A stretch of 32,903 nucleotides of DNA from Bacteroidales bacterium (GTDB taxonomy: Bacteria > Bacteroidota > Bacteroidia > Bacteroidales > CAIWKO01), in contig DAOORA010000053.1 in the NCBI GenBank assembly GCA_035389045.1, positions 1 through 32,903 of the forward strand. The letters run 5' to 3'. The translations under genes were made by a program, and so were the position numbers. Of this stretch, positions 1 through 32,903 are shown one piece after another. Below the pieces are notes generated by a model. That model saw nothing but the letters and a program-made list of their open reading frames with translations, had not been told where the DNA came from and made no database searches. The first letter of the stretch is position 1. Each line of letters starts with the position of its first letter.

Positions 1-205
1 GCTAAAAAATCCATCATAAATCTTATGTAACATAAAATCAAAACAGTTTCTAAAGTAACCACACCGCCGGTATGCCTGATTTGTGTTTGCAGGAAAACCC
101 AAATTCTTCATTTATGGTATTACGAATAACTGTTTGGATTTTTACTAAATGACGCTTCTATTTCAAACATATGCCTAATCTTAATTTATTAATAAAAAAA
201 ATCAT

Positions 206-213
206 TATCTTTG
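206..213 (+). promoter_or_regulatory. Bacteroidota -7 promoter box (TATCTTTG) upstream of the C10 protease
   Basis: Matches the TAnnTTTG consensus, 65 nt before the ATG at 279 in AT-rich intergenic DNA. Confidence 0.6.
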
Positions 214-278
214 TGAACAATTTAAGCACAATAAAAAATATGTAATTAAAGATATATTAATCAATAAAACAAGATCGT

Positions 279-2786
279 ATGAAAACAAATCAATCCGGAA
301 ATTTCGTAAAAAAATTCCTTAAAACTTTATGGGCAGTGGTACTGGTCATGCTTTTTATGCCTGCTACTCAAGCTCAGTTCGTATCCGGCGAAAGAGCCAG
401 AATTGTTGCTAAAAATGTTTATAAAGAATGTTGTACCTCTGAAGAAAAAGCACAAAGCAGTGTTTCGATTCTCAATGAGAAAACACATTTTGTCAATGAA
501 GTCCCTGCGTTTTACATTTTTAATATTCAGGAAGGCGGTTTTGTTCTGGTTTCTTCGGATGAGCGGATAGAGCCGGTATTGGGCTATGCACATGAAGGCG
601 TTTTTGATATAAACGACCTTCCCTGTTGCCTCGGATGGATGATAGATCAATACAGTAACCAGATTTATGAAGTGATTTCCGATGATCCAAACAATCATAA
701 TTATGAAGTCAACGAAAACTGGGCAAAATATGAAAACCCGGATTTCCACAAATCAACACAGAAAATGCTTGCAGTATCACCGCTGACTACCACCACGTGG
801 TCGCAGGGATGTTACTATAACGCAATGTGCCCTGCAGATCCGTCATTAGGGACAACCCGATGCGGCAGATGTCCCACAGGCTGTGTTGCCACCGCATTTG
901 CACAGGTGTTAAAATATTATAATTTCCCTGCCCAGGGTGTTGGTTCAAAATCATATACACACGATACTTACGGAACCATTTCTGCCAACTTTGCAGCCAC
1001 AACATATAACTGGGCTTCCATGCCCAACAAACTCCTTTCTGACAATCAGGCGACGGCCACACTCCTGTTTCATGCTGGCGTTTCCATCAATATGGATTAC
1101 GGTCCTAATGGTTCGTCAGCTTACACTACAGATGTCAGAAAAGCCCTGGTCAATACATTTAAATATGCATCATCAACACAATATGTATATAAAACTTCCT
1201 ATTCTGACGCTCAGTGGACTTCCCTGGTCAAAGCCGAACTGGATGCACAGCGGGTGGTGCTTATCAATGGATATGACGAAGCGGCAAAAGCAGGACACGG
1301 ATTTGTCTGCGACGGTTATGACGCCACCAATCATTTTCATATCAACTGGGGATGGAACGGAAGCAGTGACGGATATTTTCTTTTGACCGCACTCAGCCCG
1401 TCATCTTATTCATTTAATTCTTCCGTGGGCGCTATTATAGGAATCACACCATCTACTACGGCATGTGCCTGTTCAGGACAGCAAACCTTATCAGCCACAA
1501 CAGGCACCGTAACCGATGGCAGCGGTTCAAACAACTATGCAAACAATCTGGATTGCAAATGGCTTATTAAACCAGCCAATGTGGGTTCCGTTACTCTTAC
1601 TTTTACCGCTTTTAACACGGAATCCAACTACGACTTTGTAAAAGTTTATAACGGCGAAACCACCTCCTCGCCATTATTAGGATCCTACAGTGGCACCACC
1701 CTGCCTCCACAACTTACGGCTTCTTCAGGAAAAATGCTGATCCATTTCACTTCGGATAATTCAACGGTAAAGGCAGGCTGGAGCGCCAATTACACCGGAA
1801 ACGCCATTACCACCTACTGCTCCGGAACCACCACGCTGAATGCGGCATCGGGAACAGTAAACGATGGCAGCGGAAGTAAAAACTACAGCAATAACTCTGA
1901 TTGTTACTGGCAGCTATCCCCACCCAATGCGGCTTCGGTAAAACTCACCTTCACATCCTTCAATACCGAAAGCGCCAACGACAAATTATACGTTTACAAC
2001 GGAACATCCACCAATGATCCTTTGCTGGGCACGTTCAGTGGCACAGCATTACCTTCTGCTGTCACGGCAAGCAGCGGAAAAATGCTGCTCCGGTTTGTCA
2101 CCAATGCTTCAGTGACCAAATCCGGATGGTCGGCAAAATACACCTCTACGGTGGCTTTTTGTTCAGGCACGACAACCTTAACTGCAAACAGCGGAACGAT
2201 CACGGATGGCAGTGGAAGCCAGTATTACGACAACAATGCCAACTGCAAATGGATTATCAAACCTACCGGAGCCAGTTCTGTCAAGCTTACCTTTACTGCT
2301 TTCAACACCGAATCGGGAGCTGATTTTGTAAAGGTATACAATGGAGAAACCACGTCTTCGCCGCTGTTGGGGACTTTCAGCGGAAGCACCATCCCTGCTG
2401 CCATTACGGCCAACTCAGGAAAAATGCTGGTTTGGTTTACCTCCAATGCATCCACTAAAAAACCGGGATTTACAGCCAATTACATAAAACTTTCAAAGGA
2501 TGTCGCCGGCATTGAATATGAAGAAGCAGAGGAAGATATCGTCAACATTTTCCCTAACCCCAATGACGGGCAATTCACGCTTAAATTCGCCGAATTGTCT
2601 GAAACGGGGTCATTAAGTATAATTGATTATTTAGGAAAAATCGTCTACCAAAGAGATATTCACAAATCAGATAGCGAAAACGAGATTTCACTCTCATTAA
2701 ACCTGGTTAATGGCCTTTATTGCCTGATTATAGACACCCCACAGGGCCGGACAAGTAAAAAAATCATAATAAGCAAGGGTAAGTGA
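279..2786 (+). CDS. C10-family (streptopain/SpeB-like) cysteine protease with propeptide, three CUB domains and T9SS C-terminal domain
   Basis: Signal peptide; Spi-like prodomain (FYIFN..GGFVLVSSDERIEPVLGY); WSQG, catalytic TGCVATAFAQ, GHGFVCDG and HINWGWNG motifs; three CUB repeats (DGSG..NY.NN.DC.W.I..F..FNTES..D.V.VYNG); C-terminal IFPNP...G.Y...KKIII. Confidence 0.92.
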   Translation: MKTNQSGNFVKKFLKTLWAVVLVMLFMPATQAQFVSGERARIVAKNVYKECCTSEEKAQSSVSILNEKTHFVNEVPAFYIFNIQEGGFVLVSSDERIEPVLGYAHEGVFDINDLPCCLGWMIDQYSNQIYEVISDDPNNHNYEVNENWAKYENPDFHKSTQKMLAVSPLTTTTWSQGCYYNAMCPADPSLGTTRCGRCPTGCVATAFAQVLKYYNFPAQGVGSKSYTHDTYGTISANFAATTYNWASMPNKLLSDNQATATLLFHAGVSINMDYGPNGSSAYTTDVRKALVNTFKYASSTQYVYKTSYSDAQWTSLVKAELDAQRVVLINGYDEAAKAGHGFVCDGYDATNHFHINWGWNGSSDGYFLLTALSPSSYSFNSSVGAIIGITPSTTACACSGQQTLSATTGTVTDGSGSNNYANNLDCKWLIKPANVGSVTLTFTAFNTESNYDFVKVYNGETTSSPLLGSYSGTTLPPQLTASSGKMLIHFTSDNSTVKAGWSANYTGNAITTYCSGTTTLNAASGTVNDGSGSKNYSNNSDCYWQLSPPNAASVKLTFTSFNTESANDKLYVYNGTSTNDPLLGTFSGTALPSAVTASSGKMLLRFVTNASVTKSGWSAKYTSTVAFCSGTTTLTANSGTITDGSGSQYYDNNANCKWIIKPTGASSVKLTFTAFNTESGADFVKVYNGETTSSPLLGTFSGSTIPAAITANSGKMLVWFTSNASTKKPGFTANYIKLSKDVAGIEYEEAEEDIVNIFPNPNDGQFTLKFAELSETGSLSIIDYLGKIVYQRDIHKSDSENEISLSLNLVNGLYCLIIDTPQGRTSKKIIISKGK

Positions 2787-2846
2787 TTATTAAACATAGT
2801 CAATAATCATCTATTTTTTATTAACAATAATGATACACCAGTACCA

Positions 2847-5465
2847 ATGAAAAGATTATTTTTTATTAGCCTGCTATTGGGAATAGCCCTTTCTGCTTAT
2901 GCACAAAATGCTAAAAAAGACGGAGCTACCCGTTGCACGGAAACAGAAAAAATGCCAGCCCAGTTAATTAAGAAAAACAATAAAAAACCACATACAATAA
3001 CCCGGGATAATACACCACTTCACAAGGCGGGCAATAAACCACAGCAAAAGAATATGTCTGTGAAAAGCAATGGCATGTGGGATGTTCAGTTCAGCCCCGA
3101 TGTTGCTATCGGAAGCGGTATCGAAACCGATGGCAGCCACTTTTTTGTATCACAATGGAACATGGATTCCATTTTTGTTTTCGATCTCAATGGCGCGGCA
3201 ACAGGTAAATTCAGAATTCCGGTTACCGGGATCAGGGATATGGCCTTTGACGGCACTTATTTTTATGGATCCAACGCATCCAATGTCATTTACAAAATGA
3301 ATTTTACCAGCCACCAGGTCGTTGATTCTATTATCTGCCCGGCATATATCAGTGTGCGACATATTGCCTACGACAATGTCAGCAATGGTTTTTGGGTCGG
3401 TGACTGGGATACGGATATATATTTGGTCAATCAATCGGGAACTGTCATTAACACTATTTCCGCTGCCGATCATGATCTTTACGGCATGTACGGATCAGCT
3501 TTTGACAACACCACCGCAGGCGGGCCTTATTTATGGATATTTGATCAGGGGGGCTACGGCTGCGACCTGGTGATGATAAAAATTTCCACAGGAAAGAAAA
3601 CCGGAATTATCCACGACTGCACGGAAGATGTTGCATCAAACCTGATGGACCCGGTTGCCGGAGGCCTTTTCATCAGAGCGAACCTCGTACCGGGAAAAGT
3701 CACTCTTGGCGGAATCCTGCAACACCAACGCATATTCGGTTATGATCTGGCCACGGTCGTGAAAACGAATGATGTCGGTGTCGAAGACATCCTCTCTCCA
3801 ATTCTGTCATCGGGTTGCACTATGAGCAGCAACGAAACCATCACTGTCAGGATTAGAAATTACGGGTTAAGCAGCGCTGGAAACTTCAATCTGCATATGA
3901 ACCTTAACGGTGTGGATTATAACAAAAATATTACCAATACCCTGAACAGTTTTGCCTACCTTGATGTCTCCTTTGCCGGAACATTTGATTTTTCGCAGCC
4001 ACTGGTTTATAAAATGGAGTTTAATACAACCTATACATCCGATCAAAACACTTCCAACGATACGGCCTACTATACGATTATCACCGGAAACGGCCTGATA
4101 ACCGTGGATATATTAACTGATTCCTACGCAAACGAAACCTACTGGGAGGTATATAATAATTTTACATACGATGTATACGGTTACCCGTATTATGAGATGG
4201 ATACCAACACTTTTTACAGTACGGATGTGTGTATTGATACAAATTTATGTTATGGATTTACCATTTTCGACAGCTATGGCGATGGAATATCGGCGCCGGG
4301 ATATTATGAAGTATTCTTTAATGGAAATTCGGTGGCTTATCAGGATAGTTTTACAACTCTTTTTGAAGAAGTTCCTTACATCGGGTATTGCGACTATGCA
4401 GATGTCGGCATCACCGGAATTATCTCTCCCGTATCTTCCTGCAATTTAACCAATGAGGAACTTGTGACGGTGGTAGTGAAAAACTTTGGTACACAAACTG
4501 TTGACAGCGCCGAAGTGGCTTTTACCATAGGAGGCAGCACCTTTGTTGAACCCTTGCCCTTTTCACTTAACTCACAGGAAGAAATAGAATATACTTTTAT
4601 CAATCTTTGTGACCTTTCAGTTCTGGGGATGCACGACCTAACCGCCTACAGCGTGCTGAATGCGGACATGAATTCCCTGAATGATACTGTTTCGTACGAT
4701 GTTGAATACTACACTCCGGCAAATATGCCTTACGTGGTTGATTTTGAAAACGACGCCGTGAATGCACAATTGCTTATCGAAGACGAAAACCAGGATTATT
4801 TTTCATGGTCATTGTATAATACCGGAGGCGTTGGCCATTCAAGCTGTGCACTTTATTCTTTCAACCCGAATGAACCCGCCAATGACTGGTTGTTTTCTAA
4901 ATGTATCGAATTAACGCAGGGCGAGGATTATGTCCTGAATTTCTATTACAAGGCCGAATCTCCCGCCTATCCCGAAAAATTAAAAGTGCATCTCAGTGCA
5001 GCGCCATTTTCAGCTGCAACATTTACCGACCCCATCATTGATCTGCCCAATATTTCCGACACATCCTATACCCTTGCCAGCGTGCCGTTTGATGTGGATG
5101 ATGAGGGAAGCGGAAACTACTTCCTGGGATTCAATGTTTACAGCGACCTGAGCGGATGGAATCTCTATCTCGATGATATTTCTGTTTCATATCCGGCGGA
5201 TATTTCTGAAATAAACGAACAGAAAAAACAGTTCATGGTTTATCCCAATCCTGCATCTGCTTCATTGACCATAACCCAGATTTCAGGCTTTTCCAAAAAA
5301 GAAAATATGCTGTATGTTTACAACATCCAGGGACAGTTGCTTATGCAACAAATGTTCAATACGTTTAAGACGGATATTGATATTCATAACCTCGAAAATG
5401 GTTTATACCTATTAAAAATCGAAAATGATGAAGGGGTCTGCCTGAAAAAATTTGTTAAGAATTAA
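2847..5465 (+). CDS. Large secreted T9SS-sorted surface protein (beta-propeller-like N-terminus, CARDB/Ig-like repeats, choice-of-anchor-J-like domain)
   Basis: Signal peptide; two DVG...I.SP..SC....E..TV...N.G repeats; ANDWLFS..I.L...Y.L.FYY and LYLDDISV motifs; C-terminal VYPNPA...GLYLLKI..KKFVK. Confidence 0.8.
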   Translation: MKRLFFISLLLGIALSAYAQNAKKDGATRCTETEKMPAQLIKKNNKKPHTITRDNTPLHKAGNKPQQKNMSVKSNGMWDVQFSPDVAIGSGIETDGSHFFVSQWNMDSIFVFDLNGAATGKFRIPVTGIRDMAFDGTYFYGSNASNVIYKMNFTSHQVVDSIICPAYISVRHIAYDNVSNGFWVGDWDTDIYLVNQSGTVINTISAADHDLYGMYGSAFDNTTAGGPYLWIFDQGGYGCDLVMIKISTGKKTGIIHDCTEDVASNLMDPVAGGLFIRANLVPGKVTLGGILQHQRIFGYDLATVVKTNDVGVEDILSPILSSGCTMSSNETITVRIRNYGLSSAGNFNLHMNLNGVDYNKNITNTLNSFAYLDVSFAGTFDFSQPLVYKMEFNTTYTSDQNTSNDTAYYTIITGNGLITVDILTDSYANETYWEVYNNFTYDVYGYPYYEMDTNTFYSTDVCIDTNLCYGFTIFDSYGDGISAPGYYEVFFNGNSVAYQDSFTTLFEEVPYIGYCDYADVGITGIISPVSSCNLTNEELVTVVVKNFGTQTVDSAEVAFTIGGSTFVEPLPFSLNSQEEIEYTFINLCDLSVLGMHDLTAYSVLNADMNSLNDTVSYDVEYYTPANMPYVVDFENDAVNAQLLIEDENQDYFSWSLYNTGGVGHSSCALYSFNPNEPANDWLFSKCIELTQGEDYVLNFYYKAESPAYPEKLKVHLSAAPFSAATFTDPIIDLPNISDTSYTLASVPFDVDDEGSGNYFLGFNVYSDLSGWNLYLDDISVSYPADISEINEQKKQFMVYPNPASASLTITQISGFSKKENMLYVYNIQGQLLMQQMFNTFKTDIDIHNLENGLYLLKIENDEGVCLKKFVKN

Positions 5466-5522
5466 TTCCTCCGTTAAACCGTTCCTCCTAAGAGATAAAA
5501 TCTTTGGATTATTTGTACGAAT

Positions 5523-5557
5523 AAGGGCGAAAAACAAATTTTGTTTTTCGCCCTTTT
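5523..5557 (+). terminator. Intrinsic terminator hairpin
   Basis: AAGGGCGAAAAACAAA / TTTGTTTTTCGCCCTT perfect inverted repeat ending in a T-run, 57 nt after the stop of the 872-aa gene. Confidence 0.75.
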
Positions 5558-5683
5558 GCTATGCAACAGTGATTTCAATTTTTTTGTTAATTTTGTTAAG
5601 ATCCTGTAAGCAAGGTTATGAATTAAGAAAAAACATACGTGCAACAAAAAAATATTATAACATTCCAAAAACATTATCTCTGT

Positions 5684-6841
5684 ATGAAACGATCATTTTC
5701 TCTATTCATTGCTGTAATCATAGCCGTGCCACTATTAGCACAATACGGGATTGGGCACAGGACTGTTTCTTACCAGGATCCGGCCAGAAGTAACCGTAAC
5801 ATTCAAAGCGAGATTTATTATCCGGCGGCTTCCTCAGGCGAAAATGTGGCCATAGCCGTTGGGCAGTTTCCGGTGATTGTTTACGGACACGGATTTGTCA
5901 TGGGAGTATCATCTTACGAAAACATTTGGACAACCCTGGCGCCCCTGGGATATATTCTGGTTTTCCCGGCTACGGAAGGCGGCACATCACCCAGCCATGC
6001 GGATTTTGGAGACGATCTGGCATTTTTGATCAATAAACTAAAAACCGAAGGCATTAATTCGGCTTCACCGTTTTATAATTCTGTTGGAGCCACCTCGGCG
6101 ATCATGGGGCACTCCATGGGAGGTGGAGCGTCGTTTCTTGCCTGCGAAAACAATACAGTTCCAACGGTAATGGTAACCTATGCGGCCGCTAACACTAACC
6201 CGCCATCGATAGCTGCCGCGGCCAATGTAAGCATACCTGCATTGGTCTTTGCAGGCAGCGATGATTGCGTAGCGCCGCCCTCAAACCACCAGTTATTGAT
6301 GTATAACGCACTTGGCAGTCAATGCAAAACATATATCAGCATCAACGATGGCGGCCATTGCTACTTCGCCAACTATAACCTGTTGTGCACCCTGGGCGAA
6401 GAATCCTGCTCGCCCGGAGGCGTTCCGCTCAGCCGCAGCGAACAGCAAGCCGTCACCATGGATTTTGTTATACCCTACCTGGACTTTTTTCTGAAAGGCA
6501 ACACTACATCGTGGTACACTTTCGTAGACAAATTAGATACTTCCGGACAAATCACCTATCAAAAAAGTTGCAACATAAATCCAACCACTGTTTCAGAGCC
6601 TTCAATTTCAAAAGTGAGTGTTTATTATAACCCTGCCGTTGAGCAACTTGTTGTTTTCCGGTCAGATGATAGTCTTATTCGGATAGAAATTACTGATTTA
6701 ACAGGGCGCATTGTAAAAAAGTTTATGACCACACAACCTCGGGAAGTTATAAATATCCGAGAATTAAGAAGTGGTATTTATATGGTTAAAACATATAATC
6801 CCGATGGAAAAATATACACAAATAGGTTTATAAGGTTTTAA
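5684..6841 (+). CDS. Secreted alpha/beta hydrolase (chlorophyllase/cutinase/dienelactone-hydrolase-like) with T9SS C-terminal domain
   Basis: ATG at 5684 gives a signal peptide (MKRSFSLFIAVIIAVPLLAQ); HGF oxyanion motif, GHSMGGG nucleophile, GSDDCVA Asp, GGHCYF His; C-terminal DLTGRIV...SGIYMVK. Confidence 0.85.
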   Translation: MKRSFSLFIAVIIAVPLLAQYGIGHRTVSYQDPARSNRNIQSEIYYPAASSGENVAIAVGQFPVIVYGHGFVMGVSSYENIWTTLAPLGYILVFPATEGGTSPSHADFGDDLAFLINKLKTEGINSASPFYNSVGATSAIMGHSMGGGASFLACENNTVPTVMVTYAAANTNPPSIAAAANVSIPALVFAGSDDCVAPPSNHQLLMYNALGSQCKTYISINDGGHCYFANYNLLCTLGEESCSPGGVPLSRSEQQAVTMDFVIPYLDFFLKGNTTSWYTFVDKLDTSGQITYQKSCNINPTTVSEPSISKVSVYYNPAVEQLVVFRSDDSLIRIEITDLTGRIVKKFMTTQPREVINIRELRSGIYMVKTYNPDGKIYTNRFIRF

Positions 6842-7120
6842 AACATATGATCACGGTTAGATACCATTGTTAGCCATCATCGGATTTTTGGCATTTTTAG
6901 CATTTTTGTGCTGTTTGAATTGGTCTCAGAAAACCTTTGCGTTTCCTTTGTCTAACCTTTGCCTGTGGAATATTTTTTTTGAACCAGAACAAAATCAATA
7001 GTCCCGAAAATGTCCGCAGCGACAGACACAAAAGAATGTTCTTACAAATTATGTATTTTCAGACACGTTCATTGCATTTTTTTTAAAATTCTTCTTATTT
7101 CATAAAAAATCTGTATTTTT

Positions 7121-7160
7121 ACCACCTGGTTAAACCGTATAATTAAATCACCTGGTCAAT
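7121..7160. promoter_or_regulatory. Probable TetR operator
   Basis: CACCTGGT repeated at 7123-7130 and 7149-7156 with TTAA-bounded imperfect palindromes directly before the tetR ATG. Confidence 0.45.
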
Positions 7161-7161
7161 C

Positions 7162-7776
7162 ATGAAAGAACAGCCCAACAATACGCAACAGATCATATTT
7201 GAAGCGGCAAAAAAAGTCTTTATTGAAAGAGGTTTCGACGGAGCCCGAATGCAGCAGATCGCCGATGAAGCAGGAATAAACAAGGCTTTGTTACATTATT
7301 ATTACCGCAGTAAAGACAGACTGTTCGATGCGATTTTTGCCGATGCCTTCATCAGGTTTTTACCCAACATATCAGATATTATGATGTCGGATGATCCGTT
7401 TGAGATTAAAATAAAACTATTTGTCAGACACTACATCGACTTGCTGATTGACAATCCTCATCTGCCGGTGTTTGTCATGCACGAAATACAGAGAAAACCC
7501 GAAATGATCATTAAAATCATACGGCGGTCAGGAATAAACCCGGCCGTTGCCGCAGGTAAACTTCAACAAGAAATTGATGAGGGAAAAATCAGGCCAATAC
7601 CCTTACAACACCTGATTATCAATATGATAGGCCTGTGCGTATTTCCATTTATCGGAAGACCGATACTCGAAGGTTTTGTGTTTACGGGAAATAAAGAAGC
7701 TTACGACCGTTTTCTGGAAGATCGTAAGACTATGGTTGCAGATTTCATTATTAATTCAATCAGAAAAAGTAACTGA
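7162..7776 (+). CDS. TetR/AcrR-family transcriptional regulator
   Basis: IFEAAKKVFIERGFDGARMQQIADEAGINKALLHYYYRSKDRLF helix-turn-helix signature. Confidence 0.95.
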   Translation: MKEQPNNTQQIIFEAAKKVFIERGFDGARMQQIADEAGINKALLHYYYRSKDRLFDAIFADAFIRFLPNISDIMMSDDPFEIKIKLFVRHYIDLLIDNPHLPVFVMHEIQRKPEMIIKIIRRSGINPAVAAGKLQQEIDEGKIRPIPLQHLIINMIGLCVFPFIGRPILEGFVFTGNKEAYDRFLEDRKTMVADFIINSIRKSN

Positions 7777-7780
7777 TGCT

Positions 7781-9049
7781 ATGAAAAAAATATTGCTGTT
7801 ATTTTCTTTTTTTTCCAGTACGGCGCTATTGGCTCAGCAGCCCGACACCATAAACCTGGACTATTGTCAGCAGTTGGCGATGGACAATTACCCGCTCATC
7901 AAACAAAAAGACCTGCTGTCGGAAGCCTCCGCACTGAAAATCAAGAACCTTAATACGGCTTACCTGCCGCAGATATCACTCAACGGGCAGGCAACCTACC
8001 AGTCGGCTGTCACTGAAATTCCGCAGATCAGTCCGTTGTTTGATTTTCCTTCGATGAGCCAAGACCAGTACAAGATCACACTTGATGTTAATCAGATGAT
8101 CTGGGACGGAGGCGCCACCGCTGCACAAAAAAAACTGGAAACCAGCAACCTGAAAGCAGAACAGTTTAATACCGACGTGGAGATTGCCAAAATCAAAGAA
8201 CGGATAAACCTGATTTATTTCAACATATTACTGGCACAACAGCACGCAAAAGTGGTCGGGAACATTCAGGATGAACTACGATCAAAATTAACAAAGTCTG
8301 AAGCTTCTGTGAGAAATGAAGTCCTGCTGCAAAGCACTGCGGATGTGCTGAAAGCCGAAATAATAAAAACTGAACAACAGCTTATTGAAATCAATAACTC
8401 AAAAAATGCATCACTGAAGATGCTTTCGGAATATCTGAACCGCCCTGTTCATGAGTATACTATATTGAAATATCCAGAAGATATCATTACAGAAACTACC
8501 TACGACAACAAACGTCCGGAAATGCATTTGTTCGACCAGCAGATGAACAAACTCGAGGTTTCCAAAAGTCTGGCAAACACCAAAGTTATGCCCCGTTTTA
8601 TGGCTTTCGGACAAGGTGGTTACGGCAGGCCGGGATTTAACATGCTGTCCGACGATTTTGAATTTTTCGGCATAGCAGGTATAAAAATGAGCTGGAATAT
8701 TTCAGGCTTTTACCAGTCAGGCCGCGAGAAACGCATCATTGATATTCAGAAAAATATTTTGAACACGCAAAAAGAAACATTTGATAAAAATCTTAAAGTT
8801 TCTTCACAAAAAGACGCTGCCGATATCCTTAAATACAAACAACTCATAAGTAAAGATGAAGAGATCATCGCTCTCCGGCAGAATATTACCAAAACAGCAT
8901 CCTCGCAATTAGAAAATGGCGTGATCACAGCAACCGAATACACCACGGAACTGAATGCCGAAATGCAGGCAAAATTCAACCTTGAACTACATAAAATACA
9001 GATGAAAATGGCGGAAATAAATTATCTTACAAGTATGGGAAAACTTTAG
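7781..9049 (+). CDS. TolC-family outer membrane efflux protein
   Basis: ATG at 7781 gives a signal peptide (MKKILLLFSFFSSTALLAQ); YLPQISLNGQATYQS, VNQMIWDGG and RPE motifs; operon context. Confidence 0.9.
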   Translation: MKKILLLFSFFSSTALLAQQPDTINLDYCQQLAMDNYPLIKQKDLLSEASALKIKNLNTAYLPQISLNGQATYQSAVTEIPQISPLFDFPSMSQDQYKITLDVNQMIWDGGATAAQKKLETSNLKAEQFNTDVEIAKIKERINLIYFNILLAQQHAKVVGNIQDELRSKLTKSEASVRNEVLLQSTADVLKAEIIKTEQQLIEINNSKNASLKMLSEYLNRPVHEYTILKYPEDIITETTYDNKRPEMHLFDQQMNKLEVSKSLANTKVMPRFMAFGQGGYGRPGFNMLSDDFEFFGIAGIKMSWNISGFYQSGREKRIIDIQKNILNTQKETFDKNLKVSSQKDAADILKYKQLISKDEEIIALRQNITKTASSQLENGVITATEYTTELNAEMQAKFNLELHKIQMKMAEINYLTSMGKL

Positions 9050-9082
9050 GAAGTCAGAAGTCAGAAGCCGGAATGTAGAAGT
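9050..9082 (+). repeat. Heptamer tandem repeat (GAAGTCA/GAAGCCG family)
   Basis: gaagtca gaagtca gaagccg gaatgta gaagt directly after the tolC stop. Confidence 0.7.
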
Positions 9083-9111
9083 AAAAAAAGTATAAAAAAA
9101 TACATATTAAA

Positions 9112-9996
9112 ATGAAAAAATATTTGTTAATCATCAGTATTGCAGTCTTAACAGCATGTTCAGGCAGGAACGACAAGTCGGATGCTTATGGTAATTTTGA
9201 AGCCGACGAGACAATTATTTCTTCTGAAGTCAGCGGAAAAATTCTTCAACTGGCTCTTGAAGAAGGACAGGAAACAAAAGAGGGAACGCCCATCGGCTTG
9301 GTGGATACCACCGATTACCAGCTAAAAAAAGAACAACTGACGGCGCAACGCAATGCCATTTCAACGAAATCGGCGAATATTGCATCACAGATCGAAGTGC
9401 AGTTCCAGCAAAAAAGCAACCTGCTTACCGATAAAGCCCGTATTGAAAAACTCTATAAAGAAGGCGCAGCCACAAAAAAACAGCTTGATGATATCAACGG
9501 CGCCATCAGCCTGGTGGACAAACAAATGAAATCCATCGAAACACAAAATTCCGGTATTGCTGATGAGATACTAACACTCGACAAACAAATCGACCAGATA
9601 AACCTGAATATTAAAAAATGTCATCTCACCAGCCCTGTTTCAGGAACCATTTTGAATAAATACATTCAGGCCGGCGAACTGGTAATTCCGGGCAAAGCGC
9701 TTTTCAAAATTGCCGACCTCAGCAGTGTTTTTCTGAGGTCCTATATCAGTGAATCACAATTAGCAAATGTAAAACTCGGGCAAAAGGTTGAAGTGCTTAT
9801 CGATAAAGGTGAAGACAATACTGCAAAATATGAAGGTACCGTCACGTGGATATCATCATCAGCTGAGTTTACCCCAAAAATAATTCAGACCAAAGAAGAA
9901 CGGGTGAACCTGGTTTATGCGATAAAAATAAAAGTAAAGAACGACGGGGCTTTGAAAATCGGAATGCCGGGAGAGGTTAAATTTAATAGCAAATGA
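9112..9996 (+). CDS. HlyD-family efflux periplasmic adaptor (lipoprotein, YbhG-like)
   Basis: Lipobox LTAC; GNFEA.E.IISSEVSGKI; coiled coil; SPVSGTI; AEFTPKIIQTKEERVNLVYAIK; LKIGMPGEV. Confidence 0.93.
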   Translation: MKKYLLIISIAVLTACSGRNDKSDAYGNFEADETIISSEVSGKILQLALEEGQETKEGTPIGLVDTTDYQLKKEQLTAQRNAISTKSANIASQIEVQFQQKSNLLTDKARIEKLYKEGAATKKQLDDINGAISLVDKQMKSIETQNSGIADEILTLDKQIDQINLNIKKCHLTSPVSGTILNKYIQAGELVIPGKALFKIADLSSVFLRSYISESQLANVKLGQKVEVLIDKGEDNTAKYEGTVTWISSSAEFTPKIIQTKEERVNLVYAIKIKVKNDGALKIGMPGEVKFNSK

Positions 9997-10004
9997 AGAG
10001 TTTA

Positions 10005-10067
10005 GAAGTCAGAAGCCGGAAGCCGAAAGTAGGAGGCCGAAAGCCGAAAGCCGGAAGTTAGAATTGA
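10005..10067 (+). repeat. Heptamer tandem repeat, nine degenerate units (GAAGCCG/AAAGCCG)
   Basis: gaagtca gaagccg gaagccg aaagtag gaggccg aaagccg aaagccg gaagtta gaattga. Confidence 0.75.
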
Positions 10068-10191
10068 AGGATTTTGAAAATAATTTCTCTGTGAAAATAA
10101 AAAATACAAAAACTAATTGACCAAATCAACTAATTAACTTAATTAACTTGTTTAACTCAATCACTCACTTAACCCAATCCTCCCCCAGCGA

Positions 10192-11187
10192 ATGAACAAC
10201 GTCATCGCAGAAAATATCAGCAAGTGTTATAAAAAAGCCGGATCATCGGGAAATACCCCCTTTGATAAAATCAAAAAAGCCAGGGCACGCAAAAAAGGAC
10301 TGAATACTGCCGCAGACGACATAAAAGCCCTTGACAACGTGTCTTTCCGGGTGGACAGCGGGGAGCTGTTTGGCTTTATCGGACCTGACGGCGCCGGAAA
10401 AACAAGCCTGTTCAGGATACTGGTTTCATTATTGGTTCCAGACTCGGGAAATGCAAAAGTATGCGGATTTGACGTGGTGAAAGATTATAAAAAAATAAGA
10501 AATATTGCCGGATATATGCCCGGAAAGTTTTCACTTTACCACGACCTGACCGTTGAAGAAAACCTGTCGTTTTTTGCAACCATTTTCGACACAAGCATTC
10601 AGAAAAATTATCACCTTGTAAAAGACATTTACAGCCAGATCGAGCCATTCAAAGACCGCCGGGCAGGCGCTTTGTCCGGGGGTATGAAACAAAAACTTGC
10701 TCTCTCATGCGCCATGATCCACAAACCCGAAATTCTTTTCCTTGATGAACCTACAACCGGTGTCGACGCCGTTTCACGCAGGGAGTTCTGGGAAATGCTT
10801 CACAACTTGAAAAAAGCAGGGATCACCATCATTGTTTCAACACCCTACATGGACGAAGCCTCGCTCTGCGACCGCGTAGGGTTGATACAGGCAGGCAACA
10901 TCCTTAACATCGGCACTCCCGCCGAGATTATTTCCGGTTTTGATAAAACAGTGTTTGCCATAAGGACCGGCAACGCACACACCCTGATCAGCGATCTTGA
11001 GGCATCCCCTCTTTGCGAAAGTGTTTACCCTTTCGGACAGTACCTCCACTATATTCCCAAAAACAAGGCAACAACCCCCGCGGAAATTGCTGTCACCGTG
11101 CATGAAAAACATCCTGATGCGGAGATCATCGCAATAAATCCAGATATAGAAGATTGTTTTATTAATCTAATGAAAGAAGCCAGATGA
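10192..11187 (+). CDS. ABC transporter ATP-binding protein
   Basis: Walker A GPDGAGKT, signature LSGGMKQK, Walker B LFLDEPT. Confidence 0.95.
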   Translation: MNNVIAENISKCYKKAGSSGNTPFDKIKKARARKKGLNTAADDIKALDNVSFRVDSGELFGFIGPDGAGKTSLFRILVSLLVPDSGNAKVCGFDVVKDYKKIRNIAGYMPGKFSLYHDLTVEENLSFFATIFDTSIQKNYHLVKDIYSQIEPFKDRRAGALSGGMKQKLALSCAMIHKPEILFLDEPTTGVDAVSRREFWEMLHNLKKAGITIIVSTPYMDEASLCDRVGLIQAGNILNIGTPAEIISGFDKTVFAIRTGNAHTLISDLEASPLCESVYPFGQYLHYIPKNKATTPAEIAVTVHEKHPDAEIIAINPDIEDCFINLMKEAR

Positions 11188-11927
11188 ACGGTACAGAACC
11201 TGTCATAACAGTGAGAAATCTTGTGAAAAAGTTCGGCAGTTTCACCGCTAACGACCACCTGAGTTTTGATGTATATAAAGGAGAGATATTTGGCTTTCTG
11301 GGTGCAAATGGAGCCGGAAAAACCACCGCCATGAAAATCCTTTGCGGGCTTTCCAAACCAACCTCCGGAGAGGCTTCAGTGTCAGGATATGATGTGTATC
11401 ATGAACCTAACAAAATAAAGAATTGCATAGGATATATGAGCCAGAAGTTTTCACTTTACGAAGACCTTACCGTCATGGAAAATATCAGATTCTTTGGAGG
11501 TATTTATGGAATGGACCGAAAAAAAATAAAAACCAAGAGCCGGCAACTAATTGAAAAACTTGGACTGACAGATGCTGCCAATAAACTCATAGCCGACCTT
11601 CCCCTGGGCTGGCGACAGAAACTGGCTTTTTCGGTAGCGCTGGTCCACGATCCGGGTATCGTATTCCTGGATGAGCCTACCAGCGGCGTCGACCCTATCA
11701 CACGCCGACAGTTCTGGTCACTGATCTATGAAGCAGCCAGCCAGGGAATAACAATTTTTCTGACTACTCATTATATGGATGAAGCCGAATATTGCGACCG
11801 CGTTTCTATTATGGTCGACGGACATATTGCGGCATTGGATACGCCAAAAAAATTGAAAGAACATTTTGATGCGGAGACTATGAATGAAGTATTTATAAAG
11901 CTTGCAAGAAAAAATGTAAAAAACTAA
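11184..11927 (+). CDS. ABC transporter ATP-binding protein
   Basis: GANGAGKT, LPLGWRQK, VFLDEPT, TTHYMDEAE; ATGA overlap with the upstream gene. Confidence 0.95.
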   Translation: MNGTEPVITVRNLVKKFGSFTANDHLSFDVYKGEIFGFLGANGAGKTTAMKILCGLSKPTSGEASVSGYDVYHEPNKIKNCIGYMSQKFSLYEDLTVMENIRFFGGIYGMDRKKIKTKSRQLIEKLGLTDAANKLIADLPLGWRQKLAFSVALVHDPGIVFLDEPTSGVDPITRRQFWSLIYEAASQGITIFLTTHYMDEAEYCDRVSIMVDGHIAALDTPKKLKEHFDAETMNEVFIKLARKNVKN

Positions 11928-12092
11928 TCAAAAATAAATAAATAACCGGAAAATATATTTCACAACGTATTAATACATTATTGTCTTTGTTGTTTTTCTA
12001 TCTCGCAAAAACGCAAAGCCGCAAAGGAAATAACTTTAAATGAATAGATACTCAGCAACATACTTTTTACTTTAAACCATTCCCATCCTAAC

Positions 12093-13199
12093 ATGAAACA
12101 TTTCCTCGGGTTTGTAAAAAAAGAATTTCACCATATCTTCCGCGACCGGCGGACACTAATCATTTTGTTCGGTATTCCCATAGCACAAATGCTGCTTTTT
12201 GGATATATTATCACTACGGAAGTCAAGGATGCCCGCATTGCCATTCTTGATCATTCAAAAGACGAAACCACCCGTAAGATCATTGATAAACTGGCTTCAT
12301 CAGGGTATTTTATTATTGCCCGATACCTCAACCATGAACAGGAGATCGGAGTATGTTTCCGGCAGGGAACAGTCAAAGAGGTCGTAGTTTTTGAACCGGA
12401 TTTTGCCAGAAATTTACAAAATGAAAAGACGGCCTCCGTCCACCTGATCGCCGATGCTTCTGATGCAAATTCAGCCAACCTTGTTGTAAACTACACAGCG
12501 GCTGTCATCAACGATTTTATTGCAAAGGAAAATACCTCATCGTCCATACCCCTTCAGATCATTACCGAACCGCGTATGCTTTACAATCCGGAACTCAAAG
12601 GAGTTTATATGTTCGTCCCCGGCACTATGGCCATGATACTCGTACTGATCTGTGCCCTGCTGACTTCGGTAAGTATCGTGCGTGAAAAAGAACTTGGAAC
12701 GATGGAAGTACTTCTTGTTTCGCCGCTAAAGCCATTACAAATAGTTTTAGGTAAGGTGACGCCATACATTTTTCTTTCTTTTGTCAATGTCATCACCATA
12801 TTGTTGCTGAGCAATTTTGTTTTCGGCCTGCCGGTCAGGGGAAGTATAACATTACTACTTGCGGAGAGCTTTCTGTTTATATCGCTGTCATTGTCCCTGG
12901 GCATCCTTATTTCCTCCTCCACAAGCAGCCAGCAGATGGCCATGGTGGCCTCCATGCTGGGTCTAATGCTGCCCTCTATTTTGCTTTCAGGCTTTATCTT
13001 TCCGATCGACAACATGCCCGGATGGATACAATGGATATGTTATATAAATCCAACGACCTATTTTATCATCATATTGAAAAATATCATGCTTAAAGGACTG
13101 GGGTTCATGAGTGTCTGGAAAGAAACAGCTATCCTGGCAGGAATGACATTGTTTTTACTGGTGGTCAGCACAAAAAAATTTAAAGTCCGGCTCGGCTGA
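12093..13199 (+). CDS. ABC-2 type transporter permease (YbhS-like)
   Basis: KKEF.HI.RD.RTL; YNPEL; SIVREKELGTMEVLLVSPL; LSGFIFPIDNMP; multiple TM segments. Confidence 0.93.
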   Translation: MKHFLGFVKKEFHHIFRDRRTLIILFGIPIAQMLLFGYIITTEVKDARIAILDHSKDETTRKIIDKLASSGYFIIARYLNHEQEIGVCFRQGTVKEVVVFEPDFARNLQNEKTASVHLIADASDANSANLVVNYTAAVINDFIAKENTSSSIPLQIITEPRMLYNPELKGVYMFVPGTMAMILVLICALLTSVSIVREKELGTMEVLLVSPLKPLQIVLGKVTPYIFLSFVNVITILLLSNFVFGLPVRGSITLLLAESFLFISLSLSLGILISSSTSSQQMAMVASMLGLMLPSILLSGFIFPIDNMPGWIQWICYINPTTYFIIILKNIMLKGLGFMSVWKETAILAGMTLFLLVVSTKKFKVRLG

Positions 13200-13215
13200 A
13201 AATAACGACATACCA

Positions 13216-14337
13216 ATGAGAACCATACTGTTCATATTGCAAAAAGAATTCATACAGATACGGCGCAACCGGATGATGCTTCCCGTGATTTTTGTCGTTC
13301 CGCTGATACAACTGCTTATTCTGGTCAATGCCGCCAATATGGAAATGAAGCACATCAAAATCTGCATTGTGGACAACGACCTGAGCAGTGCGTCGAGGTT
13401 TATCACAGGAAAATTCAGCAATTCAAAATTTTTTGTCGTACAGGGCCATACATTCAGCATGGAGGACGCCCAACAACAGATAGAAAACGGACGAGCCGAC
13501 ATGGTACTTCATATTCCGGCTGGATTTGAGCGGAACATGATACGCGAAAACAAGGCGAAGGTACAACTGCTCTTTAACGCCATCAACGGCACGGTGGCCG
13601 GGATCAGCAGTGCTTATGCCGCCCAGATCATCGCAGGCGCCAACCGCGAGCTCATCATGGAATGGTATGGCATTTCAAAAACCCATGCCGGATCGGCAAC
13701 AATCAACATCATTCCTTCCTTCTGGTTCAATCCTGATATGAATTATAAGATCTTTATGGTGCCGGCCATTCTTGTGCTGCTGGTTACGCTCATCGGAATG
13801 ATGCTGGCCACACTGAACATTGTCAGAGAAAAAGAAATGGGAAATATTGAGCAGATCAATGTCACACCGATACGAAAAATCCACTTTATTACCGGCAAGC
13901 TGCTTCCTTTCTGGATCATAGCACTGGTGATGCTTGCCATTGGTTTGATTATCGGGAAACTGATATATAACATCCCCATGCTTGGAAGCCTGCCCCTCCT
14001 GTTTGCCGTGGCCGGCATATATCTGCTGACCATGCTTGGTTTCGGGCTGATGATCTCAAACAGCGCTGCCACCCAGCAACAGGCCATGTTCGTTATGTTC
14101 TTTTTTATACTCATTTTTATTATGATGAGCGGCATCTTTACCCCTACCGACAGCATGCCGCAATGGGCACAAACCATCAACTATCTCAATCCCGTATCCT
14201 ATTTCATGCGGATCATCAGGATGATACTGCTTAAAGGCTCCGGTTTCATGGATATACTGAGAGATTTTATCATACTTCTGTGTTATGGCATTATCGTGAT
14301 AACGCTTGCCGTATTCCGTTACCGCAAGGTTTCCTGA
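13216..14337 (+). CDS. ABC-2 type transporter permease (YbhR-like)
   Basis: QKEFIQIRR; WFNP; NIVREKEMGNIEQINVTPI; SGIFTP..SMP.WAQ. Confidence 0.93.
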   Translation: MRTILFILQKEFIQIRRNRMMLPVIFVVPLIQLLILVNAANMEMKHIKICIVDNDLSSASRFITGKFSNSKFFVVQGHTFSMEDAQQQIENGRADMVLHIPAGFERNMIRENKAKVQLLFNAINGTVAGISSAYAAQIIAGANRELIMEWYGISKTHAGSATINIIPSFWFNPDMNYKIFMVPAILVLLVTLIGMMLATLNIVREKEMGNIEQINVTPIRKIHFITGKLLPFWIIALVMLAIGLIIGKLIYNIPMLGSLPLLFAVAGIYLLTMLGFGLMISNSAATQQQAMFVMFFFILIFIMMSGIFTPTDSMPQWAQTINYLNPVSYFMRIIRMILLKGSGFMDILRDFIILLCYGIIVITLAVFRYRKVS

Positions 14338-14415
14338 CAAAGCGCCTGAGATCACCGCAAACAGGACGTTTTAAAAAAAATATTTAAAAATAGTTGCTAA
14401 AATGCAAAGTTGTTG

Positions 14416-14423
14416 TACCTTTG
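14416..14423 (+). promoter_or_regulatory. -7 promoter box of the tRNA gene (TACCTTTG)
   Basis: TAnnTTTG consensus 11 nt upstream of the tRNA 5' end. Confidence 0.75.
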
Positions 14424-14434
14424 CATTCACAAAC

Positions 14435-14506
<72 letters not shown>

Positions 14507-14511
14507 CTTAA

Positions 14512-14553
14512 AAAGGCCTGTAAGCATTGATTTTACAGGCCTTTCATTTTTTT
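14512..14553 (+). terminator. tRNA terminator hairpin (copy carried by element 1)
   Basis: AAAGGCCTGTAA-gcattgatt-TTACAGGCCTTT plus T-run; 14515-14544 is identical to 30621-30650. Confidence 0.85.
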
Positions 14554-14572
14554 GAGTAGCAAAATAGTAGCA
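14554..14572 (+). promoter_or_regulatory. Putative integrase arm-type sites, left end
   Basis: GAGTAGCA (14554) and TAGTAGCA (14565), 11-bp period, mirrored at the right end of element 1. Confidence 0.6.
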
Positions 14573-14623
14573 CAAACTTCTAAAACAAGGTAAAAAACAT
14601 CACTTTTATAGGTTGTAAACTTA

Positions 14624-14941
14624 TTATCCTTGCTTAATTGTTTCTATAATATCCGGTGGAAATAAATCTTGCACACTCTTTTTTTTAGTTTCAAGCACCG
14701 CCTCTCTTATATCGGCCTCAATTCTGGCCTGCTTTGGCAAAATGTACTCTGATAACTCAATGATGAGTTTAAATGCTTTCTCTGGCTCTTTTTTGGCAAT
14801 ACTATCAAGCCACAAAGTAAGGTTATCAAGGTTTTTTTCAATTAACATCTGATATGCCTGCTTAATATCTTTTTTAATTTTATTCTCGGCACCCTTTGGC
14901 TTGCCTTTTGGGTTACCGCTTTGGCCTTTTTGATATTTCAT
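14624..14941 (-). CDS. DUF5681-like / small-terminase-like protein
   Basis: N-terminal KGQSGNPKGKPKGAENK motif from ATG at 14941; ends ...LSEYILPK. Confidence 0.7.
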   Translation of the reverse strand: MKYQKGQSGNPKGKPKGAENKIKKDIKQAYQMLIEKNLDNLTLWLDSIAKKEPEKAFKLIIELSEYILPKQARIEADIREAVLETKKKSVQDLFPPDIIETIKQG

Positions 14942-14981
14942 ATTTTCCTGTATTTTTTCTGTTATTTTCAGAGAAACTGTT

Positions 14982-15236
14982 TTAAAATTCATTCCATGTT
15001 GCACTTAAATCTAATGGCTCACCTTTCTCCATTATAACCGGCTCCACCTTTGGCAAAACAAAAGGCAGTAATTTTAAAACAATTTCTGTTCTTTTTTCTG
15101 GCTCTAATTTTTCAAGTGTTTCCGGTAACAATTCAAGTTCTTTTGAAATAATACTTTTTAGTATTGATCTCAATTCTTTTGTTAATAGGTTTGGAGTGCC
15201 TTGCTCTCGGCCACCTGTTTTTTTACCTTTTGCCAT
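14982..15236 (-). CDS. Small protein paralogous to the DUF5681-like neighbour (small-terminase-like)
   Basis: KGKKTGGREQGTPN..T.ELR...LEPEKR...LLPFVLPK aligns by eye with the adjacent gene. Confidence 0.65.
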   Translation of the reverse strand: MAKGKKTGGREQGTPNLLTKELRSILKSIISKELELLPETLEKLEPEKRTEIVLKLLPFVLPKVEPVIMEKGEPLDLSATWNEF

Positions 15237-15265
15237 AATCTATTTTTATCTGTTTTAGATGAGAG

Positions 15266-16201
15266 TTAAACATAGTATTTCACCGCCTCTTTAACCTTTT
15301 TATCAAGCTCAATGATAACATCACTTTCAGAGGTTTGAATTTTATTTTTACTTGCCTCTTTTATGAGGTTTCTCAAATCAAATGCCTGCTTTTTGGTTAA
15401 TTCACCTTTGGCCTGAGCCTCGGCAATTCTTTTATAAAATTCAAGTTCACCGCCTTGCTCATGGATCAGCAACAAAAGAGCCTGAGTTTTTAATTGTTCT
15501 TTGGTTTTTATCATGCTGTAATCAATTATTTTTGTTTCTCTGAGCTTGTTTATGTTCTTATACTGCTCATACCATCGGTTAATGATATTCATGTAAAATA
15601 TCTCATCATACAACATCTCAGCTCTCAATTCTGGCATATTGAATTGTGAAAGTAACCTGCCTGTAAATCTCATCTCATACCTTACTACATATCTGTTTTG
15701 ATACATCACCGGCACCGGCAAACCTTTATCAATATAATCAGCAACCTTGTTGTAAAAAACTAACTGCTTGTTATTGCCATTGTAATATAAACCTTTATCC
15801 TGTGGCAACCTTTTGAAATATTGCAGAGTGCCTAAGTGATTATAATATACATCTGGCTCAAACCTCATGATAAAATTCTGTGCTAAATCAATTCTGTTAA
15901 TACTTGCCTTGTACATCGGTAAACTCAATAAATCACTCAATTTTTCAAAGGCTCTTTTTGTATCACCTCTGGTTAATGTTTGAAAATTCTCACCAAAATA
16001 CCACTTACATAAACTACTTTCATAAACAGTAACTCTGTTTTTAGATACTTTCACTTTCAAACCATCAATGTAACCGCCTGCATATTTGTTACCATCATGA
16101 GTGCCATATTTCACATTTTGCAATTTGCATGGCACCTCAGCAAGTAAATCAATGTTACCGGCCTGATCTCTGTTTAAAACCATATCTAAATTATCATACA
16201 T
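15266..16201 (-). CDS. Phage/plasmid replication initiator (gene II/X, Rep_trans-like rolling-circle type)
   Basis: MYD start at 16201; SLCKWYFGEN, NRIDLAQN, LVFYNK (candidate catalytic Tyr) and VVRYEMRF motifs. Confidence 0.75.
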   Translation of the reverse strand: MYDNLDMVLNRDQAGNIDLLAEVPCKLQNVKYGTHDGNKYAGGYIDGLKVKVSKNRVTVYESSLCKWYFGENFQTLTRGDTKRAFEKLSDLLSLPMYKASINRIDLAQNFIMRFEPDVYYNHLGTLQYFKRLPQDKGLYYNGNNKQLVFYNKVADYIDKGLPVPVMYQNRYVVRYEMRFTGRLLSQFNMPELRAEMLYDEIFYMNIINRWYEQYKNINKLRETKIIDYSMIKTKEQLKTQALLLLIHEQGGELEFYKRIAEAQAKGELTKKQAFDLRNLIKEASKNKIQTSESDVIIELDKKVKEAVKYYV

Positions 16202-16306
16202 GGTTACTGAATTGGTAACTGAAAACAGGTTAATATAGAAAACAGGCAAAAGAGTGCCGGCACATCACCGGCACCCTGTTCATTTTGGTTACTGAATTGG
16301 TAACTG
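16201..16306. repeat. Candidate replication origin: 21-bp direct repeats flanking a GC-rich hairpin
   Basis: TGGTTACTGAATTGGTAACTG at 16201-16221 and 16286-16306; hairpin GTGCCGG-cacatca-CCGGCAC at 16254-16274. Confidence 0.6.
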
Positions 16307-16738
16307 TTTTGCATTTTTTCTCAGTGTTTCAATTTCATTTTGTAACTCACCATCACACAATAAAAAATACAGGTTTCTTTTGTTGTTTCTCTGGCCTCTG
16401 GCGACAAATATTTCAATTATGGTATAATCCTCACTAAACATCAAAATAATGCCATCAGAGGTGCCATTTACATCACCATAAGCAAAAGGCAAGGTAACAT
16501 CTGGAACAAACACAGAGCTTATATTTTTGCCCTTAGAAATACATTTCTCTGCTTGCCTCTTTACATGGCTGTTAAAGTTTGCCGGCACATCACCATAATA
16601 AAAAAACTGTTCACCTTTTTTGTTGCTCAAAATAATCTCAAAAGGCTCATATTTGCCTGTGGAGGCTGTAATATCAAACCTGTACTTACTTTTGCTCTCT
16701 GGCAAGTGTACACCCTTGTAATAATCGGTTAAAATCAC
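16289..16738 (-). CDS. Hypothetical protein, translationally coupled to xis
   Basis: 149-aa ORF; GTG start overlaps the xis TGA (GTGA at 16735-16738). Confidence 0.7.
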   Translation of the reverse strand: MILTDYYKGVHLPESKSKYRFDITASTGKYEPFEIILSNKKGEQFFYYGDVPANFNSHVKRQAEKCISKGKNISSVFVPDVTLPFAYGDVNGTSDGIILMFSEDYTIIEIFVARGQRNNKRNLYFLLCDGELQNEIETLRKNAKQLPIQ

Positions 16739-17058
16739 CTGGCACCCCCTCTCTGATTAAGTGTTACATAAGTGGAGGCCTGCTCATCAATTTCTGAGGC
16801 CGGTGTGATCCGGTTTCTTAGTAACCATTTTTCAAGCTCGGCACGATCAAAATAAATCATTTTTCCATCTGGCTTGTAATGTGGCACCTTGCCTGAGGCT
16901 GTGAGCTTGTACATGAAACTCTTTTTTTTGCCACTGTAATCACAGGCCTCATCAAAGGTTAAAACTGTTTTTGTTGCTGTGAGTAAGGCCTCAATGTTAA
17001 CGAGCTTCTGCTCAATGTTAACGAGCCTCTGCTCAATACTTATACTTTCATTTACCAT
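16735..17058 (-). CDS. Excisionase / HTH_17 DNA-binding protein
   Basis: KTVLTFDEACDYSG.KKSFMYKLTASGKVPHYKPDGKMIYFDRAELEKWLLRN. Confidence 0.9.
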   Translation of the reverse strand: MVNESISIEQRLVNIEQKLVNIEALLTATKTVLTFDEACDYSGKKKSFMYKLTASGKVPHYKPDGKMIYFDRAELEKWLLRNRITPASEIDEQASTYVTLNQRGGAR

Positions 17059-17249
17059 ATTAGTAATTTTAAAAATTAATAAATATGATTTTGCAAAATC
17101 TGTTATTGTTTAAACATTGACAAATTTCTGCAATAAAAGAAACTAAGGTAAAAAACGGTATTATTACCTATGTGTGTGTGCTTAGAAAATTAAGGCTTTT
17201 GGAGTTGCAAGCGGTATTGCAAGCGGTATTTTTTTACTCAAAAACGGTA

Positions 17250-18419
17250 TTAATCGGCTGAGGTTATAAAGTGAAAATAACCGCTGATTTTGATTTTTTT
17301 TCTATAACTCGGCTTGCTTTGCTGTGAAATATCAATTTTATAACGACTTTCAAAGAAATTGCTATAATCAGAAAAATCTAATTTTTTACCGGTGATCTTT
17401 TTTTTGAAATAACTATTATTATCTAATATCATGATAAATGCAACAAGCTCAATTTTACTTTTTAACCATGTACCCTGCTCATCAAAATACTTACCATCAA
17501 TTAATCTTTGCTCATAATCTAAAAATGTATTGATATTAGTATCTAATATTATCTTTTTTAAAGTTTCTGAAACAAAGAGAGTGCCGGTGCTTTTACTTGC
17601 TGAGGTTGTTTGTTGTTTGTGGTTAGTTAATTCTCTGGTTAATTTTTCAAGCTCAGGTTTTATGATGTTATTAAAACTCATCTCAATTTCATGATTAATT
17701 TCTGAGTGTGTTGGTTTCTTTTCAATTTCTAAAAAATTACTTTTATTTTTTCTCTGATCTAAAACATAATTTAAAATTAAAGCATCATTTTTTTCAATCA
17801 TTTTTTTTGTAACATCTGGCACACCATTAACAAGAGGCATAATACTACAATACTCTCTGATTTTAAGTATTATAAAATCACACTCTTTAATATTTTGCTC
17901 ATCTGAAATTTTATCGGCCTGAGCTATGCAACTATTAACATACAATCTTTTTTTATCATTATTATCAAGTTTCAAGTAATGAAAAATATCAAATATAAAA
18001 TTATTCCTATCACCTTTTTTAATCTCGGTTTCAATATCATGAATTACTTTAATCTGCTTATCAAAAAAACTCTTATTAATATGCCTGTTTATTTTAAAAT
18101 CTATCAATGGTATTTCTGTTTTATCTAAATCAAGCGGTATCTTATTGCCCTGCTCATCATGGCCATAAGTTTGATTTTCATAAATCACCTCACTTTTACC
18201 ATCTGGCCATGTAACATTAATCAACTTGCCATAAACAATGTTTTTATACCACTCAATATACTTGTTAATCACCGTTTCTAATTGCTCAAAAATCTCAGAA
18301 TTGAGCTTATAATGCTCAATAATTATATTCAAATAATAATTAACAAAATCACTCTCATTTAAAGAGAGTGCCTCAAATACAAACCTTTCATAATCTTTGG
18401 TTATTAGTAATTTGCTCAT
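17250..18419 (-). CDS. Hypothetical protein between int and xis
   Basis: 389-aa AT-rich ORF starting 6 nt after the int stop; no recognisable motif. Confidence 0.7.
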   Translation of the reverse strand: MSKLLITKDYERFVFEALSLNESDFVNYYLNIIIEHYKLNSEIFEQLETVINKYIEWYKNIVYGKLINVTWPDGKSEVIYENQTYGHDEQGNKIPLDLDKTEIPLIDFKINRHINKSFFDKQIKVIHDIETEIKKGDRNNFIFDIFHYLKLDNNDKKRLYVNSCIAQADKISDEQNIKECDFIILKIREYCSIMPLVNGVPDVTKKMIEKNDALILNYVLDQRKNKSNFLEIEKKPTHSEINHEIEMSFNNIIKPELEKLTRELTNHKQQTTSASKSTGTLFVSETLKKIILDTNINTFLDYEQRLIDGKYFDEQGTWLKSKIELVAFIMILDNNSYFKKKITGKKLDFSDYSNFFESRYKIDISQQSKPSYRKKIKISGYFHFITSAD

Positions 18420-18425
18420 ATCTTT

Positions 18426-19514
18426 TTATAAATTAATTTCTGGCAACTTGTTTACCGCCTCTTTGCCTCTCTTACCTATGTAATGTAAATATTTATCAGT
18501 GTGTTTAATACTTGCATGGCCTAATAACCCGGACACTGTTTTCACATCGGCACCGGCAACCTCACTATCAAGCAAATTAACCGCAAAACTGTGCCGGCCA
18601 CAATGCCATGTGATATGTTTTTCAATACCGGCATTTTTTACCCACACCCTCAAATCTTTTAAACAGGCTGTATGGCTCGGCAATTTAAAAATTAACTCAT
18701 CTGGCTTGCCTCTCTCACCTATTAGCTTAATAGCTGTATTATTCAATGGTATTGATAAACTTGCACTCTCAGAATTGTTTTTTGTTTTTCTCTGCACAAA
18801 AGAGAGCTTATTATTATGAATATTTTGCCATTTGATTAATCTCACATCACACCATCTCAGGCCAGTATGTAAACAAAATAAAAATGCACGCCTTACATCA
18901 TTATTGCCACAATGAGCCTGAGCAAGTAACTGAATTTCATCAATGGTTAAAACTTGTTTTTTTAACCCCTCATCTTTGGTGTTTATTATGCCTTTGGTAA
19001 AATCTTTTTTCAAAATATTCTCATCATGTGCCTTGCTTATTACTCTTTTGAACTTGGTGAAATAATTACAAATTGTTTCACCATTTACCGCTGTTTGCAA
19101 ATATTCTCTGTATTGCCGGCACAAATCACCATCAATAAACTTTGCATTGATACTACCATCAAAACCTTTGGTTTTTATAAACTCTTTGAAATGATGTAAT
19201 GAATATTTTACAATTCTCTTATCTCTGTGGCTGTAATCATCAGCATACTTGTTATAATATGCAATAAAATCAATGTTCTTTTTAAAGGCCGGTGTGTAAT
19301 TATACTCATCTGCACTCAGTTCAAGCTCTCTGTTTGCTCTAATAGTTTCGGCAAGTTTTAAATTTTCTTTGTTTTTTTCAGCCTCAGCCGGTGTTTTGGC
19401 TCTTACCAAATGTATATTTAAAAATTCATAGTGCCTCTCGCCATTGTGGCAAATGATTAAAAACAGGCTTTTTTTACCGCTTGCACCGTTTCTCTTTTTT
19501 AAAACTACACCCAT
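18426..19514 (-). CDS. Site-specific tyrosine integrase (arm-binding, SAM-like and catalytic domains)
   Basis: TGLRWCD (R), HCGRHSFA (HxxR), LGHASIKHTDKY (H/Y); N-terminal KKSLFL.I...GER.YEFL arm-binding domain. Confidence 0.95.
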   Translation of the reverse strand: MGVVLKKRNGASGKKSLFLIICHNGERHYEFLNIHLVRAKTPAEAEKNKENLKLAETIRANRELELSADEYNYTPAFKKNIDFIAYYNKYADDYSHRDKRIVKYSLHHFKEFIKTKGFDGSINAKFIDGDLCRQYREYLQTAVNGETICNYFTKFKRVISKAHDENILKKDFTKGIINTKDEGLKKQVLTIDEIQLLAQAHCGNNDVRRAFLFCLHTGLRWCDVRLIKWQNIHNNKLSFVQRKTKNNSESASLSIPLNNTAIKLIGERGKPDELIFKLPSHTACLKDLRVWVKNAGIEKHITWHCGRHSFAVNLLDSEVAGADVKTVSGLLGHASIKHTDKYLHYIGKRGKEAVNKLPEINL

Positions 19515-19603
19515 GCTACTAATTTTTTACTTTATTTATACCTTTGTTGCCTTTGATTAACAAAGATAAACATAGTTTTTAAATTAGTAGCATTTTAGTA
19601 GCA
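19514..19603. promoter_or_regulatory. int promoter and putative arm-type sites, right end of element 1
   Basis: Minus-strand TATCTTTG at 19561-19568; TAGTAGCA at 19585 and 19596 (11-bp period); inverted TGCTACTA at 19514-19521. Confidence 0.6.
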
Positions 19604-21355
19604 TAAATTATCATAAAAAGGTAAAATAAAGGAAAATATATTTATCTTTGTGGAGGTTAAAATACTGTTTTTATTGATTTTATAAGTATTATGTTTTACT
19701 TTATTAATAGGTTGTAATAATGTCCCCGCTACTGACACGGACTTTTCGGTTTTTTTACTGGAAAGTCCGTTTTCTTTTATCCCAAAATCATTTGAAATAC
19801 AGCGAATTAACTTAAAAAAACTGTTGTAATCCTTGGTTAGATATTTCCTTTTTTCCGTGTCCAAGACCAAACCATCAGGAAAAATCAATTTTTGCAACCG
19901 CTTTTTTGCATCGAGTGGCACGCCAACCCATATTTTACTGATGTTTTGAAATAAAGAAACGACATTTTTTATTTTATTTTTTTGGTTAGATATTTTTTTT
20001 GAGGATGTTCCAATTTTCTCCTGAGTTGCCAAAATTTCATCCGAAACCTTTTTGGAAAATTTATCATAAAGCTCTTTTGACAATTTCCCATATGCAAATC
20101 TTTCTTCCATATCTTCCTTCGTCTTGTATTGTTCATTCAGCTTTGCCTTGAGCAAAACTTCCTCTTCCCTTTTTTCATTGTATTTTGCATCAAACATCTT
20201 GTTTAGCTGATCTCTGAATAGCGGCCCATTTTTTTCAGGTATCGAAAATCCATTTAATAAATCAACAAACAGTTCGTTTGCTCCCTTCCCTTTGGCTCTT
20301 ACTGTTTGGCTTGCATTCATACAGACGCCCTTACATCTTGGGCAACAATAATAATGTACCTTTTTCTTCTTGACTTCATAGCCCGAAAGCTTTTTACCGC
20401 AATGCGGGCACAACAAAGTCCCCATCAAAGGCCTATGTTCATTCCCTTTATCAATGACGTATCCGTTGTGGTTTAAATCCAGCATTTTCTGAACTTTCAG
20501 GAATTCATCTTCTGTCACCATTTGCGCCCAATTGCCTTTTACTGGTTCCGGCAGCATCCTGTTTACACTAATTCCACAATAAAAAGGATTCCGCCACATG
20601 GCAGATAATGATTGCTTGTTTATTTTCAGCCCCCAGCAATCAAGTTTTTGCCTGATTGAAGTATCGGTATAACCTTGCAGTTTTAAATTCCAAGCTTTTT
20701 TCAGCAGCAAACCCTCCTCATTAATGATAATTTCCTGCCTGCCTTTTATCAAGTTAACATCCTTGACCCTTGTACCATAATGGCTATAACCTCTCGGTGA
20801 ATGACCAAGCCAATTGCCCTGCTTTAGAAATTCTATCATGCCCGGTTTGGTTATATCCAATCTGTCGAGGTTATCTTTACGTGCTGCCAGCAACTTATCA
20901 TAAATCTCTATCTTTCCTCTTTCGGTTTCCGTAGAGGCTCCTGTTGAAGCTTCAATCAGGTGAACCCTGTAATTATTAATCAAGGTTGTAAGCAAGGCTA
21001 TTGCATCGCCACCTGTCCGTGAGAACCTGTTTATCTTATAGACCAATATGGCAAAAGGTTTTACTTTCATGGTCTTTACCTTTTCCAACAACCGCTGAAA
21101 CTCTTTCCGCGACATATCATCAGAGGCGCTCTCATAAGTATAACCAAATTCTTCGAGAATGTTATAATTCTTTTGAGCGGAAAATCTTTTAATAGCATTC
21201 GCCTGATTTGACAGACTGAAGTTATCAAACTGGTCTTTTGAAGACACCCTTGTGTACAATAATACATAGTTATTATTGTTGAAAGCTGTCGTATCGTTTT
21301 TGGGCTTCATGAAGCCCCTGAAACGCTCAATATTACTGGTTTTCATAATATTCAA
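19595..21355 (-). CDS. Large serine recombinase (resolvase + recombinase + Zn-ribbon/coiled coil)
   Basis: YTRVSSKDQ catalytic Ser, ESAS...RKEFQ, INRFSR, GNWLGHSPRGY, NPFYCG, CPHCG...YYCCPRC; C-terminus reads across the att site. Confidence 0.93.
   Translation of the reverse strand: MNIMKTSNIERFRGFMKPKNDTTAFNNNNYVLLYTRVSSKDQFDNFSLSNQANAIKRFSAQKNYNILEEFGYTYESASDDMSRKEFQRLLEKVKTMKVKPFAILVYKINRFSRTGGDAIALLTTLINNYRVHLIEASTGASTETERGKIEIYDKLLAARKDNLDRLDITKPGMIEFLKQGNWLGHSPRGYSHYGTRVKDVNLIKGRQEIIINEEGLLLKKAWNLKLQGYTDTSIRQKLDCWGLKINKQSLSAMWRNPFYCGISVNRMLPEPVKGNWAQMVTEDEFLKVQKMLDLNHNGYVIDKGNEHRPLMGTLLCPHCGKKLSGYEVKKKKVHYYCCPRCKGVCMNASQTVRAKGKGANELFVDLLNGFSIPEKNGPLFRDQLNKMFDAKYNEKREEEVLLKAKLNEQYKTKEDMEERFAYGKLSKELYDKFSKKVSDEILATQEKIGTSSKKISNQKNKIKNVVSLFQNISKIWVGVPLDAKKRLQKLIFPDGLVLDTEKRKYLTKDYNSFFKLIRCISNDFGIKENGLSSKKTEKSVSVAGTLLQPINKVKHNTYKINKNSILTSTKINIFSFILPFYDNLCY
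19737..19778 (+). terminator. Intrinsic terminator just inside the left end of element 2
   Basis: ACGGACTTTTCGGT / ACTGGAAAGTCCGT 14-bp stem (two G-U pairs) followed by TTTCTTTT. Confidence 0.65.
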
Positions 21356-21497
21356 AAATTATGGATGAACATTGATAAATATTATCTGCAAGTATATCCA
21401 ACTCTTCGTCGGTTAAACTTTCAAATTCTTTGTATTTTCTTATTTCTTCTGGTGTAAGTTTTATTTCATTTTCGTGAACATCATTTTTGTTTGACAT
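21333..21497 (-). CDS. Small acidic protein overlapping the recombinase start (candidate directionality factor)
   Basis: MSNKND...KLTPEEIRKYKEFESLTDEELDILADNIY; 3' end overlaps the recombinase start; function inferred from position only. Confidence 0.6.
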   Translation of the reverse strand: MSNKNDVHENEIKLTPEEIRKYKEFESLTDEELDILADNIYQCSSIIFEYYENQ

Positions 21498-21575
21498 TGG
21501 TTTGGTAATGCAACATACCGCCAAATTGTTTTATGGTGGGTACGCCGTATAATATAATATATAAGTAAGAACATC

Positions 21576-22547
21576 CTACTTTTTTATTATTTCTTTTACA
21601 ACAAACTCAACTGAGGTTATTTTACCGTAATGCTGTTTTTCATTCATCTCGCAATAAGGATATTTTAGCTTTACTTTCTTTTTCCATTTGTGATATTCAT
21701 CTGGCTTATATTGCATTTTCATTTTTCCTGAAAGCATGGTCATATCCTTGTCTTTTTTGATCACTATTTCCTGAAAATCTTCTTTTTTCATAAATGCAAG
21801 CAGCTGGTTTTCTTTTTCGGTAAGATACATGCAGCTTGCGGAATACTTCTGTTTTTCTTTATCATTTAAAAACTCATAATACAACTTTGTTATTGAAAAA
21901 TAAACGTGGGTTTCATAGAAAAACATTTTTCGTTTGCTGTCAAACTCTAAAAGCTCATCTAAATAAGGTATTATCTGGTCTTTTTTTATTAGTATTCCGA
22001 ATTCTTGCTTATAGTCCATTGATGACAAAAGAAGTATTTCAAATAAATTGAATTTAATATGCTTATAAAGCTCCTCAAAAACGGTATCGGAGTTTATCAT
22101 AGATAATAATGTTTCCTTTTCTTTATCATTCAGTGTCGAGTTTTTGATCTCTAAAATTGACTTTTTGTAACGCTCGACAAGCAACCTGCTTTCAGTACCT
22201 GCTTTTGCATCATTTAATATTATTTGTAATTCATTCGGGTCAACCTCTGCAAACAATTTCTTTTTTACTGCTACAATAATTTCATAATGGATGCCGAAGT
22301 CTCGCATTTCTTCAACACATTTCAGCCATAAAAACTCTATAAATGACAAAATTTCCCATTTACGTTTTATATTTTTTGTTTCAGGACTCAAAACCAATCC
22401 ACTTGTTTTCCAATGGTTATATACTCTCGCTGAAACACCTGTTTCTTTTAACGGGATTTGTTTTGTGTTGAGGTTAAACAGAAAATCTATTTTTTCTGAG
22501 GTGAAAGGGCTATTATATGCTTTAACCAACATGTTTTCAAATTTCAT
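21576..22547 (-). CDS. MerR-like helix-turn-helix protein
   Basis: LKETGVSARVYNHWKTSGLV...RKW..LSFIEFLWLKCVEEMRDFGI; minus-strand TACATTTG box at 22592-22599. Confidence 0.7.
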   Translation of the reverse strand: MKFENMLVKAYNSPFTSEKIDFLFNLNTKQIPLKETGVSARVYNHWKTSGLVLSPETKNIKRKWEILSFIEFLWLKCVEEMRDFGIHYEIIVAVKKKLFAEVDPNELQIILNDAKAGTESRLLVERYKKSILEIKNSTLNDKEKETLLSMINSDTVFEELYKHIKFNLFEILLLSSMDYKQEFGILIKKDQIIPYLDELLEFDSKRKMFFYETHVYFSITKLYYEFLNDKEKQKYSASCMYLTEKENQLLAFMKKEDFQEIVIKKDKDMTMLSGKMKMQYKPDEYHKWKKKVKLKYPYCEMNEKQHYGKITSVEFVVKEIIKK

Positions 22548-23039
22548 TACCCGGATTTTTAAATTTTTAAGTTAAAAGCGTTTTTATCGCACAAATGTAA
22601 TATAAAATTTATATTTTACAACAAACGAACAAAAATATTTTTTTATTATTAAGAATAATCAGAACCGGAGCTAATACCAATAGCCAAAAATGAAAAATTT
22701 GAAATTTCTGGCGGCCAAAGTTATTATTACCATCAAAAAGGGGTTCATTCCAAGTTTGATCAAGGCGAAAATGGTAACTGATTATAAAAAATGTTCTTTG
22801 TACCAACCAAAATCGTTTCAGACAACCAAAATAAACCTCACATCAACATAAAATAGCTCAAAATAATGGTTCCCTCTTCAAAATCAACTCAAACATACCT
22901 GCAAATCACCTGAAATTTTCTCTGATTACCTGTAATATGGTTTTAGGAAATGAATAATGAGCATTTTTAGGTCGCAAAAGCCCTACTTTGGCCATTTACA
23001 TTTCAATTTCAGGTCTATTGAATTAATCATGAGGGCGAA

Positions 23040-23140
23040 ATGTACAAAAATGATAGGGTTTTGTATAAATATGTACAAAAATTGACAGGGTTTTGTACAA
23101 AAATGTCCATAATCGTCCAATTTTGTACATTTTCGTCCAT
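23040..23140. repeat. Helically phased TGTACA/YGTCCA array in the 0.8-kb intergenic region
   Basis: Hexamers at 23041, 23062, 23072, 23094, 23104, 23114, 23124, 23134; ~31-bp tandem duplication 23040-23102. Confidence 0.7.
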
Positions 23141-23371
23141 ATTTGATAGGTTGTTGATCGTGAGGGTTGCTCAGTTGTTGGTTTTTTGTGGGCTTGAAGC
23201 ATGAATTATGCACCTTTTCATAAAATAAAGACATTTATAAAGGTCAAAAATGGGTTTCGCGGGAAAATACATGACCAATTCAAAAAAAAATCACCAAGCA
23301 TCTTTTACTTTGTTTTTTTTACACATATTTCTTAAAAATGTATCTTTATCATTCCGAAATAAACCTAAAAA

Positions 23372-26300
23372 ATGATTAAGCCCATTATTGTCAGCCCCAG
23401 AAAATCGCTGAACAAAGCTTTCTTGAAGCTTAAACCAACCCGGACAGAGATTGAACTCTTTAAAATTAATCTTTCAACCCTGCTCGACAGAATAAATGAA
23501 AACGAATCAGAAGAATTTCATAAAAACCTTGTTGCCGATTTTCTTAAAGGCACATATTACGGTGCAGATCACTTTATCAATACGAAAGGACGCAATGATC
23601 TTGTTATACATTCTGGGAAAGATGCTAAAACAAATGTCGGTGTTATTATTGAAGCAAAAAGCCCCGCCAACAAAACGGAAATGCTTAAAAAAAACAATAT
23701 CAACCAAAAGGCATTTCACGAACTGATACTTTATTACCTCCGCGAACGGATTACTGCAAAAAACATCGAAGTAAAACATCTGGTCGCTTCCAACATCTTC
23801 GAATGGTATATTTTCGATGCGCGTGATTTTGACAAGCTTTTTGCACAAAACAAGCAACTGGTTAAACAATTTACCGATTTTGAAGAAAAACGACTTGCCA
23901 GCACCGACACTGCATTTTTCTATAAAGAGATCGCCGAAAAATTTGTTTCGTCACTTGATGCTGAAATAAGCTATACTTATTTCGACATCCGTGACTACGA
24001 AATGCCCCTGAAAAACCTTGACAAAAAAGACGACAATATTCTTATTGCGCTTTACAAACTTTTATCTCCACAGCATTTGCTGAAACAGGCATTTCTGAAC
24101 GACAGCAACAGCCTTGATAAAACATTTTACAGCGAACTTTTGCACCTTATCGGGCTGGAGGAAACCAAAGAGGGTAGTAAAAAACTAATCGGTCGCAAAG
24201 CCACCAACAAAAACAGCGGCTCTTTACTGGAAAATGCCATTATTCAACTGGATACGCTTGATAAAATATCAAGGATTTCAAATCCTTCACAATTCGGTAA
24301 TAACACCAACGAACGGCTTTATAATGTATCGCTCGAATTGGTTATTACCTGGGTTAATCGAATTTTGTTCCTGAAATTACTCGAAGCCCAATTGGTAAGC
24401 TATCATAAAGGCGACAAGAATTATGAATTTCTGAATACCGGAAAAATTAAAGACTTTGACGAGCTCAACAGTTTGTTTTTTCGTGTGCTTGCCCGAAAAC
24501 CTGATGAACGCAGCGAGGATGTGGCAAAAGCATTTTCCACGGTTCCCTATCTGAACAGTTCGTTGTTTGAACCCACAGAACTGGAGCATCAGGCCATATT
24601 CATCAGCAGTCTGCGCGACGAATCCAAAATCCCTATACTGTCAAATACTGTTTTGAAAGATGCTACAGGAAAAAAGCGAAGCGGTGAACTGAATACCATA
24701 GAATATATTTTTGAATTTCTAAATGCCTACGATTTTAGCAGCGAAGGTTCGGAAGATATACAGGAAGAAAACAAAACCCTGATAAACGCTTCTGTGTTGG
24801 GCTTGATCTTTGAAAAAATCAATGGTTATAAAGACGGTTCGTTTTTTACCCCCGGATTTATTACCATGTATATGTGCCGTGAAACTATTCGCCGGGCAGT
24901 TTTACAAAAATTCAACCACACCTTCCCCCTCCCTGGAGGGGGTCAGGGGGTGGGTTCCTCCCCCCTCCTCGGAGGGGGTCAGGGGGTGGGTTCCTCCTGG
25001 AAATCCAAAATAACACCCTACCGCTCCGACCTTCCCGAAAAGGCCCGGAAATTACGCAACAACCCAACCGTCAGCGAACAAACTCTCTGGAAAGCGCTCA
25101 AGGGTAAAAACCAATTCGGCTATGATTTTCACAGGCAAAAACCTCTTGACAGCTATATTGCCGACTTTTATTGCCGCGATCTGAAACTTGTCATTGAATT
25201 GGACGGTGCAACACATTTATCAGAAGATGTCATAAACAGAGACAAAACAAAGGAACAAAGCCTCAATGACCTTGGAATAAATGTACTTCGTTTCCCTGAC
25301 GCACTGGTGATCAACGATACATCGCAGGTTTTAAAGCAAATTGAAATTTATATTGACGCATTTCTTAAAAAAAACAGCACACTTTACAGGGATGGCTGCA
25401 CTCCGGATTTATCCTATAAAACAGCGTTGAATCCGTTATCGGGGAAGGGGTTGGTTTTTGGAAGTTTGAGCAATTTAGAAGGTTTAGAGGACACACCCCC
25501 CGACCCCCTCTCAAGAGGGGGAGACACTCCCCCCGGCCCCCTCTCAAGAGGGGGAGAGGAAGAGGGAAGGTACAAGAGCCTGGACGATGTGTATAATGCC
25601 ATTGGTAGAGATTTCACTAAAGAGGAAGCCAACAGCATTATTAACTCTTTGAAAATTTGCGATCCTGCCGTTGGTTCCGGTCATTTTTTAGTTTCAGCCC
25701 TGAATGAAATCATTGCTATAAAAAGCGAGTTAAAAATTCTATGCGACAGCAACGGTAAAACCTTGCGGGATTATTCTATTGAAGTGGTAAATGACGAACT
25801 GGCGATCACTGACGAGGATGGCAAACCCTTTGAATACAATCCGAACAATGCAGAAAGCCGCAGGGTGCAGGAAACCCTTTTCCGAGAGAAACAAACGATC
25901 ATTGAAAACTGCCTTTTCGGTGTAGATATCAATCCTAATTCTGTAAAAATTTGCCGCTTGCGCCTGTGGATCGAGCTGTTGAAAAACGCTTTCTACAAAT
26001 TTCCCCTCCTGGGAGGGGGCCAGGGGGTGGGTTCCTCCCCCCTCCCGGGAGGGGGCAAGGGGTCCTCCCCCCTCTCTGGATGGGGCCAGGGGGTGGGCTC
26101 TCCCGAACTGGAAACCCTGCCCAATATTGATATCAATATCAAATGTGGAAACTCCCTGATAAGCCGTTATGCTTTGGATTCCGACATTAAGGCTGCACTA
26201 AAAAAAAGCAAATGGACTGTGGACAGTTACCGCCTTGCTGTGATGACATACCGCAACGCACAAAGCAAAGACGAAAAGCGGGAAATGGAAAAACTGATTG

Positions 26301-27760
26301 GCCAGATAAAAAATGACTTTGAAAGCGAAGTGGCCATAAACGACAAACGGGTGATCCGACTGCGCAAGCTTAAGGCAGACCTTTTGAATCTCACTACGCA
26401 AACCAGCCTGTTTGAAAAAAGCAAAGCTGAAAAAGCAGATTGGAACAAACAGGTTAAATCACTAACTACTGATATTCAAAAACGCGAAACCGAACTTGAA
26501 GAAATTAAAAACAACAAAATTTACGAAAATGCTTTTGAATGGCGTTTTGAGTTTCCCGAAGTTTTGAATGATGATGGGGATTTTGTGGGGTTTGATGTGG
26601 TGATTGGGAATCCGCCGTATGGTGTTTCTATTAAAGGACAAGAAAGAGATTTTCTTATTAATGATATTGGGAAAGTCCCAGATTATGAAATCTATTATTG
26701 GTTCATCAATAAAGCAAATTTAATTTTAAGAAAAGCAGGACAATTCTCTTTTATAATTCCCAATACTATACTTTTCAACCTATTTGCTGAGAACTACCGG
26801 TTGGCAATGTTTGATAATTGGCATTTTGAAGATGTGTTGGATTGTACAGAAATTCCCATTTTTACTGATGCGACTGTACGGAATGTAATATTATTACTTA
26901 AAAAGGATAAGAATGGTGATAAAATATTATATCGAAACACTAAAGATATTTCAAATTTTTTTGAGATTGTTGGTAGACCTAAGTTAACTATTATGAAGGA
27001 TTTTATCGAAAATAATAATCAGAACTGGGGTTTATTATTCAAATTAGATGAAAAAGTTCTTTTAATTATTTCGAAATTGAAAGCAAATTCGGTAAGTTTA
27101 AATTCAATTTTCACAGAAACAAGCCAAGGATTAATAGCTTATGATAAATATAAAGGTCAGAGTGAAGAAATAATAAAAAATCGAGTTTATCATTCATTTG
27201 AGAAAAAGAATAATGAATATAAGCCATGGCTGTATGGTGAAGATGTTACCAGATATAATATTAGATGGAATGGGAAAGAGTATATTAATTATTGTTTAGG
27301 TATAGCGAATCCACGAGACCCAAAATATTTTGTCGGGAAGCGGATATTAATTCGGGAAATTACTAACCCTCAAATTTACGCATCCATTACAGAAGAAGAA
27401 TTATATAATGATCCTGCAATAATTATCATAAAAGAAAATCCTGCAATTTTTAATTTAGAGTTATTACTTGGGATTTTAAATTCAAAACTGGCAACATTTT
27501 ATCATTTCAATTCTTCACCAAAAGCATCAAAAGGAGCATTCCCAAAAATTCTCGTTTATGATGTTAATAATTTCCCTCTGCCAAAAAACATTGACAGAAT
27601 AATAGAAAATAAAATTACAATTTTGGCAACGGAAATTCTAACGATAAAAAAAGCCACCCCTACCGCTGACACCACCGAATTAGAATCCGAGATAGACCGG
27701 CTTGTATATGAGTTGTATGGGTTGACGGAGGAGGAGATAAAGATTGTGGAGGGAAGATAA
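23372..27760 (+). CDS. Type IIG restriction-modification enzyme (Eco57I-like, N6-adenine MTase with C-terminal TRD) with an in-frame DUF559 insertion
   Basis: N-terminal nuclease ND..IIEAK; PYLNSSLFE; LGLIFEKINGYKDGSFFTP; motif I ICDPAVGSGHFL; FGVDINP; motif IV VIGNPPY; C-terminal LLGILNSKL and EIDRLVYELYGLTEEEIKIVE. Confidence 0.93.
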   Translation: MIKPIIVSPRKSLNKAFLKLKPTRTEIELFKINLSTLLDRINENESEEFHKNLVADFLKGTYYGADHFINTKGRNDLVIHSGKDAKTNVGVIIEAKSPANKTEMLKKNNINQKAFHELILYYLRERITAKNIEVKHLVASNIFEWYIFDARDFDKLFAQNKQLVKQFTDFEEKRLASTDTAFFYKEIAEKFVSSLDAEISYTYFDIRDYEMPLKNLDKKDDNILIALYKLLSPQHLLKQAFLNDSNSLDKTFYSELLHLIGLEETKEGSKKLIGRKATNKNSGSLLENAIIQLDTLDKISRISNPSQFGNNTNERLYNVSLELVITWVNRILFLKLLEAQLVSYHKGDKNYEFLNTGKIKDFDELNSLFFRVLARKPDERSEDVAKAFSTVPYLNSSLFEPTELEHQAIFISSLRDESKIPILSNTVLKDATGKKRSGELNTIEYIFEFLNAYDFSSEGSEDIQEENKTLINASVLGLIFEKINGYKDGSFFTPGFITMYMCRETIRRAVLQKFNHTFPLPGGGQGVGSSPLLGGGQGVGSSWKSKITPYRSDLPEKARKLRNNPTVSEQTLWKALKGKNQFGYDFHRQKPLDSYIADFYCRDLKLVIELDGATHLSEDVINRDKTKEQSLNDLGINVLRFPDALVINDTSQVLKQIEIYIDAFLKKNSTLYRDGCTPDLSYKTALNPLSGKGLVFGSLSNLEGLEDTPPDPLSRGGDTPPGPLSRGGEEEGRYKSLDDVYNAIGRDFTKEEANSIINSLKICDPAVGSGHFLVSALNEIIAIKSELKILCDSNGKTLRDYSIEVVNDELAITDEDGKPFEYNPNNAESRRVQETLFREKQTIIENCLFGVDINPNSVKICRLRLWIELLKNAFYKFPLLGGGQGVGSSPLPGGGKGSSPLSGWGQGVGSPELETLPNIDINIKCGNSLISRYALDSDIKAALKKSKWTVDSYRLAVMTYRNAQSKDEKREMEKLIGQIKNDFESEVAINDKRVIRLRKLKADLLNLTTQTSLFEKSKAEKADWNKQVKSLTTDIQKRETELEEIKNNKIYENAFEWRFEFPEVLNDDGDFVGFDVVIGNPPYGVSIKGQERDFLINDIGKVPDYEIYYWFINKANLILRKAGQFSFIIPNTILFNLFAENYRLAMFDNWHFEDVLDCTEIPIFTDATVRNVILLLKKDKNGDKILYRNTKDISNFFEIVGRPKLTIMKDFIENNNQNWGLLFKLDEKVLLIISKLKANSVSLNSIFTETSQGLIAYDKYKGQSEEIIKNRVYHSFEKKNNEYKPWLYGEDVTRYNIRWNGKEYINYCLGIANPRDPKYFVGKRILIREITNPQIYASITEEELYNDPAIIIIKENPAIFNLELLLGILNSKLATFYHFNSSPKASKGAFPKILVYDVNNFPLPKNIDRIIENKITILATEILTIKKATPTADTTELESEIDRLVYELYGLTEEEIKIVEGR
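24925..24996 (+). repeat. Two 36-bp GC-rich palindromic units, in frame (PLxGGGQGVGSS)
   Basis: CCCCCTCC-NN-GGAGGGGG-TCAGGGGGTGGGTTCCTC x2. Confidence 0.9.
25010..25372 (+). other. DUF559 / Vsr-like endonuclease domain embedded in the RM gene
   Basis: KARKLRNNPTVSEQTLWKALK..QFGYDFHRQKPLDSYIADFYCRDLKLVIELDGATH...RDKTKEQSLNDLGINVLRF; boundaries approximate. Confidence 0.88.
25490..25555 (-). repeat. Two 33-bp palindromic units, inverted relative to 24925-24996 (DTPPxPLSRGG)
   Basis: GACACNCCCCCCG-NCCCCCTCT-CA-AGAGGGGGA x2; reverse complement CCCCCTCTTGAGAGGGGGTCGGGGGGTG matches the left units. Confidence 0.88.
26002..26100 (+). repeat. Three further palindromic units, in frame, with no nuclease
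   Basis: Encodes FPLLGGGQGVGSSPLPGGGKGSSPLSGWGQGVGS between KNAFYK and ELETLPNIDINIKCGNSL. Confidence 0.88.
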
Positions 27761-27776
27761 AATTATATATAATACT

Positions 27777-28751
27777 ATGGGAACATTAAAAACAGATAAA
27801 TGCTTTATTACAGACCTACCCGCATTCAATTTTGATCAAGGGATTTCAGTCTATGAATACACAATTGATATAAATGGAAAAAAGGTGGCTTTATACTTTA
27901 ATCAAGATGCTGAGAATTGGAATAAACACGATGTTTTTTTATCCAAAAAACACATTTTTGCAGGAGCTTTAATTAATGGGAAATTACTCGATGAATCTAA
28001 GGTTTTCCCTGTTATTACGGCAGACTTTTTATTTAATAGAATTAAAGAAATGGTTTATCCTTCTTCTCCAAAAGAAAAGTTAGATAACCTATTTAAAACG
28101 TTAATTTCATTTCAAAATAGTGAGGGTGATAGTATCTTCCTCCAAAGACTTGTACCTGATCCAATATTTTATTTTGGGCATTATTTTAGATCACGAGAAG
28201 AATGTATGTTTTATTTTAAAACTCTAATTGAACAGAAATTAATAAATGCAAAATTAAATATTGATCCTCAACATGGCCATAATAATATTCTTTATGCTAA
28301 TATTACATTTAAAGGGCTCAATTACTATCTGGATTTGATTGACAATGGGAAACTTTCTAACAAATGTTTTGTGGCCATGTCATTCACTCCTGAAAATCAA
28401 TTGCTAGTCAATATTCGCAATTCAATCAAAGAAGCTATTGAAATCACTGGATTTAAACCAATTCTAATAGATGAGGTTCACTACGATTGCGAAAAAACAA
28501 TTAATGATGCTATAATTGCGAACCTAAAAGAATGCAAATTCTGTATAGCTGATTTTACGGAACAAAAAGATGGGGTATATTTTGAAAGTGGGTTCGCATT
28601 AGGTCAGGGGAAATCGGTGATTTACACTTGCAGGCAAGAAGATTTTGAAAAATCACATTTTGACACGAACCATTTTCCGCATATCATTTACAATAACCCA
28701 GATGAATTAAAACAAAAGCTTATTGATAAAATTAACGCATGGATAAAATAA
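27777..28751 (+). CDS. Protein with C-terminal nucleoside 2-deoxyribosyltransferase/TIR-like domain (defence-associated type)
   Basis: KCFVAMSF...GFKPILID...INDAIIANLKECKFCIADFT.QKDGVYFESGFALGQGKSVIYTC...HFDTNHF; preceded by a wHTH-like segment ending ITFKGL; ATG at 27777. Confidence 0.75.
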   Translation: MGTLKTDKCFITDLPAFNFDQGISVYEYTIDINGKKVALYFNQDAENWNKHDVFLSKKHIFAGALINGKLLDESKVFPVITADFLFNRIKEMVYPSSPKEKLDNLFKTLISFQNSEGDSIFLQRLVPDPIFYFGHYFRSREECMFYFKTLIEQKLINAKLNIDPQHGHNNILYANITFKGLNYYLDLIDNGKLSNKCFVAMSFTPENQLLVNIRNSIKEAIEITGFKPILIDEVHYDCEKTINDAIIANLKECKFCIADFTEQKDGVYFESGFALGQGKSVIYTCRQEDFEKSHFDTNHFPHIIYNNPDELKQKLIDKINAWIK

Positions 28752-28772
28752 AGGATTAAATAGCTTAAAATT

Positions 28773-29684
28773 ATGTCCAAAGACAACGCAAAAACTATTT
28801 TCGTTATAGATTTCGACAAGATTAATGATCATATTGCATGGTTAAATAGCAACAGGTGCAAACATCATGATTATAAATCTTACCCTGCCAAGCTCCTAAA
28901 AGTTGATTTCCATGCTTGTAATTTTCTTAAACCTTATCATATTGCTCCACTGGCGTGCCTGATTTATGAATACCAGCAGAAAGGGTTTGTTATAAAACTT
29001 ATCAATATTCCTGCGGCTATTAAGGACTATTTTGATGCCTTTAATTTTCAGCAATTTTGCAAGCAAGAACCCTATAACCACTTTCCCACACCCTTAGATT
29101 CCAAAATACTTCCATTATGGCGAATTGAACAAACCGCCATAAGTGTTTACCCCGCAGAAGCCCAACGGTATTTTGAAAATCTGCATTTCGACAGCAAAAG
29201 TTTATTTTCATTGAGCAGCTCATTGGCGGAACTGATGAATAATGTTTTTGACCATTCAGAATCAAAAATCCCGGGTTATACCTTTACACAATATAACACA
29301 CGAAATAATGAAATCACATCTTGTGTCTGTGATTTCGGAATTGGAATACCACGAAAGGTCAATAAATATCTTTCGGAAAATAAACTTGAAACTATTGATA
29401 ACGTTTCAGCCCTGAAAAAAGCCCTTGAATATAAATTTTCCACATTATCAAAACCGCACAACAGGGGTTATGGGTGGGATAATGTTTTTTCCATAGTTAA
29501 AGGTCTCAAAAGTAAAATTCTTATCATCAGCAATAACGTACTATATAAAAACGATTTTAATAAAGCGCCTATAACTTCTTTACTTAACAATAATTTCCCG
29601 GGAACAATTATCGTTATTTACCTAAATACACTTAATCTGCCACAAAAAGAAGAAGAAATTACAGACGAATTAATCATTTTATGA
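28773..29684 (+). CDS. STAS-like + GHKL/HATPase (anti-sigma-kinase-like) protein
   Basis: N box LAELMNNVFDHS, G1 VCDFGIGIP, G2 NRGYGW, G3 FPGT; no transmembrane or His-phosphotransfer domain. Confidence 0.78.
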   Translation: MSKDNAKTIFVIDFDKINDHIAWLNSNRCKHHDYKSYPAKLLKVDFHACNFLKPYHIAPLACLIYEYQQKGFVIKLINIPAAIKDYFDAFNFQQFCKQEPYNHFPTPLDSKILPLWRIEQTAISVYPAEAQRYFENLHFDSKSLFSLSSSLAELMNNVFDHSESKIPGYTFTQYNTRNNEITSCVCDFGIGIPRKVNKYLSENKLETIDNVSALKKALEYKFSTLSKPHNRGYGWDNVFSIVKGLKSKILIISNNVLYKNDFNKAPITSLLNNNFPGTIIVIYLNTLNLPQKEEEITDELIIL

Positions 29685-29703
29685 GTATCTTTGCAGTAGA
29701 ATT

Positions 29704-30000
29704 ATGGATACATCAACAATAATAGTTAAAAATGTAGCTCCTGGCACACTTTCAAATGCTGACGGTGTTAGCCTGAAGATAGCTATTGAAAAAACTCTGT
29801 CAGACAATAATATTGCAATATTATCTTTTGCAGGTATCGATACCATTTCCACATCATTCTTAAATTCATCAATAGGCGAAATCGTTGACCAGTTTGGTTT
29901 GCAGGCGTTGAAAAACAGAATAAAAATTTCTCATTACACGCCTTCGCTTGCTGCGGTTATAAGCAAGTATGTTGGAGAACTCACTGCTTCGGTACACTGA
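29704..30000 (+). CDS. STAS-like protein (DUF4325 type)
   Basis: SNADG..L...I......AILSFAGIDTISTSFLNSSIGEIV. Confidence 0.8.
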   Translation: MDTSTIIVKNVAPGTLSNADGVSLKIAIEKTLSDNNIAILSFAGIDTISTSFLNSSIGEIVDQFGLQALKNRIKISHYTPSLAAVISKYVGELTASVH

Positions 30001-30130
30001 TAGATTATAATTGTACTTTCCTCTGATATTTTAAAATTAGCTTTTCTTTTACCTTATTTTTTCATGATTTCTGATAATTTATGCAAATTACTTATGTTTG
30101 TACGCTAATAACTATATTTTGAAAAATCCA

Positions 30131-30604
30131 ATGGACAACACAGGAGAAATAAAATTCAAACAATGGCTCGAAAAAAACAACATCCCCTATATGTATTTCG
30201 ACCAGAATTTCGACACCTATTCATCCGTATTCCGGGGCTTTGCCCGCCGCCCCGATTTTATGCTGCTGTTGCCAAACTTCGGCTTTATACTGGTGGACGT
30301 GGAAGACCGCAAACCGCATAAAATATATAACAGGTATTGCCTTAATATTGCCGAAACCATTAAATACTCTAATCTGCAACGGTTTTTCAATTTGCAGGTC
30401 TGGTATGTGGTCAGCAACGAAATGCTAAATTACGATACATGGTACTGGATATCCGTTTCATCACTGCTCGAAAAACGCTTAGAACGCTTCAACGAGAACA
30501 AACCCGACCGCGCTTTCTTTGCCCTCGAACCCAACCAGTTCATACAGCTTTCTTCCAACGATTCACTGAGCCGCTTGTTTGAGAATATGTTTATGAAAAA
30601 ATAA
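30131..30604 (+). CDS. Putative PD-(D/E)xK-fold nuclease-like protein
   Basis: GE..FKQWL...RRPDFMLLLPNFGFILVDVEDRK; ATG at 30131 (TTG at 30098 is an alternative start). Confidence 0.55.
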   Translation: MDNTGEIKFKQWLEKNNIPYMYFDQNFDTYSSVFRGFARRPDFMLLLPNFGFILVDVEDRKPHKIYNRYCLNIAETIKYSNLQRFFNLQVWYVVSNEMLNYDTWYWISVSSLLEKRLERFNENKPDRAFFALEPNQFIQLSSNDSLSRLFENMFMKK

Positions 30605-30620
30605 AGCCTCTTCTAATAAC

Positions 30621-30655
30621 GGCCTGTAAGCATTGATTTTACAGGCCTTTTTTTT
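30621..30655 (+). terminator. Displaced native tRNA terminator marking the right junction
   Basis: GGCCTGTAAGCATTGATTTTACAGGCCTTT identical to 14515-14544, followed by a T-run. Confidence 0.85.
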
Positions 30656-30667
30656 GAGTCAACATGG

Positions 30668-31147
30668 TTACAACACCTTATCAGTATAATATCCACCACT
30701 AAAAATTCTTTGCATTATTGCAGAACCAAATCCCGCTGGTTTAAACTCATTTTTATTATCAAGATAAATATCAGCGCCATCCACCAGTTTATAAATTCTA
30801 TTATTTAAACGAACACTATCAAGATTTTTTGAATAGTCTTCAGAAAATCCAGGACAATTTTTTGTTTTATATTGAATATCTTCATTTTGCATTTGTTCTT
30901 TTGTAAGATGCAATCTGGATTTACCAAAAAAAATAATAAACCCTAAAGGAATTAATCCAGAAATCAAAGAGACAAAAGAACCTTTCATGCTTTTGTTTAT
31001 TACAAAAATAATAAGGATAATAATAGCTATAAAAAGCGTAATAAAAGCAATGGAATATTTATCTTTTGTACACATCATACTGTTTTTTAAAATAACCAAA
31101 ATAAATTGCCGCGTTTGCCAACGATGTCGGGTGCTGTTGAATACCAT
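30668..31147 (-). CDS. Hypothetical membrane protein (two TM helices)
   Basis: Hydrophobic IAFITLFIAIIILIIFVI and FVSLISGLIPLGFIIFFG; start may be 31078. Confidence 0.55.
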   Translation of the reverse strand: MVFNSTRHRWQTRQFILVILKNSMMCTKDKYSIAFITLFIAIIILIIFVINKSMKGSFVSLISGLIPLGFIIFFGKSRLHLTKEQMQNEDIQYKTKNCPGFSEDYSKNLDSVRLNNRIYKLVDGADIYLDNKNEFKPAGFGSAIMQRIFSGGYYTDKVL

Positions 31148-31334
31148 CAGGTTTGTTAATGTTGGACAATGAAACTACCCTGGCCACTGTTTGATATTTT
31201 TTTAATAAACTGTTTTATAGATGAATTATTTTGTTACAGAACTCTTTTTAAGATTTTTATGCCGGGATGTCCGGTTATTAATCATCAGAATTATCTGGGC
31301 TGTAAAAAATTAAAAGTCAATTTCCACCCCTCAA

Positions 31335-31486
31335 AATAAAAACCGTTGCCAAAAGTTTCACAAATGTTACACTTATCGAAGCAACGGTCTTAAAAAAAAT
31401 AATGTATCAGTTGGCATAACTGGAGCCGCGTTTACACGTTGGGACATCCAACCTCTTATTCTGATACATTATCTGTAACAAAGATA
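31335..31486 (-). ncRNA. Candidate structured small RNA A
   Basis: Minus-strand TATCTTTG at 31479-31486; 12-bp perfect stem ATAATGTATCAG (31399-31410) / CTGATACATTAT (31461-31472) plus U-run; second hairpin ACCGTTGC/GCAACGGT (31342-31388). Confidence 0.4.
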
Positions 31487-31534
31487 CAGCATTTTTTGTT
31501 AAAAATCTCCCACTATCCTCATCTCCCCCCTAAT

Positions 31535-31617
31535 AGCAGAAAGCCCCAGTAATTAAACTGAAGCTTTCTTGGAGCCGATTAGCGTTCTTATGGTAGCCGT
31601 TCAGCACAACAAAGATA
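31535..31617 (-). ncRNA. Candidate small RNA B
   Basis: Minus-strand TATCTTTG at 31610-31617; terminal hairpin AGAAAGC..CAGT/ACTG..GCTTTCT at 31538-31569; shares CGGCTCCA with RNA A. Confidence 0.38.
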
Positions 31618-31767
31618 CAAAAAAATAACAAGGCAAAGTCAAGTTTTTTCTTTGTTCCTTTTAATCATTACATTTTTTTGAACCCAATAACGAACATTGA
31701 ATATCCGTAAAAGGGTTAATTACACTCAACAAAAACATTAATTACACTGTATATTTATCCATCCCTA

Positions 31768-31929
31768 TCAATCGCGATCCAACCAATTGATCAAATAATA
31801 TAAAATAACAAGTACTATATAAATCACGGTAAAAAATGCAAAAGCTATGAGGCCGATTTTGGAATCAATAATAGCGAAAAAGATAATACCTATAATAGCA
31901 ATAACCCAGTATACTATTGTTGCTTTCAT
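31768..31929 (-). CDS. Small (53-aa) two-TM membrane protein
   Basis: MKATIVYWVIAIIGIIFFAIIDSKIGLIAFAFFTVIYIVLVILYYLINWLDRD; TATATTTG box 7 nt before the ATG. Confidence 0.55.
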   Translation of the reverse strand: MKATIVYWVIAIIGIIFFAIIDSKIGLIAFAFFTVIYIVLVILYYLINWLDRD

Positions 31930-32221
31930 TAGTTCACAAATATAATACAGAATTAAATAACGTAAAATATTAATAATCGCCAACCATAGAATTTTTATAT
32001 CATTTGTAATGATGTTTTGAATATAAACCGCACTGAATGGCAAACAGTACCCTGCTTTTCAATATTCTCCAAAGCGCGATGACTTAAAACCGAAACAAAT
32101 TGCCTGGCAGATTACTGTTACGGCGTCAGCCCTTAATGCGAGTATGGTTTGATTGTACTTTCGGGGATCAATACCTCTGAGAACCAATTATATTTCTATG
32201 TCTGATTATATATTCCCTCTT

Positions 32222-32548
32222 CTATTTTTCACACTCGTCCTTGCCGCTGTTCATGTATATGTTAAATATTACTGTCTTGGTATCCTTATCATGCAATTTA
32301 TGTTTCGGGGATTTACGGAAAATATCTTTGAATGCCAATTCCCAAAATACTTTGATAACAAGAACTATCCATCCAATCGTGATGGAAAGCACAAATAAAT
32401 TGGCAATAATTTTAAAAAAAATATTGTTTTCCATCAGGAATTTTTTCACAAAATTATTAAAAAAATGAGGGAATGTCAACAGGGGCTCATCAATAGCAAA
32501 AAAGATACCTATAATAGCAATAACCCAGTATACTATTGTTGCTTTCAT
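32222..32548 (-). CDS. Small (108-aa) membrane protein sharing its N-terminus with 31768-31929
   Basis: MKATIVYWVIAIIGIFFAID...; 45-bp identity 31886-31930 / 32505-32549; TATATTTG box 7 nt before the ATG. Confidence 0.55.
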   Translation of the reverse strand: MKATIVYWVIAIIGIFFAIDEPLLTFPHFFNNFVKKFLMENNIFFKIIANLFVLSITIGWIVLVIKVFWELAFKDIFRKSPKHKLHDKDTKTVIFNIYMNSGKDECEK

Positions 32549-32848
32549 TTTTTCGCAAATATAGTACAAATTTGAATAAATTAAAATGTTTTAGCCCGTT
32601 TAGGTATTGCGCAGATTCATAAGCCACCCTGTTTGTCAATAGCCGTGTAACGGTTGTTGCATGTTAATCCATAAAAGTTAACCTCCGACTTGATCAGGCA
32701 AATACCTGATTTACTTATCTCTTTGACAATATTTTACACCAAACAATACAATTGTTTAATTCCATAACAACATTATACAAAATCCTTGAATATTTATAAC
32801 TTTGTTTCAATTCATATTTTTTACTTTCAAAACGAAATAAATCCACCG

Positions 32849-32903
32849 ATGGACCAACCCAAACTCGAACGCCTGCTGCGCCTGATGAAAATGCTTACGG
32901 CAA
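32849..32903 (+). CDS. 5' fragment of a probable HTH-WYL transcriptional regulator (truncated by the window edge)
   Basis: MDQPKLERLLRLMKMLTA resembles, from memory, the N-terminus of Bacteroidota WYL-domain proteins; only 18 codons visible. Confidence 0.6.
   Translation, partial: MDQPKLERLLRLMKMLTA

Follow-up and report, generated by a model that had tools for sequence, protein, structure and literature searches.

A small tRNA-integrated element of a Bacteroidales bacterium is purged of GAC, GTC and other short DNA words, possibly in evasion of sequence-specific nucleases

The question raised by this locus is how an element of some 5 kb, integrated at a tRNA locus in a Bacteroidales bacterium from wastewater, came to be almost free of the trinucleotides GAC and GTC when the DNA on either side uses them freely. 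The window referred to below is the whole stretch of 32,903 nucleotides that was analyzed. The element (14510..19720; 5211 bp, GC 32%) makes up the entire purged zone. Its integration site is the 3′ end of a tRNA-Met (CAT) gene (14435..14507, + strand, found with ARAGORN), and it is enclosed by a 13-bp direct repeat, tgtccccgctact, recognized from the sequence. The first copy, the attL core (14497..14509), holds the last GTC ahead of the purged zone, at 14497, while the second, the attR core (19721..19733), which is the displaced tRNA 3′ end, holds the first one beyond it, at 19722. The nearest GAC/GTC sites outside the zone thus lie inside the repeats, and the shift in word usage does fall at the att repeats, as had been suggested.

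All genes lie on the − strand. They encode a tyrosine integrase, an excisionase-like HTH_17 protein, a Phage_CRI-type replication initiator and three to four products of unknown function. The integrase, the excisionase-like gene and the repeat that duplicates the 3′ end of the tRNA are features of a tRNA-integrating element. The integrase (18426..19514) has Arm-DNA-bind_5, SAM_5 and catalytic domains (Pfam; PHROG 1). The HTH_17 protein (16735..17058; Pfam E 7.7e-12) is probably an excisionase or regulator, judging from its match to PHROG 66 (E 4.5e-08), a family of that double description (excisionase and transcriptional regulator). The rolling-circle replication initiator, Rep (15266..16249), belongs to the Phage_CRI / G2P N-terminal family (PF05144; E 6.3e-16, 59.2 bits, gathering cut-off 21.7), and its start may lie near 16201 because conservation begins at Met17 (alignment A1). 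A 149-residue core protein of the family, p149 (16289..16738), is conserved in 54 loci; its AlphaFold2 model (pLDDT 91) gave no clear fold match (best Foldseek E 0.046; best VIA Z 5.6, to profilin/GAF-like folds). Between the integrase and HTH_17 genes lies p389 (389 residues, 17250..18419), which falls in a single-linkage cluster of 36 ORFs and is a fast-evolving core gene (mean identity 14% in family alignment A2), with no Pfam match, a model of pLDDT 54 and Atlas matches only to uncharacterized Bacteroidota DUF clusters. It had been considered as lineage-specific cargo or a nuclease, which was rejected on the ground that it is family-wide and fast-evolving and matches nothing in Pfam. The 84-residue p84 (14982..15236) has homologs in many relatives and no family match in Pfam or PHROGs. 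An accessory 126-residue DUF5681 protein (14624..15004; Pfam E 4.4e-08) matches only PHROGs families of unknown function; its gene is absent from some relatives and is skipped by a contig in one public run (X3), and in the searched literature, as far as the accessible text of the sources goes, DUF5681 occurs in a phage paper only. No element protein matched a defense family (PADLOC), a nuclease domain (Pfam, PHROGs, PADLOC), a capsid, terminase or packaging family such as a PICI/P4-like phage satellite might use to hijack a helper (Pfam, PHROGs) or a MOB relaxase family (Pfam).

Counted over 14509-19720 (5212 bp, GC 32.4%), the + strand contains no GTC and four GAC, at 16403, 17119, 17345 and 18532, which bears out the original prediction of no GTC and about four GAC except that the fourth had been placed at 18522. 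Against first-order Markov simulations (300 runs), the four GAC|GTC compare with 60.0 +/- 6.9 expected and a simulation minimum of 41, which confirms the depletion and makes it stronger than first described. Similarly depleted are GGA|TCC (22 vs 85.3 expected) and the words that had already been thought rare, GAAG|CTTC (2 vs 33.7; + strand GAAG 0, CTTC 2) and ACG|CGT (9 vs 34.6; ACG 7, CGT 2), while the deficit of CGA|TCG (21 vs 30.5) is not significant under this model. ACGT, TCGA and CTAG are purged as well, and 52 of the 59 CG dinucleotides stand within CCG or CGG, the contexts in which they had been reported mostly to occur. Outside the element word use is ordinary, as expected beforehand: GAC|GTC is normal in the adjacent element 2 (19734-23300, GC 0.34; 50 vs 49.8 expected) and in the left (102 vs 104) and right (74 vs 86) flanks, and GAC in the rest of the window is not depleted after dinucleotide correction (o/e 0.91).

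The same holds at the scale of the 4.46-Mb genome. Among 8460 two-kb windows (median 34 GAC|GTC), the element accounts for the seven lowest (1-3 copies each), and the lowest without element overlap has 9; on a composite word score in 5-kb windows the element stands at -13.4 and the next non-overlapping window at -4.0. In neither scan did any other mobile DNA of the genome turn out to be purged of these words, not even in part. Part of the word pattern is background shared with the host, since the 4-mer biases of the two correlate partly (r 0.47). In the public runs, contig depth is equal in the element (30.7) and its flanks (31-37), neither a circular junction nor an empty site was seen in the contigs of four runs, and the contigs of an RNA run cover no gene of the element but that of the integrase and are not proof of transcription.

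Codon usage was controlled for by codon-order and synonymous shuffles (1000 shuffles, keeping the element's own codon usage). Off-frame GAC numbers 0 vs 20 expected, with none of the 1000 shuffles of either type as low, and off-frame GTC (2 vs 14-16), GGA (10 vs 27-50), ACG (1 vs 16-21) and GAAG (1 vs 8-12) are depleted, as are TCC and CGT; for CTTC (0 vs 2.2-2.7) the deficit is not significant. The coding strand of the coding sequence holds GAC 0, GTC 3, GGA 13, TCC 7, GAAG 1 and CTTC 0. The 585 bp of intergenic DNA hold no GTC and a single GAC (17119..17121, + strand), inside a ttgacaa that lies between the genes of the HTH_17 protein and p389, while the other three survivors (16403, 17345, 18532) sit in codons open to synonymous change. 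Because the loss affects both strands and all frames and survives both shuffles, codon usage is not its cause, and because each word is lost together with its complement, the pattern indicates that the words are read in double-stranded DNA. The Markov and codon-shuffle comparison that had been called for thus leaves the depletion standing, with element 2, of like GC, not depleted. The purge even reaches the protein level, at a cost paid in dipeptides that force a GGA (Met or Trp followed by Asp or Glu), of which nine GGA-poor elements have 1 vs 19.6 expected and the other 54 elements 105 vs 141. The depletion is therefore a purge at the level of the DNA word, symmetric between strands, bounded by the att repeats and unique within the genome.

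The element belongs to a family of 62 loci in Bacteroidia genomes, in which the purged words form lineage-specific sets of two to four letters, including 4-bp restriction palindromes. In 25 paired loci the median number of purged 4-mers is 8 in cores vs 1 in flanks, and, leaving aside CTAG, itself a known Type II site, 35 of 41 cores vs 10 of 26 flanks are without one or more palindromic 4-mers. Purged palindromes include TCGA (in 25 cores), GATC (20), CATG (14), ACGT (9) and AGCT (7), all classic Type II sites. In the family, GAC/GTC has been lost in at least two lineages, and this loss can occur apart from the rest: L021, a close sister of L018 and L019, has kept GAC (o/e 0.65) while losing GGA (0.21) and ACG (0.18), and the relatives L032 (2 vs 92 expected) and L035 (1 vs 36), hosted by Rikenellaceae, have lost GAC. 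Prevotella-hosted relatives are purged of CpG. Rep had no match in 50,697 phage records, and only two relatives were found among IMG/VR contigs. Short BLAST matches of the element in other genomes were considered as spacers and rejected, as no repeats surround them at the four loci checked. A literature search found no published report of GWC avoidance, half-site avoidance or this element family.

We regard it as somewhat more probable than not that the cause is selection, in a tiny mobile replicon, for loss of the words that sequence-specific nucleases of the hosts target, the nucleases being the selective agent that we infer. The element would be a tiny integrative rolling-circle replicon moving between Bacteroidales hosts, whose DNA selection would recode such that the short words read by the hosts' DNA-cutting defenses are removed. 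These defenses may be restriction-modification in the broad sense, with 4-bp Type II sites as some of the targets; others may be half-sites or sub-motifs of Type I, IIG and III enzymes that methylate adenine in asymmetric sites. Each site lost would improve the chances of survival upon entry into a cell with a methylation pattern that the element lacks, and at 5 kb the full loss of a three-letter word would need only some 60-90 substitutions, mostly synonymous.

Nuclease evasion appears to be the best-fitting cause, held here with modest confidence, on the basis of the strand symmetry, the loss in all frames, its extension to the protein level and the loss of palindromes in the family. The methylase repertoire of the host seems to fit asymmetric, A-containing words, with two hsdS loci and ten N6_Mtase matches, among them Type I enzymes and three to four ORFs that have the size of Type IIG enzymes. 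Counted in its favor also is that the host itself avoids a GWC-type site, its most under-represented 5-mer being GGACC/GGTCC (o/e 0.64), a palindrome built around GWC. In the element GAC is depleted in all 16 of its flank contexts, so the three-letter word behaves as the target itself, and very many longer sites would have to be combined to give the same result. The original prediction of restriction-site purging is partly supported, in that a purge of words is best explained by evasion, but the support does not extend to the Type II/IIS sites containing GAC, which it had named among the possible causes. No restriction enzyme known to us recognizes GWC (3 bp) alone or CpG alone, and a full-text literature search for GWC with methyltransferase and restriction returned only a GWCCT Type III methylase. 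Counted against nuclease evasion were the undepleted host DNA in the rest of the window, the lack of partly purged mobile DNA elsewhere in the genome, the equal depth of element and flanks with no circular form in contigs, and the 4-mer biases partly shared with the host.

Of the other explanations, avoidance of CRISPR PAMs survives best, though we consider it unlikely. It holds that GAC, GGA, GAAG and ACG (CpG in relatives) are PAMs of the hosts' CRISPR-Cas systems, so that a PAM-free element is neither sampled nor targeted. The purged words are indeed of PAM length rather than restriction-site length, vary with host lineage and are lost on both strands, as PAMs predict. The host also carries a cas1-cas2 locus at the end of a contig (C9) that closes with one 47-nt repeat, presumably akin to Type II-C repeats, and a same-genus genome has a 24-repeat array. 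However, the 23 spacers of that array match neither the window, nor the host's own genome, nor any retrieved locus (longest chance matches 14-19 nt), so no PAM can be read from them; no array was found in the host assembly, where a scan for spaced repeats gave only tandem or dispersed ones. PAMs do not explain the purge of palindromic 4-mers, and it counts further against them that the PAM depletion published for phages is weak.

Context-specific mutation of an episomal or single-stranded form, by a cytosine deaminase or by decay of methyl-C at GWC and WCG, would need no selection for evasion, and we find it improbable. GWC is palindromic, and deamination on either strand would yield GAT or AAC, many of these changes being synonymous; replication by a rolling-circle Rep would pass through single-stranded intermediates, the element has a lower GC than its host (32% vs 41%), and TG/CA is slightly raised in the CpG-purged relatives (1.21 vs about 1.10). 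Yet Gly GGA (3 of 74) and Ser TCN were replaced without C-to-T/G-to-A transitions, with GGT, GGC and AGT rising instead, and of the Val codons that remain, GTT is not in excess (0.44 vs 0.40 in the host). Nor does the host genome (completeness 96.3%) contain a match to the C5 methylase family (PF00145); thus neither the methylase nor the excess of transition products that such decay would leave was found. Deamination likewise cannot explain why relatives purge GATC, CATG and TCGA, which are adenine-methylation sites, and the missing GGA-forcing dipeptides also speak against it.

We give as little credence to a protective role in which the siteless element escapes a frequent-cutting nuclease, its own or that of a helper phage which degrades host DNA, while the chromosome and competitors are cut. 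This would account for a three-letter target and for a single purged element in the genome, and since the element has neither capsid nor transfer genes, some kind of helper is required. Against it stand the lack of any recognized nuclease domain in the element proteins, the occurrence of p389 beyond the GAC-poor lineages, and the finding of no Rep match in the phage collection and of only two relatives among IMG/VR contigs. Finally, translational codon preference or plain AT-richness, suggested by the low GC and an extreme codon usage (Asp GAC 0 vs GAT 85, Pro CCC 0, Ser TCG 0), is already refuted by the equal absence of off-frame and antisense copies, the nearly word-free intergenic DNA and the normal counts in element 2, whose GC is as low.

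Should nucleases indeed be the selecting agent, the family would be among the most extreme cases of target avoidance known to us, with a three-letter word cut by about 95%, a dinucleotide by >90% in relatives, and proteins adjusted. It is conceivable, though doubtful, that some DNA-targeting systems of Bacteroidales, or of their phages, recognize no more than two or three base pairs (GWC in the host genus and Rikenellaceae, CpG in Prevotella and Segatella and, over a wider range, GGA/TCC and GAAG/CTTC), and that the family is the negative imprint of their specificities. Were this true, the missing words of each lineage would spell the recognition sequences of undescribed defenses or of host-DNA-degrading helper-phage nucleases. 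Because the word sets are lineage-specific and att-bounded, the family could serve to read out defense-relevant motifs of uncultured Bacteroidales, and it could guide the design of DNA for establishment in hard-to-transform gut and wastewater Bacteroidales.

Several known systems resemble the element in part. Rep matches the N-terminal domain of the filamentous-phage gene II protein (Phage_CRI, PF05144) above the curated cut-off, but unlike a filamentous phage the element has no coat, assembly, Zot-like or any other inovirus gene. It is similar to NBU1 and NBU2 of Bacteroides, going by the available part of their description, in its tyrosine integrase, its insertion at a tRNA 3′ end with a short direct repeat, its small size and its lack of transfer machinery of its own (PMC5704250). 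NBU elements carry MobP relaxases (PMC5704250), whereas this family has a Phage_CRI initiator and no recognized relaxase or oriT. The avoidance of ACA, the MazF word, in RNA phages, as outlined in the accessible part of that report, likewise ties a three-letter word to a nuclease; there a single RNA strand is concerned, while here word and complement are both lost, as for a target in double-stranded DNA (PMC12151602).

The closest parallel is restriction-target avoidance (the Arber-Linn hypothesis), for which the portions consulted of a plasmid study state that small plasmids adapt to restriction-modification by sequence change and large ones carry protective genes, such as methyltransferases, and that plasmid and core genes do not differ in avoidance of 4-bp palindromes (Shaw, Rocha and MacLean 2023, PMC10359461). 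The element departs from the avoidance described in those portions in that its words go down to three letters (GWC, GGA/TCC), and to CpG in relatives, are mostly non-palindromic and are almost totally lost (4 of about 60-90) (PMC10359461). It agrees with it in being a small mobile replicon without certain short words on both strands, in an avoidance stronger in mobile DNA than in the chromosome, and in words that depend on the lineage and include 4-bp palindromes (PMC10359461).

Direct counting in 14509-19720, the mobile element integrated in this window (5212 bp, GC 32.4%), gave four GAC (16403, 17119, 17345 and 18532) and no GTC, no GAAG, two CTTC, seven ACG and two CGT, and 52 of its 59 CG dinucleotides lie within CCG or CGG. 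The original prediction, made by eye, had described these scarcities correctly, its sole counting error being the position of the fourth GAC (given as 18522). In a first-order Markov simulation (300 runs), with each word and its reverse complement counted together, the four GAC|GTC compare with 60.0 ± 6.9 expected, and GGA|TCC (22 observed, 85 expected), GAAG|CTTC (2 and 34) and ACG|CGT (9 and 35) also fall far short, while CGA|TCG (21 and 30.5) is not significant after allowing for low CG. By the same control GAC|GTC is normal in the neighbouring element 2 (19734-23300, GC 0.34; 50 observed, 49.8 expected), the left flank (102 and 104) and the right flank (74 and 86), as had been claimed for the surrounding DNA. 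Across the 4.46-Mb assembly, the element supplies all seven lowest of 8460 two-kb windows, with one to three GAC|GTC each (the lowest window without contact to it has nine and the median is 34), and in a composite score of GAC, GGA, ACG, CGA and GAAG over 5-kb windows it reaches −13.4, the next non-overlapping window standing at −4.0. The nearest GAC/GTC beyond the purged zone, at 14497 and 19722, fall within the two 13-bp att copies, and this repeat is the boundary of the zone, where the shift had been predicted.

The purge is an effect on DNA words and not on codon usage, since the purged words are missing out of frame too. Codon usage in the seven ORFs, all on the minus strand, is extreme, with Asp encoded by GAC 0 times and by GAT 85 times, GGA used for three of 74 Gly, no CCC (Pro) or TCG (Ser) and a single GTC (Val). 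Codons were shuffled in two ways, one preserving each protein together with the codon usage of the element, the other preserving the codons and changing their order. Off-frame GAC was 0 against 20 expected, with 0 of 1000 shuffles as low, and off-frame GTC (2 against 14-16), GGA (10 against 27-50), ACG (1 against 16-21) and GAAG (1 against 8-12) were likewise scarce, off-frame CTTC (0 against 2.2-2.7) being too few for judgement. The depletion thus exceeds what composition predicts, as originally proposed. Every purged word is lost together with its reverse complement, which points to double-stranded DNA, and not mRNA, as the molecule that is read. In the 585 bp of intergenic DNA there are one GAC and no GTC, and nearly all surviving genic sites could still be removed by synonymous change.

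Measured against base composition, the strongly depleted words of the element are GAC (4 observed, 92 expected), ACG (9 and 92), CGA (21 and 92), GGA (22 and 92), CCC (16 and 44) and CTTC (2 and 31), and ACGT, TCGA and CTAG are each absent where about 16 were expected. Other words are enriched, namely GCC/GGC (3.2-fold), CCGG and GGCC (both 5.6-fold) and CTC/GAG (1.7-fold), probably as a residue of the avoidance. The 4-mer biases of element and host are moderately correlated (r 0.47), CTAG being rare and CCGG abundant in both; the host, however, shows no depletion of GGA, GAAG or CGAA, and its GAC is only mildly low (0.70 of the base-composition expectation; 0.91 in the rest of the window, allowing for dinucleotides). 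Over all host contigs, the words most under-represented in a maximal-order Markov model are CTAG (0.19), CTCGAG (0.42), CGATCG (0.47) and GGACC/GGTCC (0.64), and CCGG stands at about 3 times its base-composition expectation. The host also carries long 7-bp tandem-repeat arrays of the GGGAGTT and AGGAGTC types at or near contig ends (C45:9924-10363 and C59:35-233), one of them broken by a run of N.

The element immediately follows a tRNA-Met gene (14435-14507), and its far end is a second copy of the last 13 tRNA bases. Recognised among its genes are those for a tyrosine integrase, for an HTH_17 excisionase-like protein and for a rolling-circle initiator (Rep) of the Phage_CRI (gene II protein) family. 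The others encode a DUF5681 protein and p84, p149 and p389, none of these three having a family; family searches of its proteins turned up nothing of the capsid, packaging, relaxase or defence kinds. Among 50,697 phage records nothing matches Rep, the plasmid collection yields one weak match to it, and IMG/VR contigs include two relatives. In public contigs of the probable source run the element's depth equals flank depth, a second study (anaerobic digester) has an identical copy, and no circular form was seen, which contigs cannot exclude. A contig from another digester study (run X3) joins the tRNA end directly to Rep (window 14507 to 15272), with 15 differences from the window's gene over 412 aligned bases, and belongs to a related element that lacks the genes for DUF5681 and p84. 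The motif TGCCGGCACA(T/A)(A/C)TCACC occurs three times (16255-16275, 16580-16600 and 19114-19130), and the one situated between Rep and p149 forms part of a palindrome made up of GTGCCGGCAC and then ATCACCGGCAC; the motif could serve to bind Rep or a regulator, or could be the replication origin. The 5′ part of the HTH_17 gene has a 21-bp tandem duplication (caatgttaacgagc[t/c]tctgct; 16990-17035) coding for IEQ(K/R)LVN twice.

On the far side, the serine-recombinase ORF of element 2 (19595-21355, minus strand; Resolvase, Recombinase and zinc-ribbon domains) crosses attR, and its final ~40 codons lie within element 1. This ORF end suggests that an older element already occupied the site and that element 1 inserted between it and the tRNA, substituting its own sequence for the original 3′ end of the recombinase gene. 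A defence island (23372-29684) adjoins this tRNA hotspot and comprises a 1462-aa Type IIG restriction-methylase (23372-27760; DUF7149, DUF7814, DUF559, Eco57I and TaqI_C domains), together with a protein that matches a TIR effector and a match to DrmA-like proteins that is weak.

Purging of words recurs across the family, the vocabulary differing from lineage to lineage. A search with the Rep alignment (A1) found 62 loci in Bacteroidia genomes, mostly MAGs with some isolates (Mediterranea, Segatella copri, Bacteroides sp.), in the conserved order integrase, p389-like gene, HTH_17, p149 and Rep; the p389-like genes belong to a single family that evolves fast (single linkage groups 36 ORFs; mean identity 14% in alignment A2). 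Element cores were analysed in the 40 loci with a same-strand upstream integrase plus the window, the remaining 22 being scored on Rep and 1.5 kb upstream in the per-locus word scoring only. Counting a 4-mer as purged at an expectation of at least 8 and observed/expected (o/e) below 0.15, the median was eight in cores and one in flanks for the 25 loci with a usable equal-length flank (Wilcoxon p 3e-5, which overstates the case because the loci are related). Of 126 testable 4-mers, 18 are purged in the core of the window's element, and the most found in any of 963 segments of that size from the host genome is six. At least one palindromic 4-mer, CTAG aside, is missing from 35 of 41 cores and 10 of 26 flanks, the purged palindromes being TCGA (25 cores), GATC (20), CATG (14), ACGT (9) and AGCT (7), and the family also purges the non-palindromic CGAA, CGCA, CGTA, CGGA, CAGC, CTGA and AGTC. 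CpG is almost absent from cores of elements in Prevotella, Segatella and Saprospiraceae, with o/e of 0.07 (L050; flank 0.80), 0.12 (L047) and 0.16 (L059) in Prevotella/Segatella and 0.00 in Saprospiraceae (L067; flank 0.61), the flanks of these four loci ranging over 0.6-1.0.

GAC o/e below 0.25 was found in the window and six of the 62 loci, three of them in the window's own genus (L018, 5 observed/67 expected; L019, 14/64; L020, 10/43), two in Rikenellaceae MAGs (L032, 2/92; L035, 1/36) whose Rep shares only 47-49% identity with that of the window, and L053 (3/15). This state changes at least three times on a FastTree of 44 Rep rows, from which 19 loci with short or interrupted matches, including L032, were omitted. 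L021, a close sister of L018 and L019, keeps GAC throughout (50/77) and is depleted in GGA (16/77) and ACG (14/77), so that the loss of GAC is distinct from the other purges and turns over more quickly than the proteins do.

As an observation, the original prediction is confirmed. Selection linked to defence is the most likely cause of the purge, so that the evasion it proposed is supported in part. A mutational process was kept as a rival because a palindrome-directed deaminase could in principle remove GAC/GTC largely by synonymous changes, but it is unlikely: Gly was recoded through a rise of GGT and GGC and Ser through AGT, which are not C-to-T or G-to-A transitions, the element's remaining Val codons have no GTT excess, and no match to a cytosine-5 methylase was found in the host genome, which is 96.3% complete. 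Relatives purge GATC, CATG and TCGA, which are adenine-methylated sites, and dipeptides that force GGA (Met/Trp then Asp/Glu) occur once against 19.6 expected in nine GGA-poor elements, which stem from about three lineages; the remaining 54 elements have 105 against 141. Together, these observations favour selection. The GAC-forcing pair (Met/Trp then Thr; 0 against 5.9, others 26 against 69) was not significant, because it is rare everywhere.

As to what selects, the host has ten N6_Mtase matches, some of them Type I methylases and three to four in ORFs as large as Type IIG enzymes (the 1462-aa enzyme is one), as well as two hsdS loci and one N4/N6 methylase. These enzymes read asymmetric, adenine-containing sites, and the element's strongly purged 3-mers all contain A/T and are asymmetric, GAC/GTC excepted. 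The host's most under-represented 5-mer, GGACC/GGTCC, is a palindrome with a GAC/GTC core, the AvaII-type site. GAC is gone in all 16 flank contexts, which neither the host methylases nor GGWCC avoidance explains. Its reader could be a large union of sites or half-sites, the PAM of a CRISPR system, or an undescribed three-base-pair reader. At the host's cas1-cas2 locus (C9:93555-94951) the contig ends in one 47-nt repeat, which resembles Type II-C repeats, and a genome of the same genus (C31:4299-6100) has 24 repeats and 23 spacers of 29-31 nt, none of which matches any sequence compared, so that no PAM could be derived. That the purge marks undescribed defences or helper nucleases of 2-3-bp specificity is a less likely reading, though one with a real chance.

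Literature searches found no report of GAC/GTC avoidance or of this element family. The purge is best filed under restriction-target avoidance, a known phenomenon, as a variant of it. A plasmid study reports stronger avoidance in smaller plasmids and those of broader host range, with no difference between genes on plasmids and core genes for 4-bp palindromes, and this small-replicon avoidance provides the framework for the present family (PMC10359461). The family goes well beyond those plasmids: its words are of two to four letters, their depletion is near total, and non-palindromic words are purged too, with effects on protein sequence. The element resembles the mobilizable elements of Bacteroides, as described in PMC5704250, in integrating at a tRNA, and differs from them in having a rolling-circle initiator instead of a MobP relaxase.

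Follow-up and report, generated by a model that had tools for sequence, protein, structure and literature searches.

The window, as we call the whole stretch of 32,903 nucleotides that was analysed, contains a gene for a Type IIG restriction-modification enzyme (Table 1). Its reading frame is intact and translates into a protein of 1462 amino acids, in which the methyltransferase motifs DPAVGSGHF and GNPPYG were found. With the Pfam families DUF7149, DUF7814, MmeI_Mtase/Eco57I, N6_Mtase and TaqI_C, the single chain combines an N-terminal nuclease region, a gamma-type N6-adenine methyltransferase and a C-terminal specificity domain, the arrangement of a Type IIG enzyme. A DUF559 domain is nested between DUF7149/DUF7814 on one side and the MmeI/Eco57I methyltransferase with TaqI_C on the other. 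The uninterrupted frame and the Pfam domains bear out the preliminary description, in which a nuclease cassette had been placed in frame within such an enzyme. The gene is located on an integrase-bearing island.

Table 1. Features of the host gene and its insertions, with positions in the window.
Feature	Position	Strand	Evidence
Host gene, Type IIG restriction-modification enzyme	23372..27760	+	Open reading frame and translation, Pfam
Left terminal repeat array, two 36-bp units	24921..24992	+	Palindrome search, Tandem Repeats Finder, end comparison
DUF559 / Vsr-like PD-(D/E)XK nuclease domain, full length	25010..25372	+	Pfam PF04480, PDB matches, genome match, model
C-terminal extension of the cassette	25373..25490	+	Carrier alignment; disordered in model
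Right terminal repeat array, two 33-bp units, left family inverted	25491..25556	+	Palindrome search, Tandem Repeats Finder, end comparison
Carrier-type host flank (YKSLDDVYNAIGRDFTKEEANSIINSLK)	25571..25653	+	Protein comparison; DNA alignment of filled, solo and empty alleles
Site B, the second place of insertion, with three solo units (36, 30 and 36 bp)	26001..26102	+	Palindrome search, Tandem Repeats Finder, contig bridging

The stretch from 24920 to 25570 reads as it had been described before, with two 36-bp units, a complete DUF559 domain and two inverted 33-bp units. Each unit of the left array consists of a hairpin with an 8-bp C/G stem and, after it, a G-run tail directed inward (GTCAGGGGGTGGG), and the in-frame translation of the array is PLPGGGQGVGSS. 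The units of the right array, a tail CACCCCCCGA followed by a hairpin CCCCCTCTCAAGAGGGGG, are the reverse complement of the left family, with hairpin and G-run tail pointing inward at both ends; they are translated as TPPDPLSRGG, and their DNA hairpin energy amounts to -7.2 to -7.4 kcal/mol. The junctions with the host protein are HTF/PLPGGG and EEEGR/YKS, the slash marking the boundary.

The palindrome CCCCCTC-N4-GAGGGGG was found seven times in the window when up to one mismatch was allowed, compared to zero times in each of 100 dinucleotide-preserving shuffles. All seven copies start inside the host reading frame (24925, 24961, 25504, 25537, 26002, 26038 and 26068). Tandem Repeats Finder reported 24921-24997 (period 36, 2.1 copies, 92% matches), 25490-25557 (period 33, 2.1 copies, 94% matches) and 26003-26104 (period 30, 3.0 copies, 73% matches). 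The spacings of 36, 33, 36 and 30 bp agree with the earlier observation that the unit lengths are multiples of three, and the GC content of 71-75% in the repeats, compared to 42% in DUF559 and 37% in the remaining reading frame, confirms that the repeats are far richer in GC than the host gene. The repeats had also been called stop-free; this is true, yet weaker than it sounds, with the first two clusters open in five of six frames and the third in all six. Compared to shuffled sequences, hairpin stability gave z values of -2.3 and -1.35 for the downstream units and of 0.24 and 0.30 for the upstream units, for which the comparison is uninformative because any sequence of a C-run and a G-run folds. 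The units at site B belong to the same repeat family and have the orientation of the left array; they are without a nuclease and disordered in the model. This third, nuclease-less cluster is an addition to the preliminary description.

The DUF559 domain matches PF04480 over residues 556-658 (E 4.8e-27; 94.4 bits, with the curated cut-off at 20.6) and contains the conserved motifs FHRQ, ADF and IELDGxxH. Matches in the structure database comprise PDB 3hrl (E 3.9e-15) and, weakly, 3r3p (I-Bth0305I, E 0.029). Vsr, DUF559 and 3r3p are placed in one group in passages of a published survey (PMC3424549). The dN/dS ratio was 0.05-0.25 wherever dS could be estimated, which was the case in a subset of pairs only because dS is saturated in most. 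Judging from this ratio the domain is under purifying selection, and together with the conserved motifs this predicts a nuclease. The C-terminal extension that follows contains the degenerate, repeat-like ALNPLSGKG, the counterpart of EDSPLNPLTG conserved in the other carriers of a cassette at this position (site A). In the AlphaFold model, a confident DUF559 fold (pLDDT 80-95) is flanked by repeat segments of pLDDT 22-32, with about 26 in the left array. The repeats appear there as disordered tethers, which fits the earlier claim of a placement in protein loops.

The source genome is a draft assembly of 135 contigs. No further DUF559 gene was found in it, and the exact palindrome with loops of 2-6 gave five matches, every one within the host gene. 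With up to two substitutions eight matches were obtained, seven in the host gene and one at a dissimilar site on contig C1, and the repeat tail motif is likewise confined to the host gene. A genome-wide REP family in this genome was ruled out by the lack of repeat copies beyond the host gene. Since neither repeat nor nuclease has a second copy there, no sign of recent activity of the cassette in this genome was observed. In the same genus and order, DUF559 genes are for the most part stand-alone members of other clades, whose hairpins differ or are absent; because of these other clades the cassette is regarded as not native to the lineage of its genome. In this genome, it would be the passenger of a horizontally acquired restriction gene. 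Identical contigs from runs of other studies span the left junction (24823-25015), the right junction (25480-25642) and the entire second repeat cluster (25983-26153). Across four runs no contig skipped the insert, and the population thus showed no polymorphism of gain and loss. Contigs from RNA libraries cover 24640-24914 and 25065-25529, where carry-over of DNA is possible.

Among the 120 best homologues of the host protein, 16 carry DUF559 at site A and four at site B, whereas the typical listed member of the family (100 of 120) is without DUF559 at either site and comprises about 1215 residues. The DUF559 of the four site-B carriers is of another lineage than that at site A. In line with the mobile unit proposed in the preliminary description, the domain is not shared by all homologues with congruent phylogeny; most alleles are empty, and the carriers are scattered on the host tree, seven of them as single tips amid empty alleles. 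The comparison of DUF559 with its hosts proved incongruent as well. P0022 and P0093 are 90% identical in DUF559 and 68% in the host, and over the set the identities of insert and host correlate weakly (Spearman 0.34). It is conceivable that DUF559 is just under stronger conservation than its hosts are, and the argument from incongruence would then lose weight.

Filled and empty alleles can be closely related. Host-core identity is 96% between P0022 (filled) and P0066 (empty), 91% between P0014 (site B) and P0018 (empty) and 87% between P0003 (site A) and P0014. The DNA flanks of a filled (L077) and an empty allele (L038) are 93-97% identical. Directly 3' of the insert, a diverged stretch of ~70 bp with 15 extra bases is common to two carriers (L062 and L077) and to L027, an allele with solo repeats, in the DNA alignment. 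The flank in the window is likely a co-conversion tract as well, because it is like that of other carriers and unlike that of empty alleles. Comparison of the alleles shows a cassette that is apparently gained or lost by recombination, with conversion of ~70 bp of flank. Sporadic presence at one site among orthologues, together with co-converted flanks, is the pattern of homing. Solo repeats at site B occurred in 6 of the 16 site-A carriers compared to 1 of the 100 alleles without DUF559 (Fisher p 1.7e-5, computed over kin that are not independent).

Across the phylum, related cassettes with cognate terminal inverted repeats of ~30 bp were found in many genomes as intergenic stand-alone copies. 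In-frame copies were seen in over 20 unrelated protein families; these cases were drawn from long proteins and long open frames, so that frame-breaking insertions were never counted as such. By protein search, MetH, UvrA, IspG, HsdS, RecQ, HisF, the MmeI family, TrpF, PanC, ThiE, RnpA, aminoacyl-tRNA synthetases and QueG were obtained as hosts. The Pfam-scanned genome loci gave UvrC, HsdR (two), PheT, LeuS, Type ISP enzymes (four), HemD, HemF (two), QueG, FGase and an amino-acid kinase. A stand-alone cassette splits a gene at none of the 28 loci examined. The DUF559 copies within one genome, G104, are divergent, with 41-57% identity to the query, and hence give no sign of recent bursts.

The link between palindromes and nuclease, part of the earlier proposal, recurs elsewhere. 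GC-rich hairpins were located on both sides at 20 of 26 DUF559 loci of other genomes, on one side at five and on neither at one. Up to 300 bp from DUF559 their density is 4.2 per kb (66 in 15.6 kb), compared to 0.31 per kb further out (16 in 50.9 kb). At the loci shown, the ends of the cassettes match over ~30 bp in inverted orientation, and no target-site duplication beside them is evident by eye. Over 70 domains the hairpin family co-varies with the DUF559 clade, and G104 contains four DUF559 clades with an own hairpin for each. In five genomes, 4-32 hairpin copies per genome were counted (reversed control 0). They are at least as numerous as the DUF559 matches in four of these genomes (10, 32, 14 and 19 versus 7, 7, 2 and 3), while G164 has four copies versus six matches. 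Four inverted end pairs of about 150-180 bp without a nuclease were detected in G407. Taken together, comparison shows what we consider one kind of cassette at two sites of an enzyme family, in unrelated genes and between genes, with clade-specific hairpins and with miniature and solo derivatives.

According to the reading that we favour, and hold to be rather probable, the nuclease cassette is selfish; it would spread by gene conversion and, rarely, by transposition, and proteins would tolerate it as an extra domain on tethers. The segment 24921-25556 would be a copy of this small element, whose single gene encodes a Vsr-like PD-(D/E)XK nuclease (DUF559) and lies between terminal inverted repeats of ~30 bp, each composed of a GC-rich hairpin and an inward G-run tail. 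The repeats would encode disordered linkers rich in Gly, Pro and Ser. The cassette is stop-free, and almost all frames of its repeats are open, so that it can be accommodated in a surface loop of a protein and translated along with it, giving a tethered domain that may be compared to an intein that never splices. The nuclease may nick or cut the empty target or the hairpin ends, upon which repair would copy the cassette in (homing), and rare end-mediated events could start new sites. We infer that DUF559 itself drives the movement. A second nuclease for the restriction-modification enzyme, as suggested earlier, gained no support, because most orthologues are without DUF559 and housekeeping enzymes carry it. 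More tentatively, with confidence somewhat short of even, these cassettes may represent autonomous mobile elements of prokaryotes that form a class of their own, a new one. Such an element would measure ~0.5 kb, have a Vsr-like PD-(D/E)XK nuclease as its sole gene and cognate hairpin-plus-tail inverted repeats, invade the surface loops of restriction enzymes and of essential proteins (tRNA synthetases, UvrA/UvrC, MetH, IspG) and home like an intein without splicing.

It is unlikely that the hairpin repeats are themselves the mobile agents, REP/MITE-like and moved in trans by, for example, an IS200/RAYT-type HUH transposase, with DUF559 as cargo or frequent neighbour. The hairpin type follows the DUF559 clade even inside a single genome, and DUF559 is bracketed by the ends at fixed short distances and in inverted orientation. 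Solo repeats and nuclease-less miniature elements do occur, as mobile repeats would lead one to expect, and at site B some other alleles (L004/L012, L036 and L080) contain palindromes of an unrelated kind, so that the loop accepts hairpins generally. Because Y1_Tnp (HUH) genes were present in all five repeat-bearing genomes tested, with 4-13 matches each, another enzyme could mobilise the repeats in trans. The absence of RAYT, considered as an argument, failed on the same finding. In the complete genomes G207 and G215, however, all nine Y1_Tnp matches are more than 50 kb away from each of the 33 CCCCTC-N4-GAGGGG hairpins, whereas the best DUF559 match of each is directly bracketed by hairpins. 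The repeats also do not have the GTAG/CGTC tags that are given for RAYT-linked REPs in parts of PMC3733652.

Quite unlikely, too, is a service of DUF559 and hairpins to the host genome, such as Vsr-like nicking of mismatches or extruded hairpins, with the in-frame copies as functional domain fusions (here a second nuclease). Many hosts act on DNA or RNA (restriction-modification enzymes, UvrA, UvrC, RecQ, tRNA synthetases, RnpA, QueG), but MetH, IspG, HemD, HemF, HisF and PanC are unlinked to nucleic acids. The purifying selection on DUF559 would agree with a host function, as would the many well-populated clusters of QueG fusions. The same is true for 11 stand-alone copies that share a single conserved mutS-DUF559-gntR position across genera, a pattern suggestive of stable vertical inheritance and perhaps of a role for the host. 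In the Type IIG family, however, 100 of 120 orthologues do without the domain, the cassette is the sole difference between near-identical alleles, and two DUF559 lineages occupy two sites; a plain domain fusion would predict neither terminal inverted repeats nor co-converted flanks.

We consider it very unlikely that a single ancient insertion in the Type IIG family was inherited vertically and lost many times, with the repeats as low-complexity linker DNA that changes by slippage. Carriers that stand as single tips amid empty alleles speak against it, although on the host tree ten site-A carriers and the site-B carrier P0116 do make up a clade of 11 proteins. Slippage would account for the variable number of repeat units per array (two here versus nine in P0002), but leaves the inverted symmetry at the DNA level unexplained. 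The weak correlation between insert and host identities is in accordance with common descent; deletion alone, however, cannot restore the empty-type flank exactly, and related cassettes with like ends are found elsewhere, both intergenically and inside unrelated genes. An artefact, be it a chimeric assembly or terminator hairpins by chance around a small gene, is scarcely credible: the contig does come from a draft assembly, and short-read assemblies break at GC-rich repeats, where contigs from other runs indeed stop, but both junctions and site B are bridged by the identical contigs of other studies, the identical architecture recurs in dozens of independent records, and an end-to-end identity of ~30 bp including the tail is no generic terminator.

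From the cassette here and its relatives inside many unrelated proteins of related bacteria, a form of selfish DNA without earlier description can be suspected, one that remains in the finished protein. In the titles and abstracts of the literature on DUF559, with subscription journals outside the coverage, no published description of such cassettes was found. If true, a selfish element would have a third way of living inside a gene, neither by RNA nor by protein splicing but as a domain on floppy tethers kept in the protein, and part of the large DUF559 family would gain a function and a lifestyle. This would also explain the odd annotation of methionine synthases, tRNA synthetases and restriction enzymes as 'very-short-patch-repair endonuclease', and in genome annotation such inserts should then be treated as cassettes and not as fusion proteins. 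In many enzymes, the positions of the inserts would point to loops that tolerate additional sequence, and the nuclease itself could prove specific for a sequence or a structure, with recognition ends that are compact.

Compared to known systems, no domain of the Type IIG set (MmeI/Eco57I-like, DUF7149 family) is missing from the host protein. The cassette, called REPtron-like in the preliminary description, does not belong to the REPtrons (RAYT transposase genes between inverted REP palindromes) but shares features with them. Similar to a REPtron, it has one nuclease gene between hairpin repeats of inverted orientation that end in a short conserved tail, solo or paired repeats occur elsewhere in the genome, and enzyme and repeat co-vary. 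The enzyme, however, is a Vsr-like PD-(D/E)XK nuclease (DUF559) and not an HUH Y1 transposase (PF01797), for which Pfam gave no match in the host reading frame, and the tail is a G-run (GGGGTGTG) in place of the GTAG/CGTC tag. Further, the repeats are few (4-32 per genome, zero beyond the host gene here), and the cassette is often translated in frame within other proteins. It shares with MITEs and small IS elements the ~30-bp terminal inverted repeats, the non-autonomous miniature derivatives and the many sites, but differs by the lack of a DDE, serine, tyrosine or HUH transposase; by eye, no target-site duplication was seen next to the ends.

Palindromic repeats tolerated in frame in unrelated, often essential genes are reported in parts of the literature on Rickettsia palindromic elements (RPEs) and intragenic REPs (PMC10969869, PMC3733652), and the palindromes of the cassette are likewise read through inside open reading frames. 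RPEs, in contrast, are enzyme-less, about 100-150 bp long and present in many copies per genome, whereas the cassette repeats bracket a nuclease domain and have no copies outside the host gene in this genome. An intron or ribozyme was rejected, as no Rfam family reached the gathering score and only sub-threshold hairpin look-alikes were obtained; Pfam gave no Hint/intein family in the host protein. With neither a splicing domain nor an intron RNA, the insert should remain in the mature protein. To I-Bth0305I, a Vsr-like homing endonuclease, the similarity in sequence is weak, as noted above. Unlike homing endonuclease genes, the cassette has terminal inverted repeats; what it shares with these genes and with inteins is the in-frame nuclease insert in conserved genes, the patchy occurrence at one site and the co-converted flanks.

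Sequence and layout of the insert between AVLQKFN and YKSLDDVY match the preliminary description (see table). The open reading frame encodes a restriction-modification enzyme of Type IIG in which a nuclease domain is nested; Pfam finds, in this order, DUF7149, DUF7814, DUF559 (residues 556–658, E 4.8e-27), a MmeI/Eco57I-type methyltransferase and TaqI_C. Every repeat unit of the insert has a C-run/G-run stem of 8 bp. Because a G-run tail follows the left hairpins and a complementary C-run precedes the right ones, the right units are the left family inverted, with tails inward. Allowing at most one mismatch, the palindrome occurs seven times in the window compared to none in 100 shuffles, and the last three copies form the third cluster. 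Unit spacings across the clusters are 36, 33, 36 and 30 bp, in agreement with the multiples of three described before, and the repeats (71–75% GC) are richer in GC than DUF559 (42%) and the remainder of the host gene (37%). The reported freedom from stop codons was likewise found, with five of six frames open in the first two clusters and six of six in the third. Since identical contigs of other studies span both insert junctions and the third cluster, the structure is real; no contigs without the insert, and thus no empty variant, occurred in the sequencing runs examined. On the plus strand the left repeats and the third cluster each contain at least four nearby G-runs of 3–5 bases, so that a G-quadruplex might conceivably form.

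Features of the window and their coordinates
Feature	Position	Strand	Remarks
Tandem repeat	10006-10057		7-bp/21-bp, GAAGCCG-like
Genes upstream of the restriction gene	15266-22547		GC-poor
Tandem repeat	23038-23106		32 bp, 2.2 copies, 86% matches; about 270 bp before the restriction gene start
Host open reading frame	23372-27760	+	translation of 1462 residues
Left repeats	24921-24992	+	two 36-bp units
DUF559 domain	25010-25372	+	followed by spacer, then right repeats
Right repeats	25491-25556	+	two 33-bp units, inverted orientation of left family
Third repeat cluster (site B)	26001-26102	+	three solo units, without nuclease
Downstream genes	27744-30000		

The nuclease domain matches PDB entry 3hrl with E 3.9e-15; a weak match, with E 0.029, is 3r3p, in which the homing endonuclease I-Bth0305I is represented by its catalytic domain. 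Vsr, DUF559, DUF2726, 3hrl and 3r3p are grouped together in a survey of the PD-(D/E)XK superfamily (PMC3424549). Where dS is unsaturated, dN/dS amounts to 0.05–0.25 for embedded and stand-alone copies alike, a comparison of coding sequences that indicates purifying selection on DUF559. In an AlphaFold model of residues 426–974 (alignment of 132 sequences, mean pLDDT 60), DUF559 reaches a pLDDT of 80–95, the left repeats about 26, the spacer and right repeats 22–27 and the site-B repeats 27–32; all three repeat segments are placed between host helices. Pfam revealed no Hint domain in the host protein and no Rfam family scored above threshold, so there is no sign that the insert is removed from the protein or the RNA.

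Among the best 120 of 7999 scored homologues, 100 are without DUF559 (about 1215 residues), 16 carry it after QKFN (site A) and four (P0005, P0014, P0081, P0116) between NAYY and ELETLPNIDINIK (site B), the exact place of the three solo units of the window. The carriers are dispersed on a host tree built from 1212 host-only columns. Such empty homologues and scattered carriers are in accordance with the mobile unit proposed in the preliminary description. The site-B domains belong to another lineage with 33–41% identity to those of site A. Host identity is 96% between P0022 (filled) and P0066 (empty), 91% between P0014 (site B) and P0018 (empty) and 87% between P0003 (site A) and P0014, and P0022 and P0093 share DUF559 domains of 90% identity in hosts of 68%. 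The DUF559 domains of the window and of P0002, a relative at 87% identity, share only 53–59% identity with the remaining site-A domains; both also differ from the other site-A carriers in left-repeat type, with nine left units in P0002 and two in the window. Repeat-derived peptides flank all inserts (upstream SPLERGFRGVS and TPLLRGAGGVS, downstream TPLNPLSRGDF), the upstream and downstream types being mutual reverse-complement translations. Of the 16 site-A carriers, 6 have solo repeats at site B, versus 1 of 100 DUF559-less alleles (Fisher p 1.7e-5, with kin not independent). In five of these six the repeat type is the one present at site A; P0097 and P0100 are partly different.

Eighty metagenome loci related to P0022 were compared at the DNA level, with site A measurable in 76 and site B in 72. 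The anchor-to-anchor distance at site A is the modal 132 bp in 66 loci and 144–162 bp without repeat-family sequence in seven; L062 and L077 are filled, and L027 bears a single hairpin. At site B, 65 loci show the modal 36 bp, L074 a DUF559 cassette, L077 a repeat array with three exact hairpins and L027 one hairpin. Unrelated palindromes, one of them perfect over 30 bp, occupy site B in four alleles (L004/L012, L036, L080), and this loop seems to gather hairpin DNA of several kinds. The filled locus L077 and the empty locus L038 are 93–97% identical over 240 bp on each side; the identity ends directly after AACGAAGC following QKF and returns about 70 bp beyond the insert. In between, L062 and L077 (both carriers) and L027 (solo allele) have in common a divergent sequence that contains 15 additional bases; the flank of the window (YKSLDDVYNAIG...) looks like the carrier type. 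From this common divergent flank it follows that gain or loss proceeded by recombination with another allele, whereby flank was carried along, which is the pattern that homing leaves. The comparison of alleles thus shows a presence/absence polymorphism at two sites with common flank tracts.

The association of palindromes with DUF559 also holds elsewhere. In the 26 of 30 loci in which the domain was located by motif, GC-rich hairpins stand on both sides in 20, on one side in five and on neither in one, with 4.2 hairpins per kb within 300 bp of the domain versus 0.31 per kb farther away. In the inward direction, both ends have about 30 bp in common (hairpin, 3–5 bases, GGGGTGTG-type tail); no target-site duplication was seen beside the cassette ends inspected. 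The nuclease clade predicts the hairpin family among 70 distinct DUF559 domains: CCCCTC-TTGA-GAGGGG in the IIPYNP clade, CCCCTCC-N3-GGAGGGG in the LPYNP..NLSE clade, CCCCCTT-YGAA-GGGGG in the YNK.LKELARKLRKDSTKAEIR clade and CCCCTT-N5-AAGGGG in the PYLK.RRISLRKNMTEAE clade, the hairpin being absent in most members of a basal group. The loop is inverted between the two sides in every case, and one genome (G104) contains four DUF559 clades, each with its own hairpin. At locus L117 and in the window the cassette ends are of mixed subtype, TTGA-loop type at one end and CC-NN-GG at the other, which suggests recombination between cassettes.

CCCCTC-N4-GAGGGG reaches 4–32 copies in five carrier genomes (reversed control 0), and hairpin copies equal or exceed DUF559 matches in four of them, G164 having 4 versus 6. 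Genome G407 contains elements of about 150–180 bp (L160–L163) with two inverted cassette ends and without nuclease; each end is enlarged by an inner palindrome of about 30 bp, and one element lies in an open-frame stretch. HUH transposase genes are present in the five repeat-bearing genomes checked; in the two complete genomes, however, all nine HUH transposase matches are more than 50 kb away from each of the 33 hairpins. The window is one complete contig of a draft genome (G000; 4.46 Mb, 41% GC), in which no further DUF559 and no copies of palindrome or tail outside the host gene were found. A genome-wide REP family was rejected there, as palindrome and tail are confined to one gene.

Searches of longer proteins returned 45 with DUF559 for the window's domain and 119 for a canonical site-A domain. 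Proteins that combine DUF559 with peptides of the repeats include MetH, UvrA, IspG, HsdS, RecQ, HisF, an amino-acid kinase, MmeI-family enzymes, TrpF, PanC, ThiE, RnpA, class I and II tRNA synthetases, HemD and many QueG clusters. Fusions to QueG (epoxyqueuosine reductase) far outnumber the other end fusions, with about 20 protein clusters (P0207, P0210–P0213, P0215, P0216, P0218–P0220, P0222–P0227, P0230–P0232, P0238), some of 29–41 member sequences; at the one QueG locus examined (L147), DUF559 is N-terminal. Close relatives of the domain (E ≤ 1e-20) were detected in 115 of 401 sampled genomes of the phylum, and open frames of at least 400 residues hold 15 of the 150 matches listed. Loci in long open frames were excised and scanned with Pfam, which revealed internal inserts in UvrC, HsdR (two genomes), PheT, LeuS and four Type ISP enzymes (in one, L158, the frame runs past the contig end), as well as end fusions to QueG, HemF, HemD, FGase and an amino-acid kinase. 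Copies that stand alone have complete and unrelated genes on either side; in none of the 28 loci examined does the cassette split a gene. Copies within a genome are divergent. Taken at the sequence level, the comparison shows many hosts, cognate ends and derivatives. Because most orthologues lack DUF559 and metabolic enzymes carry it, the earlier suggestion of a second nuclease for this restriction-modification enzyme is unsupported.

A host role for some DUF559 copies is hinted at by one conserved position. In several genera of one family, stand-alone cassettes occupy the interval that directly follows mutS and precedes the gene for a regulator of the GntR family (11 loci: L112, L114, L115, L116, L118, L119, L121, L122, L124, L126 with the gntR side only and L127 with the mutS side only). 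These copies look vertically inherited and may have a host role linked to mismatch repair. At another locus, L120, a canonical Vsr gene (PF03852) adjoins the cassette.

An integrative element or defence island probably lies upstream of the restriction gene, where the genes encode a replication protein of Phage_CRI type, a tyrosine integrase and a large serine recombinase. From these genes and the low GC content, the restriction gene seemingly came with an integrative element, and the cassette appears to have been within it already on arrival. The genes that follow downstream encode a protein with weak similarity to nucleoside 2-deoxyribosyltransferases (score under the curated cut-off), a protein of 303 residues that belongs to no family, and a DUF4325 (STAS-like) protein; they may be additional defence genes.

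With moderate confidence we read the insert as a selfish cassette of a nuclease and its cognate inverted ends, which would be copied between alleles, rarely to new sites, and tolerated in loops. Movement between alleles would proceed by break-induced or recombination-mediated copying, new sites being reached rarely; the DUF559 nuclease would presumably make the initiating cut, on a substrate that is itself putative. Persistence in genes would follow from the kept frame and attachment to a loop via disordered linkers. Against the selfish cassette speak its single copy in the window's genome, the divergence of copies within genomes, the lack of an empty variant in the runs examined, the conserved mutS-DUF559-gntR position and the HUH transposase genes of repeat-bearing genomes.

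No printed description of such a cassette was found in the DUF559 literature searched by title and abstract, subscription journals and supplements lying outside this search. REPs are reported to occur within genes, and many of these genes serve replication and repair (PMC3733652). The cassette departs from each comparable system in a defining trait. Of the REPtron-like unit proposed in the preliminary description the layout is retained, whereas the cassette has neither an HUH enzyme nor a GTAG/CGTC tag. It shares in-frame read-through with RPEs but has coding cargo. The population pattern resembles that of a homing endonuclease gene or intein, from which the cassette differs in having no splicing domain.
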